Program-made: the position numbers and the translations under genes | The notes under the pieces: generated by a model | What the model saw: the letters and a program-made list of their open reading frames with translations, nothing else | What the model was told of the DNA's origin: nothing | Databases searched by the model: none | Source: a virus | Lineage: Duplodnaviria > Heunggongvirae > Uroviricota > Caudoviricetes | Reading direction: 5' to 3' (one strand) | DNA: 35,657 bases | Virus record (IMG/VR): IMGVR_UViG_2541047892_000001 | Shown here: positions 1 through 35,657 of the stretch, in pieces | Layout: every line of letters starts with the position of its first letter | How positions within the stretch are numbered: position 1 is the first letter of the stretch

Positions 1-95
1 TTTTCTTCTGAAATGTACCCCAGGCTGGCAAAGGCTTATCCGACCAATAAATTACCGGATTTACGGGGCGAATTTATCCGTGGCTGGGATGACGG
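1..95. repeat. Inverted repeat arm (95 bp, perfect) paired with 1324..1418; truncated by window edge
   Basis: Reverse complement of 1..95 is identical to 1324..1418; first mismatch is at nt 96/1323. Confidence 0.85.
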
Positions 96-384
96 GCGAG
101 GGATTGATGCAGGACGTGCTTTATTGAGCTTTCAAACTGGGATGCTGGAAAAACACCGCCATATTGTTGTAGCTAACGATGGGTATGACACAAAGGATGA
201 ATGGGAGTTGGCCACAATTTTCAAAAAAACATATTCACAAGGCCGGGGACTTGATGCTGCAAATACAGGAGGGAGTTTGATTCCATCACCAACGCTTCAT
301 TCACGAGGAAGTATTGGTAACACTGGTGGTAGTGAAACTCGCCCCCGCAATATTGCATTTAACTATATCGTGAGGGCGGCTTAA
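1..384 (+). CDS. Alternative tail-fibre C-terminal segment, 5'-partial (frame open from window edge)
   Basis: Frame is open from nt 1; translation FSSEMYPRLAKAYPTNKLPDLRGEFIRGWDDGRGID... matches the internal sequence of the minus-strand tail fibre (1008..2003) then diverges, ending in the same TRPRNIAFNYIVRA motif. Confidence 0.6.
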   Translation, partial: FSSEMYPRLAKAYPTNKLPDLRGEFIRGWDDGRGIDAGRALLSFQTGMLEKHRHIVVANDGYDTKDEWELATIFKKTYSQGRGLDAANTGGSLIPSPTLHSRGSIGNTGGSETRPRNIAFNYIVRAA

Positions 385-390
385 TTATAC

Positions 391-1008
391 TCAACTGGCT
401 GCTGCCAGAGGCATTTCCGGCCAGTTGATATCCGGTGCAGTGCTGATGTCAGTCGCATTAAGCGCATCTATGAAATCAAGCACGGCGTTTAGTTTTTCCG
501 TCTCCTGGGGCGTCAATCGGCGTCCGGCTCGTAGTTTGAGATTAATAAGCTCAACAGATGCCATTGCCTGTTCCTCAAGTTGCTGACGATGCGCTCCGGC
601 AGCTTCCAGTTCTGCTGCGTGCTGTCGTCTCGTATCTGTCACCCAGGTCTCACCATCCCAGACATCATAGATGGTAGCTGGCTGTTTCACCGTCGTATCT
701 GAAGGGTAATCTCCCGGCTGTGTGATTTGCACAGCGTTACCATTCTCTGTGCTGTAAACCGTTTCGCCTCTGTGGTCTGGAACATATTTCCAGATGTTCT
801 GGTCGGTATCACGACAGACAGCGAAGCCGGGGCGTTTTTCTGGTGGCGCGTCAATGCATGAGTGAGCCGGAATTCCAACACCATAAGCGAGATATTCAAC
901 AGTGGCAGAGAGATATTCACGGTTTTCAGCATCGTAGTTATAAACGGTAATATCGCCTGCAGTTATAGCGATACCATTCTGATCAAGTACTGCAGCAGCA
1001 TTATTCAT
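391..1008 (-). CDS. Tail fibre assembly protein (Tfa / Mu U / P2 gpG-like)
   Basis: 205 aa; C-terminal region LTPQETEKLNAVLDFIDALNATDISTAPDINWPE is typical of tail fibre assembly chaperones; immediately downstream of the tail fibre on the same strand. Confidence 0.85.
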   Translation of the reverse strand: MNNAAAVLDQNGIAITAGDITVYNYDAENREYLSATVEYLAYGVGIPAHSCIDAPPEKRPGFAVCRDTDQNIWKYVPDHRGETVYSTENGNAVQITQPGDYPSDTTVKQPATIYDVWDGETWVTDTRRQHAAELEAAGAHRQQLEEQAMASVELINLKLRAGRRLTPQETEKLNAVLDFIDALNATDISTAPDINWPEMPLAAAS

Positions 1009-2003
1009 TAAGTAGCCCTTACAATATAGTTAAACGCAATATTACGGGGGCGGTTTTCCGTTCCTGTATTCCCTCCGTTGGCACCTAATCTATAAACACC
1101 ACGAGTGCCAATAGCACGTAGTGAAGATGGAACTTTTACACCTGACTCATCTGTTTTAACAATCCCGCCATCACCGTATGTAGCCAGTATACCAGGGTTT
1201 GTTCCTGCACGGGTGCTGTTTGCAGCAAGCCCTTCACCGGTCCATAACTCCATATAGTGAGTATGATCCATAACCGAATGTGGTTGTGCATTAAGCAAGA
1301 AACGCCCTGAATCAATTCCCCGTCCGTCATCCCAGCCACGGATAAATTCGCCCCGTAAATCCGGTAATTTATTGGTCGGATAAGCCTTTGCCAGCCTGGG
1401 GTACATTTCAGAAGAAAATGCTGCGCCGTTACATTTCAGCCACCCTGCTGGTGGTGTTGCTGAGGGCCACGGAACGGGCACACCAACGGGCAGTGCAGAG
1501 CCTTCCCCCAAACCAAGGTTTTTGACAAACAGCGCAGGATCAGGAATATCTGCGCCGTTCTGGTCTTTAGCCAGCTTTTCCGCCAGCTTGTTCAGTACCG
1601 TAGTCGCAAAGTTTGGATCATTACCGAGAGCGTCAGCCAGCTCTTTAAGCGTATCCAGTGTCTCAGGGGCGCTGCCTGCAAGCGCCGCAAGTGCTTTGGC
1701 CACAAACTCCGTCGTCGCCAGCTTTTTGCTGTTATCGCCATTTGCAGGTGTAGGTGCTGTTGGTGTGCCGGTGAATGCCGGACTGGCTTTCGGTGCATAC
1801 TGGGCATGCGGGTCTGCTGCCGCGATGTGTTTCGCAAGGTCAGCCCCGCCTTTTTCAACCTGTTGCTTCAGGTACAGCGTGCGGCTGGCCAGTTGTTTAC
1901 CCTGACGGTTAGAAATTCCGTCAGGCCCGCCCAGAACGGGGTCAGAGACCTCAATCTGGTAGATGCCGTCTTCCCACTGTGGGGTTTCAGGTAGATTTGC
2001 CAT
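1008..2003 (-). CDS. Tail fibre protein
   Basis: 331 aa; N-terminal MANLPETPQWEDGIYQIE...GKQLASRTLYLKQQV is a recognisable phage tail-fibre N-domain; followed by Tfa; contains the inverted-repeat arm. Confidence 0.85.
   Translation of the reverse strand: MANLPETPQWEDGIYQIEVSDPVLGGPDGISNRQGKQLASRTLYLKQQVEKGGADLAKHIAAADPHAQYAPKASPAFTGTPTAPTPANGDNSKKLATTEFVAKALAALAGSAPETLDTLKELADALGNDPNFATTVLNKLAEKLAKDQNGADIPDPALFVKNLGLGEGSALPVGVPVPWPSATPPAGWLKCNGAAFSSEMYPRLAKAYPTNKLPDLRGEFIRGWDDGRGIDSGRFLLNAQPHSVMDHTHYMELWTGEGLAANSTRAGTNPGILATYGDGGIVKTDESGVKVPSSLRAIGTRGVYRLGANGGNTGTENRPRNIAFNYIVRAT
1324..1418. repeat. Inverted repeat arm inside tail-fibre gene, partner of 1..95
   Basis: Direct comparison of the two strands; lies inside the 1008..2003 CDS at the point where the two fibre C-termini start to diverge. 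Confidence 0.85.
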
Positions 2004-2005
2004 AA

Positions 2006-2584
2006 TTAACTGCTCCCGTGGTTGTAACTACCGTCATAACGGGTAGTACTGTTGTATCGAATGGCGACAGACTGATATTCCAGGCTTGCCAGATGGCAGC
2101 GAGCCGGAGCAAAGGCAGCGAGCGTCTGACGTAACAGCGCTGCCTGATCATTAGTGATGGGCTGTTGAAGGATGACCCGATAGACTGCCCAGGCTTGTGC
2201 ATCGCCATGGACGAAAAGTCCGTTGTAACTGTGTTTACCGTCGTAGCCGATCTGCCCCGTACCTTCTATCAGCTCTACTTCGCCAAAGCCAAAACGGCGG
2301 ATAATTTCCCGGATTGACCACGGCGTTCCTTTATAGCGGTGTAGCTCGATAGCGGATTTGATAAGCATGCGGCGTACATCGTCCGATTCCGCCAGTTCCC
2401 AGCCATCGCCGAACAACGAGAACTGCTCGCCCAGCCATGGCAGCGCGGAACTGTCGACGATATCGACGAGACAGACCATCAGTACGCTCAGGTCGATGTT
2501 ATCCAGCCGTTCGGCCAGTCTTCCCAGCGTTTTGAGACTGATATCACCCTCAAGCGGTGGCGGTAGTCGTAGCGCCTCAGCCAT
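2006..2584 (-). CDS. Baseplate protein, P2 gpI / Mu gp48-like
   Basis: 192 aa; LPWLGEQFSLFGDGWELAE resembles the gpI family; sits between the J-like baseplate protein and the tail fibre. Confidence 0.65.
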   Translation of the reverse strand: MAEALRLPPPLEGDISLKTLGRLAERLDNIDLSVLMVCLVDIVDSSALPWLGEQFSLFGDGWELAESDDVRRMLIKSAIELHRYKGTPWSIREIIRRFGFGEVELIEGTGQIGYDGKHSYNGLFVHGDAQAWAVYRVILQQPITNDQAALLRQTLAAFAPARCHLASLEYQSVAIRYNSTTRYDGSYNHGSS

Positions 2585-3680
2585 CGGACACCCCTGTCAC
2601 GTTAAGAGTGATTGCCGTACAGTTTGCCCATTCGTTTTCTGCAACCACCCGCAGTGCCGGTGTCACCAGTTCAACCTGGTACACCCCGGAAACGGACAAT
2701 GCACTGATAATCTGGCTGGGGACAATATCGCGTCCCAGCGTGGCGGCACGTGATGCCACCCAGTTCTGTATGGCGCTGTTAGCGTTGTCCTTTACCGACA
2801 TTGCATCCTGATCACGATAGATCGTAATCCTGGCTTCAATGGTGTAATCCACCTGAACAGGTGTTTTAGCCCGCACGGTATCAGTGAGTGGTCTGACTTT
2901 TTCGTCAGAACAGAAACTCTCTACCAGAGTGAGGATACTGCTGTCTGGCAGACCAGTGCTGAGCAGTGGATACAGCTCGACAGTACCGGGAACGGGAGAA
3001 AGAACAGCGACGTCGACAATACTGGGATGCGCCCCCATGGCATGAAAACGGTATGCACCACGGCTTCCGGCATTGGTGAATGACTCCGGGGCCAGCCTGA
3101 TACGCTCCCGGAGTCGGTCATTGTCTTCCTGCTCTGAACCGCCAGTGCTGGCCGTCAGATTGGTCACCAGCAGGTCAACGTTATCAATCTCATCAAGCAG
3201 CTGACTGACCTGAGCCGGTTGCCAGCCGTTGCCAGAGGTACCCGGCTCAGTACAGGTGGCAGGGGCATTGACCAGTTGCAAACCGGCCTTCAGCACTACA
3301 TCTGTATCGGTGGCAAAAATCACGCTGTCGGAAGCGCTGACGCGGGTGCCTGCCGGGATCAGCACATCAATGGCCAGTGCCTCATCCACAGAGAACTGAA
3401 GTGTGGTGGTGGCAGGCTGCGCGGGAAGGCGGTATACACCAACCAGTTCTCCGAGGTAATCAATCATCGGCTCCCGGGAAAAGGCGACCAGATTCAGCTT
3501 CGCCGCCTCCTGTACCGCCACCCTGACCAGCATTTCGCGATAGGCCCACAGATCTATCAGCAGACGTTCTGCCTGTGCCGGGTACAACGTTTTGCCGGTA
3601 TCCGCTTCATATTTCGCAATCATTTCTGCCGTGATTTTATCGGCATCGAGTTCAATAAAATCGGGTTCTGTCAGCGCCAT
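2577..3680 (-). CDS. Baseplate J-like protein (P2 gpJ / Mu gp47)
   Basis: 367 aa; family-typical length and position downstream of the gpW-like protein. Confidence 0.85.
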   Translation of the reverse strand: MALTEPDFIELDADKITAEMIAKYEADTGKTLYPAQAERLLIDLWAYREMLVRVAVQEAAKLNLVAFSREPMIDYLGELVGVYRLPAQPATTTLQFSVDEALAIDVLIPAGTRVSASDSVIFATDTDVVLKAGLQLVNAPATCTEPGTSGNGWQPAQVSQLLDEIDNVDLLVTNLTASTGGSEQEDNDRLRERIRLAPESFTNAGSRGAYRFHAMGAHPSIVDVAVLSPVPGTVELYPLLSTGLPDSSILTLVESFCSDEKVRPLTDTVRAKTPVQVDYTIEARITIYRDQDAMSVKDNANSAIQNWVASRAATLGRDIVPSQIISALSVSGVYQVELVTPALRVVAENEWANCTAITLNVTGVSDG

Positions 3681-4018
3681 AGCAGTTCCTGAGTACGGGG
3701 TTGTCCGTCTGAGCCTTTCCAGCTCACCCGGAGCGTAAGATGTTCGCCGTCGACGGCGGGTTTAACCGACATAAGCTGGCAGCGGGGTTCCCAGCGCCTG
3801 ATGGCATCGACGGATTCGCGAACCACATGCGGAATGGCCCGGTCGACAGGCCAGTCGATATAAAGGTGCAGATTGCTGCCGAACTCTGGGCGATGCGGGT
3901 CGCTGCCGCGGGGAGTCCGCAGGATGATCTGGATGGACTGCTGGATATCATCCAGCCCCCGGACGATTTCGCCGGGAGCCTGCAGAGCCGGTTGCCAGAA
4001 TACTGAGGTCGTTTTCAT
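3671..4018 (-). CDS. Baseplate protein, gpW / gp25 lysozyme-like (Mu gp46)
   Basis: 115 aa; LDDIQQSIQIILRTPRGSDPHRPEFGS matches the GPW/gp25 family motif. Confidence 0.85.
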   Translation of the reverse strand: MKTTSVFWQPALQAPGEIVRGLDDIQQSIQIILRTPRGSDPHRPEFGSNLHLYIDWPVDRAIPHVVRESVDAIRRWEPRCQLMSVKPAVDGEHLTLRVSWKGSDGQPRTQELLWR

Positions 4019-4089
4019 GGGGGCAGTATTGCCCCAGTAAGAAAAGAACGATATTAAAGGGATTTAAAAAGGAGTTATTGATACGTTTG

Positions 4090-4965
4090 TTAAATTACGA
4101 AAACCTTGACGATAAGTTCTCCGTCTTTAGAGACTCTCTTCCCCTCAAGATCAGATTTCAGCCCCTCAGAATTAGTAATAAGCTGGTTCGGATCGTAGAT
4201 GACACACCAGAGATTTTTGCAATCAGAGTGCCGACGATAATGCTCTATATCGATAATAAGTTCATCGCCGATTTTCTTTGCATGAGAACGATCACGAACA
4301 ATTTTGGTTTCCAGTACTAATTTATGCGCAGGTAACAAAAAATCCATTCGAGTACTTGAACCAGCGTAACTTGGAGTAAACTCTTCTGGGCGGATGTCCT
4401 GAACCCATGGTCTGAGCAATGCATGGAGAAGGTCTTGCACGTCATATTCATTGCTAAAAGATAATGACTGGCTTCCTTTTCGCCTATGAGTAAGTGGATG
4501 CATTGCTCGCTGTAAGCCTTTGACCAGCCTTTCCAGTAAGTTCTCAACTTTTTCTGGCATTACTGGCTGTTGATAAGTAATTATGGTCTCTGGGTAATCC
4601 ATATTGTGTGACGGGATGTGGCCTTCAGGCAACACTCGACCAAAACGATAATATCTAAGTCCATTCTCTTGTAACACAGCTTCAATTCTGTCTCGTTTTT
4701 CCTTCCATTCTGCATATTCGGGAGTACCTTCTTTTGGAGGTAAATCCATAAACTCCTCAATTACTCCGCCCAGAACTGCCAGACTATCTGTATCTGGATC
4801 TTGCCCTGCAAGAAATAACCAGTCTTTCCATTTTGTACTATGAGATCCTGCCGGAGGGTTTCCTGGTGCTCCCGAAGTAAGAAATAACGTATCTAAAGCT
4901 GCATGAGAGCCTGAGTTAGCAATGACATCGCCAACTACTTTACATAAGGATCTTGATAACCGCAT
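4090..4965 (-). CDS. Accessory (moron) protein with predicted C-terminal PD-(D/E)xK nuclease fold; candidate defence gene
   Basis: 291 aa ORF in an AT-rich island between two conserved baseplate genes; C-terminal NEYDVQDLL...RMDFLLPAHKLVLETKIV fits the E...D...ExK pattern; GGGGA ribosome-binding site 5-9 nt upstream of ATG. Confidence 0.6.
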   Translation of the reverse strand: MRLSRSLCKVVGDVIANSGSHAALDTLFLTSGAPGNPPAGSHSTKWKDWLFLAGQDPDTDSLAVLGGVIEEFMDLPPKEGTPEYAEWKEKRDRIEAVLQENGLRYYRFGRVLPEGHIPSHNMDYPETIITYQQPVMPEKVENLLERLVKGLQRAMHPLTHRRKGSQSLSFSNEYDVQDLLHALLRPWVQDIRPEEFTPSYAGSSTRMDFLLPAHKLVLETKIVRDRSHAKKIGDELIIDIEHYRRHSDCKNLWCVIYDPNQLITNSEGLKSDLEGKRVSKDGELIVKVFVI

Positions 4966-5046
4966 TTAAGTCCCCGCCAAATTAGTGTTAATTAAAAAAT
5001 TCTATCATATCCGCGGGAGAGGAAATGGAGTCACATACTTGAAAAA

Positions 5047-5559
5047 TTAGTGAGAGTGATGATTGGAATTCTGTCCATCTGCAAATATGTTACCAGTCGC
5101 ATGGGTACTCCCTTTGATTTCAAGATTGCCGTTCACCATGATAGTGTCAGCTGTCAAATCAATGGTTTTCCCTTTCAGACTAATACCCACTGCAACCTCG
5201 ATCACCACATGCTCGATACCTCCTTTGACCGTCAGCGTATGGGTCGCGCGGTCATAACTGAACTCCGCGCCATCAGCGTACTTCGTGCCCCGGACGTTTT
5301 TATCACCGAACGGCGGTTTATCGACGTCTGAGTACACCGCGCCCAGAATAACACCATCCTCGCCGTTGGCATCGAGCAGCACCTCAACCTGCTCCCCCAC
5401 GTCAGGGAGCCAGTAATCCTTGTTATCCTGGGTATTGCGCTGCAGCACGTTAAGCCAGTTTGTGCGCAGATTATCGCATTCAGGCAGACGAACGCGGGCC
5501 TGAACCCTGTCGGCATCAACGGCACTGACCGTACCGACCTGGCGGGTGACACCAGTCAT
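5047..5559 (-). CDS. Baseplate spike / assembly protein V (P2 gpV / Mu gp45)
   Basis: 170 aa; sequence and position typical of gpV. Confidence 0.85.
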   Translation of the reverse strand: MTGVTRQVGTVSAVDADRVQARVRLPECDNLRTNWLNVLQRNTQDNKDYWLPDVGEQVEVLLDANGEDGVILGAVYSDVDKPPFGDKNVRGTKYADGAEFSYDRATHTLTVKGGIEHVVIEVAVGISLKGKTIDLTADTIMVNGNLEIKGSTHATGNIFADGQNSNHHSH

Positions 5560-6710
5560 TTTTTCTTCTCCTTAATCACCGTCGATGTACTGCCATCCGG
5601 GTGATAAACCGTGAGTTTCTGAGTTTTTTGTTTTTTCCCTCTTGTGACTGGCCCCCGTGCCACTTCCAGCTCTGTGGTGTAGCCGCTGTTACGCTCAAAC
5701 GCATGGCGGGCAGTGATTATCAGCCATGGACCGGATAATTGTCCAAAGCCCACCAGTTCAATTTTGTTGCCTGCTGTCAGTTGAGGCGTTCCCGTCAGCG
5801 TCAGGGAGCCGTTCTGCTGGTATTCGTTATGTCTGGCCAGTGCTGAATCCGCTTTAATCCGGGCACTGTCCGGGTCGCTGACGCGGCTGTTAACTTTAAG
5901 TGAGTCAGCGCTGGTAACCTTACCGCCTTTGAGCTTTTTGTCGCTTTCACGGGTACCACCATCAGCTTCGTAGACGATCAGTTTTTTACTGCTGCTTTTC
6001 TGGTGTTTTACCTTTGCAGATTTATAGACCCGGTTGATGGTGTCACGCAGGGAAAAGTGGGCCACATCCTGCGGTTTTAACTGCCTGACCGGCTCCTGAC
6101 TGCGCAATGTGGCCAGATGAGAAAAAATCAACTGGTCACTGACCACTTTCACTGCATAACCATACTCGCTGGCCAGCCGGCGCAGAAAACCCACGTCGGT
6201 TTCAGCATACTGGGTCACCCGGTCGATTCTGATGGACTCAATGCTGCCCACCAGTTTCAGCCGGTGCTTTCTGGCAATCCGACCCGCAACAGCTGCCAGC
6301 GTGGTGTTCTCAAAACCACGGCTGGATTTAGTCCGCAGAGCACTGTTAACCGAGGTGGCCACCCCACGGATAGCGACAACGGACGCGGGCGAACTCACTT
6401 CGATCTCGTCTATTGAGAATGTACCGTAGGACAGCAGTTTCTCGCCCTGATAACCCATTTTCAGCGTCAGCGTGTCACCCTTGCCCGGATACCACTTATC
6501 CAGCCAGCGGCCATCGGTGTCGTCCAGCTCCACCTCAATGGTATCGGACTCATTTTTGATGTTATCGCTCCAGACCACACGGGTGACATAAGGCGCGATA
6601 TCAGAGGTGATGTTTTTCTGCAAATACCACAGAGTGAATACCGGCGTCAGCACATCGCTGACGCCGGTTAACGCTGATGTGGCTTGCGCAGTACTGTTTA
6701 TCTCAGCCAT
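5556..6710 (-). CDS. Tail/baseplate hub protein, gpD-like (Mu gp44)
   Basis: 384 aa; late control gene D family features; stop/start overlap with neighbours. Confidence 0.75.
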   Translation of the reverse strand: MAEINSTAQATSALTGVSDVLTPVFTLWYLQKNITSDIAPYVTRVVWSDNIKNESDTIEVELDDTDGRWLDKWYPGKGDTLTLKMGYQGEKLLSYGTFSIDEIEVSSPASVVAIRGVATSVNSALRTKSSRGFENTTLAAVAGRIARKHRLKLVGSIESIRIDRVTQYAETDVGFLRRLASEYGYAVKVVSDQLIFSHLATLRSQEPVRQLKPQDVAHFSLRDTINRVYKSAKVKHQKSSSKKLIVYEADGGTRESDKKLKGGKVTSADSLKVNSRVSDPDSARIKADSALARHNEYQQNGSLTLTGTPQLTAGNKIELVGFGQLSGPWLIITARHAFERNSGYTTELEVARGPVTRGKKQKTQKLTVYHPDGSTSTVIKEKKK

Positions 6711-6910
6711 GGGGCAATATCCTCTTCTGTACGGGCATCTTCAGCCTCAATAACCGGGATCAGTAACAACAACCCGGAGGGCAGCACTGGCGTAATGGCC
6801 ACGTGCGGATTGGCTGCAATAATCCGGGGATAGCCCAGCGGGTCACCGTAGTACTGCCATGCCAGCGAATCCCAGCGCTCTCCGTCACGGGTAATATGTT
6901 CAAGAAACAT
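6698..6910 (-). CDS. Tail protein X-like (LysM-like)
   Basis: About 70 aa; ...RDGERWDSLAWQYYGD...IAANP resembles gpX; ATG at 6910 overlaps the upstream stop (ORF track start at 6913 is GTG). Confidence 0.65.
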   Translation of the reverse strand: MFLEHITRDGERWDSLAWQYYGDPLGYPRIIAANPHVAITPVLPSGLLLLIPVIEAEDARTEEDIAPWLR

Positions 6911-7794
6911 CACACACTCCTCGTCAGTATTCTGGCGACCATTGCACTTAATCCCGGAGACATGCGGTTGAATGCTGTGCCGGCGGCGTTAAGCTGCCCG
7001 GAAACGGTATCCAGAGCACCTGCAATATTTCTTTTGTCCACACCACTCAGCGCCGACTGCGCCTGCTGTACATACGTGGCTGCCTCACTGGCTGTTCTGG
7101 CCAGACTGATGGCATCGGGCATGGATTCAGAGAGTACATTAAACGCCGGAATACTTTTCCCCAGAGCGCCGGATATATTACCCAGTCCGCTCATCAGTCC
7201 CGGCACACGGGTCAGCGCGACAACGGGGTTACCCTTCATTTTCTGCGCCACCCGAACGGCACTGATGGTGGTCTGGAGTACAGACTGCGCCTGTTTCGCA
7301 TAGTTGACGCCGTTACGGACGAACTGCGCCACCCCGCAAGGCGATGGAACAGCACCAGATATGGCCCCGGCACCGGGAACCTGCCTGCGTATTGCCGGCG
7401 GTTGCAGAGGATTTTTCGGGTCACCGGTGTATTCCCGGAGAGACACGGTGGCACTGACAGCCAGCACGTTACCGGTGCTGTCTGTCTGCTCGCTGGTTGC
7501 GGTCACATCGGTAATCACGAACCAGCCGCGATAGTCACCGTTGCCGAAGACCAGCGCCAGTGCCTGATGGGCCTTCATGGCTGTTCGCACTCTCGCCAGC
7601 TCCACGTCGGGCACACAATAATGCTGATGGAAGACCAGGCTTATCTGGATTTCGTCCAGCCTGTCGCCGACGAACTGCAGGCCGGGTTTACCCTCGATGC
7701 GGGCATGCTCCGCATAATCGACGCCAAACGTGGCCTCGAAGCCGTCCCAGTAGGTAATCAGTTCAAACTCAATATCACCCAGTACGGCAAACAT
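6910..7794 (-). CDS. Tail protein, gpU / DNA-circularisation N-domain family (Mu gp43-like)
   Basis: 294 aa; N-terminal MFAVLGDIEFELITYWDG; directly downstream of the tape measure with ATGA overlap. Confidence 0.6.
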   Translation of the reverse strand: MFAVLGDIEFELITYWDGFEATFGVDYAEHARIEGKPGLQFVGDRLDEIQISLVFHQHYCVPDVELARVRTAMKAHQALALVFGNGDYRGWFVITDVTATSEQTDSTGNVLAVSATVSLREYTGDPKNPLQPPAIRRQVPGAGAISGAVPSPCGVAQFVRNGVNYAKQAQSVLQTTISAVRVAQKMKGNPVVALTRVPGLMSGLGNISGALGKSIPAFNVLSESMPDAISLARTASEAATYVQQAQSALSGVDKRNIAGALDTVSGQLNAAGTAFNRMSPGLSAMVARILTRSV

Positions 7795-10259
7795 CAGCTG
7801 TACTCCTTACGTTGTTTCTGAGCCAGCAGACGCTCCAGCATTTTTTCCAGCTCATGCAGGCTCATATTCAGGGCACCAGCCAGCCCGGCAGGCGCTGCGG
7901 TTTCCTTACCATTGAGGAAAAACTGAGGATTAAAGCTGACCTGGATACCGCCAGACGCTCCACCGCCGGTTGCAGTTGCGCCACGGCCTGAATATCCGGC
8001 AGCCATGATTTCCGGCGACGGGATACGGGGAACATCCGGTGTCATTTCAGCGGCCAGGCGCTGCCCGGCCAGTGCAGCAAGCGGAGTGGTCCGTTGCAGG
8101 CCAATGGCGGCACCCTGCGCGATATTGTCACCAAAGCCTATAAACACGCGACTCGGTGAATGGATGCCCAGCTTTTCGCTGAACCAGTCACTGATGCTGT
8201 CACCCATTCCGGTTATGCTGGTTTTCAGTGACGCCCATTTGTTTCTGATGCCATTTATCAGCCCGTCAATAAGATGACCACCGAAGTCGGTGAATTTCGC
8301 CGGCAAATCAACGCCGAGATATTTCAGCGCAGCCGCAAAGGCTTTATAAAGCAGACCTGCCGGAGACCAGTTAACCAGCAGTTTACCAATTCCCGCGATG
8401 CCGCCGTTAAAGGCTTCCTGAATGTCAGCCCAGCGCTGTTTAAACCAGCTACTGACAGCGCCCCAGTTGCGGTAGATAAGGTAAGCTGCTGCCGCGACGG
8501 CGGTGATAACGAGACCGATGGGATTCATCAGCAGCGCCCGGCCAATCCAGAGAACGGCACGCCCGGCGCTCATAATTCCGCGAACCAGCCCCCCTGAGAG
8601 CACACCCCCCAGTGTTCTGGTTCCTCTGGCGACGGCACCAAAGCCTGTCACCAGCCAGCGGAGTTTACCGCCTTCCCCCAGTGCGAGCATCAGACGAAGC
8701 CAGTTGGCCCGAAGTAAAACAGCATTTTTCCAGACGCTTACAAAGGGGGAAATAAGGAGATTCAGCCCAAACTTGAGACCGATAGTGGCCATCCTGAAAG
8801 CGAGTAATGCGCCCACAACCTTTATGGTGCTGCTGACGAGCTGCGGATTTGCCGCTATCCATTTGCCGACGCTGTCCATTAAAGGAATAAATGTTTCACC
8901 CAACTGGAGCAAAGCCGGACGCAAGGATTGCCCGATGCTGATAGCAGAATCATTAAAGCCGATCTGCATTCTGCGCCAGCGACCTTCAAGCGTATCATTC
9001 TGCTTTGCAGCATCCTTATCCAGGGTAGACATTGCAGCCGGAGCATTCATTTCCTGCTTACTGGAAAGGTATTTATCCCAGCCCTGTCGCATTGACAGTA
9101 AATGGTTGACAGTCTGAATATCGGTAAAGACCTCAGCCAGACCAAATGACTCCATGAGTTTCTGCTGACCTTCCTGATCGCCTCTTGCTCCTGCAGCTTT
9201 CCATTGCTGCAAAAACGCTTTGCCTTTACTGTCGATAAAACGGTTGGCAATCATCAGTGAAGCTTCGTACTGCGAAAAACCCTGAGCGACGTAATTCTGC
9301 ATTGACCCCTGGTAATCCACCCCGGCTTTAGCATATTTCTGGATGGTATCTCCGCGGCCCATTGCTGCCAGCCAGTTGGACATATTGGTGACCGCTTCCT
9401 CTGCAGAGCCACTACCTTTACCGACCTCCAGACTGGCAACAATCTGGGTAATCGCATCTTTTCCATAAATACCACGAGCAGCGAAGGCTTTCGCCATACC
9501 GGGTAATGCTTTTGCCATATCCTTCAGCTCAAATGACCCAAGTTTGGCTCCTGTTGCCGCAATGCCAAACGCCTGTTCAAGTTCTTTCGCATCAGTGATT
9601 CTGAGTGCATCGCTGAAGGCATAAGTCATTTTGGCAAGGTCGGTCATATCGGCTTTGGTTGCTGTAGCGGTCTTTCCAAGCATCTCTGCAAACGTTGCTG
9701 CCCGTTCGGGGGCCATACCATCAGCAACTAATTGTCCGACTCCCCCTAACAGAGACTCCTGCAGTTGGTTAACCTTCAGCGAGGCCTGTCTGATAGCCAG
9801 GCCAATTGCACGTTCCTGTTTTGCATCCAGGTCTCCTGTGACACTGATATCCCGCAACTGTGATTCAAACGAGGCATATTGTTTAACCGAGGCCATGACC
9901 GGTGCGCCCAGCGTTCTGCCAATAGCATAGGTTTCTGCACCCTGACCATAGAGCGCCAGGCGGTTAGCCTTCAACGCATCACCGGTGGCTGATACTGCTG
10001 ACAGACGGCGCTGCTGACGTTCAATTTGCTCCATGGTGCGGCTTACCCGCAGCAACTCGCTGTTGAGATGCTGCATCCGGGAAGAACCCAGTTGACCATA
10101 ACGTTCTGTTGCCCGGGTTAAGGCATTCTGGCGTTCCTGCAGACGGCGGGAGGTATCACCAAGGGAATCAAGGGCGCGTCGGGTGCCACTGACGGCTGAG
10201 CGGAAGCTGCTCCCGACAATGCCGCCAATAATGACGCCGACTGAAAATTCACTGGCCAC
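7794..10259 (-). CDS. Tail tape measure protein
   Basis: 821 aa, Ala/Gly-rich with coiled-coil N-part and hydrophobic central segments; GTG start preceded by GAGGA; position after the chaperone pair. Confidence 0.9.
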   Translation of the reverse strand: MASEFSVGVIIGGIVGSSFRSAVSGTRRALDSLGDTSRRLQERQNALTRATERYGQLGSSRMQHLNSELLRVSRTMEQIERQQRRLSAVSATGDALKANRLALYGQGAETYAIGRTLGAPVMASVKQYASFESQLRDISVTGDLDAKQERAIGLAIRQASLKVNQLQESLLGGVGQLVADGMAPERAATFAEMLGKTATATKADMTDLAKMTYAFSDALRITDAKELEQAFGIAATGAKLGSFELKDMAKALPGMAKAFAARGIYGKDAITQIVASLEVGKGSGSAEEAVTNMSNWLAAMGRGDTIQKYAKAGVDYQGSMQNYVAQGFSQYEASLMIANRFIDSKGKAFLQQWKAAGARGDQEGQQKLMESFGLAEVFTDIQTVNHLLSMRQGWDKYLSSKQEMNAPAAMSTLDKDAAKQNDTLEGRWRRMQIGFNDSAISIGQSLRPALLQLGETFIPLMDSVGKWIAANPQLVSSTIKVVGALLAFRMATIGLKFGLNLLISPFVSVWKNAVLLRANWLRLMLALGEGGKLRWLVTGFGAVARGTRTLGGVLSGGLVRGIMSAGRAVLWIGRALLMNPIGLVITAVAAAAYLIYRNWGAVSSWFKQRWADIQEAFNGGIAGIGKLLVNWSPAGLLYKAFAAALKYLGVDLPAKFTDFGGHLIDGLINGIRNKWASLKTSITGMGDSISDWFSEKLGIHSPSRVFIGFGDNIAQGAAIGLQRTTPLAALAGQRLAAEMTPDVPRIPSPEIMAAGYSGRGATATGGGASGGIQVSFNPQFFLNGKETAAPAGLAGALNMSLHELEKMLERLLAQKQRKEYS

Positions 10260-10351
10260 GGTGGCTATCCTCTGAAAGCAAAAAAACGGAAGGGAAGTGT
10301 CTGAACCCCATGCAGAACAGCCGCGACTGGCGGCTGTTAAGTGATACGTTG

Positions 10352-10609
10352 TTACTGATTGTCGCCGAACTCGCTTTTGATTTGCTCTTCAGCCTGCTCC
10401 AGCCACATCTCCAGATCGTCAGTATCGAGGGCATCAATCTCCCCCGGCTGAAACCTGAACCATCTCGCCAGCAGGCCCTGCGCCTGCATCAGTGTTTTTG
10501 TCGCTCTTGCCCAGCCCAGTGATTTTCTGAAATCGTTTCTGCAGCTCCATATAGTCGGCAAGATCCATGTTATCGAGGTCTTCCGGGAGGATACCGGTGC
10601 TACGGGCAA
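10352..10609 (-). CDS. Frameshift extension of the tail assembly chaperone (E' part of an E+E' fusion)
   Basis: Second frame opens inside the chaperone gene and extends 82 nt beyond its stop; codon positions show it is +1 (equivalently -2) relative to E; the G-run GGGGG (10441..10445) sits just before the E stop. Confidence 0.5.
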   Translation of the reverse strand: MPVAPVSSRKTSITWILPTIWSCRNDFRKSLGWARATKTLMQAQGLLARWFRFQPGEIDALDTDDLEMWLEQAEEQIKSEFGDNQ

Positions 10610-10775
10610 TCAGTGGTTCGTCCCAGTCTGCCGGGTCTTTGTTGATTTTGCGCACCTGCTTCAGGTCTTTTACTGTCAGGCGTTTCAGTTCAATCTGTTC
10701 AATTCTGGTACCTGCAGCAGTGGTGAAAGGATAAGACAGCGTAAAAGTATCGGACTGGGTCTGTGACATGATCAT
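10434..10775 (-). CDS. Tail assembly chaperone (gpE-like)
   Basis: 113 aa directly upstream of the tape measure; AAGGAG precedes the second ATG (10769); overlapped by an extension ORF in another frame. Confidence 0.7.
   Translation of the reverse strand: MIMSQTQSDTFTLSYPFTTAAGTRIEQIELKRLTVKDLKQVRKINKDPADWDEPLIARSTGILPEDLDNMDLADYMELQKRFQKITGLGKSDKNTDAGAGPAGEMVQVSAGGD
10437..10445 (-). other. Putative programmed frameshift site (G-rich run before the chaperone stop codon)
   Basis: Minus-strand ...GCC GGG GGA GAT TGA; the only homopolymeric run in the E/E' overlap close to the stop. Confidence 0.35.
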
Positions 10776-10866
10776 ACTCCTTTGTAAATTCAGAGCAGTA
10801 TGTCTGGCGGTGGACGTGACGGATATTAAAGGAGATTAAGAAGAAGGGGCCGGAGCCCCTGTGATG

Positions 10867-11148
10867 TCAGCAAGTGCGAAAACCCTTGCAGTTACGCAGG
10901 AAAGCGATGAGAAGCGCCTTTCCCTCAGATTTGCCGATGCCGGAGAACCAGTGGTCGGGCGGCTCCCATGCTTCAATCAAATCGGCCAGTTTGCGGGCCT
11001 TTGAACGTGTGCAGTCAATCGGGTCATTGGTTTTACGGGTATTAAAAAGGGTTTCCACCCCCGGAATATCAAGGAGGGTAAACCACGTACCATTTGACAT
11101 GCCCAGTGACGCACATCGCCCTCCTTTGTCAGTCAGTTCAACACTCAC
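10867..11148 (-). CDS. Hypothetical small Cys-containing protein between tail tube and chaperone
   Basis: 93 aa ORF with GTG start 2 nt after the tube stop; no recognisable family; not AT-rich. Confidence 0.35.
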   Translation of the reverse strand: MSVELTDKGGRCASLGMSNGTWFTLLDIPGVETLFNTRKTNDPIDCTRSKARKLADLIEAWEPPDHWFSGIGKSEGKALLIAFLRNCKGFRTC

Positions 11149-11150
11149 CG

Positions 11151-11672
11151 TCAGCCCCCGATATTGATCCGATAGTCAGTCAGTTGATCAACGCCACCGA
11201 CGCGGAAGATGTTGGCCAGATAGTCCAGTTGCAGCAACTCTTCACCATCCAGTACCTGTCTGATATACGTGCAGGTGAAGCTACTGGAGAACTCGGCGTT
11301 CTCGTGCTGTTTAAACGTCCCCAGCGGGTTCTTCTTGAACATAATTGTCAGGAAGGTGACCAGCGGGATTTCGTCGATCAGCCCCTGCGAGCTGTAGCGC
11401 TGGACGCTGGAGCGACACTGCAGCGCCAGCGACTTGTACGGGTTCGCGGCAGACAGCATCGCATCGCGGTAAAAGCTGTTCCATTTGATTTCGCCTTCCA
11501 GTTTGTCAAAACCAGCCGGGAGTTCCACCTTACCCACCATCCCCAGTGCCTTGTGTTCCTGCATAATCATGGAGACATCGGGGAGTTTAACCTCCTCAGC
11601 CCGTCCCAGCAGGTTAGTACCATCCAGATAGATGTTGGCATTCGTGATTCGGTTTATCTCAATCTTTGACAT
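11151..11672 (-). CDS. Major tail tube protein (P2 FII / Mu M-like)
   Basis: 173 aa; N-terminal MSKIEINRITNANIYLDGTNLLGRAEEVKLP is typical of contractile-tail tube proteins; immediately follows the sheath. Confidence 0.9.
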   Translation of the reverse strand: MSKIEINRITNANIYLDGTNLLGRAEEVKLPDVSMIMQEHKALGMVGKVELPAGFDKLEGEIKWNSFYRDAMLSAANPYKSLALQCRSSVQRYSSQGLIDEIPLVTFLTIMFKKNPLGTFKQHENAEFSSSFTCTYIRQVLDGEELLQLDYLANIFRVGGVDQLTDYRINIGG

Positions 11673-13099
11673 CAGTTGCCCCCTTTCAGGGTTAACAGGT
11701 ATTCCGAGGTGATCTCAGTCTCAAACGTCAGTCGCTCCAGCGGCGGTGGTGGCGTATATTTGTAGCTCAGCAACAGGTGCCCGGCGGCCAGCTCCGTTTC
11801 CGGATTGCGGGCCGGATCAAACCAGCAACGGAAGCCCAGTACCGCGCCATCACCAGTCATTTTGCGACCGTAGGCGTTGACCGACTCCGTCAGTGCATCA
11901 ATCAGCGCCTGAGTAATCGGCATGTCGATGTACTGCTGGCTGAAGTAACGAATGGACTCATTGATCACATCACCGGTGCGGCGAACGTTCTCAAAGTTAC
12001 GCATATGGGTGACCGTTGGCCATGCTGCCGTCCGGTTACCCCACAGACGAAGGCCGCTGCCGTAACTGCTGAATACCGTGGTGATCCCCTGTTCGTTAAG
12101 CAGGTTCACCTCGCTCTGCGGATCGTCAATCATTGCCGACAGCTGGCGCTCCACGCCGGTGATCCCCAGAATTTCCTGATTTGAGGATGACCACCAGTAC
12201 CCTTTGTCCAGGTCGACTTTGGCACGCAGGCCCGCCGCACGCTGGCTCAGTGGCTCCAGACGTTCCGTGTTCGTCACCGGGTCATATACCTTCACATGCG
12301 GGTAGCACAGGCGGACACGGTCAGAGCTGGTATTAAAGTTAATGGTGCCTTCCGGGCCTCGTCCCGCCAGAGCCTGCGCAAAAGTGGTACCAACCGGCGC
12401 ATCAATATAGGTTACTGCTCCCAGTTTCTCAGCCATGGCGATAAGCTCAACCGAGACGCTGTTCTGGGTGCAGAATACCGGAGCAATCAGGATTTTGGCG
12501 AAGTAGCCAAACAGGTTAAAACTGTCGTTAAGCAGCTTCATGCCGGTACGGTTGCCTGCAGCGTTAACGGTACCGATGATATCAGCCGGGGTGACTTTGG
12601 TCGGATCAGCATAGTTATAGCTGGCCTTCACCGTTGCATCTGCAGCAATGCTTTTACCCAGGTTAGTAATCACCCCGGTCTGTGCATCAAGCGAGTAGTC
12701 CTGACCTTCAACATAAGGCTGACCGTCGCTGTCCGGTTTCAGTACCAGCTGCGCGACCACCGGATTAGCCAGCCGGGCTCTGCCTGTCGCCTTGTCGAAC
12801 GACACATTCTCACTGACCACAGCGGTTTTATGCACAGACGGATCGAGTACGTTAATGACCAGAACGGTGCCTGCACCATGGTCATAAATCGCATCCAGCG
12901 CCTGTGGAATGGTAAAGCCGGTGAACTGGCTGCCAAATGCCGCAGCGTCTTTCTCAGACAGGCACTGTACCAGCGTATTGACATCCCCCATTGGTGCGGT
13001 ACCAATCAGGCCAATAACGGCAGATTTCACCGTTTTAACCGGGCGGGCACCGTTTTCCACTTCAATGGTTTCCGGACCATGCAGATAGTTAGCTGACAT
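11672..13099 (-). CDS. Tail sheath protein (P2 FI / Mu L-like)
   Basis: 475 aa; typical sheath length and sequence; followed by the tube gene. Confidence 0.9.
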   Translation of the reverse strand: MSANYLHGPETIEVENGARPVKTVKSAVIGLIGTAPMGDVNTLVQCLSEKDAAAFGSQFTGFTIPQALDAIYDHGAGTVLVINVLDPSVHKTAVVSENVSFDKATGRARLANPVVAQLVLKPDSDGQPYVEGQDYSLDAQTGVITNLGKSIAADATVKASYNYADPTKVTPADIIGTVNAAGNRTGMKLLNDSFNLFGYFAKILIAPVFCTQNSVSVELIAMAEKLGAVTYIDAPVGTTFAQALAGRGPEGTINFNTSSDRVRLCYPHVKVYDPVTNTERLEPLSQRAAGLRAKVDLDKGYWWSSSNQEILGITGVERQLSAMIDDPQSEVNLLNEQGITTVFSSYGSGLRLWGNRTAAWPTVTHMRNFENVRRTGDVINESIRYFSQQYIDMPITQALIDALTESVNAYGRKMTGDGAVLGFRCWFDPARNPETELAAGHLLLSYKYTPPPPLERLTFETEITSEYLLTLKGGN

Positions 13100-13340
13100 G
13101 GGCGTCCTCCGTTTTCACCTCGCTGTCACCGCCGTTCCTGCGCTTTGGTGACTGCACAGCCGGTGTGCCGGCGGGTTTAATTTCTTCAGATACCGGCGTC
13201 AGATGCTTCAGCGCCACCAGTACCTTCACGTAGTCATGCTCCTCCGGCAGGGAAACAGTCTTCCCCGGCCAGAGCAGGATTTCGGTTCCGTCCGACAGCG
13301 TGACGCCGCTGGCCGGGCCGGAATAGCGGTATTCTTTCAT
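13089..13340 (-). CDS. Small conserved Mu-like protein upstream of the sheath (function unknown)
   Basis: About 83 aa; ATG at 13340 overlaps the upstream stop; coupled to the sheath gene. Confidence 0.5.
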   Translation of the reverse strand: MKEYRYSGPASGVTLSDGTEILLWPGKTVSLPEEHDYVKVLVALKHLTPVSEEIKPAGTPAVQSPKRRNGGDSEVKTEDAHVS

Positions 13341-13804
13341 CACTCGCTTTCCTCATAGTTCACTTCAGTTAACAGCGGGCCGGACGGTAAATCGCTGTCT
13401 TCGATAAAGACGCTTTCAGTCGCGAAGTCGAGGGCGTACTGCCACAGCCCCCTGACTTCACCGATAAACACCTCGCGGGTCAGCCAGATACGGCGGCGGC
13501 ACCCGGGCGGGGTGTAGCCACCAAGAATGCGGCGGACAGCATCCAGGACATTAATCGCCCCTTTTTTACCGTTGAGCTGTCGGAAGACCACCGTGACGCA
13601 GAGCTGGATAGTCTGAGGCTGGATCACCGCACCGGTATCATCCGGCCTGTCGAAACGCGATCCTGCATAGCTCAGCAGCAACGCCCCGACAGAATGATTG
13701 AGGCGGTATTCGGACGGCTTTTCCGGGAAGTACTCAACCTGCAGCTGAGGCAGCTTCTCGCGCAACCGGGCCAGCACCGCATCAAGGACGGGCAGAACAT
13801 TCAT
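13340..13804 (-). CDS. Mu gp37-like head-tail joining / tail completion protein
   Basis: 154 aa; position between head genes and sheath; start/stop overlaps with neighbours. Confidence 0.55.
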   Translation of the reverse strand: MNVLPVLDAVLARLREKLPQLQVEYFPEKPSEYRLNHSVGALLLSYAGSRFDRPDDTGAVIQPQTIQLCVTVVFRQLNGKKGAINVLDAVRRILGGYTPPGCRRRIWLTREVFIGEVRGLWQYALDFATESVFIEDSDLPSGPLLTEVNYEESE

Positions 13805-14250
13805 CAGTATTTCTCCAGTAAGCCGTCACGACCGCCGAAAGTGGCCGGGCGGCTGCGTACACGAAACTCTCCTGGCTCAGGCATATCTTTCTGAGTGGAC
13901 GGCAGCCCCAGCGTAAGCCTGTTATCACGTAACTCCTTCAGTTGCCGCAGCGCTTCTTTGTGGTCATCCTTCACCGTATCCGGGAGGTCACCTTCCGGGC
14001 GGCGGGCGTAGAGCCGGTAACGGACCAGCGTGATGGCAATGTCCCGCAGAACGGTCGGTATCTCCGCCAGCGGCAGGATATAGCGTCCGCGCAGATGGGC
14101 ATCAATCAGCTCGTCGGCATAGCGGATACAGCTCTCCACCACACGGGTATTCACTGTCGCAGGCGAGTCGAAGTCCATCTCTTCACTGGTGAGCTCGATC
14201 AGCGTTCGTTCCGGCACCTGCTCAAGCAAATCCTCCAGGGTGCAGTACAT
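13804..14250 (-). CDS. Mu gp36-like protein (head-tail connector family)
   Basis: Likely start is the ATG at 14250 (MYCTLEDLLEQ...), 1 nt after the upstream stop; the longer ORF-track start overlaps the upstream gene. Confidence 0.55.
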   Translation of the reverse strand: MYCTLEDLLEQVPERTLIELTSEEMDFDSPATVNTRVVESCIRYADELIDAHLRGRYILPLAEIPTVLRDIAITLVRYRLYARRPEGDLPDTVKDDHKEALRQLKELRDNRLTLGLPSTQKDMPEPGEFRVRSRPATFGGRDGLLEKY

Positions 14251-14251
14251 G

Positions 14252-14590
14252 TCACACCCCGCGCAGGATACGAATGACGTCGCCTTCACCCCCGGCTTCA
14301 TCAAGTGCAATACCACAGGATTTACCGTCGCCGGACTGCGGCACGGCTCTGGCCTGAGCATCTGACTGAACAGCCACACCACGGCTGACCGCAGCACCGG
14401 CCTCAACAGCAATAATGCCCAGAACGCTCACCGGCGTGCTGTCGCCGGTAACAGCATCCACTTCGGCAACCCCGAGCGCTGCGGCACCGGCTTTACAGGG
14501 GGTATTATCTGCCCCGACAAAACGCTGCTGTGCCAGTTCTGCCCCTGCCGTTACGGTTGTAATCAGAATGACCTGCTGAGTGGTTCCCAT
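14252..14590 (-). CDS. Small Ala/Gly/Val-rich capsid-associated protein (possible head decoration)
   Basis: 112 aa immediately downstream of the major capsid gene; low-complexity A/G/V composition. Confidence 0.45.
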   Translation of the reverse strand: MGTTQQVILITTVTAGAELAQQRFVGADNTPCKAGAAALGVAEVDAVTGDSTPVSVLGIIAVEAGAAVSRGVAVQSDAQARAVPQSGDGKSCGIALDEAGGEGDVIRILRGV

Positions 14591-14599
14591 AACGCCTCC

Positions 14600-15553
14600 T
14601 TATTTACTGATACCGGTGATGAGATACCCGGCATCGCCACCAACCACGGCGACTTTGTAGATATCGGTATAACGGCAGTACTTCACCTTGCCACCGGCAC
14701 CGTCGTATTTGTCTGCAACAGGCATCCCCTTACGGCGCAGGGTGTAGCCGAAGGACGGCTCGTTCTCGTCCGCGCTGTCCGCCCCCGGCTGCGGCTTGCC
14801 GACGTAGTGCAGCATCAGGTTGTCTCCCCAGATATCCGCCGGCACGCTGTCCCTATCCATTGCCGCTTTCATGGATGGCAGGGAGACAGGGGCACCGATG
14901 ACGATCTCTTCGATCTGAAAGAGGTCCTGCAGGATCTCCGTAGTGATGCGCTTGCGTTCGTTGGCTCCGATGGCAGCCTGAATCGCCGGGTGGAACTTCA
15001 GCAGCGCCATCACGCTGGCACCCATGGTCATCAGGTTAGGACGCAGCCCCGTGGCCGTACGGACCGCTTCCATACCGGCTTCAATCACCCCGATGGGGTC
15101 CCCCTTACCACCGGCCCAGCGATCACTGGCTGTCAGTTTTTTAACGTGCCCGGTACGGTAGACCTTTTCATCCTGAGCCAGACGGGCGGCGATAAGTTCA
15201 CGGCGCAGATTCACGCCATTCGTGGCGCGACGGATGGCCTTGCTCTCCTCGTTAAACATGGACTCCGCCTGCTCGCGATAGTCCACCGGCGCAGCCAGAT
15301 CGTGCTCACCCAGCACCAGATCAAGCGTGCCGGTTTTCTCACGGACCAGAACATTGCTGTCCGCCCCGACGGCACGCTCAGTGTCATATTCCACAAAGGC
15401 GGTTTTCCCGAAGGTCGGCACACGCACGCCTTCCTTGTCCGTCAGCACGACGGGGAAAATACGTTCGCCAATGAATGCGGCATTTTTATAGCCTCGGGCG
15501 ATACTGGTCAGTACCGGATCAACGACACGTTTACCTTTTAAGTAATCAGACAT
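14600..15553 (-). CDS. Major capsid protein (Mu gpT family)
   Basis: 317 aa; length, sequence and position after the protease/scaffold match the Mu major head subunit family. Confidence 0.88.
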   Translation of the reverse strand: MSDYLKGKRVVDPVLTSIARGYKNAAFIGERIFPVVLTDKEGVRVPTFGKTAFVEYDTERAVGADSNVLVREKTGTLDLVLGEHDLAAPVDYREQAESMFNEESKAIRRATNGVNLRRELIAARLAQDEKVYRTGHVKKLTASDRWAGGKGDPIGVIEAGMEAVRTATGLRPNLMTMGASVMALLKFHPAIQAAIGANERKRITTEILQDLFQIEEIVIGAPVSLPSMKAAMDRDSVPADIWGDNLMLHYVGKPQPGADSADENEPSFGYTLRRKGMPVADKYDGAGGKVKYCRYTDIYKVAVVGGDAGYLITGISK

Positions 15554-15567
15554 GATTTCTCCTTAAA

Positions 15568-16683
15568 TTACAGGCAGCGTGCGACAGCAGCCTCATAGCT
15601 GATGCCTTCTTTTTTGGACAGGGCCACTGCTTTCTGATGCAGGGCCAGACGCTCAGGATCGGCTTCCGCAAACTCCGCCACATCCACCTTCACCGTGTCG
15701 CCGACACGCTCCTTTGTGGCCTGTTCGGCGAAATTCATCACCGGCTCCCCGTCGGAGAGCAATGAACGGAAGGCGGTGGCCAGCGGCGTGCGGCTTTCCC
15801 CCTCAGCAAACTCCACCGGCTTGTCGCCACCGGCGACGGCATCCAGCAGGGCAACCACCACGGAGGAGGCGCGGGGAGCCAGACGCCCCTCTGCGACCAG
15901 TTTTTCTGCAAAGGCCACATTGTCCTTATGCAGTTGCTCCTGTCTGGCCTGTGCATCACGCGCATCGCGATCAGCAGCCTGCTGCTTCAGGCGGCGGTTC
16001 TCCTCCTGAAGGGCTTCAATCTCTTCTTTTGTCATCGATGATTCCTCGTTACTTGCGGAAGACGGCACCTGGCCTGTCTCACTGAATTGTGCACCTGCTG
16101 CATCCTGCGACGGTGTGTCGCGGTACGCCTCTTCGCGCAGATTGTTGAGCTGCCATTCCGGCAGGACTTTTTCTGCTTCGTCCAGACTGAAGCGGGCGAT
16201 CAGAAAATCGCGCAGCTTTCCCCACAGGGAGGCATTCGTGATGGCCTGCCAGTCGGCGAACTCCACCACACCTTCTTCCTGCTCACTGAAGGACACCTGT
16301 TTCAGCCCCTTGACGGAAGGTGGCTGTGCCCCGAGAAAGCCCACATGGCGCAGGTAGAGCACGCCGGGCTTCGGATTGGACGGTGAATCCGGGAGGTAGA
16401 AAGAGGCGGACACTTTTTTGAATCGTCCGTCGGTGACCATCTCAGCAAACTGCGGGTCCAACTGGGCAGGCTCTGCCATCAGATCGACGCCGCTGAGCGA
16501 CAGGGCTTTCACCCAGCCCCACGCCGGGTCTTCCGTTCTGGGATGACCAATCACGAGTGGTGCTTCATGGACGGACGGGTCATAGGCTTTCACGCAGGCG
16601 GCAAGATCGTCTGGCGTGAACGGCAGTTTTTTGCCGTGCATATCGGTATGAGTACCGGCTTTAAAAATGTGAATGGCTGACAT
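15568..16683 (-). CDS. Head maturation protease / scaffold (Mu gpI family)
   Basis: 371 aa; acidic coiled-coil middle (EEIEALQEENRRLKQQAADRDARDAQ) and gpI-like N-terminus. Confidence 0.82.
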   Translation of the reverse strand: MSAIHIFKAGTHTDMHGKKLPFTPDDLAACVKAYDPSVHEAPLVIGHPRTEDPAWGWVKALSLSGVDLMAEPAQLDPQFAEMVTDGRFKKVSASFYLPDSPSNPKPGVLYLRHVGFLGAQPPSVKGLKQVSFSEQEEGVVEFADWQAITNASLWGKLRDFLIARFSLDEAEKVLPEWQLNNLREEAYRDTPSQDAAGAQFSETGQVPSSASNEESSMTKEEIEALQEENRRLKQQAADRDARDAQARQEQLHKDNVAFAEKLVAEGRLAPRASSVVVALLDAVAGGDKPVEFAEGESRTPLATAFRSLLSDGEPVMNFAEQATKERVGDTVKVDVAEFAEADPERLALHQKAVALSKKEGISYEAAVARCL

Positions 16684-16897
16684 TTTGCTGTCCCGCGTTA
16701 TGTTGTCGGAGACAGTTTGTGAGAAATGCAGGCCCGGCGATTTTAATCTGCTTTAGAAAACATCAGGGGAGAAGGACAGGGAAAGCAATGCGGTGAACCG
16801 GAAGCGGTTATAAAACAGAGGCTGTAAAGCCTTTATAAAGGTAATACAGCCCCTCATTCGCTGGCAATGATAAATCACCCGCCTGAAGAGAGAAAAC

Positions 16898-17356
16898 TCA
16901 GCGACGGGCCGCTGATTCAAGATGGCGGACAATGGTATCGAGGATGGGGATTACCACTTCAGGCTGTAGTTCTCCATCCCCCGTCACCGGCAGGAACGGG
17001 CGGGCCGGAAGTTCAACAGACTCATTACGCCCCGTTTTACCCCCGAACTGGTGAATGGCACCGTAAACAACGTTGGTCCCCACAACAGCCTGCCGGTCGT
17101 CATGGTCGGTTGATACTGACCCCATCAGACGCCCGGTATCCTGCAGTGTCTGCCCGTCACGTTCTTCCGCTGCCAGCGAGGGCATCCACCCCGGACGCCC
17201 CTCATCAAGAAAGTTAAACTGTGTTTCCGCCAGCAGGGTTCCGGCGATTTTGCGCATCGCGGGCTCCAGGTCTGTGGCAGCAAGATCCAGCGCACGGAGG
17301 CTCCGGCGCAGGGATTTATCGTTAATGGTGATACTGACCAGGTTATCGGAAGCCAT
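16898..17356 (-). CDS. Virion morphogenesis protein (Mu gpG family)
   Basis: 152 aa; family-typical sequence, downstream of the F-like gene. Confidence 0.78.
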   Translation of the reverse strand: MASDNLVSITINDKSLRRSLRALDLAATDLEPAMRKIAGTLLAETQFNFLDEGRPGWMPSLAAEERDGQTLQDTGRLMGSVSTDHDDRQAVVGTNVVYGAIHQFGGKTGRNESVELPARPFLPVTGDGELQPEVVIPILDTIVRHLESAARR

Positions 17357-17358
17357 TG

Positions 17359-18180
17359 TTATCCTCTCAGTTCCTGTTGTGCCAGTGGCTGAAACGTACC
17401 CTGATAGCGGGCCAGGTCGGGACGGTATGCTGCCCCCGGTGCATAAGACCAGCCGACGTCGGTGGTCACCTTCGTGGTGCCGGTATTAAAGGTGGCCACG
17501 TTCCGCATTTCGCCGGTTTTCTCTGAGACCAGTTTCAGTTCCTGGCCCATGACAGAGCCGGAGCTGATAACCTTCAGGCCACGGGCACGTACATCCGCCG
17601 CACTCAGGGCAATCACACTACAGCGGCAGCGCCAGCCGTTCGGCGGGTAAAATGCCTGCCAGAACGGGTCATCCCAGCGCAGCACCAGACCATGCAGCGC
17701 CAGATGGCTCCTGCGGGTATGGCTGTCGTTGATGCCGGTATACATCCAGTACGGCCTGTCGTCGACGTTTTCCATCTGCTCCGCCCAACGACCGGCGCTG
17801 TAGAGTACGGACATATTGGTGCGAAAGATGGTATCGAGCCGCCACGGACTGCCCTGCTGAATGGTGACCGGCTCACCCGTTACCGGGTCAGTCGTGTCAC
17901 GTGGTCCCCACCATCCCTTACGCTTCAGCACCGGCTCCAGCGCCTGCCGGAACCAGCGATCGGTTTTTCCTTCATCGACAGCCTGCTGCAGTGCCCCGCG
18001 AATATCTTCCAGGATATCCAGGCGGGTCACTTTAGCGACGGTAAAGGCGCGGGCATGGGCTTCCTGCCACATCTCCTCCCAGTCCCAGGTAATCTGATAC
18101 CCTTTGGACTTCAGGTAGCTGACTGCCCGCTTCGGGGGAAGCGTCATGCAGTACGCCAGTTCAGCCGTTGTCACGCTCAT
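17359..18180 (-). CDS. Head morphogenesis / minor head protein (Mu gpF family)
   Basis: ATG at 18180 preceded by a GGGGG ribosome-binding site; the ORF-track start at 18207 is TTG; overlaps the portal 3' end. Confidence 0.8.
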   Translation of the reverse strand: MSVTTAELAYCMTLPPKRAVSYLKSKGYQITWDWEEMWQEAHARAFTVAKVTRLDILEDIRGALQQAVDEGKTDRWFRQALEPVLKRKGWWGPRDTTDPVTGEPVTIQQGSPWRLDTIFRTNMSVLYSAGRWAEQMENVDDRPYWMYTGINDSHTRRSHLALHGLVLRWDDPFWQAFYPPNGWRCRCSVIALSAADVRARGLKVISSGSVMGQELKLVSEKTGEMRNVATFNTGTTKVTTDVGWSYAPGAAYRPDLARYQGTFQPLAQQELRG

Positions 18181-19654
18181 GCAGACGCCCCCAGATATTT
18201 GCCACAAAGAGAATGCGGGCCAGCCGCTCCTGCAGATCGTCCGTGTTCATCTGAGGGTAGAGCTCCGCCAGTTCGCCCAGCAGCTCAGACGGGTTAACCC
18301 CGTTTTCGACCCGCCTGAACAGAGGTGCCAGGACGGGTTCCAGCGTGCCATTTAACACACCTCCGTTCATCAGAATGTCCAGCGCGTCGTCAAGCTGCTG
18401 TTGTGCATCATGATCGGCGCTTATCGCCTCGGCAAACTCCGCAGGCACTGCCCCGTCCGCAACCGGTGCATCAGAGAGGTCAATATCCCCCTCCTGCAGC
18501 TGGTACTCCCGCATGAAGTACTGCGGGGTCAGGCGTAGTCCCGCGCGGGTGAGTTTTTCGTCGCGGGTGGCACGGGTGTCATCAATGGCCTCCTGTTCCC
18601 ACATGGCCCAGACCGGACACGGCACATCGCCGAAGTTCAGGGTGACCACCGTTCTGATGACCTGATTCACTGCCGCCTGAATGATGTCCGCATCCGCATC
18701 GCGGATATCAGCCGTCACCTCCAGCCCGGCCTGTGCAGAGGCCTTGTTACTGTTCGCTTCCGTGGTCTGATTCTGACCGAGTAATGCAATGGAGATCTCA
18801 CTGCGTGACAGCGTGATCAGCTCGCGGAATACCTCGCTGCTGTCCGCCTTGCCATCCGCGGCTTTGAGTTCAATGCTGCTGTCATCGGGGATGGCGGCCA
18901 CAGCGTCCTCCACCATCTGCTCCATGGAGTCCAGCAGTTTTTCAATCTCTGCATCATTTGCACCCCTCGGGTGCTTACCGATCACCCACGGGGAGCCAAA
19001 CTTTTCGGCAAAGCGGAGCCAGAATTTCATCCCGCCTTTCTTGAAGGCGACCGGCCAGAAGCACATGGACAGGTCCGGGAAACCGTAAGGATTGTCATAC
19101 GAGGCATCCTGTGCCGGCACCACGAATTTTGACGGTGACAGCAGCTCACCCTCCACACCCGCATCACGCGCCCGGAAGCGCAGGCAGTTGTCCGTATCAA
19201 ACTGAAACCACTCAGGCGGTTTGCCGACAATATCCGTCACCGCCCACGCCCTGACCGAACGGCCCCACATGATTTCACAGGGCTGATACCCGTAGAGCAC
19301 GGCATCGCTCATCTCACCGATGATGCGGGACAGATCCAGATCGTCGAGCATGTCGCGGATGAAACGGAAGACCCGGGCAGAAGCGTGACCGCGCTCCAGT
19401 CCACGCTCCAGCGATTTGAGCGCTGCTTTACGTCTGCGGATACAGCCTCCGACCAGCGGGTCGGTGCGCAGTTCGCGGTAGATACGGATATCCCGTCCCT
19501 GAGCCTTGAGAATGGGATCAGGATTGGGCAGATACATGCCCAGTCCGTAAAAGTCGATCGCGCGGCTGCGGGAGGCAATCTGCGCGGTCAGTGATTTCTG
19601 AGGCTCAGAAAAAGCAACAAATTCATCGGGTGAAACCCAGATACCCCTCGCCAT
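18161..19654 (-). CDS. Portal protein (Mu gpH family)
   Basis: 497 aa; directly downstream of the large terminase with overlapping stop/start. Confidence 0.88.
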   Translation of the reverse strand: MARGIWVSPDEFVAFSEPQKSLTAQIASRSRAIDFYGLGMYLPNPDPILKAQGRDIRIYRELRTDPLVGGCIRRRKAALKSLERGLERGHASARVFRFIRDMLDDLDLSRIIGEMSDAVLYGYQPCEIMWGRSVRAWAVTDIVGKPPEWFQFDTDNCLRFRARDAGVEGELLSPSKFVVPAQDASYDNPYGFPDLSMCFWPVAFKKGGMKFWLRFAEKFGSPWVIGKHPRGANDAEIEKLLDSMEQMVEDAVAAIPDDSSIELKAADGKADSSEVFRELITLSRSEISIALLGQNQTTEANSNKASAQAGLEVTADIRDADADIIQAAVNQVIRTVVTLNFGDVPCPVWAMWEQEAIDDTRATRDEKLTRAGLRLTPQYFMREYQLQEGDIDLSDAPVADGAVPAEFAEAISADHDAQQQLDDALDILMNGGVLNGTLEPVLAPLFRRVENGVNPSELLGELAELYPQMNTDDLQERLARILFVANIWGRLHERDNG

Positions 19655-21249
19655 CAGAATCCCTCCAGCATACGGGCCGCCTGACGACGACGGCGTGAGC
19701 TTGCCTTCACCGGCCCTTTGTTAATTTCACGGCTGGCGAAATACGCCAGCGCCAGTGCGATGGCTGAATCCCCGTGGCGTTTACCACCGTCAGCCTTTGC
19801 TTTTGAGCGTTGCTCCGGTACGCGGGGGACACCGTTCACCACCTGAACGGCCCGCAGGTCATCCAGTGTGTCTTCATCCTTTGGTAAGTCCACCAGGTTA
19901 CCGTCTTCCAGTGCAGCTTTGACCGGAGGCATATGCTCCCTGTACCAGCCTTCGGTTGGCATCACCTGCTGAATCCGGCTGGAGCCGTAGCGCTGCATGG
20001 CGTATTCAGCCAGATAGGCACCATTACCACGGGCATCAAACGCTGCACCCAGCAGACCGGGCAGGCCATCCATCAGATACCAGGTGATTTGCTCCTGCTG
20101 TCTGAACGGCACGTTACGCAGCTCCAGTACGAATGGCACGCGTCGTACCAGGTTCTTCTCCTGCAGCAGGGGATAGTCCACCGACAAATCACCGCTACGG
20201 CCAAAGTCGCGCCCCAGGAAAGAGCGGGCATCAGTGGGGAGTGCCTCCAGCAATGGTTTCAGATACTCATCAAGCCAGTCCTGCGTCTCGCGGAAGCGAA
20301 CCTCATCAGACAGCAGTTCATAACCTTCCTTGCAGGTCAGACGCAATACCGGCGTATCAGCGGACATGCGGGACTCTATCAGGGCACGGGACAGCCAGGC
20401 ACCGCCACCGTTGGCCGGAATACAGTCAAGCTCTTCGGATGCGCCGGCACCGTAGAATTTGTACACCGATGCCATCCAGGCCTGCTCGGAGGCCTCCGAC
20501 CATTCCTTCCCGGTGCGCAGACAGACGCGCCGGAACAGCCCCTCAGATACGGCTTCCCGGAAAGTGATGCGATGTATGCTGCCTCCCTGACGTCCGGCAC
20601 GGATATCCCCGATAAGCGTATTGAACGGATTGTCGTCACCGTTATGGGTGGAGATAACGTGTACCTTCCCCCCCCAGATAAGCATCGCCAGCGCCGCTTT
20701 CAGCAGTTCGTCCAGTTGCTCATGGAACGCCGCTTCGTCGATAACAATAATACCCTGACGGCCACGCAGGTTAGACGGGCGGCTGGAGAGCGCAACAATA
20801 CGAAAGCCGGAGTCAGGAAATTTGATGGTGTAAGTCCTGATGTGTTTGTCGTCGTCGTCCTCTTCCCAGAATCCTTCTTCAATTTCACTGGCCGCATAGT
20901 TGAATGCCCGTGCCCACATCGCACACGCCTGAATGTATTCGACGGTCATGTCCTGGTTATAAGCGATGTAATACACATTCATCCCGCCTGCTGGCGCAGA
21001 AGAGGCGGCGGTCAGTACGTTATCGGATGCCTCAGCCCATGTAATACCGGTACGACGGCTCTTTTCTATCACCTTAAGCGGAGAGGTGTCTGCCACCCAG
21101 CGCTGCTGGTAAGGCAACAGAACGGGAGGGGCATCCAGCGCCGAGGTATCAGGCAAAACGGGAGCAAGGTTATTCCTCCCGTCCATGGGACTCATCCCTT
21201 CGGGGCCGCCGCCAGCGGCGTTTAAAATCACTCCGGATGATTTTGTCAT
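19654..21249 (-). CDS. Terminase large subunit
   Basis: 531 aa with ATPase and nuclease-type regions (IVIDEAAFHEQ...); followed by the portal. Confidence 0.9.
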   Translation of the reverse strand: MTKSSGVILNAAGGGPEGMSPMDGRNNLAPVLPDTSALDAPPVLLPYQQRWVADTSPLKVIEKSRRTGITWAEASDNVLTAASSAPAGGMNVYYIAYNQDMTVEYIQACAMWARAFNYAASEIEEGFWEEDDDDKHIRTYTIKFPDSGFRIVALSSRPSNLRGRQGIIVIDEAAFHEQLDELLKAALAMLIWGGKVHVISTHNGDDNPFNTLIGDIRAGRQGGSIHRITFREAVSEGLFRRVCLRTGKEWSEASEQAWMASVYKFYGAGASEELDCIPANGGGAWLSRALIESRMSADTPVLRLTCKEGYELLSDEVRFRETQDWLDEYLKPLLEALPTDARSFLGRDFGRSGDLSVDYPLLQEKNLVRRVPFVLELRNVPFRQQEQITWYLMDGLPGLLGAAFDARGNGAYLAEYAMQRYGSSRIQQVMPTEGWYREHMPPVKAALEDGNLVDLPKDEDTLDDLRAVQVVNGVPRVPEQRSKAKADGGKRHGDSAIALALAYFASREINKGPVKASSRRRRQAARMLEGF

Positions 21250-21791
21250 GTGGCAATCCCCAGAATCTCGCGACGAAGCGCCTGTACTGCGTCGCTTGAC
21301 AGTCCGCCCTTACGGGCAATTTTCTCTGCGTTGCTGGCTGCCTGCTGCGCTCTGGCCCGCACTTCAGACTGGAACTTTTTGAGGTTGACGGACGCGCGTG
21401 ACAGCGTAGCCACATTCTTCGCCACCTTCGACAGCAGGGCCACGCGTTCTTTAGGATCGACTTCGCCTTCTTCCGCCTCCTGCAACTGGACAATACTCTC
21501 GAACAGCTCGGTCTGAATAAGGGCTATCACAGCCTCCGAACGCGCATCCTGATCGTCTGCTGCGCCTTCGGTCAGCATGCGGGCCGCTTCTGTCGCCGCA
21601 CGGATAGCACCATAGCGGCGCTCAATCTTCTGTCCATAGCGATGGATAGCGGATTTGCTGATGACGTATCCCCGCTCACGCAGCAGGGACTCCAGCTCGT
21701 TATACCCGCTGAAGCCGGATTCAGTCAGCGCCCGTTCAAGCCAGCGGCGCACGTCTTCCGGCAGCTTTTCTATTGTGCTGCGTCTGGCCAT
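21246..21791 (-). CDS. Putative terminase small subunit (Mu gp27-like)
   Basis: 181 aa helical protein immediately upstream of the large terminase with ATGA overlap. Confidence 0.65.
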   Translation of the reverse strand: MARRSTIEKLPEDVRRWLERALTESGFSGYNELESLLRERGYVISKSAIHRYGQKIERRYGAIRAATEAARMLTEGAADDQDARSEAVIALIQTELFESIVQLQEAEEGEVDPKERVALLSKVAKNVATLSRASVNLKKFQSEVRARAQQAASNAEKIARKGGLSSDAVQALRREILGIAT

Positions 21792-22102
21792 TATTCACTC
21801 CAGTACTTTTCCGGGCGGGCAATACCCGGACCACATTCCACGGTGTATTCCACCAGGTCTACGCCGAGGCGGGTCAGGTCAGCAAACCAGTCACCAGAAG
21901 GTTTTTTCTCCAGCTCAACCATTTTACGGTCAGCCAGATAATCCAGTTCGCGGCGCAGCTCCAGCGGTGTGGTGTCCGGGTAGATGGCACGGGACACATC
22001 CAGCAGCAGCGTCTCGCTGGCGGTGTAAGGGCGGGTCTTGTTCAGGGCAACCAGCAGACTCCAGCGCAGGGATTCGCGGCGTACTCGGGTAATATCGACC
22101 AT
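21791..22102 (-). CDS. Conserved Mu-like late protein (function unknown)
   Basis: 103 aa; coupled to the neighbouring genes. Confidence 0.5.
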   Translation of the reverse strand: MVDITRVRRESLRWSLLVALNKTRPYTASETLLLDVSRAIYPDTTPLELRRELDYLADRKMVELEKKPSGDWFADLTRLGVDLVEYTVECGPGIARPEKYWSE

Positions 22103-22428
22103 TATTGACCTCCGGTATTGCGGTACTGCTGTACCACTTCCAGTTTGTTATAAAGCGCGTCCAGTTTGGCCTCAATGACTGTCTGGCCACGGATATAATC
22201 CTCTCGACGGACATAATTCAGCGGTAAATCCGCTTTAAATCGCATAAATTCTTTTTCCAGCTCGCCCCAGTTGGAGGCGGATTGTTGCAGGGCCTGTTCA
22301 AGGGAGGCGAATCGTGCCGCCTGGCGTTCTTCTGTTTTACTGAACAACCATTTGGCGAGCCCTCCCACAAACCCCATGAAGGTGAGCAGAAAACTCACCA
22401 CCGTCCAGAATTCAACCTGCAGTGTCAT
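22102..22428 (-). CDS. Small membrane protein with N-terminal TM helix and coiled coil (Mu gp25-like)
   Basis: 108 aa; hydrophobic N-terminus FWTVVSFLLTFMGFVGGLA followed by a helical region; adjacent to the lysis genes. Confidence 0.5.
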   Translation of the reverse strand: MTLQVEFWTVVSFLLTFMGFVGGLAKWLFSKTEERQAARFASLEQALQQSASNWGELEKEFMRFKADLPLNYVRREDYIRGQTVIEAKLDALYNKLEVVQQYRNTGGQ

Positions 22429-23075
22429 TTCTGTAATCCTTCCCGTTCATCCAGCAGCGCGTTTATCTGGTTCCGCCAGCGACGACATTGCCATGCGTTG
22501 TCGATGATGTTGGCGAGAACGTCACGCTGGGAGACACCCGAATCGCGTAACCGGGTGTCAGTGGTTTCAGGTTGCCCGGTCGCTGTGCCAGAGCGGGTGC
22601 CAGTGGCGGCAACTGAGTCTGAATGACCGGTGTCGACGGATGCGTTGTCATATCCGAGTGCGGCGTTGTACTGGCGCACGAAACCGCGAGTAAACACGCA
22701 CTCAATGGGATGACTCTTACCTTTTTCATCAATCCAGCGCTGTGTGACATCGTTAATTTGCCCCTGTAGTTGTTTGTTCCGGCTCTCCAGTTGAGCAATC
22801 TGCTCAAGATAACCGGCTTCAGCCCGCTGCCCGGCGGCCACCTGCTCCTGATACCGTCTGGCCCAAGCCCGCAGCGCAGCATTCTCAAGCGTTGCCTGCG
22901 CCGTTTTGTACGCGTCAAATGCTGACTGCAACTGACTGAGCGCGGTATTACCGTCACGCTTTGCAGAGTCATGACCACTTCTGTATCCCATGGCATACAG
23001 GCCGATCAGAAAGGCATTGATAAGAATGGCCAGCAGAATGCCGCGCCACGGCAGCTTTTTAACCAGATGCCACAC
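22425..23075 (-). CDS. i-spanin (Rz-like)
   Basis: N-terminal TM (WRGILLAILINAFLIGLYAMGY) then a Q/A-rich coiled coil; likely GTG start at 23075 preceded by GGGGAGG with 8-nt spacing; the ORF-track start at 23177 would overlap the endolysin by about 120 nt. Confidence 0.6.
   Translation of the reverse strand: MWHLVKKLPWRGILLAILINAFLIGLYAMGYRSGHDSAKRDGNTALSQLQSAFDAYKTAQATLENAALRAWARRYQEQVAAGQRAEAGYLEQIAQLESRNKQLQGQINDVTQRWIDEKGKSHPIECVFTRGFVRQYNAALGYDNASVDTGHSDSVAATGTRSGTATGQPETTDTRLRDSGVSQRDVLANIIDNAWQCRRWRNQINALLDEREGLQK
22463..22729 (-). CDS. o-spanin (Rz1-like lipoprotein) embedded in the i-spanin gene in another frame
   Basis: ATG at 22729 gives MKKVRVIPLSACLLAVSCAST... with a lipobox (LAVSC) and a Pro-rich mature part; lies entirely inside the i-spanin CDS. 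Confidence 0.6.
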   Translation of the reverse strand: MKKVRVIPLSACLLAVSCASTTPHSDMTTHPSTPVIQTQLPPLAPALAQRPGNLKPLTPGYAIRVSPSVTFSPTSSTTHGNVVAGGTR

Positions 23076-23793
23076 AACTGCTGCCTCCCCATGTGAGATA
23101 TCGCGGTGCCAGTTCGCGCAGGATGCGCTGCGGATAATGGCGGTTCTCCCGCCAGCTGGCCGCATTGCGTCCGGCATTCACCGTGGCGACATGTCCGAAC
23201 CAGCGGGTGCTGTCCAGACCTTTCTGTGATGCAAGCCGCCTGTCCCGTTGTACCCAGCCCAGACCACCGTTATAGCCTGACAGTGTCATGGCCATACGCT
23301 CGCAGTCGTTGGCGGCGCTGACGCGCTGCCACAGCCAGCGGTCATAGCTGACCAGCGCCCGGATGGCCCATGCCGGATTAAACGGCTCACGGCTGTTAAG
23401 TCCCGGCATCAGCTGACTTATCCAGTCGGCAGTGGCAGGCATGAACTGCGCCAGTCCCTGAGCACCAGCCGGCGAGACCGCATCAGGTCGCCAGCCGCTT
23501 TCCTGATGCAGTTGCGCGGCGAAATCTGCCACCGGCGCAGACAGTCCCCATTCAAGCCGGGCATTACGGATCACATCATCGCGATACTGCAGCGCAGCCT
23601 GCGGAGGCTGCGCTGCGCGGGCCTGACTGAAGAAGCCACCACACCAGAGCAGCCAGACAATCACCAGGTTGCCAGCAAGCTGCCACCAGAAGCTGTATTT
23701 ATCGTTACGTGGTTCGCCGTGTCTGATGGCGGTTACGCCCAGACCAAAGGCGAACAGAATAATGAGGGTGATTTGAGGCCAGTTCATGGTCAC
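23059..23793 (-). CDS. Endolysin, lytic transglycosylase (SLT domain) with hydrophobic N-terminal segments
   Basis: 244 aa; SLT catalytic region QLHQESGWRPDAVSPAGAQGLAQFMPATADW; two hydrophobic stretches in the first 60 aa; start overlaps the holin stop (ATGA). Confidence 0.82.
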   Translation of the reverse strand: MTMNWPQITLIILFAFGLGVTAIRHGEPRNDKYSFWWQLAGNLVIVWLLWCGGFFSQARAAQPPQAALQYRDDVIRNARLEWGLSAPVADFAAQLHQESGWRPDAVSPAGAQGLAQFMPATADWISQLMPGLNSREPFNPAWAIRALVSYDRWLWQRVSAANDCERMAMTLSGYNGGLGWVQRDRRLASQKGLDSTRWFGHVATVNAGRNAASWRENRHYPQRILRELAPRYLTWGGSSCVASG

Positions 23794-24140
23794 AGTCCTG
23801 TTGCCACAGCCAGACAGACCGCTGCAACAATCAGTGCACGGCGGATTAACGCAGCAGAAAATACAAGGTGAAGGCCGGTCTGCACAGGGAAACGCCCTTC
23901 AGCCATCAGCCTGTCTTCATGTTTCAGGTACTGACCGGGACGGGCTTTGGGGAAGAGCGAACGGTCAAGCCAGTAACCCAGCACTGCTGCCAGCGTGATG
24001 AGTGCCAGCTTGTAGATCACAACAGGCAACTGCTGTGGCGAGACCAGAGCGATGGTGCCCAGCAACAGCACTGAGGTCAGCAGCCAGCCGCTGAGGCGAG
24101 GTTTTTTAACAGGGGGAATGAATTTTTTCAGGCTTTTCAT
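23790..24140 (-). CDS. Putative holin (three predicted TM segments)
   Basis: Three hydrophobic helices; AAGGAG 6 nt upstream of the ATG at 24140 (alternative ATG at 24170); first gene of the lysis cassette. Confidence 0.55.
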   Translation of the reverse strand: MKSLKKFIPPVKKPRLSGWLLTSVLLLGTIALVSPQQLPVVIYKLALITLAAVLGYWLDRSLFPKARPGQYLKHEDRLMAEGRFPVQTGLHLVFSAALIRRALIVAAVCLAVATGL

Positions 24141-24203
24141 GTGTGTCTCCTTGTTTGGTGGAGACAGCATCACAAATGTGGCGGGATACGGATTTTAAAG
24201 CGC

Positions 24204-24243
24204 GTTATAAGTGTTCGCAGAGGGAAGCGACCAGAATGGTCGC
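24204..24243 (-). promoter_or_regulatory. Candidate activator-dependent late promoter for the lysis operon
   Basis: Minus-strand TATAAC (24209..24204) lies 17 nt downstream of a perfect dyad GCGACC-n5-GGTCGC (24227..24243) occupying the -35 position, about 65 nt upstream of the holin start. Confidence 0.4.
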
Positions 24244-24270
24244 ACACAAAACATAGGGGAGGCAAGCACA

Positions 24271-24594
24271 ATGACTGAACCGAAACAGTCTGGTATTAAA
24301 AAAGGGTTCCTCTTTGGGAGCAGAATCGGAGAGCAGAATAAAACTTACACGCTAAGCTTGGATGCATGTTGTCCAACCGAAGCGATTATAGAGCTGAAAA
24401 ACGTTCTGGTTGCACTTGAAGAGAGAAGAAGTCATTTCGCCAGCGGAGAAAACAACGTCATGCTAATTGGCGATGTGGCGGCGACATCACGATATAAAAC
24501 CGCACCTAATCCTGCGATTCAGTTATCCTTCGACCAACGAATACTGGAAGCGGAATCAGCAGTTCCCAGAACGGTTCGTCCTCACCAGTCTTAA
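24271..24594 (+). CDS. Hypothetical small protein (107 aa), divergent from the lysis operon
   Basis: ATG at 24271 preceded by GGGGAGG with 8-nt spacing; 3' end overlaps the convergent 191-aa gene by 89 nt, so one of the two may be miscalled. Confidence 0.3.
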   Translation: MTEPKQSGIKKGFLFGSRIGEQNKTYTLSLDACCPTEAIIELKNVLVALEERRSHFASGENNVMLIGDVAATSRYKTAPNPAIQLSFDQRILEAESAVPRTVRPHQS

Positions 24595-25081
24595 CTGGGG
24601 CTGCTTCACCCGACCAGTAAAGCCAAGCACGGTGATACAGTTCCAGCACCGGGCAATCACTGTTCAATAACCTCATATCTCCGCGATGCACCTGCTCATT
24701 TGTGATGACTTCATATATCGGTGCCGTTCTTATTTCGTCTTCGCCTCTCTCATCAGCCAGTAATTCCCTGAACTTCCTGACTTCACTCAGATGCTGACAG
24801 GCAAACAGTGACTGATAGCGGGAAGGTTTATCAGGAAAATGGCTACGGCGAACTAACTCAAACACCAGACCGACCAGCAGACTTCTGCTGATTCCACTGT
24901 CATCTTCCATTTTAGGGCCGGGGTTATAGAGATAGTTATACCCGTGACTCGAAAGGCCATTGGGATACATCTGATGAAGAAAAGCGGCCAGTTCTGGCAT
25001 TTCAGGCTCGTATTTTCCGGTAATTACATGACAAGGCGAAGGCAGACGACTAGCGGAATCAAGTGTGTAATACGTTCCCAT
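24506..25081 (-). CDS. Hypothetical accessory protein (191 aa), no recognisable family
   Basis: ORF in the accessory region between lysis genes and repressor; separated from the upstream cassette by a 409-nt non-coding gap. Confidence 0.5.
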   Translation of the reverse strand: MGTYYTLDSASRLPSPCHVITGKYEPEMPELAAFLHQMYPNGLSSHGYNYLYNPGPKMEDDSGISRSLLVGLVFELVRRSHFPDKPSRYQSLFACQHLSEVRKFRELLADERGEDEIRTAPIYEVITNEQVHRGDMRLLNSDCPVLELYHRAWLYWSGEAAPVKTGEDEPFWELLIPLPVFVGRRITESQD

Positions 25082-25196
25082 TCAGAAAACAATCCTTATC
25101 GAACAAACACTGCACGTAGGTAATGCATCCAGTAAATCGCGTTAATAGAAATCATGTATCTCAAAACTTCACTCTGAACTCTGACAGTGAAAGAAC

Positions 25197-25228
25197 GACC
25201 AGCCCGGTACCCGAACTCCGGGCTGGTC
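25197..25228 (-). terminator. Perfect 11-bp stem / 10-nt loop hairpin; possible terminator of the repressor-linked cassette
   Basis: GACCAGCCCGG-tacccgaact-CCGGGCTGGTC; on the minus strand it is followed by GUUCUUUCA, a weak U-tract. Confidence 0.35.
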
Positions 25229-25490
25229 ATCGCCCCACAGGAATGCACTGTGAGCCGACCGAGGTTCAGTCAGTCTCGCGAGACCAGACTAGCCTGCCAT
25301 ATTTTTTATAATTATAAAAGGGTTACAGATTATGAAAATGCAGACATTCCCCATCGCTCCATGGATTGGTTGTAAACGCCGCCATGCCAGACATATTCTG
25401 GCCGATGTTTCCTAGCACGCACGAATATGAGGCAACTGACGAGAATAAATGATGCGTCAGAATGAACCGTCGACACCGTGATTTCAGGTT

Positions 25491-26102
25491 TCAAAAATCT
25501 GGAGAAGGTATATCTATCTGACCGACGTTTCGTAACCACATCTCTTGCTTTGTTTCTTTATTGGTTCGGGCGATATCATTAGCATTGTATCTGCATGTTT
25601 TAACCGCAACCTCACGAACTCGTGCTATAGGAGTATTTGTGTAGAATTTAAGATCTTCCTCTACCGCTCGTATGGCGATAAGCCCTCCACTCTGAAAACC
25701 GCTGGTTACTTTTAAAAGATCAACTCCTTGGTTATAAACGGCATTACATACGTTAGGGAACTCATCTTCTACAGTTTTGGGGATCATCAGCATATCAGGA
25801 AGACCCTGTAACACGTTATCTTCCTTTGGCCTCCATGCCCTTCCCAAAAAAGCTGTTATAGGTTGTGGTGTAGAAAGAAATGCCAATTCTATATAAAACA
25901 AACCACTGTAGTGATCGCGTAACGAATAGACTAGTAAATGATCTTTTCCAGTTTTACTTGCATTGCTAAGTTTTATATCAAATGGTTTTTTCTGGTACTT
26001 AAGCAATCCATCAACTCCCGCATAATAATGCTTTGAAACAGCAACAGAAAGTTGATGTACTTGGTTCGGATAATCTGTTCTATATCGTTTAATTAGCCCC
26101 AT
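25491..26102 (-). CDS. Hypothetical accessory protein (203 aa), third gene of the repressor-linked cassette
   Basis: AT-rich (about 36-40% GC by eye); GAGG ribosome-binding site 6 nt upstream of ATG; 20 nt downstream of the 328-aa gene. Confidence 0.6.
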   Translation of the reverse strand: MGLIKRYRTDYPNQVHQLSVAVSKHYYAGVDGLLKYQKKPFDIKLSNASKTGKDHLLVYSLRDHYSGLFYIELAFLSTPQPITAFLGRAWRPKEDNVLQGLPDMLMIPKTVEDEFPNVCNAVYNQGVDLLKVTSGFQSGGLIAIRAVEEDLKFYTNTPIARVREVAVKTCRYNANDIARTNKETKQEMWLRNVGQIDIPSPDF

Positions 26103-26122
26103 AATAGCCTCGCAGTTATTTT

Positions 26123-27109
26123 CTATTTCAAAATATAACGATATTTACTATCTGGAGTGTTTTGTTGGTCAAGTAATAGAGCTCTACATGGGGCGGTCAA
26201 AACACGGGCATAACGACCATCGGGGTTTATGTTGATGTAACAAGTTTTCCCTTTAACACCATAAGATTCAGGTATTATTGCCTGTGTAGACACCGTGAAT
26301 TTAAGGGTATGCCAGCCCGATTTTTGCTTGTAGCTTGAAACCGAATGGAAATCATCTGAGTACTTATTTAACCCTGGAAACATGCTGCGTAATGCTGGGA
26401 TGGAATCTTCTATTATTTTGTCGTTGGTTTTAATGTTAAAAACGCTGGTTTCAGTAGATGCTACTGCTTTAGCATTTCCCCATTTACCAGCGAACACAAT
26501 CATTCCCACGAAAAATATTGCGACAAGAACTAACGCTCCCCCCAACACTACTACATGAGGCTTCCGGCTTCTGGTTGGTACAGTCGCGACTGATTTTGCC
26601 CCGCTGTCCGATGGAGGTGATAGAGTTTTACTCTCATCACGAATATTCAGCAGATCATCAAAATAACCAAACACAGCCTGCAACTGCTCTTTGTCCAGGC
26701 CTTTAAGATGGGTTGTACCGAAATGCTTCAGACAGTATCTGTCACGGTCAAGACGATACCTAGGGTCAGTAAGCACCATTATTTTGCTGACCAGAAGATT
26801 ACAGTCCTTCATATTCTGGATCTGTTGTGCATATCTCTGGAGGATCTCAACCGCACCATGATAATCAGCCGCAGTCATTTCATTAACTGTTTTGGTATTA
26901 AGTTTCGTGTGGATCGTCATCCATAGTTCGCGCTTACTTTCCCCCAGATCAACCAATTCATCCATCAATCTGTGTAAATCGCGTTTTTGCAGCAACGAAA
27001 TTGGTTGCTGGGCAGAGGGAAGTATGTCAGCAGAATAGTTATGAATGGTAACATCACCGCTGACAACGTTACCCACATCTCCGTTAACTGTTTGCTTCTC
27101 TTTACTCAT
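26123..27109 (-). CDS. Hypothetical bitopic membrane protein (328 aa): N-terminal Gly-rich motif, about 190-aa cytoplasmic domain, one TM, about 110-aa C-terminal domain
   Basis: TM helix HVVVLGGALVLVAIFFVGMIVFAG; start codon overlaps the repressor stop (ATGA); AT-rich. Confidence 0.65.
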   Translation of the reverse strand: MSKEKQTVNGDVGNVVSGDVTIHNYSADILPSAQQPISLLQKRDLHRLMDELVDLGESKRELWMTIHTKLNTKTVNEMTAADYHGAVEILQRYAQQIQNMKDCNLLVSKIMVLTDPRYRLDRDRYCLKHFGTTHLKGLDKEQLQAVFGYFDDLLNIRDESKTLSPPSDSGAKSVATVPTRSRKPHVVVLGGALVLVAIFFVGMIVFAGKWGNAKAVASTETSVFNIKTNDKIIEDSIPALRSMFPGLNKYSDDFHSVSSYKQKSGWHTLKFTVSTQAIIPESYGVKGKTCYININPDGRYARVLTAPCRALLLDQQNTPDSKYRYILK

Positions 27110-27567
27110 TTTCTCTTTGTATTTTTGTTCATTATTCCACCTGTTCCTATGGTTACGTTACCTTTGATAACATTCCCCAGAACATCTCCATGAATAACCT
27201 GTTCCGCCCGTTCTCTGGAGGAGCCAGTCGTCAATGCCGACAAAACTGAACCTTTGACTTGTAACGGTGCTTGCCGGTAGTGCTGAAGTAACTCCATTTC
27301 ATCACGTGATAAAGTTATACCTGATGATTCCCCAGTAAGAATGAACTGTACGTTGGCCCCAATTCTTGCAAAGGCTGCAAGTAACTCACCTCCGGGAACT
27401 GCAACCCCTCGTTCATATTTCCCCCACATTTCTCTTGAAACGCCACAAAGGGCTGCTACTTCAGCCTGCTTGAGTGATAACCGCGAACGCTCAGCTTTGA
27501 ACCGCGACGCGCAAAGAGAATCAAAATTCACATAAACCTCATTGACAATGAGAACAATGGTTCTCAT
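27106..27567 (-). CDS. XRE-family HTH transcriptional repressor (putative prophage repressor)
   Basis: HTH_XRE signature LKQAEVAALCGVSREMWGKYERG; divergent from the early operon; alternative GTG start at 27531 with a GAGG site would leave the operator and early promoter outside the coding region. Confidence 0.8.
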   Translation of the reverse strand: MRTIVLIVNEVYVNFDSLCASRFKAERSRLSLKQAEVAALCGVSREMWGKYERGVAVPGGELLAAFARIGANVQFILTGESSGITLSRDEMELLQHYRQAPLQVKGSVLSALTTGSSRERAEQVIHGDVLGNVIKGNVTIGTGGIMNKNTKRK

Positions 27568-27570
27568 AAT
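27542..27570 (+). promoter_or_regulatory. Early promoter: -35 TTGACA, 17-bp spacer, -10 CATAAT, with an operator-like inverted repeat in the spacer
   Basis: TTGACA at 27542..27547 and CATAAT at 27565..27570; spacer contains ATGAGAAC-aatg-GTTCTCAT (27548..27567); 48 nt upstream of the first early gene. Confidence 0.55.
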
Positions 27571-27617
27571 CTATCACATATAAAACAAACATCATTGCAT
27601 CAACAAAGGAGACAACA

Positions 27618-27806
27618 ATGACTTCCGAACAAGTTAAAACTCTCTTCCGTCAGCGTGGTATCACGTTTACCCGCTGGGCCGAAGAACACGGCTACAGCCG
27701 CAATGAGGTCTATCGTGTTCTCAATGGACAGACCAAAGCTCGTTACGGCAAAGCCCATGAAATTGCCGTAAAGCTGGGATTAAAACCCACGTCAAATGCG
27801 GCATAA
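27618..27806 (+). CDS. Small Ner/Cro-like HTH DNA-binding protein (first early gene)
   Basis: 62 aa; AAGGAG 6 nt upstream; layout resembles Ner/Nlp-type regulators (weak, from memory). Confidence 0.65.
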   Translation: MTSEQVKTLFRQRGITFTRWAEEHGYSRNEVYRVLNGQTKARYGKAHEIAVKLGLKPTSNAA

Positions 27807-27858
27807 ATTTTCCATATATGCAACAGGTTATCACATATTGCAAAAATGGAAATGTGAC

Positions 27859-28167
27859 ATGAGTAAAGTAAATATCTCCAGTTCCGGGACCCGCATCCTA
27901 CGTGTACTCAAAGCTCTACGCGGTCACTCTCTGAACGGTGTTTCTAACGGTGAACTGGCATCAGCCCTAGATGAGTCCCCGGCGAACATCAATCGAGCAC
28001 TCAATACCCTTATCGAAGAGGGACTAGCCCTGAAACTGGAAAACGGGCGTTTCGCACCAGGCATCCAGTTGCTGCAGATCGCCATGGCCCACAGTAACGA
28101 GATGGCACGTGCACAGGATCGCATTAACGAAATCAACCAACGTGTTATTTCAGGTAGTCGTTTGTAA
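27859..28167 (+). CDS. Winged-helix DNA-binding protein
   Basis: ILRVLKALRGH...GVSNGELASALDESPANINRALNTLIEEGL is HTH-like; start uncertain (ATG 27859, or 27796 overlapping the previous gene). Confidence 0.55.
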   Translation: MSKVNISSSGTRILRVLKALRGHSLNGVSNGELASALDESPANINRALNTLIEEGLALKLENGRFAPGIQLLQIAMAHSNEMARAQDRINEINQRVISGSRL

Positions 28168-28177
28168 GGAGTAATCA

Positions 28178-29089
28178 ATGGGACGCACCAAATCACCGGT
28201 TAGCACTGAACTGAACGTCGAGGTACCGCTGTCGGATGATCTCAATGTCAGTCTAAACGCCATGACACAGCATCGCATGGAAATCATGCAACAGTTCGGC
28301 GATGGTCTGCCCTATGAGCGCGATCGTGTTGTCCATGAGGCACGCTTTTATATGGCACAGAGCGCTGAGGCCATGCTGGAGGCAGGTAAGCGGCTGATAA
28401 TCCTTAAGGAAAATGAACCACACGGGGAGTTTATAAAGATTCTTGAAAGTGAGTTGGGGCTGGCATACCGGACATCTGTGAGAATGATGCAAGCATCGAC
28501 AAAATACTTATCCCCGGCGCTGAAACCAAATGTGCCAACGTTGGCACATTTGGGAAAAGCCAAACTTTTCGAATTAATGACAGAAGACGACGAAGAGCTT
28601 GCCGAACTGGCCGACGGCGGCACAGTTGCCGGCATGACGCTTGACGATGTTGATCGCATGTCAGTACGTGAATTGCGTCAGGCCCTGCGTGAAGCGCGCG
28701 AAACCAACGCAGCACAACAGCGTGTTCTCGCCGATAAAAATGAAAAAATAGACTCACTCTCCACCAGACTGGAGAAGAAATCCCGTATTCAGCCACCTGA
28801 GCCTGATGAAGAGGTGAAGAAACTGCGGGCGGAAGTGACCGCGTTAGCGGTTGAGGCGGAATCTGCCATCGCCGTTCGACTGTCCAGCGCTTTTGAGACA
28901 CTGTGCGCATATTGTGCTGAAAACATGATTGATACCCCCAGAGACTTCATGGCAGGCCTGGTCTGTCAACTGGAAAGCACAGCGCGTAGCCTGCGCTCCA
29001 CATTTGACCTGCCGGACGAGCCAACAGGCGATGTCGCGCCTTCATGGCTGACTGAGCCGACGCCACAGATTAACGGGCTGGAGGCATAA
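28178..29089 (+). CDS. Hypothetical early protein (303 aa) with central coiled coil
   Basis: AAGGAG 6 nt upstream of ATG; lies between the regulators and the transposase; no family recognised. Confidence 0.6.
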   Translation: MGRTKSPVSTELNVEVPLSDDLNVSLNAMTQHRMEIMQQFGDGLPYERDRVVHEARFYMAQSAEAMLEAGKRLIILKENEPHGEFIKILESELGLAYRTSVRMMQASTKYLSPALKPNVPTLAHLGKAKLFELMTEDDEELAELADGGTVAGMTLDDVDRMSVRELRQALREARETNAAQQRVLADKNEKIDSLSTRLEKKSRIQPPEPDEEVKKLRAEVTALAVEAESAIAVRLSSAFETLCAYCAENMIDTPRDFMAGLVCQLESTARSLRSTFDLPDEPTGDVAPSWLTEPTPQINGLEA

Positions 29090-29092
29090 CCA

Positions 29093-30862
29093 ATGAATGC
29101 TGCCCTGACTGAACGACTGGTTTATGTCGCCCGCGCGGCACGTGACGCGGGGCATGGTAAACGCGGTGCAATATACGACGCTGCCTGTGCTGAACTTGGC
29201 ATGTCCCGCGCCACTCTGCTGCGCAGGCTGAAGGAGGTATCTGTGACTGATAAACGCAAAAAACGCGCCGATGCCGGGCGCAGCGCCCTGACCCGCGACG
29301 AAGCCGCGCTGATATCTGCCACACTGCGTGAGGCCACCCGCAAGAACGGTAAGCGTCTCTATTCCATCGCAGATGCAGTGGAAACCCTGCGGGCTAACGG
29401 CTTTATCTCCGCAGGCAGAACAGATGAAACCACCGGTGAGTTTTTCCCGTTGTCCGAAGATGCCATCAGTCGTGCCTTGCGTAACTATGGCCTGCACCCG
29501 GAACAACTGGATGCCCCTGCGCCGCATACCGAAGTGGCCAGTCTGCATCCCAATCACGTCTGGCAGATTGATGCCTCGCTCTGCACGCTTTACTACCTGA
29601 GCAATGGACACAAAGGGCTGCAGGTGATGGACAGCGCGAAGTTCTACAAGAATAAACCCGCTAACCTTGCCCGTATCGCCAGTGACCGCGTGTGGAGTTA
29701 CGAGATTACCGACCATGCCAGCGGCTGGATTTACGTTGAGTATGTGACGGGTGCGGAATCCGGTGAGAACCTGTGTTCTGTGCTTATCAACGCCATGCAG
29801 GAGCGTGGCGGCGCAGACGTGCTGCACGGCGTGCCGAAAATACTCTATCTCGACCCCGGCTCGGCAAACACCGCGGGTATGACGAAAAACATGTGCCGCT
29901 CACTGGGCATCGACCTGATAGCGCACAAGCCGCATAACGCCCGCGCCACCGGACAGGTGGAAAAGGCGCGTGACATTATCGAACGCAAGCTGGAGCCGGG
30001 TCTGAAATTCCGGCCGGTTCACAGTCTGGAAGAACTCAACGCGCTGGCCGCGAAATGGCGTAGCCACTTTAACGCAACAGCTGTTCACAGCCGCCACGGT
30101 AAAACCCGCACGGATATCTGGCTGAAGATTACTGCTGAGCAGCTGAAAAAAGCGCCTTCCGTTGAGGTATGCCGTGAACTGGCTGTGGCGACACCAGAAC
30201 TCCGCAAAGTCACGCCAAAACTTCGTGTCTCGTTCCGGGGCACTGAATTTGACGTATCAACGGTACCGGGCGTACTGGTTGGTGAAAAACTGATGATTAC
30301 CCGTAACCCATGGCGCAGCGATGTGGCACAGGTGGTTCTGACCGGTGAGGACGGCCACGAGACGTTCTTCCTGGTCGAAGAGGTCAGAAAGAACGAGTTT
30401 GGCTTTGCTGAAGGCGCGGCGGTATTTGGCGAAAGTTACAAAGCCCTGCCGGAAACACCGGCACAGACGGCGGCAAAAGAAACCGAAGCGCTGGTCACCG
30501 GTACAGACAACGCCGCAGATGCAGCTGCCGCACGCAAGGCGAAGGCGCTGCCGTTCGGCGGGCGGCTTGACCCGTATAAACATATTGATGACGCCACACT
30601 TCCGGCCTGTATACCGAAGCGCGGTCAGGTCTCTGATGTACGCAGACCGCGCACTGAACAACGTCCCATGACTCATGTGGAGGCCGCGAAAGCCCTGCGC
30701 GATAAGTTCAGCGCCGACGGCCTTACCTGGACGCCGGAACATTACCGCCAGTTAACGGCACAGTACCCGGACGGCGTACCGGAAGCCGCACTGGATGAAG
30801 TAATGGCCACGCTGACCACGCCGGCCCGCAGCAGCGTTATCAGCATTGTTAACGGCAACTGA
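29093..30862 (+). CDS. DDE (rve/integrase-core type) transposase
   Basis: 589 aa; candidate catalytic residues in HVWQIDAS, LYLDPGSANT and a downstream Glu; GGAGG 8 nt upstream; followed by an AAA+ ATPase; no resemblance to the MuA N-terminus. Confidence 0.8.
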   Translation: MNAALTERLVYVARAARDAGHGKRGAIYDAACAELGMSRATLLRRLKEVSVTDKRKKRADAGRSALTRDEAALISATLREATRKNGKRLYSIADAVETLRANGFISAGRTDETTGEFFPLSEDAISRALRNYGLHPEQLDAPAPHTEVASLHPNHVWQIDASLCTLYYLSNGHKGLQVMDSAKFYKNKPANLARIASDRVWSYEITDHASGWIYVEYVTGAESGENLCSVLINAMQERGGADVLHGVPKILYLDPGSANTAGMTKNMCRSLGIDLIAHKPHNARATGQVEKARDIIERKLEPGLKFRPVHSLEELNALAAKWRSHFNATAVHSRHGKTRTDIWLKITAEQLKKAPSVEVCRELAVATPELRKVTPKLRVSFRGTEFDVSTVPGVLVGEKLMITRNPWRSDVAQVVLTGEDGHETFFLVEEVRKNEFGFAEGAAVFGESYKALPETPAQTAAKETEALVTGTDNAADAAAARKAKALPFGGRLDPYKHIDDATLPACIPKRGQVSDVRRPRTEQRPMTHVEAAKALRDKFSADGLTWTPEHYRQLTAQYPDGVPEAALDEVMATLTTPARSSVISIVNGN

Positions 30863-30872
30863 GGAGGGAAAC

Positions 30873-32039
30873 ATGCTGGTACTGAAGCAGCAACTGAAAG
30901 AGGCCCGTATTCCACAGGCGGTGGTGGCGAGAGCTGTCGATGTTTCTGAGGCCACGCTGGCCCAGATTGTGAATCATAACGCGTGGCCCCGCACCAGCCC
31001 CGGAGAAGTGCGCCGGCGTCTTGCGTCCTGGTTGGAAAGTCAGGGGATTGATACAGCGAAGAGTTTTGATGCTGTACAGGGCGCGGCCACTCCCCGTACA
31101 GCGGGTACCACAGATAAAACGAGCCTCAGTGAGGAAGAGAATATGTTACTCAAAAAACAGGTGTTATTCCCGGCAACCAAAAAAGCGTTTGGTCTTTTCC
31201 GTGACCCGTTCGCCGACGAAGCCATGCAGGGTTCTGATGATGTGTTCACCACCCCGGACATTCGCTACGTGCGTGAGGCGTTGTACCAGACAGCCCGTCA
31301 TGGTGGGTTTATGGCCGTCATCGGTGAGTCCGGTGCGGGTAAATCCACGCTGCGCCGCGACCTGACTGAACGTATCAACCGCGAGAATGCGCCGGTAATT
31401 GTTATCGAGCCATACATCATCGCTATGGAAGACAACGATGTGAAAGGGAAAACCCTGAAGGCAGCAGCTATTGCCGAAGCCATTATCAGTACCATCGCAC
31501 CACTGGAAAGCATCAGACGCAGTCAGGACGCCCGCTTTCGCCAGTTGCATCGCGTCCTGAAAGACAGCAGCCAGGCGGGGTTCAGCCACGTTCTGGTGAT
31601 TGAGGAGGCCCACAGTCTGCCCATTCCGACACTGAAACACCTCAAACGCTTTTTTGAGCTGGAGTCCGGTTTCAAAAAACTGCTGTCCATCGTGCTGATT
31701 GGCCAGCCGGAACTGGCGACAAAACTGTCTGAACGCAATATGGAAGTCCGTGAAGTCGTTCAGCGCTGTGAGGTGGTCGAACTTCTGCCTCTGGACAATA
31801 ACCTTGAAGAGTTTCTGACGTTCAAACTGCAACGGGCAGGTAAACAACTGACGGACATTATGGACGCCAGTGCAGTGGATGCCATACGTGCCCGCCTGAG
31901 CAATCCGGGAAGTCATCGTAAAAATATGGTCAGCCTGTTGTATCCGCTGGCCGTCAGTAACCTGGTGATAGCCGCCATGAATCTGGCCGCTGAAATCGGG
32001 GTTCCACAGGTCAACGCTGACGTTGTCAAAGGGGTTTAA
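30873..32039 (+). CDS. Transposition AAA+ ATPase (MuB / TniB / ExeA-like)
   Basis: Walker A VIGESGAGKST and Walker B VLVIEEAH; N-terminal HTH-like segment; GAGGAGGG ribosome-binding site; start 10 nt after the transposase stop. Confidence 0.85.
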   Translation: MLVLKQQLKEARIPQAVVARAVDVSEATLAQIVNHNAWPRTSPGEVRRRLASWLESQGIDTAKSFDAVQGAATPRTAGTTDKTSLSEEENMLLKKQVLFPATKKAFGLFRDPFADEAMQGSDDVFTTPDIRYVREALYQTARHGGFMAVIGESGAGKSTLRRDLTERINRENAPVIVIEPYIIAMEDNDVKGKTLKAAAIAEAIISTIAPLESIRRSQDARFRQLHRVLKDSSQAGFSHVLVIEEAHSLPIPTLKHLKRFFELESGFKKLLSIVLIGQPELATKLSERNMEVREVVQRCEVVELLPLDNNLEEFLTFKLQRAGKQLTDIMDASAVDAIRARLSNPGSHRKNMVSLLYPLAVSNLVIAAMNLAAEIGVPQVNADVVKGV

Positions 32040-32041
32040 TA

Positions 32042-32311
32042 ATGAAATCCACCACAGGTATCAACCAGCAAATCAGCAAAGTGCAGTCAGCCATTATGGC
32101 GCTTAAGGCGACGAACACGGATGTACAAAGCATCACCATCAGGGGTAACAAACCTGTCATCCGCGTTTCCCGGAGTGCGCATTGCATGCGCATGCTTGAG
32201 CAGGGAAAGGCCTGTTATCTGTATACCGGACATGACCACAGGGGATATTTCCGTCAGGGCGTTTTCGAACTGCACGGCTGTCGCGTCGTGTGGCCGGAAT
32301 CTTTGTGGTAA
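32042..32311 (+). CDS. Hypothetical early protein (89 aa)
   Basis: Starts 2 nt after the ATPase stop; no family recognised. Confidence 0.45.
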   Translation: MKSTTGINQQISKVQSAIMALKATNTDVQSITIRGNKPVIRVSRSAHCMRMLEQGKACYLYTGHDHRGYFRQGVFELHGCRVVWPESLW

Positions 32312-32338
32312 TCAGCACAACTGGAGAAATCATAAGAT

Positions 32339-32869
32339 ATGGCAAAAAGTACAAAAGGGGCAAAACGTATCAAGTCCGCAGCGGCACTCTGGGTACCGGG
32401 GACACGCGAAGAGGTCATTGAGGGAATCAGACTGCTCGGTGACGCACAACGTGAACTGGTCAGGGCTGAAACAGAAATGAATGACGCCATTGGCGATATC
32501 ACCGCACGTTATGCCCCGCTCACCGAGAGCCTAAAAAAACGCATGGCCGAACTGCAGTCCGGTATTCAGACATGGTGTGAGGCACACCGTGATGAACTGA
32601 CCGGCAACGGGAAGGTGAAGTTCGCTAACCTCACCACCGGCGAGGTGCAGTGGCGAAACCGTCCGCCATCAGTCAGTATCCGTGGAGCGGATAATGTTAT
32701 TGAACTACTGAGACGTCTGGGGCTTGAGCGCTTTATTCGTGTAAAAGAGGAAATAAATAAAGATGCCATTCTGAATGAAAAAGAGGCCGTGAAAAATATT
32801 CCCGGTATTACCATAAAAAGTGATATTGAGGATTTTTCAATAATTCCTTTTGAGCAGGATGTGCAGTAA
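32339..32869 (+). CDS. gam: Host-nuclease inhibitor Gam (Mu Gam family)
   Basis: 176 aa; KRIKSAAA...GDxQRE...ETEMNDAI...VSIRG...ERFIR...EDFSIIPFEQ closely parallels Mu Gam as recalled from memory. Confidence 0.88.
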   Translation: MAKSTKGAKRIKSAAALWVPGTREEVIEGIRLLGDAQRELVRAETEMNDAIGDITARYAPLTESLKKRMAELQSGIQTWCEAHRDELTGNGKVKFANLTTGEVQWRNRPPSVSIRGADNVIELLRRLGLERFIRVKEEINKDAILNEKEAVKNIPGITIKSDIEDFSIIPFEQDVQ

Positions 32870-32966
32870 ACACACCACGTTAATTATTTAATAAAAACAT
32901 TTTCTTTTTTATTCCGGCGTCAGCGCCGTGGGCTTCTGCACGCCGGAAACAGAGGAGAATTAAATT

Positions 32967-33161
32967 ATGATATTTAAATGTATTCAGTGCGAGAGGGATA
33001 TAACAGCCCTGCGTTTTCACAGCGCCATCGCCGTGATGTCCGGTAAGTACCACGTACCTGCAGTACGTGTCACCCTGGTCTGTCCGTACTGCAGCCAGCA
33101 TTTTTCGGCGGACGTGCCCGTCATGGAATTCTTCCGCCCTGACAGGGAGGACGCGCAATGA
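32967..33161 (+). CDS. Small zinc-ribbon-like protein (CxxC...CxxC)
   Basis: 64 aa with Cys pairs C5/C8 and C39/C42; GAGGAG 9 nt upstream. Confidence 0.5.
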   Translation: MIFKCIQCERDITALRFHSAIAVMSGKYHVPAVRVTLVCPYCSQHFSADVPVMEFFRPDREDAQ

Positions 33162-33430
33162 TTACCCCACAGGACGCAGAAAAACGGACCCGCGAAATTG
33201 TCGCGGAATATATCCGTGAATGTGGTTGTAAAACCCCCAACCATATCCGGCTGGTATTAACCAAATTAATCAGCATGGCCGCGCAGGCTATTGTGGCGAC
33301 CAACGGAAAGGAGGCTGCCCTGCAGGTACTGGTGAACACACTCACCCACACGGCAGAGCATGAGGTGCCGTACCGGATGGAAACTACTGCAGAAGGCGGC
33401 CTGCACATCACCGTCGACCGGAAGCACTGA
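33158..33430 (+). CDS. Hypothetical early protein (90 aa)
   Basis: ATGA overlap with the previous gene. Confidence 0.45.
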   Translation: MITPQDAEKRTREIVAEYIRECGCKTPNHIRLVLTKLISMAAQAIVATNGKEAALQVLVNTLTHTAEHEVPYRMETTAEGGLHITVDRKH

Positions 33431-33439
33431 GGGCGCGAC

Positions 33440-33745
33440 ATGACACGAAACACCGAACTCACCCGCACCGCCCTCTACCGTCTGGCTCTGCAGCGTTTCG
33501 GGCCGGATGCACAGGCCCTGAAACTGACAGAAGAGGCCGCCGAACTGGCGGCCAGTGCCGCCCGCAACCTGAACGGACAGGGCAGCGAAAGTGACCTCGC
33601 GGCAGAGCTGGCAGACGTGGAAATCATGACAGAGCAGCTGCGCCTTCAGGGGATGGACCGGCTGATTGACTTCCACAAACAGAAAAAACTGGAACGCCTT
33701 GCCGCACGGCTGGGCGTCATGTACACCGGAGATACTGAACAATGA
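33440..33745 (+). CDS. Small MazG-like nucleotide pyrophosphohydrolase (tentative)
   Basis: 101 aa; TEEAAELAAS and AAELADVEIMTEQL resemble the MazG/HisE EExxE...E..D motifs. Confidence 0.4.
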   Translation: MTRNTELTRTALYRLALQRFGPDAQALKLTEEAAELAASAARNLNGQGSESDLAAELADVEIMTEQLRLQGMDRLIDFHKQKKLERLAARLGVMYTGDTEQ

Positions 33746-34422
33746 CAGACCAGGATAAACACATTGAGAAACTGAAAAAGTTGCTGGCGCTGGCCGCATC
33801 CGGCAACCCTCACGAGGCCGCTCTGGCACTGCGCCGTGCCCGTAAACTGATGGATGTTCACGGCATCACACATTCCGACATCGCCATGAGTGATATTGAT
33901 GAAACCATCAGTCACTACTGGCCGACAGGCAGCCTCCGTCCACCGCGCTACATGCTGGGCCTGATGAACATCATCCGCGAGGCATTTGGTGTTAACTCCA
34001 TCATTCACCCCGGCACATATCCGGGTGTGGGGTTCTACGGCAACCGGGAACGGGCTGCACTGGCTGCGTACACCTGGGAAGTGCTGGCCCGCCAGCTGAA
34101 AAAGGCGCGTCAGCAATATATCAGCGCACAGAACAAAAGAATAAAAACTGCCACCCGTACCAGCCGTGGTGACCAGTTTGCTGAAGGCTGGGTGCTGGCC
34201 GTTATCAGTGAAATACAGTCCTTCGCCCTGACCGATGACGAACGTGAACTGATGCAGCAGTGGCTGGAACATAAATACCCGCAAACGCAAACCACCAGGG
34301 CGCGTAAAGGAAGAAGCCGCAATGGCGGCGCCTCGCGCTATGCGGGGTTTCGTGAAGGGCAGAACGTCAGACTGCACCGCCCGGTCAGTGGGCAGGAACA
34401 ACAGAAACTGGAGGCCAGATGA
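33742..34422 (+). CDS. Early protein with N-terminal DUF2786-like domain
   Basis: 226 aa; IEKLKKLLALAASGNPHEAALALRRARKLMDVHGIT; overlaps the previous gene by 4 nt. Confidence 0.55.
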   Translation: MTDQDKHIEKLKKLLALAASGNPHEAALALRRARKLMDVHGITHSDIAMSDIDETISHYWPTGSLRPPRYMLGLMNIIREAFGVNSIIHPGTYPGVGFYGNRERAALAAYTWEVLARQLKKARQQYISAQNKRIKTATRTSRGDQFAEGWVLAVISEIQSFALTDDERELMQQWLEHKYPQTQTTRARKGRSRNGGASRYAGFREGQNVRLHRPVSGQEQQKLEAR

Positions 34423-34649
34423 TTACGCTATCAGGTAACAGCCGGAAATTAAAAGCCTGCCGAATATCTGCCAGATACCTTTTTGCCCGCGCCTTTTTTA
34501 AGAACGTCAGGCCGGGGATCACAATTGGTGTTATTGCCGGACGCGAACAGGTTGAAAAATACATGTCAGGTGCATGGTGGAATAACGACCCTGTCATTGC
34601 TGCCCGTAATATTCATATCAGTTGGGGGGATATTCAGAATGACTGCTGA
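34419..34649 (+). CDS. Hypothetical small early protein (76 aa)
   Basis: ATGA coupling with the upstream gene; no family recognised. Confidence 0.35.
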   Translation: MITLSGNSRKLKACRISARYLFARAFFKNVRPGITIGVIAGREQVEKYMSGAWWNNDPVIAARNIHISWGDIQNDC

Positions 34650-34854
34650 ATCTGTTGTATGTGCCATGTTCTGGTATTGTTTTGTCGGTTGGTGTACTGC
34701 TGAACTGCACCGCCGTTCAGGGTTTTATTCACGTTACAGTGGTGCCGGCTACTGGATTAGCTGGTCGGTGATGTTCCTGTGCTGGCCTGTGGCGCTTCCT
34801 TTATATGTCGATTATATCGGTGGCGCAGGTAAAAGGAGCAACGATGATGACTAA
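34639..34854 (+). CDS. Small membrane protein (two predicted TM helices)
   Basis: ATG at 34639 preceded by a G-run; VVCAMFWYCFVGW and WISWSVMFLCWPVALPLYV hydrophobic segments; the longer ORF-track start would overlap the previous gene. Confidence 0.4.
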   Translation: MTAESVVCAMFWYCFVGWCTAELHRRSGFYSRYSGAGYWISWSVMFLCWPVALPLYVDYIGGAGKRSNDDD

Positions 34855-35296
34855 ACAACGTCTTATCCAGCTCATTCATATTGCCCGTAATGAACTGGGT
34901 ATGGATGAAGACACCTACCGCCAGATGTTACAGGGGCTGACCGGTAAAGCCTCAACCAAAGGAATGGATACCACACAACTAAACTGCGTGCTGGAATCCA
35001 TGAAAAGGAAAGGCTTTCGCGTTAAGCCTGCCGGAAAAGCCAGCTCCGGTTTACCGCTGGATAACCATCCGCAGTCCAGGAAAATCCGTGCGCTATGGAT
35101 TGAAATGGCTGCTGCCGGCATTGTTCGTGACCGTTCAGAAAATGCATTAGCGCGGTGGATCAAGCGGGAAACGGGCATCAGCGCCCTGCGCTGGCTCAAT
35201 ACTGAACAGGCAAGCAGTGTTATTGAGAAACTGAAGAAGTGGCAGCGCAGAGCTGCGGGAGTAAAACATGAGCGACCTGAATCAGTTTCGAAGTAA
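34844..35296 (+). CDS. GemA / Mu gp16-like protein
   Basis: LIQLIHIARNELGMDEDTYRQMLQGLTGKASTKGM matches the GemA-type N-terminus; AAGGAG 5 nt upstream of ATG 34844. Confidence 0.7.
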   Translation: MMTKQRLIQLIHIARNELGMDEDTYRQMLQGLTGKASTKGMDTTQLNCVLESMKRKGFRVKPAGKASSGLPLDNHPQSRKIRALWIEMAAAGIVRDRSENALARWIKRETGISALRWLNTEQASSVIEKLKKWQRRAAGVKHERPESVSK

Positions 35297-35657
35297 AGGG
35301 CCGGAACTCCTGGTGGAACTGGCACAGCATACCTCTGAGACCGTTCGCGAGATTATTGATATTGAGCCCGCAATTGCCGACCAGATTGGTCAGGCTGTCG
35401 CGAACCGAATGATGCAGGTCTGGGGCGGGCAAAACGTTTATTTCCCAATGGGCATGGTATGGAAGGTCAGTCAGCGCGACCGGGAAATCTTCAGGGAGTT
35501 TAACGGACGCAACCACCACGAACTGGCCCGCAAATTTGGTGTTTCGCTTCAGTGGGTCTACAGCGTGGTTAAGCGGGTAAGAAAAGAAGAACTGGATCGG
35601 ATGCAGGGCAAGCTATTTGCTGATGAACCCGATGCAGATACGGAGAAAAAAGAGTAA
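35268..35657 (+). CDS. mor: Mor/C-family transcriptional activator of late or middle genes
   Basis: 129 aa; GGQNVYFPMG...FNGRNHHELARKFGVSLQWVYSVVKR is the Mor/C HTH region; GGGAG ribosome-binding site; stop codon is the last 3 nt of the window. Confidence 0.85.
   Translation: MSDLNQFRSKGPELLVELAQHTSETVREIIDIEPAIADQIGQAVANRMMQVWGGQNVYFPMGMVWKVSQRDREIFREFNGRNHHELARKFGVSLQWVYSVVKRVRKEELDRMQGKLFADEPDADTEKKE

Follow-up and report, generated by a model that had tools for sequence, protein, structure and literature searches.

The immunity operon of a BcepMu-like prophage of E. coli suggests two undescribed ways to control or block transposable phages

The window (the whole stretch of 35,657 nucleotides that we analysed) is a BcepMu-like transposable prophage of E. 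coli, and three minus-strand genes, for a repressor, a 328-aa membrane protein and a 203-aa protein, form its immunity operon (Table 1). We found a Mu-type gene set in the window, comprising BcepMu gp16/Ner, an IclR-HTH protein, DUF3102, a DDE transposase, an ExeA ATPase, Gam, GemA and Mor. Near-identical copies of the prophage occupy different host sites, one copy splitting a pdu gene, and identical prophages in RefSeq have the same three CDS annotated. The literature that we searched held no mention of the three RefSeq protein accessions.

The gene layout given in the earlier note, with a 4-nt overlap and then a 20-nt gap, was confirmed by the ORF list. ATGA is common to the repressor stop codon and the 328-aa start codon, and the TAG stop of the 328-aa gene is followed by 20 nt, including a GAGG Shine-Dalgarno-like site, before the ATG of the 203-aa gene. 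The three genes are also AT-rich, as had been claimed, with GC contents of 0.45 (repressor), 0.43 (328-aa gene) and 0.39 (203-aa gene) compared with 0.56 for the structural backbone and 0.54 for the early region. On the gene map, the repressor gene and the early lytic operon (Ner, transposase) point away from each other. An Rfam search of positions 24000-28200 returned no structured RNA families. Translational coupling and close spacing suggest that the lysogen transcribes the downstream genes together with the repressor; this operon logic, which the earlier note had put forward, is supported by the gene order, the coupling and the close spacing behind the repressor. In the transposable Pseudomonas phage Fc02, the repressor transcript also carries exclusion genes (PMC9936078).

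Table 1. Features of the immunity operon and related elements of the window
Feature	Coordinates	Strand	Details
XRE-family prophage repressor, ORF of 153 aa	27106..27567	-	HTH residues 20-68; HTH_31, HTH_3; phrog_8 and phrog_2328 repressor families
Repressor C-terminal tail motif QVIHGDVLGNVIKGNVTIG, residues 123-141	27145..27201	-	resembles N-terminal head of the 328-aa protein
Predicted bitopic inner-membrane protein, 328 aa	26123..27109	-	N-terminal motif, Flk_N cytoplasmic domain, one TM helix, periplasmic alpha/beta domain
328-aa N-terminal head motif QTVNGDVGNVVSGDVTIHN, residues 6-24	27038..27094	-	resembles repressor tail
Flk_N-type helical domain, predicted cytoplasmic, residues about 31-160	26630..27019	-	AlphaFold pLDDT 77-95
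Single TM helix VVVLGGALVLVAIFFVGMIVFAG, residues 186-208	26486..26554	-	hydrophobic stretch after RSRKPH; AlphaFold helix 192-206
Alpha/beta domain, predicted periplasmic, residues about 221-328	26126..26449	-	AlphaFold pLDDT 81-95
Catalytically dead DDE-transposase core domain, 203 aa	25491..26102	-	RNase H-like fold; DDE-equivalent positions S19, P108, G139
Promoter-like TTGACA-17-CATAAT	27542..27570	+	for early operon; overlaps 5' end of repressor gene
Ner-like / BcepMu gp16 early regulator	27618..27806	+	TIGR04111 BcepMu_gp16, E = 4e-27; divergent transcription; marks switch region
Catalytic core of the prophage's DDE transposase, residues about 148-347	29534..30133	+	D160, D254, E290; rve match; homologue of the 203-aa protein

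The first gene encodes a predicted XRE-family repressor, as originally proposed, on the basis of its Pfam matches (PF13560, HTH_31, E = 4.7e-7; PF01381, HTH_3, E = 8.5e-5) and its divergence from the Ner-like gene. The repressor probably starts at GTG 27531 rather than at the start of the 153-aa ORF, which would give a product of 141 aa; a GAGG lies 6 nt upstream of this GTG, and 141 aa fits the repressor homologues of 131-139 aa. In PADLOC-DB 2.0, the repressor had only generic HTH matches, and the 328-aa, 203-aa and DUF2441 proteins had no match.

The arrangement described for the second protein (an N-domain, one TM helix and a C-domain) was reproduced, with residues 186-208 hydrophobic and confident AlphaFold domains at residues ~31-160 and ~221-328; residues 1-30 have low confidence. 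We found a full-length match to phrog_10002 (E = 1.4e-222) and a match of residues 19-147 to NCBIfam Flk (PRK10715, E = 1.6e-11, 44 bits), and homologues of the protein carry recorded PF27202 Flk_N. Within the Flk_N family, 24 of 47 members match PHROG 245, 'anti-repressor Ant' (best E = 2.3e-8), and 12 of 47 match phrog_2127 (Ant). The 328-aa protein itself had no match to the Ant PHROGs at E <= 0.01 or to Pfam ANT/AntA, and its N-domain had no tblastn match in deposited phage genomes. By exhaustive HMM search, the Flk_N domain is also found alone, in tail-anchored proteins of 185-270 aa. In the C-domain, C290 and C308 are invariant among the homologues of the 328-aa protein, and free-standing homologues of this domain are lipoproteins with a lipobox. 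At two loci (L060 and L083), a tail-anchored Flk_N gene is followed by a separate C-domain lipoprotein gene, which are fused in the 328-aa protein (Rosetta-stone evidence).

A motif of about 17 residues is common to the repressor tail and the head of the 328-aa protein, and it co-varies from pair to pair. The repressor tail aligned locally to the 328-aa N-terminus with a score of 55, compared with a shuffle mean of 19.7 (z = 8.6), and residues G10, G13, N14, V15, V16, S17, G18, V20 and I22 of the head motif are invariant in 19 homologues. We compared eight divergent repressor/Flk_N pairs, which are the whole sample of the co-variation test, and found that seven were matched pair-specifically (z = 3.8-14.3). 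The mean motif score was 45.4 for cognate pairs vs 26.3 for non-cognate ones, and the observed cognate sum was reached by 4 of the 40320 permutations of the eight pairs. For the pair at L082, the match was not significant. One tailed repressor (L079) lacks a partner, and one Flk_N protein (L063) lacks an adjoining tailed repressor. Recent gene conversion was rejected as the source of the matched motif because the DNA coding for tail and head is only 56% identical.

We found the repressor and the 328-aa gene together in 127 of 5426 E. coli genomes, and the module is also present in other Enterobacterales and in non-Mu prophages. At 15 IMG/VR loci (52-100% identity), the partner gene adjoins the repressor gene through an identical ATGA junction. 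The repressor + Flk_N order is likewise that of L060, a distant Mu-like prophage, and of L061 and L078, which are prophages of the integrase type. Hence, the 328-aa protein is a conserved partner of this repressor family and not a free moron. This result is near to an outcome, homologues that are conserved phage proteins, that the earlier note had counted against its own proposal of an undescribed exclusion or defence system.

The 203-aa protein is a catalytically dead DDE-transposase core. Its predicted fold, an RNase H-like catalytic core, is confident and complete. We found that it is related to the transposase of the window by BLASTP (E = 5e-11, 23% identity) and by hhalign (probability 96%, E = 4.3e-9), the latter aligning residues 7-193 to transposase residues 148-347, i.e. 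the core only; three control proteins gave hhalign E values of 0.16-0.66. Corroborating this kinship, all tblastn matches of the 203-aa protein in 50,697 phage records are transposase A genes. The catalytic triad D160, D254, E290 is kept in seven of seven BcepMu-like/Mu-like transposases, and none of the 66 members of the 203-aa family has D or E at the triad columns. Transposon-end DNA-binding domains are absent from the protein, and its gene has no adjacent partner ATPase gene of its own. Most of the residues that never vary in the family are ones that Mu-type transposases have as well (PNxVHQL, DHxSG, GxP, TKxxxW). Scans of the 203-aa protein against Pfam (including rve), NCBIfam, PHROG and PADLOC gave no match, and a search of the family profile HMM against solved structures gave chance matches only (E >= 0.57); the relationship surfaced only through the fold search and through profile or pairwise comparison with the phage's transposase. 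The view that neither downstream protein belongs to a recognised family stood for local Pfam and PADLOC and gave way after deeper searches.

The 203-aa gene lies ~3 kb from the transposase gene as a separate gene on the opposite strand. Its product has a bit score of 48 against its own phage's transposase and of 62 against a zetaproteobacterial transposase, and we rejected recent duplication of the phage's transposase as its source. The family comprises at least 224 clusters of unannotated single-domain proteins, all some 190-245 aa long; across phyla, 15 positions never vary and about 25 others hardly do. Enterobacterial members occur solely within transposable prophages. In other phyla, the homologue is solitary in at least 29 genomes, with neighbours that are not fixed; these include RhuM/PDC-S05, RM enzymes, HamA, Fic, ParE, RelE and HipA. 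At 29 non-enterobacterial loci, Mu-like genes were absent within 6 kb, and an all-against-all BLAST of 212 neighbouring proteins revealed no conserved partner. Since the protein is no closer to the transposase of its own phage than to a foreign one, and since most members of the family lie in genomes without Mu-like genes within 6 kb, it is not a tailored autoregulator.

The operon had been read as one three-gene cassette, and its distribution does not support this. Of the 127 E. coli genomes that have the first two genes, just 27 also have the 203-aa gene (99.8-100% conserved among them), and the other 100 lack it. When we compared synteny, sister prophages had unrelated genes at its place. 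The third genes of sister prophages L002 and L003 and a DUF2441 neighbour were considered as hidden members of the dead-core family and rejected (E = 0.16-0.66).

We tentatively favour the reading that the lysogeny operon of this BcepMu-like prophage holds two separable units, namely the pair of repressor and 328-aa protein and an independent dead-core moron. The 328-aa protein would sit in the inner membrane with its Flk_N domain toward the cytoplasm and its C-domain, containing a disulfide, toward the periplasm. Its first ~25 residues reproduce the repressor's final structured segment, and the two segments co-evolve. Through these matched segments, the two proteins may touch or vie for one site, so that the 328-aa protein could tether, titrate or otherwise modulate the repressor. 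The envelope would thereby be coupled to the lysis-lysogeny switch or to an exclusion activity, much as with single-pass anti-sigma factors. The 328-aa protein may thus be a membrane-tethered partner of the repressor. The motif may also simply mediate strand pairing or mimicry.

For the other unit, we propose that the 203-aa protein is an independently acquired moron, an ancient stand-alone copy of a Mu-type catalytic core that has lost all three DDE residues and kept its structural motifs. As a non-catalytic protein, it may act as a transposase decoy or inhibitor, i.e. as a poison subunit on the transposase or on transposition intermediates, and would damp or block replicative transposition. 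In the lysogen, incoming transposable phages would be excluded, leaky transposase would be further silenced, or both. An exclusion or defence role is a reasonable hypothesis from the sequence evidence, especially for the dead transposase core. For its assembly, the Mu transpososome depends chiefly on the DNA-binding domains and on domain III, and a protein that has only the core may not join the complex. The lineage with the 203-aa gene is evidently still mobile, and so any inhibition of that lineage's transposase can only be weak or conditional.

Other readings of the operon were weighed against these two units. It is very unlikely that the three genes act as one cI-rexAB-like system for exclusion or abortive infection, with the membrane protein as effector and the 203-aa protein as sensor. 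The genes are tightly packed, co-directional and AT-rich, Serratia prophages repeat the three-gene order (30-57% identity), and exclusion genes are known from another repressor transcript (PMC9936078). However, many lineages have the first two genes without the third, which elsewhere is solitary and without a conserved neighbour and in sister prophages is replaced; neither downstream protein has a PADLOC match. We give somewhat more weight, while still thinking it unlikely, to the 328-aa protein being an ordinary superinfection-exclusion protein that blocks DNA entry or a receptor from the periplasmic side, its likeness to the repressor tail being, for instance, a protease or chaperone signal or a means of self-association. 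The bitopic topology, the periplasmic domain and the conserved cysteines would suit such a role. One stand-alone lipoprotein homologue of this domain is fused to Ltp repeats, Ltp being a known family of exclusion lipoproteins, some phages have the periplasmic-domain gene in extra copies, and PHROG 6521, whose category is 'moron ... membrane protein', matches the N-terminal region. Yet pair-by-pair co-variation is not expected from a common host protease signal, and many tail-anchored members without the periplasmic domain still follow a matching repressor. Hence, the conserved part is cytoplasmic and, from the PHROG matches of the Flk_N family, appears related to anti-repressor families.

For the 203-aa protein, a non-catalytic nucleic-acid-binding regulator or a stand-alone defence sensor, in which the RNase H-like scaffold is a binding platform only, is rather improbable. 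Such a function would fit its solitary occurrence in many phyla away from Mu-like genes, often amid RM, TA and defence genes, and the lack of any special likeness to its own phage's transposase. Against it, the invariant residues are largely those of real Mu-type transposases, a new family-specific polar cluster is not evident, and the enterobacterial copies are confined to transposable prophages. That the ORF is a functionless, decaying transposase fragment can scarcely be credited: all catalytic residues and flanking transposase domains are gone, but the reading frame is intact with a Shine-Dalgarno site, the predicted fold is complete, and the family has uniform length, invariant positions across phyla and near-identity among the E. 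coli copies. We consider it doubtful, and less probable than the regulator or sensor, that repressor and partner signal via co-evolving templating or strand-pairing peptides and, jointly, that the dead core founds a family of defence against Mu-like phages. If true, the lysis-lysogeny decision of a prophage group would be wired to a periplasmic or envelope signal, a mechanism undescribed for any repressor, and the dead core would be the first member of a widespread single-gene family that protects bacteria and prophages by poisoning Mu-like transpososomes.

The repressor tail and the 328-aa head resemble matched amyloid signalling motifs encoded by adjacent genes, such as HET-S/NWD2 of fungi, BASS of bacteria and the E. 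coli prophage pair Bab/Agp (bioRxiv 10.1101/2024.11.07.622273; 10.1101/2020.01.06.895854). In both cases, a short motif rich in G/N/V/Q is common to the C-terminal end of the upstream protein and the N-terminal end of the downstream one, is pair-specific and is prophage-encoded. The partners differ: an XRE repressor is paired here with a Flk_N membrane protein, and not an NLR/TPR sensor with a pore-forming (Bell/HeLo-type) effector. Matched-motif signalling, so far found between immune sensors and pore-forming effectors, could thus extend to transcriptional repressors, and the co-varying tail and head give a testable handle on prophage induction or immunity coupled to the cell envelope. As in cI-rexA-rexB of lambda and in Fc02 (PMC9936078), the accessory genes are linked to the repressor, presumably expressed in the lysogen, and one encodes a membrane protein. 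Neither sequence nor fold connects the operon with these systems, and it differs from them in having a membrane protein that co-evolves with its repressor and, as third gene, an independent transposase-derived moron.

Among proteins of known families, the 328-aa protein shares with Flk a homologous Flk_N helical domain, predicted at the cytoplasmic face of the inner membrane, and one anchoring helix; its 44 bits fall far short of the cut-off for that family, 353. In Flk, which is tail-anchored, the domain is present two or three times, and there is neither a periplasmic domain nor a GDVGNV-type head; Flk is encoded in a host locus and acts on the flagellar export gate, whereas the 328-aa protein has a periplasmic part of about 108 aa and is encoded in a prophage immunity operon. 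Among the Ant families (PHROG 245, 2127 and 463), PHROG 245 is matched by half of the Flk_N members, though not by the 328-aa protein itself, and a gene adjacent to the repressor fits a repressor-binding role. However, Ant proteins are soluble and encoded in separately controlled operons, and the 328-aa protein is membrane-anchored, translationally coupled to the repressor and presumably made along with it. By functional analogy with RseA-type anti-sigma factors, the bitopic protein could hold a transcription factor and sense the envelope from its periplasmic side; it has no homology to RseA, and there is no evidence of regulated proteolysis. The families of the 328-aa and 203-aa proteins are currently annotated solely as hypothetical proteins.

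Transposable phages replicate by transposition, and if the proposed function is true, a dead transposase core in a repressor operon would be a new and simple block on their replication. The 203-aa protein would further offer a natural scaffold for inhibitors of MuA/TnsB-type enzymes, which serve as genome-engineering tools. Unlike MuA, TnsB and BcepMu-type transposases, it lacks the DDE triad, the end-binding N-terminal domains, the beta-barrel, domain III and an adjacent ATPase gene of its own. The Inh protein of Tn5 arises from an alternative start in the transposase gene and retains its catalytic residues together with the dimerisation region at the C-terminus. By analogy, the 203-aa protein is a transposase derivative without the DNA-binding part, made alongside the element, and could poison in trans; it differs from Inh in being a separate, anciently diverged gene product with the RNase H-like core only, with DDE lost, and solitary across phyla. 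The Mu repressor c and the N-terminal domain of MuA have a DNA-binding domain in common, which is a precedent for an immunity-region protein of a transposable phage that shares a transposase domain. Here, unlike in Mu, the shared domain is the catalytic core and not the DNA-binding domain, and it is encoded by an accessory gene, not by that of the repressor.

We found the three minus-strand ORFs of the repressor operon to be as the earlier note had described them in existence, coordinates, overlap, spacing and AT-richness: the repressor stop and the start of the 328-aa gene overlap as ATGA, a 20-nt spacer bearing a GAGG site lies upstream of the 203-aa gene, and GC content is 0.45, 0.43 and 0.39 for the repressor, 328-aa and 203-aa genes, respectively, relative to 0.56 for the structural backbone. 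They lie in a BcepMu-like transposable prophage of E. coli, whose minus strand carries structural and lysis genes, including those for the holin and an SLT transglycosylase, and whose plus-strand early set encodes gp16/Ner-like, IclR-type HTH, DUF3102, DDE transposase, ExeA-type ATPase, Gam, GemA and Mor proteins.

Features of the prophage in and around the repressor operon
Feature	Coordinates	Strand	Remark
Holin	23790-24173	-	
DUF2441 protein, 191 aa	24506-25081	-	PF10386, E = 1.7e-7; phrog_5663
203-aa ORF	25491-26102	-	
328-aa ORF	26123-27109	-	
Repressor ORF, 153 aa, XRE HTH	27106-27567	-	
BcepMu gp16/Ner-like gene	from 27618	+	first gene of the plus-strand early set
DDE transposase	29093-30862	+	

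The annotated repressor ATG has no Shine-Dalgarno site, and GTG 27531 has GAGG 6 nt upstream (27529-27567, minus strand). Judging by this site, the repressor probably starts at GTG 27531, giving 141 aa, in line with homologues of 131-139 aa; an early-promoter-like site at 27542-27570 (plus strand) would then be intergenic. An Rfam scan of the operon region matched no family, and no terminator-like site directly follows the 203-aa gene. Within the 409-nt spacer (25082-25490) between this gene and the DUF2441 gene are a promoter-like site at 25338-25311 on the minus strand and, at 25217-25201, a terminator-like hairpin. About 220 nt of this spacer (about 25188-25409) are 84-89% identical to Dam methylase locus DNA of Escherichia phage PhiKM and Klebsiella phage KP12, and from this identity the stretch looks like the remnant of an alternative cargo formerly in this slot. 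The DUF2441 gene, between the cassette and the holin gene, is a further moron and is also present in KP12 (89% DNA identity).

Comparison across genomes indicates that the cassette is two units, the repressor with the 328-aa gene and the 203-aa gene by itself. Of 5426 complete E. coli genomes, 127 have the 1.4-kb repressor and 328-aa segment, and just 27 of these 127 have the 203-aa gene. In sister prophages, identity is 99% for the repressor and 95% for the 328-aa gene, and the third-position genes are unrelated (strain 504838 has phrog_12025 and strain A24 has phrog_11791); profile comparison (E = 0.58-0.66) rejected these two as hidden members of the 203-aa family. Phage PhiKM has none of the three genes and carries a Dam methylase in their place. 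The repressor and 328-aa gene are always adjacent, with an identical junction, in 15 IMG/VR prophage contigs (52-100% protein identity), and the third slot is variable. The complete trio is present in Serratia prophages, where identity is 42% for the repressor, 30% for the membrane protein and 56% for the third protein. Hence, the earlier interpretation is partly supported: the three ORFs and their layout stand, and a single integrated three-gene system is not supported, the third gene varying across genomes. In two Serratia-type loci (L057 and L058, 6132-6524), an extra stand-alone copy of the TM helix and C-domain, which shows 25% identity to the 328-aa protein over its residues 194-319, comes immediately after the 328-aa homologue, at the position taken in the window by the 203-aa gene.

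Pfam, NCBIfam, PHROG and PADLOC recognised no family in the 203-aa protein. We found it matches the transposase of its own prophage by BLASTP (E = 5e-11, 23% identity over 194 residues) and the core of this transposase by hhalign (probability 96%, E = 4.3e-9, 181 columns), and three control proteins gave E = 0.16-0.66. These alignments indicate homology between the 203-aa protein and the transposase catalytic core. Across 50,697 deposited phage genomes, every tblastn match was to a transposase A gene, in transposable phages of the BcepMu-like and Pseudomonas B3-like kinds, and none was a stand-alone homologue. Catalytic residues were compared by aligning 66 family members and seven Mu-type transposases (window transposase numbering). 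D160, D254 and E290 are present in all seven transposases, and in the 66 family members these three columns are never acidic: the first has S, T, I, N and others, the second P in 54/66, and the third G in 45/66 (S19, P108 and G139 in the window protein). The family keeps the motifs common to real transposases (PNxVHQL, (R/T)DHxSG, GxP and TK/RxxxW), which argues for a conserved scaffold and not a new active site. Hence, lacking both the catalytic triad and the domain architecture, the 203-aa protein is predicted to be a pseudo-enzyme derived from a transposase, its core catalytically dead, rather than a transposase.

The dead-core family comprises at least 224 clusters at 90% identity, all of 190-245 aa, single-domain, without a Pfam entry and called 'hypothetical', from Gammaproteobacteria, Bacteroidota, Acidobacteriota, Chlamydiota, Desulfobacterota, Ignavibacteriota and candidate division WOR-3. 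Where it lies outside the prophages of enterobacteria, the gene stands alone: comparing 212 neighbouring proteins all against all turned up no conserved partner, and Mu-like genes are absent within 6 kb. The neighbours include RhuM (PADLOC candidate PDC-S05), Eco57I/N6 methylases, XhoI, ResIII, HamA, Fic, ParE, RelE and HipA, a raw list, not background-corrected, that has the flavour of defence and toxin-antitoxin islands. The family scores 36-62 bits against a zetaproteobacterial Mu-like transposase vs 16-48 bits against enterobacterial transposases; therefore, the gene is old and horizontally acquired, and these scores rule out its origin as a recent copy of this phage's transposase. In the zetaproteobacterial Mu-like contig (L043, 1648-2313), the transposase N-terminus recurs as an incomplete second copy, 68% identical, which ends in a run of X and is probably an assembly artefact instead of a real truncated gene.

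The 328-aa protein corresponds to phrog_10002 over its full length, its residues 19-147 match NCBIfam Flk far under the family cut-off (E = 1.6e-11), and PF27202 (Flk_N) is present on its homologues. In the AlphaFold model, the helical N-domain and the alpha/beta C-domain are both confident, and between them lie a disordered linker and then one TM helix; fold searches with the protein returned nothing convincing. Given these domains, the basic residues upstream of the TM helix and two invariant cysteines in the C-domain, the topology is predicted to be N-in with a periplasmic C-terminus. Exhaustive profile searches found the N-half elsewhere as tail-anchored proteins (185-270 aa) and the C-half as lipoproteins with a lipobox (130-200 aa); in Flk-like proteins the N-domain is present two or three times. 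A distant Mu-like prophage (L060/L083) encodes, in this order, the repressor, a tail-anchored Flk_N protein and a C-domain lipoprotein; hence, the E. coli protein is a fusion of two adjacent genes. Two integrase-type, non-Mu prophages (L061 and L078) have a repressor of the same family and then a tail-anchored Flk_N protein. The gene after this pair (L061 4778-5422, L078 3032-3682) encodes a VasI-like (PF11319) secreted protein and not the C-domain lipoprotein; therefore, a periplasmic third component recurs, its family differing. Among 47 diverse Flk_N proteins, 24 match PHROG 245 'anti-repressor Ant' (best E = 2.3e-8) and 12 match a second anti-repressor PHROG; the window protein has no match to these PHROGs at E <= 0.01.

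The C-terminal tail of the repressor resembles the N-terminal head of its membrane partner, and this likeness recurs across pairs with pair-specific sequences.

Matched motifs of repressor tails and partner heads
Pair	Repressor tail	Partner head
E. coli	...QVIHGDVLGNVIKGNVTIG...	...QTVNGDVGNVVSGDVTIHN
Serratia	FHGKVGNVVQGD	FKGDVGNVAGRD
L060	VGQYIEGSVNQAG	VGQVAEGDINNFG
L061	QRIAGRDFHE	NRVAGNDFHE
L078	QRVAGRDYHE	NRVAGRDYYE
L081	QQFNAGVGTVTSGDITN	QEFNDVVDQVAAGDIKN
L077	QQFNAPIHQMAGRDIRN	QQFNAPVQQVANRDVVN

Smith-Waterman scoring of eight pairs, a small sample with some members mutually related, gave a mean of 45.4 for cognate vs 26.3 for non-cognate combinations, and 4 of 40320 partner permutations reached the observed cognate sum. 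Seven of the eight pairs scored above shuffles (z = 3.8-14.3); the match of the L082 pair was not significant. The E. coli motifs are only 56% identical as DNA; therefore, it is at the protein level that the match is kept. Independent drift after a single ancient duplication would not leave cognate pairs more alike than non-cognate ones, and the scores indicate instead that tail and head evolve in concert. The exceptions are a tailed repressor without a partner (L079) and a Flk_N protein without an adjacent tailed repressor (L063). Downstream of the tailed repressor of L077 (~900-1130), a short ORF has an almost perfect copy of the tail motif (QQFNAPVQQVANRDVVN) and lacks both a recognisable start codon and the Flk_N domain; this ORF is a degenerate partner or else a mini-protein.

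By their arrangement, and by analogy with transposable phage Fc02, which has exclusion genes within its repressor transcript (PMC9936078), the three genes would be expressed with the repressor in the lysogen. The membrane protein may contact the repressor via the matched segments and its anti-repressor-like Flk_N domain, or may mimic the repressor tail; it would tether or titrate the repressor at the membrane, with the periplasmic domain supplying an input or an exclusion function. The dead core could act on Mu-type transposition without catalysis, as a decoy or poison subunit by which incoming transposable phages would be excluded or a leaky transposase damped. The nearest concept to such a role is the truncated-transposase inhibitor of the Tn5 Inh type.

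Against a decoy role, however, the 203-aa protein is not specially related to the transposase of its own phage, the family occurs mostly at a distance from Mu-like elements, and the Mu transpososome assembles mainly via domains that the 203-aa protein lacks. Moreover, the phage bearing the gene is still mobile: E. coli chromosomes carry identical or near-identical prophages at differing sites and, therefore, the lineage moved recently. The prophage of strain B7A (L084) adjoins ybaV/fadM and that of JNEC-KY202 (L085) lies within the pdu operon with an adenosyltransferase gene truncated (right prophage end at ~22260-22440 in both), which is the signature of recent transposition-type integration. 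Our confidence is high for the identities of the operon proteins, and the proposed mechanisms, taken overall, are tentative, possible but somewhat short of probable.

PADLOC placed neither downstream protein in a described defence family, and the literature searched contained no mention of the accessions of the operon proteins. Although the Flk_N domain is common to both, the 328-aa protein is not orthologous to Flk, and single-pass anti-sigma factors offer a functional analogy for it. Its tail/head geometry with the repressor is that of amyloid signalling pairs, including BASS motifs and Bab/Agp of an E. coli prophage (bioRxiv 10.1101/2020.01.06.895854; 10.1101/2024.11.07.622273), although the partner domains differ and any amyloid behaviour of the motifs here is putative. 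The operon would combine known kinds, namely a repressor-operon accessory gene, a truncated-transposase regulator and matched-motif signalling, and one or both units have a modest chance of proving to be new mechanisms. Elsewhere in the window, a second low-GC dip (41-42%) at 4001-5000 among the tail genes coincides with an ORF of 291 aa (4090-4965, minus strand), which may be a further acquired gene.

Follow-up and report, generated by a model that had tools for sequence, protein, structure and literature searches.

A putative operator-in-promoter immunity switch and the repressor start codon in a B3/BcepMu-type transposable prophage of Escherichia coli

The DNA analysed here (the window, a single stretch of 35,657 nt) includes the immunity and early-control region of a B3/BcepMu-type transposable (Mu-like) prophage of E. 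coli, from which a model of the immunity switch can be read that is, taken as a whole, very likely correct. According to the model, the strong sigma-70 promoter pE would start transcription near position 27577 and drive an operon of ner-like, IclR-like, DUF3102 and DDE transposase genes, and the divergently encoded XRE/P22 C2-type repressor would bind, presumably as a dimer, to the 20-bp operator O1. As O1 takes up the pE spacer together with the first three positions of the -10 hexamer, repressor bound there would exclude RNA polymerase in the lysogen. A weaker site, O2, lying 34 bp leftward, at a distance of about three helical turns, would cover the repressor's own start and its first six codons, and the repressor would be translated from GTG 27531 (141 aa) rather than from ATG 27567. 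Direct observation covers the sequence elements, the extent to which they are conserved and the way they covary with the repressor. From these we infer repressor binding, occlusion of the polymerase, cooperativity, autoregulation, the transcription start sites and the N-terminus of the protein. Coordinates are collected in Table 1.

Table 1. Coordinates of features in the immunity and early-control region of the prophage
Feature	Position	Strand	Remark
Repressor gene, short form, 141 aa	27106..27531	-	XRE/P22 C2-type HTH and helical C-terminal region
O2, operator-like, AAGAGAAT-CAAA-ATTCACAT	27514..27533	.	12/16 to O1 half-sites
Proposed repressor start codon GTG	27529..27531	-	codon 13 of the long ORF
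Shine-Dalgarno GAGG of the repressor gene	27537..27540	-	5 nt upstream of GTG; abuts pE -35
-35 hexamer TTGACA of pE	27542..27547	+	6/6 match
pE spacer, 17 nt	27548-27564	+	
O1, putative primary operator, ATGAGAAC-AATG-GTTCTCAT	27548..27567	.	perfect 8+8 palindrome
Annotated repressor start ATG, long form	27565..27567	-	inside O1 and pE -10; probably not used
-10 hexamer CATAAT of pE	27565..27570	+	5/6 match
Block ATAATCTATCACATATA	27566..27582	.	holds the pE start region
Predicted pE transcription start, CACA 6-8 nt past -10	27576..27578	+	from spacing rule
Shine-Dalgarno AAGGAG of the ner-like gene	27606-27611	+	
First early gene, 62-aa ner/Cro-like HTH	27618..27806	+	phrog_925; B3 ORF17 homologue
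Early operon, order of genes		rightward	ner-like, IclR-type HTH, DUF3102, 589-aa DDE (rve) transposase

Prophage setting and the early promoter pE

The region was assigned to the B3/BcepMu type because of its gene context, its matches to E. coli chromosomes and its kinship with phages PhiKM and B3. Several E. coli chromosomes carried the region at 100% identity, E. coli B7A, ATCC 43896 and GABEEC10 being examples of strains with the identical prophage, and partial matches were obtained in 611 of 5,426 complete E. coli genomes. The nearest phage relatives were Bcepmuvirus PhiKM, a heteroimmune phage of E. coli, and, more distantly, Pseudomonas phage B3. The link to BcepMu was provided by the PGAP label 'BcepMu_gp16 family phage-derived protein' on one gene under the E. 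coli matches, and the late genes of the prophage were BcepMu-like. Features typical of the group were an early operon with DUF3102 and DDE (rve) transposase genes and BcepMu-like relatives, a B3 ORF18-type repressor gene divergent from a B3 ORF17-type ner-like gene, a start codon 8-10 nt from the opposite-strand -35, and a palindrome in the 17-nt spacer. The other large ORFs in the left part of the window were located on the minus strand.

The repressor was recognized as an XRE/Cro-C1-type HTH protein by Pfam, with HTH_31 scoring 30.5 bits (cut-off 27) and HTH_3 scoring 23 (cut-off 23) over residues 22-68 of the long form. It was matched by chains of the P22 C2 N-terminal domain (E 1e-4), was assigned to the transcriptional regulators by PHROG, and was 36% identical to B3 ORF18 (E 2e-15). 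No S24 peptidase domain (PF00717) was detected in the window repressor by the Pfam search, which places it outside the LexA-like autocleavable class; this domain was present only in a few distant repressor homologues (P0068, P0069, and P0078). XRE-type HTH families alone were returned for the repressor, with no Mu repressor/MuA-type N-terminal domain, so that it does not belong to the Mu c type.

A consensus scan of positions 26900-28300 returned pE as the sole promoter-like site, with 11 of 12 hexamer positions matched; the -35 hexamer, the -10 hexamer (A at position 2, T at position 6) and the 17-nt spacing are those expected of a sigma-70 promoter. In the whole 35.6-kb window, pE was the only match of at least 11/12 on either strand, against 0.27 expected from first-order Markov resampling, in which 24% of the resampled sequences contained at least one such match. 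The consensus match alone is only modestly improbable and is thus suggestive, short of decisive; the significance of pE lies in its divergent intergenic position and its conservation in relatives.

The conserved layout, read on the plus strand, begins with the repressor start codon, followed by 8-10 nt with a Shine-Dalgarno sequence in reverse complement, the -35, a 17-nt palindromic spacer, and the -10. It recurred in about 40-45 homologous loci, which are phylogenetically related and are not to be counted as independent events, as well as in phages B3 and PhiKM. The taxa represented were Enterobacterales, Pseudomonas, Burkholderiales, Orbaceae, Francisella, Contendobacter, Microbulbifer, Haemophilus, and Methylococcales. 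In these relatives a TTGACA-like -35 was found at the same place, the -10 read CATAAT, CAAAAT, or CATACT with the 17-nt spacer kept, the reverse-complement Shine-Dalgarno sequence read CCCC or CCTC, and CACA or CAC recurred 5-8 nt past the -10. The first 16 nt of the block that holds the pE start region, ATAATCTATCAC(A/G)TAT, were the same in 8 enteric loci regardless of their immunity type, and the PhiKM version carried one further mismatch (CTAACAC).

An earlier note, made from this sequence, had described TTGACA, a 17-bp spacer, and CATAAT reading rightward toward the early operon, with an inverted repeat occupying the spacer. The positions of these elements and the perfect symmetry of the palindrome were found to be exact, and the recurrence of the layout in some 40 loci, in B3, and in PhiKM supports its interpretation as an early promoter.

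The putative operator O1 and the operator-like site O2

Relative to a pE start at about 27577, O1 spans approximately -29 to -10. The palindrome was unique in the window when up to three mismatches were allowed (0.06 occurrences expected). The O1 sequences of E. coli A24 and of the window were the same except for the central spacer (AATA in A24, AATG in the window), which is presumably not contacted by the repressor.

Among the homologous loci, classes of palindrome covaried with the recognition helix of the adjacent repressor. The helix GVSRE(M/I)WG(K/R)YERG went with (A/T)GAGAAC-n4-GTTCTC(A/T), and the helix G(I/V)(K/Q)RETWSRYE(S/A)G went with TGTGAT-n6-ATCACA, a class found in Serratia, Pectobacterium, Gilliamella/Orbaceae, and one Methylococcales MAG. 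WSKY helix variants carried the half-site GTGAAC, and yet other palindromes accompanied the Izhakiella, Enterobacter soli, B3-like, and PhiKM repressors. The palindrome had been proposed in the earlier note as a repressor operator, a reading that gains support from this covariation with the recognition helix and not with the ner-like gene. Two additional matches to the operator, at 11285-11305 (13/16, with a 5-nt spacer) and at 29763-29782 (12/16), were discarded, both being located inside coding regions and within chance expectation. The sequence TATCACATAT was likewise rejected as a third repressor half-site, being conserved irrespective of repressor class. The window scan revealed no third operator site in the intergenic region and hence no tripartite OR of the lambdoid kind.

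The second site, O2, is probably another operator of the same repressor, as judged by its position and class specificity in relatives. It extends over codons 2-6 and over the GTG start, which falls in its right half-site; like O1 it has a 4-nt centre, and the two centres are 34 bp apart. When the best match to each locus's own O1 was sought in the 70 nt to the left of the -35, 26 of 29 loci had it at a distance of 32-35 bp, the background frequency of matches of at least 11/16 being about 0.1% per position. In the Francisella locus, where the gap is longer, an O2-like site was found at 43 bp, one helical turn more. Class-B loci carried a class-B-like site at the O2 position, and matches between O1 and O2 averaged 11-12/16 within a class versus 7.3-9.4 across classes. 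In loci of further specificity classes (L008, L015, L034, L036, L055, L061, L065, and PhiKM), the best match was at 32-34 bp. The automated scan for O2 returned no site at 33 bp in B3, L050, L078, or L081, and inspection of B3 by eye gave a weak match of 11/18 at 33 bp. A spacing of 33-34 bp corresponds only approximately to an integral number of helical turns (about 3).

Codon usage was also examined at this position. Of 18 class-A loci, 17 encoded the N-terminal Ser-Leu pair (27516-27521 in the window) as TCT-CTT; in the remainder of these genes, TCT accounted for 21% of Ser codons and CTT for 14% of Leu codons. The sole exception, L028, used TCG-CTA, and O2 was likewise not detected there. 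Start codons in the first 35 loci comprised approximately 24 GTG, 10 ATG, and 1 TTG.

It is rather doubtful that O2 is no operator at all, its resemblance to O1 and the frozen TCT-CTT pair being due to a constraint on translation initiation (an A/U-rich, unstructured start) or to chance. Synonymous constraint is common in 5' coding regions. This reading has on its side the weak match in B3 and the window considered alone, in which 5 sites of at least 12/16 to O1 were seen against 3.5 expected, so that O2 at 12/16 is unexceptional and not significant there. A demand for A/T-rich codons, however, would be satisfied equally by TCA, AGT, TTA, and CTA, yet TCT-CTT is the near-universal choice. Class-B-like sites in class-B loci, the sites at 32-34 bp in further classes, and the joint absence of TCT-CTT and of the site in L028 also speak against this reading. 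The codon and class evidence weakens it.

As an operator, O2 would probably provide cooperative binding, negative autoregulation by acting as a roadblock to transcription of the repressor, or both. A broader reading is cautiously favoured, namely that the family as a whole may possess a dual-coded autoregulatory operator within the repressor start codon and first six codons, 33-34 bp from the promoter operator. Its scope would be E. coli, Pectobacterium, Pseudomonas/B3, Gilliamella, Burkholderiales, and others, with Francisella at 43 bp. If this reading is true, the predominance of GTG and the N-terminal NF(D/S)SL would be set by the half-sites TGTGAA/AAGAGAA and not by protein function.

Binding of the ner/Cro-like protein to the O1 palindrome, instead of or besides the repressor, is improbable. 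Both flanking proteins are HTH proteins, and operators shared by Cro and cI, as in lambda, are the lambdoid norm. Against this, the ner-like proteins of the window and PhiKM are 87% identical but stand beside entirely different palindromes (GCTCATAATTATGAGC in the PhiKM spacer), the two repressors being 36% identical, and DNA homology between PhiKM and the window starts at 27566, exactly at the pE -10. Similarly, the Pectobacterium loci L006 and L017 have the right-hand (ner) side in common and O1 sequences of different classes. Better candidates for Ner sites are the invariant ATAATCTATCAC(A/G)TAT and the TATCACATAT repeated in the ner module. The sequence of O1 is independent of the ner-like gene and goes with the repressor, which fits a repressor operator in an exchangeable immunity cassette and argues against a lambda-style operator common to the Cro-like protein.

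Start codon and transcription of the repressor gene

The longest repressor ORF extends over 27106-27567 on the minus strand (153 aa) and is identical to the RefSeq/PGAP protein WP_001259267.1. Its ATG is the complement of CAT in CATAAT, within the operator and -10 sequence ..ATTATGAGAAC.., which confirms the remark in the earlier note that this ORF begins inside the -10 element. The N-terminal peptide of the long form is MRTIVLIVNEVY... and that of the short form is MNFDSLCA.... A total of 107 homologous proteins were collected and the closest aligned, and 80 homologous genomic loci were fetched and their reading frames examined.

Most of the aligned homologues begin with M-NFDSLCA..., the M standing opposite V13 of the long ORF. 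At the position of GTG 27531, a GTG, ATG, or TTG was found in all 25 of the closest loci, eight or nine codons before the invariant Arg22; in 14 of the 25 a stop codon shortly before it closes the frame and leaves it as the sole in-frame start. Among these 25 loci, only the window has an in-frame start where ATG 27567 lies. In Pectobacterium, Brenneria, and Lonsdalea a TGA follows directly, giving ATG-TGA or TTG-TGA at the equivalent position, and in Pseudomonas and others the distance from -35 to start is 9 nt, not 10, and the equivalent ATG is out of frame. As this distance varies between 8 and 10 nt across the loci, the upstream ATG falls out of frame elsewhere. Relatives carry a Shine-Dalgarno sequence (GGGG, GAGG, or GGTG) at the position of the window GAGG, and none was found upstream of ATG 27567. 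Residue 5 of P22 C2 aligns with residue 6 of the short form (residue 18 in long-form numbering), and B3 ORF18 is annotated from the equivalent GTG, 10 nt from TTGACA. On the strength of the aligned starts, the frames, the P22 C2 register, the B3 ORF18 annotation, and the lack of a Shine-Dalgarno sequence at the ATG, GTG 27531 is with high confidence proposed as the true start of a 141-aa repressor. The preference for this codon and its GAGG site in the earlier note is thereby upheld by the comparative evidence.

Initiation at ATG 27567, giving a 153-aa repressor that might be translated from a leaderless or near-leaderless mRNA, is very improbable. It would agree with the longest ORF and the PGAP call, and ATG is a better start codon than GTG. 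Lambda cI transcribed from PRM provides a precedent for a leaderless mRNA, and P0005, P0015, P0013, and P0014 are likewise open at the N-terminus, where their extension has similar residues, MRT(I/L)..LIVN. The extension, however, is a reverse reading of O1 and the -35, which explains its apparent conservation at the DNA level; its IVN, for instance, is ATTGTCAAT, the reverse complement of ATTGACAAT. Homologues called with this extension have the operator and -35 read backwards, and ATG 27567 owes its existence solely to the operator and -10 sequence, whose other strand reads ATG. The immediate TGA codons and shifted frames of the relatives also speak against this start, as do the missing Shine-Dalgarno sequence, the lack of a suitably placed -10 for leaderless initiation, and the Pfam HTH and P22 C2 alignments, which begin at long-form residues 18-22.

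That the inverted repeat acts as RNA, forming a hairpin in the leader of the repressor mRNA and modulating translation or stability, is extremely unlikely: the minus-strand RNA folds to -14.3 kcal/mol (z = -2.3) with an 8-bp hairpin just upstream of the Shine-Dalgarno sequence, and the lysogenic repressor transcript of Fc02 begins far upstream and would include the hairpin region (PMC9936078), but the arms keep their sequence in distant genera instead of covarying freely, follow the residues of the recognition helix, and are fixed in position relative to the opposite-strand -35 and -10. An Rfam search returned no family match and one sub-threshold miRNA hit attributable to chance.

A leftward promoter for the repressor was not found on the minus strand in 26900-28300 by the consensus scan. 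Two candidates identified by eye, GATTAT overlapping the pE -10 and TTGATG-15-TATATG, were rejected, neither being conserved in the wider family. The best leftward candidate was an extended -10, TGaTAGATT, which is the reverse complement of 27568-27576 and does not vary among 8 enteric loci with differing immunity types; it is not asserted as the repressor promoter because it is not conserved across the wider family. Transcription from this candidate would start near 27561, inside O1, and would give a 30-nt leader with the Shine-Dalgarno sequence, in which case ATG 27567 would be excluded from the repressor mRNA. In the B3-like phage Fc02, RNA-seq placed the lysogenic repressor transcript at a distal promoter, pC1, antisense to ner and gene 10, and a predicted proximal promoter, pC2, overlaps pE (PMC9936078). 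A distal pC1-like promoter was not identified here. Either arrangement, proximal or distal as in Fc02, is possible for the window.

Comparison with known switches and implications

The closest parallels are B3 (Beetrevirus) and its relative Fc02. B3 has the homologous repressor ORF18 and ner-like ORF17, with DUF3102 and transposase genes downstream, and its immunity region, with predicted pE/pC2, has the same layout: TTGACA follows the GTG start after 10 nt, and the palindrome GGTGCAATATTTGGCACC lies in the 17-nt spacer ahead of the -10. The operator sequence and recognition helix differ between the two, additional genes separate ner from the IclR-like gene in B3, and the prophage of the window resides in E. 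coli and has BcepMu-like late genes. In Fc02, pE fires into ner on derepression according to RNA-seq (PMC9936078), as proposed for the window; its distal pC1 is the point of difference. A literature search returned no mapped operators or start sites for B3/BcepMu/D3112-type repressors or for E. coli BcepMu-like prophages, and no experimentally mapped operator for B3 or Fc02 was present in the searchable literature.

The switch resembles those of P22 C2, 434 cI, and lambda cI in its XRE-type HTH repressor, in palindromic operators that overlap the early rightward promoter, in divergent repressor and cro-like genes, and in the exchange of repressor-operator cassettes among heteroimmune relatives. 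Unlike the lambda and P22 systems, the window has a repressor devoid of an S24 (LexA-like) autocleavage domain, two sites separated by 33-34 bp where those systems have three at 23-24 bp, a main operator wholly within the interval between -35 and -10, a second site over the repressor's own start codon, and a cro-like protein that apparently does not share the operator.

The Mu arrangement comprises the c repressor and Ner with promoters Pe and Pc, Ner having sites of its own. Mu too is transposable, its repressor and ner genes diverge, and its early promoter leads to ner and then the transposase; the ner-like protein of the window probably also has its own sites, to judge from the conserved sequences of the ner module. 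The differences are that the repressor is not of the Mu c/MuA-N-terminal type, that there is no O1-O3/IHF arrangement, and that the intergenic region is only 86 bp, from GTG 27531 to the ner-like ATG 27618. The P22 Arc repressor acts at Pant on an operator between -35 and -10. Arc and Pant share with the window a symmetric operator in the promoter spacer and mutually exclusive binding of repressor and RNA polymerase; Arc differs in its unrelated fold (ribbon-helix-helix) and its unrelated regulatory role.

The switch is therefore of an ordinary kind, well supported and unusually clean, and the current view of phage switches stands. For WP_001259267.1 and its relatives, which are present in hundreds of E. 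coli genomes, the annotated proteins most likely carry a 12-residue artefactual N-terminus that is the operator and promoter read backwards. The correct start and operators are needed for expression of the repressor, for reporters, and for prediction of superinfection immunity. The operator-plus-repressor cassette defines the immunity types in a family of BcepMu/B3-like prophages that is widespread but unstudied, and the covariation of recognition helix and half-site amounts to a natural code, on a small scale, for the specificity of an XRE-type repressor. Should O2 prove real, it would be an operator that constrains the start codon and N-terminal codons of the gene it controls.

Variation in the proposed operator and operator-like sequences

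In P0001, the representative of a 168-member repressor cluster, which was called in its long form, the N-terminus reads MGT versus MRT. This start corresponds to GTTCCCAT instead of GTTCTCAT in the right half-site of O1, the proposed repressor operator (equivalent to window positions 27562-27564), and thus represents a natural operator variant, which was also found in loci L027 and L029. The two operator-like sequences located elsewhere in the window (see table) were both no more than expected by chance.

Features identified in the window and their coordinates
Feature	Coordinates	Strand	Remarks
TATCACATAT, upstream copy	27572-27581		Shortly 3' of the -10 element of pE
TATCACATAT, downstream copy	27829-27838		Intergenic, between ner-like and IclR-like genes
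CATCA-TTG-CATCA direct repeat	27590-27602		In pE leader, between predicted start and ner-like SD
52-aa ORF	27600-27758	-	Antisense to ner-like gene
Gene adjoining repressor	26123-27109	-	328-aa predicted membrane protein, phrog_10002
GTGAGAAC-CTGT-GTTCTGTG	29763-29782		Operator-like, 12/16 match, in transposase gene
TGGAGAAC-TCGGC-GTTCTCGT	11285-11305		Operator-like, 13/16 match, 5-nt spacer, within coding region

Repressor genes and their neighborhood

A 118-aa XRE-type repressor gene was located at 2103-2459 on the minus strand of the record of the heteroimmune E. coli phage PhiKM (L004; PQ738613), where it is without annotation as deposited. The position of this ORF exactly matches that of the window repressor, and it adjoins TTGATA-17(GCTCATAATTATGAGC)-AATAAT. 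In the window, the repressor gene overlaps the gene of the predicted membrane protein by ATGA, and the C-terminal tail of the repressor, HGDVLGNVIKGNVTIGTG, is similar to the N-terminal sequence of that protein, NGDVGNVVSGDVTIHN (27106-27160 versus 27040-27109, minus strand). Protein alignment revealed that the GDVLGNVIKGNV tail is also joined to otherwise different N-terminal HTH domains in homologs.

Early side of the predicted promoter pE

The direct repeat in the leader of pE, the predicted rightward early promoter, was retained from E. coli to Pseudomonas/B3 in the locus comparison, where it occurs as CATCTTTGCATCA/T. The ORF antisense to the ner-like gene, which is reminiscent of the antisense olg genes present in Fc02 (PMC9936078), is open in PhiKM as well; its being open in both may be a mere consequence of ner conservation.

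The 10-mer TATCACATAT is present in two exact copies in the window. In PhiKM, the downstream copy is exact and the upstream copy is TAACACATAT, which differs from that of the window by one base. The block ATAATCTATCAC(A/G)TAT surrounding the upstream 10-mer was kept in 8 enteric loci regardless of repressor type, with the same single-base mismatch in PhiKM. One of the two early regulators, the ner-like or the IclR-like protein, may bind this candidate site.

Follow-up and report, generated by a model that had tools for sequence, protein, structure and literature searches.

The early arm of a BcepMu/B3-type transposable prophage of Escherichia coli

The Burkholderia phage BcepMu, of the genus Bcepmuvirus (Summer et al. 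2004), and phiE255 are among the nearest known phages. BcepMu has a Tn552/IS1604-like transposase, two divergent gene clusters and a terminal CA (PMC2771037). For the B3-like phages, a "B3/Tn552 family transposase" and a two-arm organisation have been described, and the target duplication produced by B3 is 6 bp long (PMC8705779); the early operon of these phages is inverted, and their transposition proteins are different (PMC5977238). Arms that diverge around the lysogeny control region, and an early operon running in the opposite direction to that of Mu, are documented for this class (PMC2771037, PMC5977238, PMC8705779), and transposable phages share Gam, GemA and Mor/C (PMC8705779).

Here, a stretch of 35,657 nucleotides (the window) was analyzed, with emphasis on positions 27618–35657. 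This region very probably represents, in full, the early arm of an intact BcepMu/B3-type transposable prophage in E. coli. It is the half devoted to regulation and replication in a prophage that is common in E. coli, and no novel mosaic; the kind of element is already known, since the transposase and gene layout of BcepMu and B3 were described before.

Organization of the early arm and its control region

The genes of region 27618–35657 form a single rightward operon: after small HTH regulators and a DUF3102 protein come an rve-type DDE transposase and an ExeA-like AAA+ ATPase, followed by Gam, small ORFs, GemA, and Mor. All genes named in the preliminary description were found on the + strand at the positions given there. 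The operon diverges from a leftward repressor gene and from the leftward late genes, which occupy the − strand from the holin down to the tail fibres at the window start, in the order lysis, head, and P2-like tail (RefSeq annotation). The strand layout confirms the earlier reading of two arms diverging from a central repressor. All early and late ORFs within the window are intact. Because its first base lies inside the tail-fibre region and its last base completes the Mor stop codon, the window contains neither prophage end. The features of the control region and its surroundings are as follows.

23790..24140, − strand: holin, first gene of the leftward late arm (Pfam Holin_2-3, E 1.5e-40; 51% to the BcepMu holin)
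27106..27567, − strand: lysogeny repressor, 153 aa, XRE-type HTH (Pfam HTH_31/HTH_3; 39% identity to repressor gp17 of BcepMu)
27541..27574, + strand: candidate early promoter Pe, TTGACA-17-CATAAT (27542–27570), and candidate operator (consensus scan, inverted repeat I1)
27618..27806, + strand: first early gene, 62-aa HTH protein of the BcepMu_gp16 family (NCBIfam TIGR04111, E 4e-27; 45% to BcepMu gp16)
27859..28167, + strand: IclR/MarR-like winged-helix regulator, 102 aa (Pfam HTH_IclR; phrog_1368, transcriptional regulator; 34% to BcepMu gp12)
28178..29089, + strand: DUF3102 protein, 303 aa (Pfam DUF3102; 41% to BcepMu gp10)

The candidate Pe matches the consensus at 11 of 12 positions and is overlain by a 15-nt inverted repeat, a configuration that suggests a promoter with its operator. 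The 62-aa HTH gene occupies the position of Ner in Mu, and a DUF3102 gene lies directly upstream of the transposase gene also in BcepMu (gp10) and B3 (ORF13). The repressor gene is the first in a leftward gene string that includes two cargo genes. A stand-alone transposase-core protein, catalytically dead, adjoins the repressor.

The arm is syntenic with BcepMu gp01–gp17 gene for gene, with protein identities of 34 to 69%, and the B3 annotation gives the same early-arm gene order. The placement in the BcepMu-like group, proposed in the preliminary description, is borne out by this full synteny and by protein identities of 41–69% along the arm. BcepMu and the present element share the order Mor, GemA, ..., TnpB, TnpA, DUF3102, winged-helix regulator, gp16-like HTH, and repressor, as well as the two divergent arms, a holin/SLT-endolysin/spanin cassette, a Mu-like head with a P2-like tail, and a Tn552-like transposase. 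They differ in host (Burkholderia versus E. coli), in the cargo between repressor and holin, and in the presence here of Gam, where BcepMu has the DUF3164 protein gp05; HU and SSB-like genes are absent here, whereas the Gin-type invertase and invertible tail-fibre segment found here are missing from BcepMu (PMC2771037). With B3 and the B3-like phages (Beetrevirus; for example H72 and JBD25), the element shares the transposase family, the inversion of the early operon relative to Mu, and a syntenic arm including DUF3102, TnpA, TnpB, GemA, and Mor. The B3-like phages are Pseudomonas siphoviruses, whereas the late arm here encodes a contractile P2-like tail.

Three phages are of the same lineage: Escherichia phage PhiKM (PQ738613), Klebsiella phage KP12 (OM835952), and Escherichia phage Phi06_2974 B (KM389306). 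PhiKM, classified by NCBI in Bcepmuvirus, aligns with 90% of the arm, with a nucleotide identity of 93.5%. The immunity/cargo region of PhiKM and KP12 is different, with a Dam methylase and other genes, and KP12 has DUF3164 instead of Gam.

The element shares with Mu its TG...CA ends, proteins of the Gam, GemA, and Mor families, a Gin-type invertible tail-fibre segment, Mu-like genes for terminase, portal, and head (F/G) and, by analogy, probably a transposable temperate life style with near-random insertion. Unlike Mu, it has no MuA domains and no MuB C-terminal domain, duplicates 6 bp of target rather than 5 bp, has an inverted early arm diverging from the late arm instead of collinear early-to-late transcription, contains one Mor/C gene instead of two, and places the repressor centrally rather than at the left end. 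Strict membership of the Mu-like phages (Muvirus) was considered and rejected because of the missing MuA and MuB, the 6-bp duplications, the divergent arms, and the single Mor/C gene.

The transposase and its ATPase partner

The two transposition proteins are encoded by adjacent genes, the start of tnpB lying 10 bp past the stop codon of tnpA.

29093..30862, + strand: TnpA, B3/BcepMu-type DDE transposase, 589 aa (Pfam rve only, E 1.1e-8; homologous to BcepMu gp09)
30873..32039, + strand: TnpB, ExeA-like AAA+ ATPase, 388 aa (Pfam AAA_22, E 3.9e-20; 59% to BcepMu gp08)

Helical DNA-binding domains make up the N-terminal part of TnpA, followed by a DDE core (D160, D254, and E290) and a β-barrel at about residues 368–432. 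The three core residues are invariant in 18 TnpA homologues (alignment A3). Homology to BcepMu gp09 is full length (68.5% identity over 581 aa), and B3 TnpA (ORF12) is 56% identical over 589 aa. Among phage relatives, identity is 97.6% for PhiKM, 93% for KP12, ~69% for phiE255 and BcepMu, and 50–57% for the B3-like phages.

The enzyme had been described as an rve-type transposase other than MuA, and this description holds. Besides rve, Pfam found no other domain; BLASTP gave no alignment with MuA, full length or partial (best E 0.47), and hhalign of a shallow TnpA alignment against MuA returned nothing (probability 0.2%). The DNA-binding domains (HTH_Tnp_Mu_1 and HTH_Tnp_Mu_2) and the DDE_2 domain of MuA, all of which Pfam detected in MuA itself, are absent from TnpA, as is the enhancer-binding N-terminal domain. 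On the other hand, phrog_310 is matched by MuA, by p480 of Tn552 (Staphylococcus aureus), by BcepMu gp09, and by TnpA, with coverage at positions 129–687 for TnpA and 6–639 for MuA. Only this common PHROG and the connection of both proteins to Tn552 suggest a link between TnpA and MuA. TnpA and p480 both have a DDE core followed by a β-barrel, and both elements have TG...CA ends. BLASTP aligned the two proteins at 23% identity over 144 aa (E 4e-5), and hhalign paired TnpA 149–422 with p480 155–409 over 243 columns (probability 92.9%, E 3.7e-7), spanning both the core and the β-barrel. Tn552, in contrast, is a 6.5-kb transposon and no phage, and TnpA identity to its transposase is only ~23–25% within residues 149–422. 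The alignable core and the Mu-transposase-C-like β-barrel therein point to a distant kinship with Tn552-family DDE transposases rather than close membership. Since the AlphaFold model of TnpA is poor (pLDDT 59, core <50), its fold matches to TnsB and IstA (TM ~0.12) carry little weight.

TnpB is 59% identical to BcepMu gp08 over the full length and contains Walker A (GESGAGKST) and Walker B (VLVIEEAH) motifs. The earlier view of an ExeA-like ATPase related only distantly to MuB is supported: BLASTP detected no similarity to MuB, Pfam gave no match to the Phage-MuB_C domain, and the common ground of the two proteins is limited to AAA_22 and the same profile region of phrog_296 ("DNA transposition protein"). 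No similarity was detected between TnpB and the Tn552 ATPase in a comparison with the pN315 copy, which is fused or truncated and hence uninformative. By analogy with MuB, TnpB probably acts as the target-DNA activator.

The Gam slot and the origin of the arm

The remaining early genes, all on the + strand, extend from TnpB to the end of the window.

32042..32311, + strand: small conserved early protein, 89 aa, RefSeq name HI_1482 family (phrog_2041, E 3e-36)
32339..32869, + strand: Gam, 176 aa (Pfam Phage_Mu_Gam, E 5.6e-41)
32967..33745, + strand: three small early ORFs of 64, 90, and 101 aa (ORF list; the 101-aa product has the RefSeq name NTP pyrophosphohydrolase-family), without Pfam matches
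33742..34422, + strand: DUF2786/DUF7168 protein, 226 aa (Pfam E 3.9e-26 and 4.4e-11; phrog_421)
34419..34854, + strand: two small ORFs of 76 and 71 aa (ORF list; RefSeq CDS)
34847..35296, + strand: GemA-family protein, 149 aa (Pfam GemA, E 6e-41)
35268..35657, + strand: Mor/C-family transcription activator, 129 aa (Pfam Mor, E 1.3e-43)

Gam is the only early-arm gene missing from BcepMu; judging from its family, it probably binds DNA ends and inhibits host nucleases. Its slot holds a DUF3164 protein in KP12, BcepMu (gp05), and B3, and is again occupied by Gam in the B3-like phage H72. Gam and DUF3164 alternate at one slot in three phage lineages, and this is the sole swap site.

Gam, GemA, and Mor had all been considered close to their Mu counterparts, which is correct for Gam (62.7% identity to Mu Gam) but not for the other two. 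GemA is 36% identical to Mu GemA and 43% identical to BcepMu gp02; Mor is 31% identical to Mu Mor, 37% to Mu C, and 54% to BcepMu gp01. An enterobacterial host had been deduced from the Gam similarity. The host is indeed E. coli, with the element in 644 of 5426 complete genomes (~12%), but the deduction from Gam is unsound, because the nearest phage Gams after that of PhiKM (98.9%) come from Pseudomonas phages and, at 67–68%, exceed the identity to Mu Gam.

These comparisons bear on whether the arm is a recent mosaic, either of a BcepMu-type transposition module that entered a Mu-type enterobacterial phage or of Mu Gam, GemA, and Mor that entered a BcepMu-like phage. Such an origin is very improbable, although the identity of Gam to Mu Gam, together with its absence from BcepMu, would fit it. 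Close relatives also differ at the Gam slot (Gam in 621 and DUF3164 in 24 E. coli genomes), which indicates that module exchange does occur in this semi-essential early region. However, no Mu DNA was found when the complete arm was compared by megablast with 50,697 phage records, GemA and Mor are nearer to those of BcepMu than to those of Mu, and Gam itself is nearer to the Pseudomonas phage proteins; the H72 gene shows Gam at this slot within a B3-like phage, and the gene order elsewhere in the arm, in the lysis cassette, and in the late arm follows that of BcepMu and B3. The preliminary picture of Mu-type genes joined to a foreign transposase is thus abandoned: phages of this class normally combine Gam, GemA, and Mor with a B3/Tn552-type TnpA and TnpB (PMC8705779, PMC2771037). 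The arrangement of the early arm is inheritance from the BcepMu/B3 lineage, and its recent assembly from Mu parts is rejected.

Prophage ends, proposed mechanism, and prevalence

Because both ends lie outside the window, they were read in other E. coli genomes whose early arm is 99.8–100% identical. The complete element in these genomes is 37,546 bp long (5'-TGAT...ATCA-3'), with the TG...CA termini TGATGCGCC... and ...GTCTAATCA, and extends 163 bp beyond mor, the last early gene. A 9-bp core, GMGATAWWT, occurs at positions 12 and 35 from both ends, i.e. 23 bp apart, and only two further matches were found in the 37.5 kb, compared with ~2.3 expected by chance. The end repeats are predicted to be TnpA sites, two per end. 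The ends of BcepMu have the same TG...CA layout, with GMGATAWWT repeats at the same offsets. The ends of Tn552 reportedly carry two directly repeated 23-bp transposase sites, with duplications of 6–7 bp, in work attributed to Rowland et al. 1995. The flanks and target-site duplications, which the preliminary description had proposed to check, show a complete prophage with exact 6-bp duplications at four unrelated loci.

aqpZ/ybjD: ATTTGC (checked against the MG1655 empty site)
ppiD/ybaV: AACAAA
dinG/rhlE: TCAGGG
inside pduO: ACGGGA

Here, we propose a mechanism for the BcepMu/B3-type prophage. When the repressor (27106–27567) is inactivated, the candidate promoter over the inverted repeat (27541–27574) would drive the rightward operon. 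TnpA, a B3/Tn552-family DDE enzyme (D160/D254/E290), would bind the two GMGATAWWT sites of each end, nick at the terminal CA, and join the ends to target DNA presented by TnpB, the putative MuB equivalent; the duplications show a 6-bp stagger. The outcome would be near-random integration, with replicative transposition in lytic growth, during which Gam may shield linear DNA ends from RecBCD. Mor, of which tblastn found no second Mor/C paralogue in the whole prophage, would then switch on the leftward late arm for lysis, the Mu-like head, and the P2-like tail, as expected by analogy. Inducibility, replicative transposition, and host DNA on the virion ends are likewise suggested by homology with Mu, Tn552, and B3.

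The least probable reading, that of a defective remnant or domesticated element whose early genes persist after loss of movement and particle formation, is hardly credible. IS2, IS100, and ISEc43 are inserted in the tail region of copies in strains 503025 and TW10573, and such copies, with IS elements in their late arm, may be defective; a small early ORF is interrupted by a stop codon in one copy. However, the window ORFs of both arms are intact, neither end is damaged, the 6-bp duplications at the four different loci are perfect, and near-identical sequences were deposited as the phage genomes PhiKM, KP12, and Phi06_2974 B. Individual E. coli genomes carry up to three copies of the element.

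Organization of the early arm and relationship of its transposition proteins

In the six-frame ORF listing, long ORFs occupied the minus strand from ~24173 down to 1 and from 27567 down to 24500, and between 27618 and the last window position, 35657, the plus strand carried a single closely packed ORF string. The products of this string were identified by Pfam, NCBIfam, and PHROG scans. All of the early-region genes claimed in the preliminary description are present where it had placed them.

Genes of the early arm, with the repressor and the first late gene
23790–24140, leftward late arm: holin, first late gene
27106–27567, minus (leftward): repressor, XRE-type HTH
27618–27806, plus: HTH protein of the "BcepMu_gp16" family, 62 aa
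27859–28167, plus: IclR/MarR-like winged-helix regulator
28178–29089, plus: DUF3102 protein
29093–30862, plus: TnpA, 589 aa, with an rve integrase-core domain only
30873–32039, plus: TnpB, 388-aa AAA_22 ATPase (RefSeq name, ExeA family)
32042–32311, plus: small HI_1482-family protein
32339–32869, plus: Gam
between Gam and the DUF2786/DUF7168 gene, plus: three small ORFs (ORF listing)
33742–34422, plus: DUF2786/DUF7168 protein
between the DUF2786/DUF7168 gene and GemA, plus: two small ORFs (ORF listing)
34847–35296, plus: GemA
35268–35657, plus: Mor

The early genes annotated in Mu (NC_000929) and BcepMu (NC_005882) were translated and compared with the window proteins by BLASTP. TnpA was 68.5% identical to BcepMu gp09 over 581 aa, and no Mu protein matched it at E ≤ 1; TnpB was 59% identical to BcepMu gp08 over its full length and had no match to MuB. 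Matches to BcepMu were also found for the DUF3102 protein (gp10, 41%), the winged-helix regulator (gp12, 34%), the first early HTH protein (gp16, 45%), the repressor (gp17, 39%), and the holin (gp21, 51%). GemA was 43% identical to its BcepMu counterpart and 36% to that of Mu, and Mor was 54% identical to the BcepMu protein, 31% to Mu Mor, and 37% to Mu C. Gam has no counterpart in BcepMu and is 62.7% identical to Mu Gam. The preliminary assignment of the element to the BcepMu-like group was right, as both the synteny and the protein identities with BcepMu indicate.

Direct pairwise BLASTP gave no alignment between TnpA and MuA (best E value of 0.47), nor between TnpB and MuB. In the domain scan, MuA contained HTH_Tnp_Mu_1, HTH_Tnp_Mu_2, DDE_2, and Mu-transpos_C, and MuB contained Phage-MuB_C; none of these domains was detected by the Pfam scan in the window proteins. 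The Tn552 transposase p480 (pN315) aligned with the DDE core of TnpA by BLASTP (23% identity over 144 aa, E value of 4e-5), and in hhalign an 18-homologue TnpA profile matched residues 149–422 to p480 residues 155–409 with a probability of 92.9% (E value of 3.7e-7). The aligned stretch comprises the core and the β-barrel that follows it. The catalytic residues Asp160, Asp254, and Glu290 are invariant across the TnpA homologue alignment. In the PHROG scan, MuA, p480, BcepMu gp09, and TnpA all matched phrog_310, the TnpA match beginning at profile position 129 and the MuA match at profile position 6; this later start of TnpA is in line with the absence of the enhancer-binding Iα domain of MuA. 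MuB and TnpB matched the same region of phrog_296. From the BLASTP, domain, hhalign, and PHROG comparisons, therefore, TnpA and TnpB are of the B3/BcepMu (Tn552-like) type. The suspicion that the transposase is not a MuA was borne out, as TnpA and TnpB are related to MuA and MuB only remotely, through shared PHROGs without a BLASTP alignment.

The hhalign comparison of the TnpA alignment with MuA returned nothing; given how little depth that alignment has (Neff 1.7), the negative result is compatible with a distant MuA/Tn552/TnsB kinship, which the common phrog_310 membership suggests at the profile level. The AlphaFold2 model of TnpA, built from an 18-sequence alignment of low diversity, was poor (pLDDT of 59, below 50 in the catalytic core); the Foldseek matches of this model to TnsB and IstA (E value of about 1e-5, TM score of about 0.12) are consequently only suggestive and were given no weight. 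Searched with phmmer among PDB sequences, TnpA and TnpB gave just marginal retroviral integrase and P-loop matches, which were uninformative. The copy of the Tn552 ATPase on pN315 is either joined to a resolvase or cut short by one, which makes the ATPase comparison with Tn552 uninformative.

Gene order, the Gam slot, and distribution

The preliminary description regarded the early region as a mosaic, and this is mostly not the case. The gene order of the whole arm matches BcepMu gp01–gp17 and B3 ORF1–ORF18, down to the placing of the regulator and DUF3102 genes before tnpA and of GemA and Mor at the distal end, and no Mu DNA was found in the arm by megablast against 50,697 phage records. The BcepMu transposase was described as unrelated to MuA and distantly related to the Tn552–IS1604 family, and the BcepMu genome as having a terminal CA and two gene clusters that diverge from an interface where lysogeny control lies (PMC2771037; for BcepMu and B3, see also PMC2628397). 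B3-like phages have an inverted early operon and different transposition proteins (PMC5977238, PMC8705779), and Gam, GemA, and Mor/C are marker genes of transposable phages in general (PMC8705779).

One true swap site exists in the arm, namely the Gam slot. In Klebsiella phage KP12, whose TnpA is 93% identical, a 203-aa DUF3164 protein (44% identical to BcepMu gp05) lies exactly at the position of Gam. The same slot holds DUF3164 in B3 and Gam in the B3-like phage H72, and the D3112-like phages are also split, with Gam in some and DUF3164 in others (Ab30, LPB1). The slot corresponds to 32339–32869 in the window and to 11723–12334, 2581–3204, and 2942–3460 in the comparison sequences L014, L016, and L015, respectively. 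Among complete Escherichia coli genomes, 639 have the transposase gene, and the Gam and DUF3164 forms were found in 621 and 24, respectively; the mutual exclusivity of the two was checked among the matches listed. The alternation in three phage lineages suggests that DUF3164 may be analogous to Gam in function. After that of Escherichia phage PhiKM, the nearest phage relatives of Gam are those of Pseudomonas phages (67–68%), closer than Mu Gam. The similarity of Gam therefore gives no indication of an enterobacterial host, which had been deduced from it.

Of 5426 complete E. coli genomes, 644 carry the arm, almost always on the chromosome and in up to three copies per genome; several strains have it with 100% identity. 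Over 2,300 homologues of the transposase family were found among Enterobacterales and Burkholderia. PhiKM, classified as Bcepmuvirus in the NCBI taxonomy, shows 93.5% nucleotide identity to the arm, and the same element has been deposited in GenBank as KP12 and as Escherichia phage Phi06_2974 B. The element, already present in RefSeq annotation ("BcepMu_gp16 family") and GenBank, is thus a catalogued and well-populated transposable phage of the BcepMu/B3 class, a class described in 2004 (BcepMu, B3). With about one in eight complete E. coli genomes carrying it, its value as a discovery is small. It does mean that E. coli hosts a second abundant Mu-style transposable phage, which inserts into genes.

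Prophage ends, target duplications, and a possible transposition pathway

Because the window runs from inside the tail-fibre region to the Mor stop codon, it contains neither prophage end. The ends were located in E. coli strain GABEEC10, whose arm is 100% identical, by comparison with the empty aqpZ–ybjD site of MG1655. The GABEEC10 prophage is 37,546 bp long, has the termini 5'-TGATGCGCCGCGCGATAAATG... and ...CATTTATCTCAAGTCTAATCA-3', and is flanked by one 6-bp duplication, ATTTGC. Three further independent insertions are likewise flanked by exact 6-bp repeats whose match does not continue to 7 bp: AACAAA at ppiD/ybaV, TCAGGG at dinG/rhlE, and ACGGGA inside pduO, which this copy splits. The duplication is 6 bp in B3 as well (PMC8705779), whereas that of Mu is 5 bp. 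TnpA does not align with MuA, and in genomes with an identical arm the prophage is complete, with both ends and the duplications; its basic identification therefore stands.

The motif GMGATAWWT occurs at positions 12 and 35, counted from either terminus, with a spacing of 23 bp, in inverted orientation (mirror symmetry), within 3275–3320 and 40775–40820 of L001, the comparison sequence outside the window that carries both ends. Both ends of BcepMu share the motif at identical offsets. Tn552 has paired 23-bp transposase sites, and the 23-bp-spaced motifs resemble them. Elsewhere in the 37.5 kb the motif matched only twice, where chance predicts about 2.3. These two matches lie at 10042 and 29604 of the prophage (the second at about 27878 in the window) and did not resemble the end sites over any longer stretch. 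As they are at chance level, an enhancer for transposase binding inside the prophage, near the operator, was rejected. The 6-bp duplications, TGAT ends, and 23-bp-spaced repeats form a signature unlike that of Mu, of which prophage finders and annotators should be aware.

The observed gene set, DDE triad, Walker motifs, ends, 6-bp duplications, insertion at many sites, and single Mor/C-family gene of the prophage can be arranged into a pathway by analogy with Mu, Tn552, and B3. On loss of the repressor, a strong sigma-70-like candidate promoter (TTGACA-17-CATAAT, 27542–27570), which lies inside an inverted repeat, would fire. TnpA would bind two sites per end, synapse the ends, nick at CA, and join the strands, at a 6-bp stagger, to target DNA that the AAA+ protein TnpB would supply and activate. 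Gam would shield DNA ends from RecBCD, and Mor would directly switch on the leftward late arm, so that a two-tier cascade may replace the Mor-then-C cascade of Mu. A second in vitro transposition system in a tractable host could come from this element.

A Gin/Cin-type recombinase gene lies just inside the left prophage end, outside the window. At 1–1522 of the window and beyond its start (3353–6049 of L001), the tail-fibre region holds an invertible segment in which blocks of roughly 100–220 bp recur in direct and inverted form, and the window and GABEEC10 differ there by about 470 bp. Mu has such a segment, whereas BcepMu is reported to have neither it nor a Gin-type recombinase (PMC2771037).

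A transposase-core protein and other cargo

The holin–repressor interval (24200–27100) has a GC content of about 0.42 and holds cargo that varies among relatives. None of the cargo proteins between the holin and the repressor matched a PADLOC model.

Cargo genes and a moron in the late arm
4090–4965, minus: PD-(D/E)XK nuclease-like moron, 291 aa, GC 0.42, flanked by baseplate genes gpV and gpW
24506–25081, minus: DUF2441 protein, 191 aa
25491–26102, minus: stand-alone transposase-core protein, 203 aa, on the repressor strand and two genes downstream from the repressor
26123–27109, minus: 328-aa protein, its start overlapping the repressor stop codon

The 203-aa protein had no match in Pfam, NCBIfam, PHROG, or PADLOC. 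It aligned with TnpA residues 152–345 (23% identity, E value of 2e-10), and the two families matched in hhalign with a probability of 95.2%. The positions of Asp160, Asp254, and Glu290 are all replaced, and none of 30 aligned family members has a DDE triad. Its AlphaFold model was confident (pLDDT of 91.9) and matched the catalytic cores of TnsB (TM scores of 0.63–0.65), IstA, retroviral integrases, and MuA. As judged from the alignment and the predicted fold, this protein is a transposase-core copy that is catalytically dead, representing an unannotated family of about 200–240 aa (50 matches). Distant homologues lie outside transposable prophages, in unrelated small islands beside ParE or RhuM genes. 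The gene is a rare moron, found in only 27 E. coli genomes, and is probably cotranscribed with the adjoining repressor gene. A conserved two-gene module was rejected, as the upstream neighbors in the window and in the comparison sequences L012 and L013 are unrelated. The protein might disturb assembly of B3/BcepMu-type transpososomes, though we consider this improbable; as a dominant-negative subunit it would damp the prophage's own transposase in the lysogen, or as an exclusion factor it would shut out superinfecting transposable phages. This protein and the Gam/DUF3164 alternation are small leads open to testing.

The N-terminal 130 aa of the 328-aa protein resemble the flagellar regulator Flk (NCBIfam E value of 1.6e-11, far below the model cutoff). 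This protein, with a single predicted transmembrane segment and a full-length match to phrog_10002, is probably expressed in the lysogen. The DUF2441 protein lies within the variable cargo and had no defence-system match. The PD-(D/E)XK moron matched the PADLOC model "Aga_Helical-REase" (E value of 1.8e-30), and its gene is broken by IS2, IS100, and ISEc43 in E. coli strains 503025 and TW10573.

Follow-up and report, generated by a model that had tools for sequence, protein, structure and literature searches.

The gene at positions 28178-29089 of the viral DNA analysed here, a stretch of 35,657 nucleotides referred to as the window, is a member of the DUF3102 family, and as judged by conserved gene order it is a core early gene of BcepMu/B3-type transposable phages. 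Its product most likely binds, according to covariation among homologous genes, a palindrome located within its own coding sequence. As a gene it is unremarkable and carries an annotation already; what is new is the mechanism that we infer for the whole family. The reading favoured by gene neighbourhood and domain architecture is that of a transposition accessory factor, which may act from its internal site as an organiser or enhancer of the transpososome.

The gene and its early operon

The open reading frame is genuine and extends from an ATG at 28178 to a TAA at 29087-29089. In agreement with the original prediction, the start codon is preceded by a strong ribosome-binding site, the AAGGAG of which overlaps the stop codon of the winged-helix gene upstream, and the gene is located between two early regulator genes and the transposase gene. 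The early region comprises the following features.

27542..27570, + strand: early promoter-like site TTGACA-17-CATAAT (sequence scan)
27618-27806: ner-like gene, early regulator
27859..28167, + strand: IclR-like winged-helix (wHTH) gene, the 5' neighbour (Pfam HTH_IclR, PHROG 1368, synteny)
28166..28171, + strand: ribosome-binding site AAGGAG, 6 nt 5' of the ATG (read from the sequence)
28178..29089, stop codon included, + strand: DUF3102-family gene, 303 aa (ORF list, sequence, PF11300, PHROG 1748, WP_000533824.1)
29093..30862, + strand: transposase A, rve (Tn552/BcepMu) type (Pfam, PHROG, BLASTP)
30873..32039, + strand: transposition ATPase B (AAA_22, ExeA-like) (Pfam, PHROG, RefSeq annotation)

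TIGR04111 places the ner-like gene in the BcepMu gp16 family, and the IclR-like wHTH gene is the constant neighbour of the DUF3102 gene in the transposable-phage lineage. The promoter-like site overlaps an operator-like palindrome, ATGAGAAC-AATG-GTTCTCAT at 27548-27567, and is probably the start of the operon containing the DUF3102 gene. Since this site sits between a divergent repressor gene and the ner-like gene, the DUF3102 gene is assigned to the early rightward operon. The ATG of the transposase gene follows the DUF3102 stop codon after 3 nt, a GGAGG motif is present within the end of the DUF3102 reading frame, and in some relatives the two genes overlap; the DUF3102 gene is probably translationally coupled to A.

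A prophage of the BcepMu/B3 group

Over the tested 1.8 kb the window is 100% identical to a prophage located between aqpZ and ybjD in E. coli GABEEC10. The nearest phage records are PhiKM (genus Bcepmuvirus), Klebsiella KP12 and Phi06_2974 B, and the window is a BcepMu/B3-group prophage, not Mu. A generic rve domain is the sole Pfam domain of its transposase, which displays no similarity to MuA by BLASTP (E 0.47) and harbours none of the MuA Pfam domains PF02316, PF09039, PF02914 and PF09299, the first of which is the enhancer-binding domain. Phage Mu is therefore an unsuitable reference. The original prediction, which took Mu as its standard, was correct in that Mu has no gene between ner and A, ner being directly followed by A, but the comparison does not apply to a BcepMu/B3-type phage.

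Family membership and conserved gene order

The gene had been described as belonging to no family. Its product, however, passes the gathering score of PF11300 (31.1 vs. 24.4 bits, E 3.2e-7), with aa 65-172 aligned to profile positions 24-128 of 129, and matches PHROG 1748 over the full length (E 1.2e-139; aa 1-301 on profile positions 1-300 of 302). The RefSeq name “DUF3102 domain-containing protein” is already in place (WP_000533824.1), and nearly all close homologues carry a precomputed PF11300 label; a search of NCBIfam yielded no meaningful match. The family amounts to 1661 clusters at 50% identity (E <= 1e-3). The searchable literature mentions it in passing only, and a description of its function, its fold or an embedded palindrome was not found there. 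Papers on KS10, Fc02 and P. aeruginosa Mu-like phages give no function to their DUF3102 member, and the literature on the origin of S. thermophilus phage 7201 contained nothing relevant to the DUF3102 gene. In one E. coli strain, a DUF3102 protein is listed beside Gam and an HTH protein in a proteomics table. Some long homologues bear N-terminal extensions of 150-250 aa, which are Cys-rich, have no Pfam match and offer no clue from a fusion.

Among the homologues of the window protein, B3 ORF13 (52% identity), BcepMu gp10 (41%) and phiE255 gp41 (54%) are all encoded directly 5' of the transposase gene. The order wHTH - DUF3102 - A - B corresponds to ORF14-13-12-11 in B3 and to gp12-[gp11]-gp10-gp09-gp08 in BcepMu, and it is also found in phiSHP3, Bise, PhiKM and phiE255; JBD25 is syntenic as well. 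The window shows the same order and strand, with an rve transposase and an AAA_22 ATPase encoded downstream. Presence across related prophages, the check suggested with the original prediction, was followed by tblastn in 80 loci from 80 bacterial species. These loci were fetched with conserved N-domain peptides, which lie outside both the recognition helix and the palindrome described below; in this sample, biased to one subfamily because of such seeding, A and B are encoded downstream on the same strand in almost all loci and the wHTH gene upstream in most. The synteny reaches as far as Spirochaetia metagenome-assembled genomes, where A is only 27-33% identical. The transposase type is carried by 69 phage records, and 67 records from the same host genera contain the DUF3102 protein or its C-terminal half. 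In KS10, a BcepMu gp10 homologue precedes a different, D3112-like transposase (PMC2628397).

Because the position before the transposase recurs across the group and the record counts are 69 and 67, the gene is, by this comparative evidence, a core early gene of BcepMu/B3-type phages and not the insertion that had been proposed. The region is present in 636 of 5426 complete E. coli genomes (about 12%), and 626 of the 636 cover at least 80% of it.

The DUF3102 family also occurs outside transposing phages. In the Firmicutes phages 7201, 20617 and Bacillus phage 250 the gene is located right after cro, and the virulent S. thermophilus phage 7201 encodes a version of 175 aa that is devoid of the C-terminal half. 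Plasmid-borne members adjoin rep, DnaC-like or primase genes, and those on plasmids and phage-plasmids are found near partition and replication genes.

Predicted structure of the protein

An AlphaFold2 model built on a 103-sequence alignment is all-helical (pLDDT 87): residues 1-40, a short tail containing one helix, are followed by a compact domain, helices and a disordered C-terminal tail. Two 40-residue helices (aa 163-202 and 209-248), followed by a further helix at aa 255-275, fit the earlier description of the product as a coiled-coil protein. Three parts of the coding sequence are relevant for the following.

28298..28693, + strand: N-terminal helical domain (N-domain), aa 41-172, DUF3102 core with a predicted ParB/KorB-like helix-turn-helix (HTH)
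28466..28507, + strand: predicted recognition helix, aa 97-110, residues 99, 101 and 102 of which covary with the palindrome (models, covariation)
28694..29062, + strand: C-terminal half (C-half), aa 173-295, helical hairpin or coiled coil (aa 163-248) plus the helix at aa 255-275 (model)

Modelled alone, the N-domain reaches a pLDDT of 95 and a pTM of 0.81, and the HTH is placed at aa 82-92, a turn and aa 97-110. A Foldseek search of the PDB with the full-length model found nothing. The fold matches of the N-domain are led by seven members of one DNA-binding superfamily, at modest scores and 10-18% identity, and include KorB and VirB. Sequence searches of the PDB with the single protein and with the 103-sequence profile gave best E values of 0.026 and 0.72, respectively, which represent coiled-coil noise, and Foldseek against BFVD returned other DUF3102 or unnamed proteins only. 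For the N-terminal domain of ParB (ParB/Srx, CTP-binding), no ParBc or related Pfam match was obtained at E <= 0.1. We predict from these models that the N-domain is a ParB/KorB-type HTH DNA-binding domain. The original prediction would have been contradicted by evident homology to an established transposition or replication protein, but none emerged.

A palindrome inside the coding sequence

A scan for palindromes revealed one additional feature within the gene.

28526..28553, no strand: perfect 28-bp zero-spacer palindrome with the half-sites CCAAATGTGCCAAC and GTTGGCACATTTGG, codons 117-125, putative binding site (palindrome scan)

The arms of 14+14 bp pair without mismatch. The palindrome is a single copy in the window as well as in the whole prophage, with none near the ends, and further copies at up to 2 mismatches were not found beyond chance in either. 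Homologous genes carry palindromes at the same codons. Half-sites were numbered outwards from the dyad, p1 to p13, and scored in 164 genes, comprising the bacterial loci and 80 added viral contigs. A perfect 13+13 palindrome is found in 80 genes, 38 score 12/13 and 20 score 11/13; at least 12/13 is thus reached in 118 of the 164 genes, compared with a median best score of 9/13 and a 99th percentile of 12 in random 135-nt windows of the same loci. Several genes scored as palindrome-less contain a decayed version (10-11/13) at the same place. B3, BcepMu, PhiKM, phiSHP3, the Spirochaetia genomes and most other loci possess a long palindrome at these codons.

In total there are 74 distinct palindromes, which retain the symmetry while the inner sequence varies. 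The outer CAAA...TTTG and the central CG are near-constant, and positions p9-p7, p5, p4 and p2 are variable. Since the encoded peptide is a variable loop (PNVPTLAHL, SKAQTFALL, PKRSALSVL and others), the palindrome appears to be conserved at the level of the DNA. Distant Firmicutes DUF3102 genes also harbour a palindrome at the same distance after the HTH, including those of phages 7201, 20617 and Bacillus phage 250, of L. brevis and Alicyclobacillus plasmids and of a Streptococcus satellite; it is absent from three distant members (Bise, an Enterobacter phage-plasmid and a B. thuringiensis plasmid). A search for promoter-like and terminator-like elements at the palindrome gave none. An alignment of 85 flanks showed codon periodicity only; on neither strand does a -10-like element recur at a constant spacing from the dyad.

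Covariation of recognition helix and palindrome

The variable bases of the palindrome covary with residues of the predicted recognition helix, as counted over 50 distinct helix/half-site combinations. Arg at aa 102 is accompanied by C at p4 in 22 of 22 cases and any other residue by A in 27 of 28 (Fisher p 3e-13). Arg at aa 101 coincides with CG at p8p7 (13/13) and Gln with C at p7 (26/26), while Thr at aa 99 is paired with C at p5 (27/30) and Ile with A (7/7). A pairing of Arg with G:C makes chemical sense. The aa 101 and aa 102 states occur in all four combinations, each of which obeys the rule, as exemplified by RTAQV/GCGCAA, RTAQR/GCGCCA, RTARL/CGGCAA and RVARR/CGGACA. Where close relatives differ in amino acids, the differences are concentrated within aa 94-102 and within the loop encoded by the palindrome.

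The recognition helix and the palindrome are only about 50 bp apart, and part of the covariation could therefore come from joint inheritance. The combinatorial pattern argues against this source, while leaving some room for it. Block recombination in particular is an improbable cause, since the codons for aa 101 and 102 are adjacent and the corresponding bases are at a distance of 3 bp from each other. In a tree of the remaining domain sequence, aa 102 and p4 change 13 times each and 14 times jointly, and aa 101 and p7 change 18 times each and 18 times jointly; helix and base thus changed together in nearly every instance. The contact residues correlate with the palindrome at a Mantel r of 0.61 (p <= 0.0005), and at 0.59 if the rest of the domain is controlled for. 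Moreover, the helix motif xQxxARR occurs with CGCTCA both in the E. coli phage PhiKM and in Spirochaetia metagenome-assembled genomes, despite N-domains that are only about 50% identical.

Two other putative DNA-binding regions of the operon were considered as binders of the palindrome and rejected. Neither the recognition region of the upstream wHTH protein (Mantel r 0.11) nor the N-terminal HTH of the transposase (Mantel r 0.12) covaries significantly with the palindrome, and identical segments of both co-occur with different palindromes in close relatives.

Given that the palindrome covaries base by residue with the helix of the DUF3102 protein, and not with the wHTH protein or the transposase, the DUF3102 protein is most likely the one that recognises this site in its own gene.

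Possible functions of the protein and its site

Our preferred reading is that of a site-specific DNA-binding protein which, together with its own palindrome, acts as an organiser or enhancer of the transpososome; we regard it as plausible, if still short of probable. The N-domain would recognise the palindrome at 28526-28553 through its predicted ParB/KorB-type HTH, probably as a symmetric dimer, and protein and site would form one self-contained cassette that is inherited together. The C-half may serve oligomerisation and contact with transposase A and ATPase B, and the DNA-bound protein would then be an internal organiser or enhancer for transpososome assembly. In this way, it would supply in trans the internal-site binding that Mu has in the N-terminal domain of MuA.

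Several observations argue for a role in transposition: the adjacency to A, the co-occurrence with its transposase type, a transposase without the enhancer-binding domain of MuA, and the fate of the C-half in JBD25-type phages. The latter phages possess an unrelated N-domain with its own palindrome, yet have kept the C-half, which is common to JBD25 gp15 at 37% identity. Across relatives, the identity of the C-half to the window protein rises and falls with the identities of A and B (Pearson 0.87-0.89), a correlation that may result from physical linkage alone; the identity of the N-domain stays at 52-83% (mean 65% where A is below 70%). On the other hand, the occurrence of the same family with its palindrome after cro in non-transposing Firmicutes phages and on plasmids, as well as the 7201 version without C-half, speak against a role specific to transposition, and the presence of only one site per prophage, with none near the ends, speaks against an organiser.

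Autoregulation of the early operon ranks second and is possible, although we deem it rather unlikely. The protein would bind its own palindrome and block the elongating RNA polymerase or repress in another way, such that its accumulation turns off expression of its own gene and of the downstream genes (A, B, gam ... mor). It would amount to a KorB-like control of timing or dosage that takes no direct part in transposition. With regard to DNA binding, the evidence is shared with the organiser reading, and the palindrome lies within the early transcription unit, with the promoter-like site (27542-27570) about 960 bp upstream of it. The same place after cro/ner in conjunction with unrelated replication systems favours a general role in early regulation, the 7201 version suggests that DNA binding alone may suffice, and the fold matches KorB and VirB are transcription regulators. 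However, autoregulation leaves unexplained why the C-half is retained with an exchanged N-domain in JBD25 and why the gene co-occurs nearly one-to-one with the transposase type. Furthermore, the phage already has a Ner-like early repressor (TIGR04111), and the palindrome coincides with no promoter-like or terminator-like element.

A centromere-like or anchoring function is improbable. Here, a minimal pair of the ParB-parS or KfrA type would tether phage, plasmid or satellite DNA, or the prophage ends, via the coiled coil. Such a function would be in line with the ParB-family fold matches, with a single palindromic site inside the gene (spo0J likewise contains a parS site), with the family members near partition and replication genes on plasmids and phage-plasmids, and with an N-terminal DNA-binding domain joined to a long helical tail, as in KfrA. 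Yet, the protein has no ParB CTPase domain and no Pfam match to KfrA_N, and no ParA partner is encoded in the window. An integrated transposable prophage does not need partition, and the gene sits in an early lytic operon.

Decidedly improbable is an activator of lysogeny akin to CII, which upon binding within its own gene would turn on a leftward promoter reading through ner into the repressor gene. The geometry is reminiscent of lambda cro-cII-PRE, with the gene situated one to three genes past a divergent repressor/cro switch, also in temperate phages of Firmicutes, and the C-terminal tail is disordered. This idea is at odds with the codon-periodic flanks lacking a conserved -10-like element on either strand, and with those family members that have no repressor to switch on, namely the ones of plasmids, a satellite and the virulent phage 7201.

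The palindrome might also act as RNA, namely as a hairpin in the early mRNA that governs processing, stability or attenuation before A/B, with the protein doing something unrelated; this we consider very improbable. A 12-bp hairpin is predicted, and the surrounding 81-nt stretch folds at an MFE of -24.7 kcal/mol (z = -4.0). A DNA site is nevertheless favoured, because the would-be loop is the most symmetric part, mismatches in the imperfect palindromes avoid the centre and lie mainly outside (1 at p1, 5 at p2 and 18 at p13), only 13 of 69 are G-U-compatible on the mRNA strand, and no U-tract follows the stem. A hairpin also offers no reason for the base-by-residue covariation with a protein helix.

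Least tenable is the view of the original prediction that a recently inserted accessory gene (anti-defence or anti-repressor) interrupts a Mu-like early region: mosaicism of the N-domain, which among close relatives is 72-83% identical where the flanks are 90-97% identical, could be read as an arms race, but relatives ranging from Enterobacterales to Spirochaetia all have the gene in this position, it is intact in 626 of the 636 E. coli genomes carrying the region, and the variable residues pair with a variable palindrome, which indicates a change of specificity rather than antagonistic diversification. With respect to the proposed candidates, nothing favours an anti-defence protein; PADLOC, which models defence and not anti-defence proteins, gave no match at E <= 0.1. 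An anti-repressor finds no support either; the evidence points to a predicted sequence-specific DNA-binding protein.

Overall, we rank the organiser or enhancer first and early-operon autoregulation second, with the centromere-like, CII-like and RNA explanations well behind. A broader version of the preferred reading is more tentative. Taken together, DUF3102 proteins and their embedded palindromes might constitute a widespread, undescribed class of self-contained cassettes in temperate phages, plasmids and satellites with a readable code, in which aa 99 would specify p5, aa 101 p7/p8 and aa 102 p4, and which in BcepMu/B3 phages might serve as an essential internal enhancer or organiser that recruits A and/or B via the C-half. 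As part of this joint reading, a separate protein would replace the MuA domain I-alpha/IAS system of Mu.

Implications

The module with the DUF3102 gene resides in about 12% of the complete E. coli genomes, and the mechanism of transposable phages is known mostly from Mu. If the protein binds the internal site and contacts transposition proteins, BcepMu/B3 phages would assemble or control the transpososome unlike Mu. This would provide a first molecular function and a predicted site for DUF3102, a family of more than 1600 clusters at 50% identity. The DUF3102 domain becomes a testable protein-DNA pair beside a widespread transposition module. The palindrome is a precise handle for such tests, and the putative residue-to-base code is simple and might be reprogrammable.

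Comparison with known systems

The DUF3102 protein resembles ParB and KorB in the predicted fold of the DNA-binding domain and in the palindromic site within the gene, the 28-bp palindrome that covaries with the helix being the putative cognate site. It differs from ParB, KorB, SopB and VirB in having neither a CTP-binding N-terminal domain nor a ParA partner, and the identity is merely 10-18%. The neighbours are the wHTH protein, the rve transposase and the AAA_22/ExeA-like ATPase, and a ParA-type ATPase is not encoded adjacent to the gene. Moreover, the C-terminal part is a predicted helical hairpin and not the ParB dimerisation domain, and the context is a phage early operon. Since the CTPase domain and the ParA partner are missing, the DUF3102 protein is not a ParB.

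KfrA of IncP plasmids, likewise some 300 aa in length, combines a DNA-binding domain at the N-terminus with a long alpha-helical coiled-coil tail and binds an inverted repeat at its own gene. In contrast to the DUF3102 palindrome, the operator of KfrA is located in the promoter and not in the coding sequence, and the two proteins are not linked by a Pfam match to KfrA_N.

The lambda O gene contains ori, and the resemblance to the DUF3102 gene concerns several aspects: the site is located in the gene of its (putative) binder, the DNA-binding domain is N-terminal, specificities are swapped among related phages, and the gene follows cro/ner at the head of the replication module. By analogy, the C-terminal part may contact the product of the next gene. 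The DUF3102 gene comprises one palindrome with codon-periodic flanks instead of four iterons and an adjacent AT-rich unwinding region, and there is no relation in sequence or fold. An origin is not expected in this phage, since replication proceeds by transposition.

The Mu enhancer (IAS) and the N-terminal domain of MuA are comparable in that the site is internal, non-terminal and located in the early region, and in that its binder, here a putative one, would belong to the transposition machinery; the likeness amounts to no more than an analogy of function. In Mu, the transposase itself contains the binding domain, PF02316, and the operators overlap with the site, whereas here the predicted binder is a separate protein and the transposase is devoid of PF02316. 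Homologous to the window protein are B3 ORF13, BcepMu gp10, phiE255 gp41 and 7201 ORF2, and those genes among them that were examined all contain an embedded palindrome.

Variation of the DUF3102 gene

Among close relatives, the DUF3102 gene (window 28178-29086) is mosaic, as judged from comparison with loci L009-L016 and proteins P0074 and P0086. The C-terminal half and the transposase are 93-97% identical in these relatives, yet the predicted DNA-binding N-domain reaches 72-83%. P0074 differs from the window protein exclusively past approximately residue 237, where it resembles PhiKM. Some homologues (P0163, P0248, P0253 and P0230) are 430-545 amino acids long and carry N-terminal extensions of 150-250 amino acids with repeated Cys-x2-Cys or Cys...His motifs. 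These extensions have no Pfam match, and they may represent either zinc-binding repeats or mis-called starts.

Genomic surroundings in the window

Between the divergent repressor gene, which occupies 27106-27567 on the minus strand, and the ner-like gene at 27618-27806 lie a near-consensus promoter and a palindrome:

27542-27570, near-consensus promoter TTGACA-17-CATAAT
27548-27567, palindrome ATGAGAAC-AATG-GTTCTCAT (arms 8+8, 4-nt spacer), overlapped by the promoter

The segment 27542-27570 is probably the early promoter together with its operator. Downstream of the repressor, and on the same strand, follow three genes (24506-27109):

26123-27109, minus strand, 328-aa protein, PHROG 10002
25491-26102, minus strand, 203-aa protein
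24506-25081, minus strand, DUF2441 protein

The start of the first gene overlaps the repressor stop, and a PHROG related to PHROG 10002 is annotated as a membrane protein. For the 203-aa protein, Pfam, PHROGs and PADLOC yielded no family match. Taken as a group, the three genes look like accessory genes expressed in the lysogen.

Further inverted repeats are found elsewhere in the window:

6642-6666, GC-rich inverted repeat, structural-gene region
10316-10338, GC-rich inverted repeat, structural-gene region
23591-23614, GC-rich inverted repeat, structural-gene region
25304, AT-only 16-bp palindrome TTTTATAATTATAAAA

Each of the three GC-rich repeats has 9-10-bp arms flanking a 4-5-nt loop, and all three have the appearance of terminators. 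Just beyond the left edge of the window, the source genome harbours a recombinase-family gene (source-genome locus L173, 3601-4173), which is accompanied by tail-protein genes in opposite orientations, an arrangement that suggests an invertible tail-fibre segment.

Detection of prophage proteins

According to tables of a proteomics study on an ESBL-producing E. coli strain (PMC9927464), the detected proteins include QGA32870, which is a DUF3102 protein, as well as QGA32871, the HTH protein adjacent to it, and Gam (QGA32865); therefore, proteins of such a prophage have been seen in culture.

Comparison with related phages

In many E. coli relatives (hits H50-H57) an extra ORF of approximately 105 amino acids, which has no family match, separates the DUF3102 gene from the transposase; the ORF is absent from the window. 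Its PhiKM representative and the regions discussed below are:

L001 (PhiKM) 6814-7131, extra ORF
L004 (Pseudomonas phage JBD25) 4419-5396, gp15
L175 (S. thermophilus phage 20617) 4992-6435, DUF3102 region
L092 (Alicyclobacillus plasmid) 4810-6092, DUF3102 region

JBD25 gp15 occupies the same pre-transposase position as the window protein, but shares with it the C-terminal half alone (37% identity over residues 166-291). Its N-domain is unrelated and matches HTH_28 weakly, and its gene contains a palindrome of its own, AAAAGTGGTCAC-G-GTGACCAGTTTT, at codons 86-94. In phage 20617 and the Alicyclobacillus plasmid, an anti-repressor-like or ORF6C-domain gene directly follows the DUF3102 gene, and is a second recurring DUF3102 neighbour, outside transposable phages.

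Follow-up and report, generated by a model that had tools for sequence, protein, structure and literature searches.

The interval at 32042-34854 of the window (the whole 35,657-nucleotide stretch of viral DNA analysed, to which all positions refer) is very probably the 'semi-essential early' accessory module of an Escherichia coli prophage of the transposable BcepMu type, a module whose products serve separate ends rather than forming one system. The block is an ordinary member of an already known kind of region – a real, partly variable cluster. It lies on the early strand, in the position of the Mu-type semi-essential region, between the gene for transposition protein B (30873-32039, + strand) and the genes for GemA (34847-35296, + strand; PF06252, E 6e-41) and Mor (35268-35657, + strand; PF08765, E 1.3e-43). 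The B protein is an ExeA-type AAA+ ATPase, named 'ExeA family protein' by PGAP and 59% identical to BcepMu gp08. The original prediction had assigned the stretch to the semi-essential early region of Mu-family phages, and this assignment is borne out by the position between B and GemA/Mor, by Gam, a remote Kil homologue and variable gene content, and possibly by a gp6-like zinc ribbon.

Several E. coli strains carry chromosomal loci that match the block at 100% identity, and in one such locus Mor is followed by a host gene. The block was found in 640 of the 5,426 complete E. coli genomes searched (~1 in 8), with carriers that include ST131 strains such as JJ1887. Phage PhiKM, which stands under Bcepmuvirus in its GenBank record, shares 94.6% identity with it. 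Disrupted copies occur – an IS1 inside gam in strain H43 and a large deletion of A through g6 in strain 360D-1 – and would suit a reading of the block as decaying, non-functional prophage DNA with open reading frames that are only mechanical. That reading is extremely improbable because the conservation data contradict it: every block ORF has a PHROG match at E < 1e-13, hundreds of genomes carry the ORFs intact with 90-100% identity, the same genes are present in PhiKM (a phage genome entry in GenBank), and homologues are conserved across genera. Read as an accessory module, the block overturns nothing in the knowledge of Mu-like phages; its value lies in annotation – most early proteins of the prophage are labelled 'hypothetical' – and in the choice of genes for counter-defence testing. 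What is added is a placement of the HI_1482 family in the Kil superfamily, the recognition of Gam and DUF3164 as alternatives in one slot, a set of cassette exchange points and a hairpin after gam that is common with Mu.

We count nine genes in the block and describe g1 to g8 here, all on the + strand. The six genes of the original prediction all exist on this strand and agree with the RefSeq/PGAP calls in the identical E. coli locus; the set was incomplete, lacking a 90-amino acid gene (33158-33430) and a 76-amino acid gene (34419-34649). Coupling 'mostly by ATGA overlaps' proved overstated: such overlaps occur at three junctions (33158, 33742 and 34419), and the other six consist of longer overlaps (11 and 8 nt) or spacers (2, 27, 97 and 9 nt). 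The B stop codon lies 2 nt ahead of the g1 ATG. We counted the tight gene spacing in favor of an operon, and a promoter scan predicted a strong sigma-70-like promoter at 27542-27570 (an 11/12 match). The block is probably the distal part of an early operon transcript from this predicted promoter, which would comprise regulators, transposase A, B, the block genes and then GemA and Mor.

Comparison with Mu shows a shared layout around divergent contents. The Mu semi-essential region (kil, gp6-gp9, gam, gp11-gp15, gemA, mor) likewise lies between B and gemA/mor, and the layout B, kil, gam, gemA, mor is the same in Mu and here, with BcepMu and an Aeromonas Mu-type prophage sharing it too. In contrast to MuA and MuB, the transposase here is of the rve/Tn552 type and is paired with an ExeA-type B. 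Mu lacks the MazG-like, DUF2786/DUF7168, g4, g7 and g8 genes, whereas gp7-9 and gp11-15 of Mu are missing from this phage, in which pairwise BLAST and profile comparison gave no further matches and Gam comes directly after the Kil-like gene. The BcepMu family reportedly goes back to Summer et al. in 2004. BcepMu shares the transposition genes, a pyrophosphatase, and GemA and Mor at the genome end, but its block (gp07, the gp06 pyrophosphatase, gp05 DUF3164, gp04 HU and gp03) has DUF3164, HU and gp03 where the present block has Gam, the zinc ribbon, g4, DUF2786, g7 and g8. Its gp07 falls in the g1 superfamily, matching phrog_2043 and weakly phrog_2041, and its pyrophosphatase belongs to a different, longer PHROG family.

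The second gene, g2 (32339-32869), encodes a 176-amino acid Gam protein, a Ku-like protein predicted to bind the ends of double-stranded DNA. It matches PF07352 along nearly the whole profile (positions 1-148 of 149; E 5.6e-41; 140.4 bits, with the cut-off at 28.3), shares 63% identity with Mu Gam across 169 amino acids, and is the only block gene that PHROGs labels 'host nuclease inhibitor'. Gam-family proteins block RecBCD loading (bioRxiv 10.1101/2025.08.30.673261), and a Mu-Gam-like ORF of another phage has reported anti-SIR2+HerA and anti-DUF4297+HerA activity (bioRxiv 10.1101/2024.04.14.589459). By analogy with Mu Gam, g2 would bind the double-stranded ends of phage DNA during infection or transposition and keep RecBCD off them. 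Across 39 related prophage loci, Gam is present in 11, DUF3164 in 20 and both in none (Fisher p 4.5e-5, a test that overstates independence because the loci are phylogenetically related), and the two are thus alternatives in one slot. We rejected DUF3164 as a Gam homologue, as profile comparison found no homology; sequence and profile searches of the PDB with DUF3164 gave nothing meaningful.

The first gene after B, g1 (32042-32311), encodes an 89-amino acid protein of the HI_1482 family (phrog_2041, E 3e-36). It is remotely homologous to Mu Kil, as judged from bridging proteins, profile alignments and synteny. A PHROG search with g1 returned phrog_2041 only and neither of the Kil families phrog_2743 and phrog_6381, and the exact protein has no Pfam family in the record table that lists PF26843 for the Aeromonas Kil. 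The link, of moderate strength, is made by intermediate sequences and profile comparisons. One bridging protein matches both sides (phrog_2743 at 5.5e-14, phrog_6381 at 1.2e-12, phrog_2041 at 3.5e-10 and phrog_2043 at 3e-5), and four more match phrog_2041 together with the Kil family phrog_2743. With hhalign, the Aeromonas PF26843 Kil protein aligned to the g1 profile with a probability of 78% (E 1.8e-5) and g1 to the Mu Kil family with a probability of 26% (E 7e-4).

Synteny agrees: in Mu, kil follows B, and in the window B is followed by the 2-nt gap and g1. The Aeromonas Mu-type prophage carries Kil as the third gene after B, directly ahead of DUF3164, in the order Kil, DUF3164, DUF2786, GemA, Mor. 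The g1 AF2 model has a pLDDT of 91. A BFVD fold search with a Mu Kil model recovered only an uncharacterised family member; sequence and profile searches of the PDB with g1 gave nothing meaningful. As relayed in PMC3961180, expression of Mu kil causes host killing or spherical cells, and Kil acts on cell shape (Waggoner 1989). Such an action on host cell shape is host takeover, not counter-defence, and by analogy with Mu Kil g1 most likely affects the shape or division of the host cell once the prophage is induced.

The spacer between gam and g3 contains a conserved intercistronic element (32899-32957, + strand) made up of a U-rich tract, a 9-bp GC-rich hairpin, AAACAG and the g3 Shine-Dalgarno GAGGAG. 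The hairpin noted earlier ahead of the zinc-ribbon gene is real, with a stem one base longer than the 8 bp first described: its perfect 9-nt arms are TTCCGGCGT at 32912-32920 and ACGCCGGAA at 32940-32948. By our own estimate ~0.7 9-bp inverted repeats within 60 nt are expected per 3.1 kb, so the inverted repeat alone is not significant. The hairpin is more than chance because it is conserved with compensatory changes, with both-sided compensation in 4 of 15 pairs across 11 distinct sequences. The 97-nt spacer has a folding energy of -29.5 kcal/mol (z = -4.3 relative to shuffled sequences) and is homologous to the spacer after Mu gam, with the hairpin conserved as far as Mu.

An intrinsic terminator was rejected: the sequence 3' of the hairpin (AAACAGAGGAG on the + strand, UAAAAAAG on the - strand) has no U-tract on either strand, and a terminator scan did not report the hairpin. 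Rfam gave no family match at E up to 1, and a literature search for a stem-loop after Mu gam retrieved nothing. In the window fold, and likewise where relatives that have DUF3164 upstream were folded, the U-run occludes the Shine-Dalgarno. The Mu fold does not show this; occlusion was therefore dropped as a conserved feature and is kept as a possibility. A hairpin in this position after the Gam slot probably sets how strongly the accessory genes that follow it are expressed, or how stable their mRNA is, compared with the essential genes upstream.

Downstream of the hairpin, g3 (32967-33161) encodes a 64-amino acid zinc ribbon (phrog_3401, E 8.6e-40) whose cysteines C5, C8, C39 and C42 are conserved in the family alignment and which recurs widely in related prophages. 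It may correspond to Mu gp6: hhalign aligned g3 to the Mu gp6 family with a probability of 56% (E 1.2e-4), and the 28 other, non-equivalent pairs in the 30-pair run had E >= 0.05. A 73-amino acid minus-strand ORF annotated in PhiKM was considered as a replacement of the zinc-ribbon gene and discarded as an annotation difference, the + strand zinc-ribbon ORF being intact there. The g3 gene overlaps g4 (33158-33430) through an ATGA; g4 encodes 90 amino acids (phrog_3691, E 2.8e-49), is a PGAP CDS and had no informative match in Pfam, the PDB or PADLOC. Pairwise BLAST and profile comparison found no similarity of g4, g5 or g7 to Mu early proteins and other post-B families.

The original prediction had tentatively named a MazG-like protein, and this stands at the superfamily level only. 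The gene in question, g5 (33440-33745), encodes a 101-amino acid protein that appears to be a minimal all-alpha NTP pyrophosphohydrolase of the MazG/PRA-PH type, consistent with a match to phrog_2245 'NTP pyrophosphohydrolase' (E 3.8e-34), the PGAP naming and its motifs. The Pfam MazG and PRA-PH matches are all sub-threshold: g5 itself scored 14.9 bits against PRA-PH, below the cut-off of 21.3 (E 0.035), and although PRA-PH matches 8 of the 9 family members (best E 1.3e-3) and MazG 4 of 9 (best E 0.018), none is significant at the curated level. Consistent with EExxE and ExxD metal-binding motifs, LKLxEEAAEL and ELADVEIM are conserved in the nine aligned members, with EEAAE and ELADVE invariant; these columns include E31, E35, E56, D59 and E61. 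The C-terminus of g5, TGDTEQ, is a deletion scar derived from a 71-amino acid gene deleted here. Sequence and profile searches of the PDB found no relative.

The closest functional parallel considered is Atd1, a MazG-like pyrophosphatase of Pectobacterium phage PcCB7V with twin catalytic motifs that protects against TIR effectors (bioRxiv 10.1101/2022.06.09.495361). Like Atd1, g5 is a small phage protein of the all-alpha NTP pyrophosphohydrolase type with EExxE and ExxD motifs; a tblastn search of the phage collection with g5 gave matches in four BcepMu-like phage records only. An enzyme of this kind would either sanitise or remodel the nucleotide pool or lower alarmone levels. As cited in PMC12846349, cyanophage MazG does not hydrolyse (p)ppGpp (Rihtman 2019).

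The DUF2786-like assignment of the next protein was confirmed. The g6 gene (33742-34422) encodes 226 amino acids with both expected domains in order, DUF2786 at residues 8-44 (PF10979, 43.0 bits against a cut-off of 23.9) and DUF7168 at residues 46-189 (PF23771, 91.8 bits against 25.5), followed by a basic tail. The model has a helical hairpin and a KH-like alpha/beta domain, and distant homologues are fused to a SprT-like protease. From the model and these fusions, the basic g6 protein, with its KH-like domain, is probably dimeric and probably binds nucleic acid. PDB sequence and profile searches with g6 gave nothing meaningful, and the literature retrieved on DUF2786, DUF7168 and DUF3164 held incidental mentions only.

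Gene content varies across related prophages, as had been predicted: in the 39 related loci from other species the interval spans 0.7-4.3 kb (lower end 0.72) and holds at least ~50 protein families, a lower bound because the ORF caller is crude. E. coli copies of the block differ little from one another, and only at a few swap points; at least 80% of it is covered in 619 of the 640 copies. Natural variants lose or swap single genes – the 71-amino acid gene, g7, g8, or Gam for DUF3164 – and no whole-block deletion with viability retained was seen among them. The module would evolve by cassette exchange at a small number of junctions: one slot takes either Gam or DUF3164, g5 and g6 are separated by no gene, one gene or two, and g7 and g8 occur as alternative alleles.

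These patterns bear on the proposal that the cluster is a possible anti-defence set, which is only partly supported: it holds for Gam, the only block gene with a documented role against host defences, and is plausible for the MazG-like g5, but is not established for the cluster as a whole. A dedicated counter-defence island, in which most of the small proteins inhibit host immune systems, would accord with the activities reported for the Gam family and Atd1, with small proteins expressed early, and with high variability between species and alternative cassettes in some slots, a typical arms-race pattern. We nevertheless consider it unlikely: g1 belongs with Kil; g3, g1 and g6 are among the genes most widely retained across relatives and are not fast-turnover cargo; no phage protein from outside this prophage group shows detectable similarity to g5; most of the block is kept in nearly all E. 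coli copies; and no gene matches a defence-related model, PADLOC having returned nothing relevant on all proteins. For an accessory module with separate ends, we tentatively entertain a combined reading – possible, though we would not bet on it – in which at least one uncharacterised protein (the best candidates being g5, g6 and the g3-g4 pair) is a novel factor in counter-defence or host takeover, DUF3164 is a non-homologous Gam replacement that protects DNA ends or evades RecBCD, and the hairpin after Gam is a regulatory RNA that meters the accessory genes.

The last two genes, like g3 and g4, encode small proteins. The g7 product is a basic protein of 76 amino acids (34419-34649; phrog_3681, E 4.4e-54; a PGAP CDS), replaced in some E. 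coli variants by a 135-amino acid gene (seen in strain STIN_95); PDB sequence and profile searches with it gave nothing meaningful. The small membrane protein with two transmembrane segments was correctly foreseen, with two hydrophobic segments in the 71-amino acid g8 product (34639-34854; phrog_6436), which is the real gene in place of a 123-amino acid TTG ORF that we discarded. Alleles of g8 diverge (38% identity) in otherwise ~95%-identical prophages, and an optional 71-amino acid gene with one transmembrane segment is present or absent among E. coli variants. Small membrane proteins often mediate exclusion, and the positions of g7, g8 and the optional gene are those that vary inside E. coli, as might be expected if the three were prophage-benefit genes (for superinfection exclusion or toxin-like) rather than lytic-cycle accessory functions. 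This is very unlikely: g7 and g8 lie inside the early lytic operon with overlapping frames, the promoter scan found no promoter of their own, and by analogy with Mu the repressor would silence them in the lysogen. A low-GC block that adjoins the repressor gene is the better candidate for lysogen-expressed cargo.

The block at 32042-34854 (+ strand) is 100% identical to chromosomal loci in several E. coli strains and 94.6% identical to the Escherichia phage PhiKM, whose GenBank record is filed under Bcepmuvirus. At the identical E. coli locus, the prophage ends just past Mor and a host gene follows. Together, these observations identify the element carrying the block as a BcepMu-type transposable prophage. 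The block lies at the distal end of its probable rightward early operon. A near-consensus sigma-70-like promoter (TTGACA-17-CATAAT, 11/12 match; 27542-27570, + strand) lies ahead of the first early gene and is probably the early promoter of this operon.

Nine genes are stated between transposition protein B (30873-32039) and GemA (34847-35296), of which eight (g1-g8) are itemized, with the ORF listing, PHROG and PGAP in agreement. These are g1 (32042-32311, 89 aa, HI_1482 family), g2 (32339-32869, 176 aa, Gam), g3 (32967-33161, 64 aa, zinc ribbon), g4 (33158-33430, 90 aa, no assigned function), g5 (33440-33745, 101 aa, MazG-like), g6 (33742-34422, 226 aa, DUF2786 and DUF7168), g7 (34419-34649, 76 aa, no assigned function), and g8 (34639-34854, 71 aa, two-TM membrane protein). 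All three annotations support the genes named in the original prediction, but that list overlooked g4 and g7 and appears to have used a longer TTG ORF in place of g8 for its two-TM membrane gene. The genes had also been described as mostly coupled by ATGA overlaps, which holds at three junctions but not at the two longer overlaps and four short spacers. For g4, g7, and g8, the sole lead is a PHROG family without known function.

Previously, g1 had been named only as 'HI_1482 family'. We built a profile from g1 together with relatives of the BcepMu gp07 type; searched against 1.84 billion proteins, it returned 220 representative clusters. Five hits bridge families: each matches phrog_2041 (the g1 family) as well as phrog_2743 (Mu Kil), and three extend to phrog_6381. 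The best bridging protein (P0198) matches the Kil families at 5.5e-14 and 1.2e-12 and phrog_2041 at 3.5e-10. An Aeromonas Mu-type prophage protein labelled PF26843 Kil_protein matches the g1 profile (probability 78%, E 1.8e-5), and the alignment of g1 with the Mu Kil family is colinear (E 7e-4); g1 itself reached no direct match to Kil models. In Mu, kil directly follows B, as g1 does in the window, and the Aeromonas prophage places Kil ahead of the slot for Gam or DUF3164. These profile and positional matches identify g1 as a remote homologue of Mu Kil that falls outside the curated Kil family. Since expression of Mu kil yields spherical cells (Waggoner 1989, as cited in PMC3961180), the predicted role of g1 is likely host takeover, rather than counter-defence.

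The g2 product unambiguously belongs to the Mu Gam family, scoring 140 bits against PF07352 and sharing 63% identity with Mu Gam. Gam_Mu keeps RecBCD from loading and licenses Gabija (bioRxiv 10.1101/2025.08.30.673261), and anti-SIR2+HerA and anti-DUF4297+HerA activity has been reported for a Mu-Gam-like ORF of another phage (bioRxiv 10.1101/2024.04.14.589459). We observed that Gam and DUF3164 (phrog_846) occupy one shared slot after the Kil-like gene (window 32339-32869; comparison loci L007 3863-4474 and L010-L055). Gam is found in 11 and DUF3164 in 20 of 39 related prophages, and none has both (Fisher p 4.5e-5, ignoring kinship between loci). Profile comparison detected no homology between the two proteins; DUF3164 may be a functional substitute for Gam.

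The hairpin described ahead of the zinc-ribbon gene is indeed present; its arms (32912-32920 and 32940-32948) are 9 nt long and pair perfectly. The spacer is much more stably folded than shuffled sequence (z = -4.3), its full length after gam shows homology between the window and phage Mu, and relatives have this element after DUF3164. The consensus hairpin, drawn from 11 distinct sequences, comprises 15 pairs, and in four of these, changes on both sides preserve the pairing. Single mismatches occur in some population variants, and the element is missing where gam is directly abutted by the next gene. Neither strand has a U-tail after the hairpin, and no Rfam family matched it. In the window fold, base pairs form between an upstream U-run and the Shine-Dalgarno of g3, a pairing not seen in the Mu fold. 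We read the hairpin as a conserved intercistronic RNA structure, with a barrier that stabilizes mRNA, a processing site, and translational attenuation as candidate roles.

The four cysteines of g3 are kept across its family, and the gene recurs widely among relatives. In a run of 30 profile pairs, g3 matched the Mu gp6 family with a probability of 56% (E 1.2e-4), while the 28 pairs without positional equivalence all had E ≥0.05. Within the gene lies a perfect 10-bp inverted repeat (33058-33067 and 33085-33094; CTGCAGTACG/CGTACTGCAG) containing two PstI sites. In the g5 product, the EExxE and ExxD motifs that mark all-alpha NTP pyrophosphohydrolases are present and conserved across the family. 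Its PHROG match is strong; Pfam thresholds were not reached, sequence searches found no related solved structure, and homologues among deposited phages came from four BcepMu-like genomes only. The AF2 model of g6 (pLDDT 86, pTM 0.77) has a helical hairpin at its N-terminus, an alpha/beta domain, and basic helices at its C-terminus. In distant DUF2786/DUF7168 homologues (P0070-P0075 and locus L188; ~27% identity), an SprT-like zinc metalloprotease domain bearing HExxH is fused at the N-terminus. The model, these fusions, and a predicted pI of 10 point weakly to nucleic-acid binding by g6.

The equivalence of the block to the Mu semi-essential early region is supported, but its proposed identity as an anti-defence set survives only in part. 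That reading fits Gam and, given Atd1 (bioRxiv 10.1101/2022.06.09.495361), is a reasonable hypothesis for the MazG-like gene. A mixed accessory module is the better description of the rest: host takeover, DNA-end protection, and nucleotide metabolism, with small membrane proteins and probably a nucleic-acid-binding protein. The block brings some useful annotation gains and several small questions.

We anchored 48 loci from other species on B and analyzed the 39 with an intact GemA. Their B-to-GemA interval spans 0.72-4.3 kb (median 2.3 kb) and holds about 50 protein families. Per-family counts are lower bounds: at least 21 loci encode g1, 20 DUF3164, 19 DUF2786, 16 the zinc ribbon, 13 the MazG-like protein, and 11 Gam, with tblastn adding three loci for g1 (at least 24). 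The Aeromonas veronii locus L189 (2888-10100) is a true Mu-type (MuA/MuB) prophage with the order Kil, DUF3164, DUF2786/DUF7168, GemA, Mor. Because BcepMu-type prophages have the same order, the accessory module is common to different transposase types.

The block is much more stable within E. coli than across species. It was found in 640 of 5,426 complete genomes, at least 80% of it being covered in 619. Among matches sampled at even intervals from the 640, about 18% are of the window type, about 10% carry between g5 and g6 a further gene (71 aa, one TM), and about 65%, including JJ1887 and a strain labelled O25b:H4-ST131, combine this gene with a divergent g8 allele. Rare types exchange g7 for a 135-aa gene, carry a second insert (a 127-aa gene), have IS1 within gam, or show large deletions. 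The junction of g5 and DUF2786 (33725-33745; L003 3180-3425; L192 6698-7289) is an insertion/deletion hot spot where no gene, one gene (71-aa one-TM), or two genes (127-aa and 71-aa) are present. The 71-aa gene ends in TGDTEQ, as does g5 in the window, and the window type is therefore a deletion derivative whose scar joins the end of the 71-aa gene to g5.

Upstream, a low-GC block (0.42-0.45; ~24200-27570, minus strand) includes a repressor-like HTH gene (27106-27567). This gene overlaps a 328-aa ORF (26123-27109), followed by a 203-aa ORF (25491-26102) and a DUF2441 ORF (24506-25081). The 328-aa and 203-aa ORFs had no Pfam match, and none of the three ORFs had a PADLOC match. In other E. coli variants this position is filled by different cargo, such as Dam methylase or NA37, and the low-GC block is a candidate location of lysogen-expressed cargo or defence genes.
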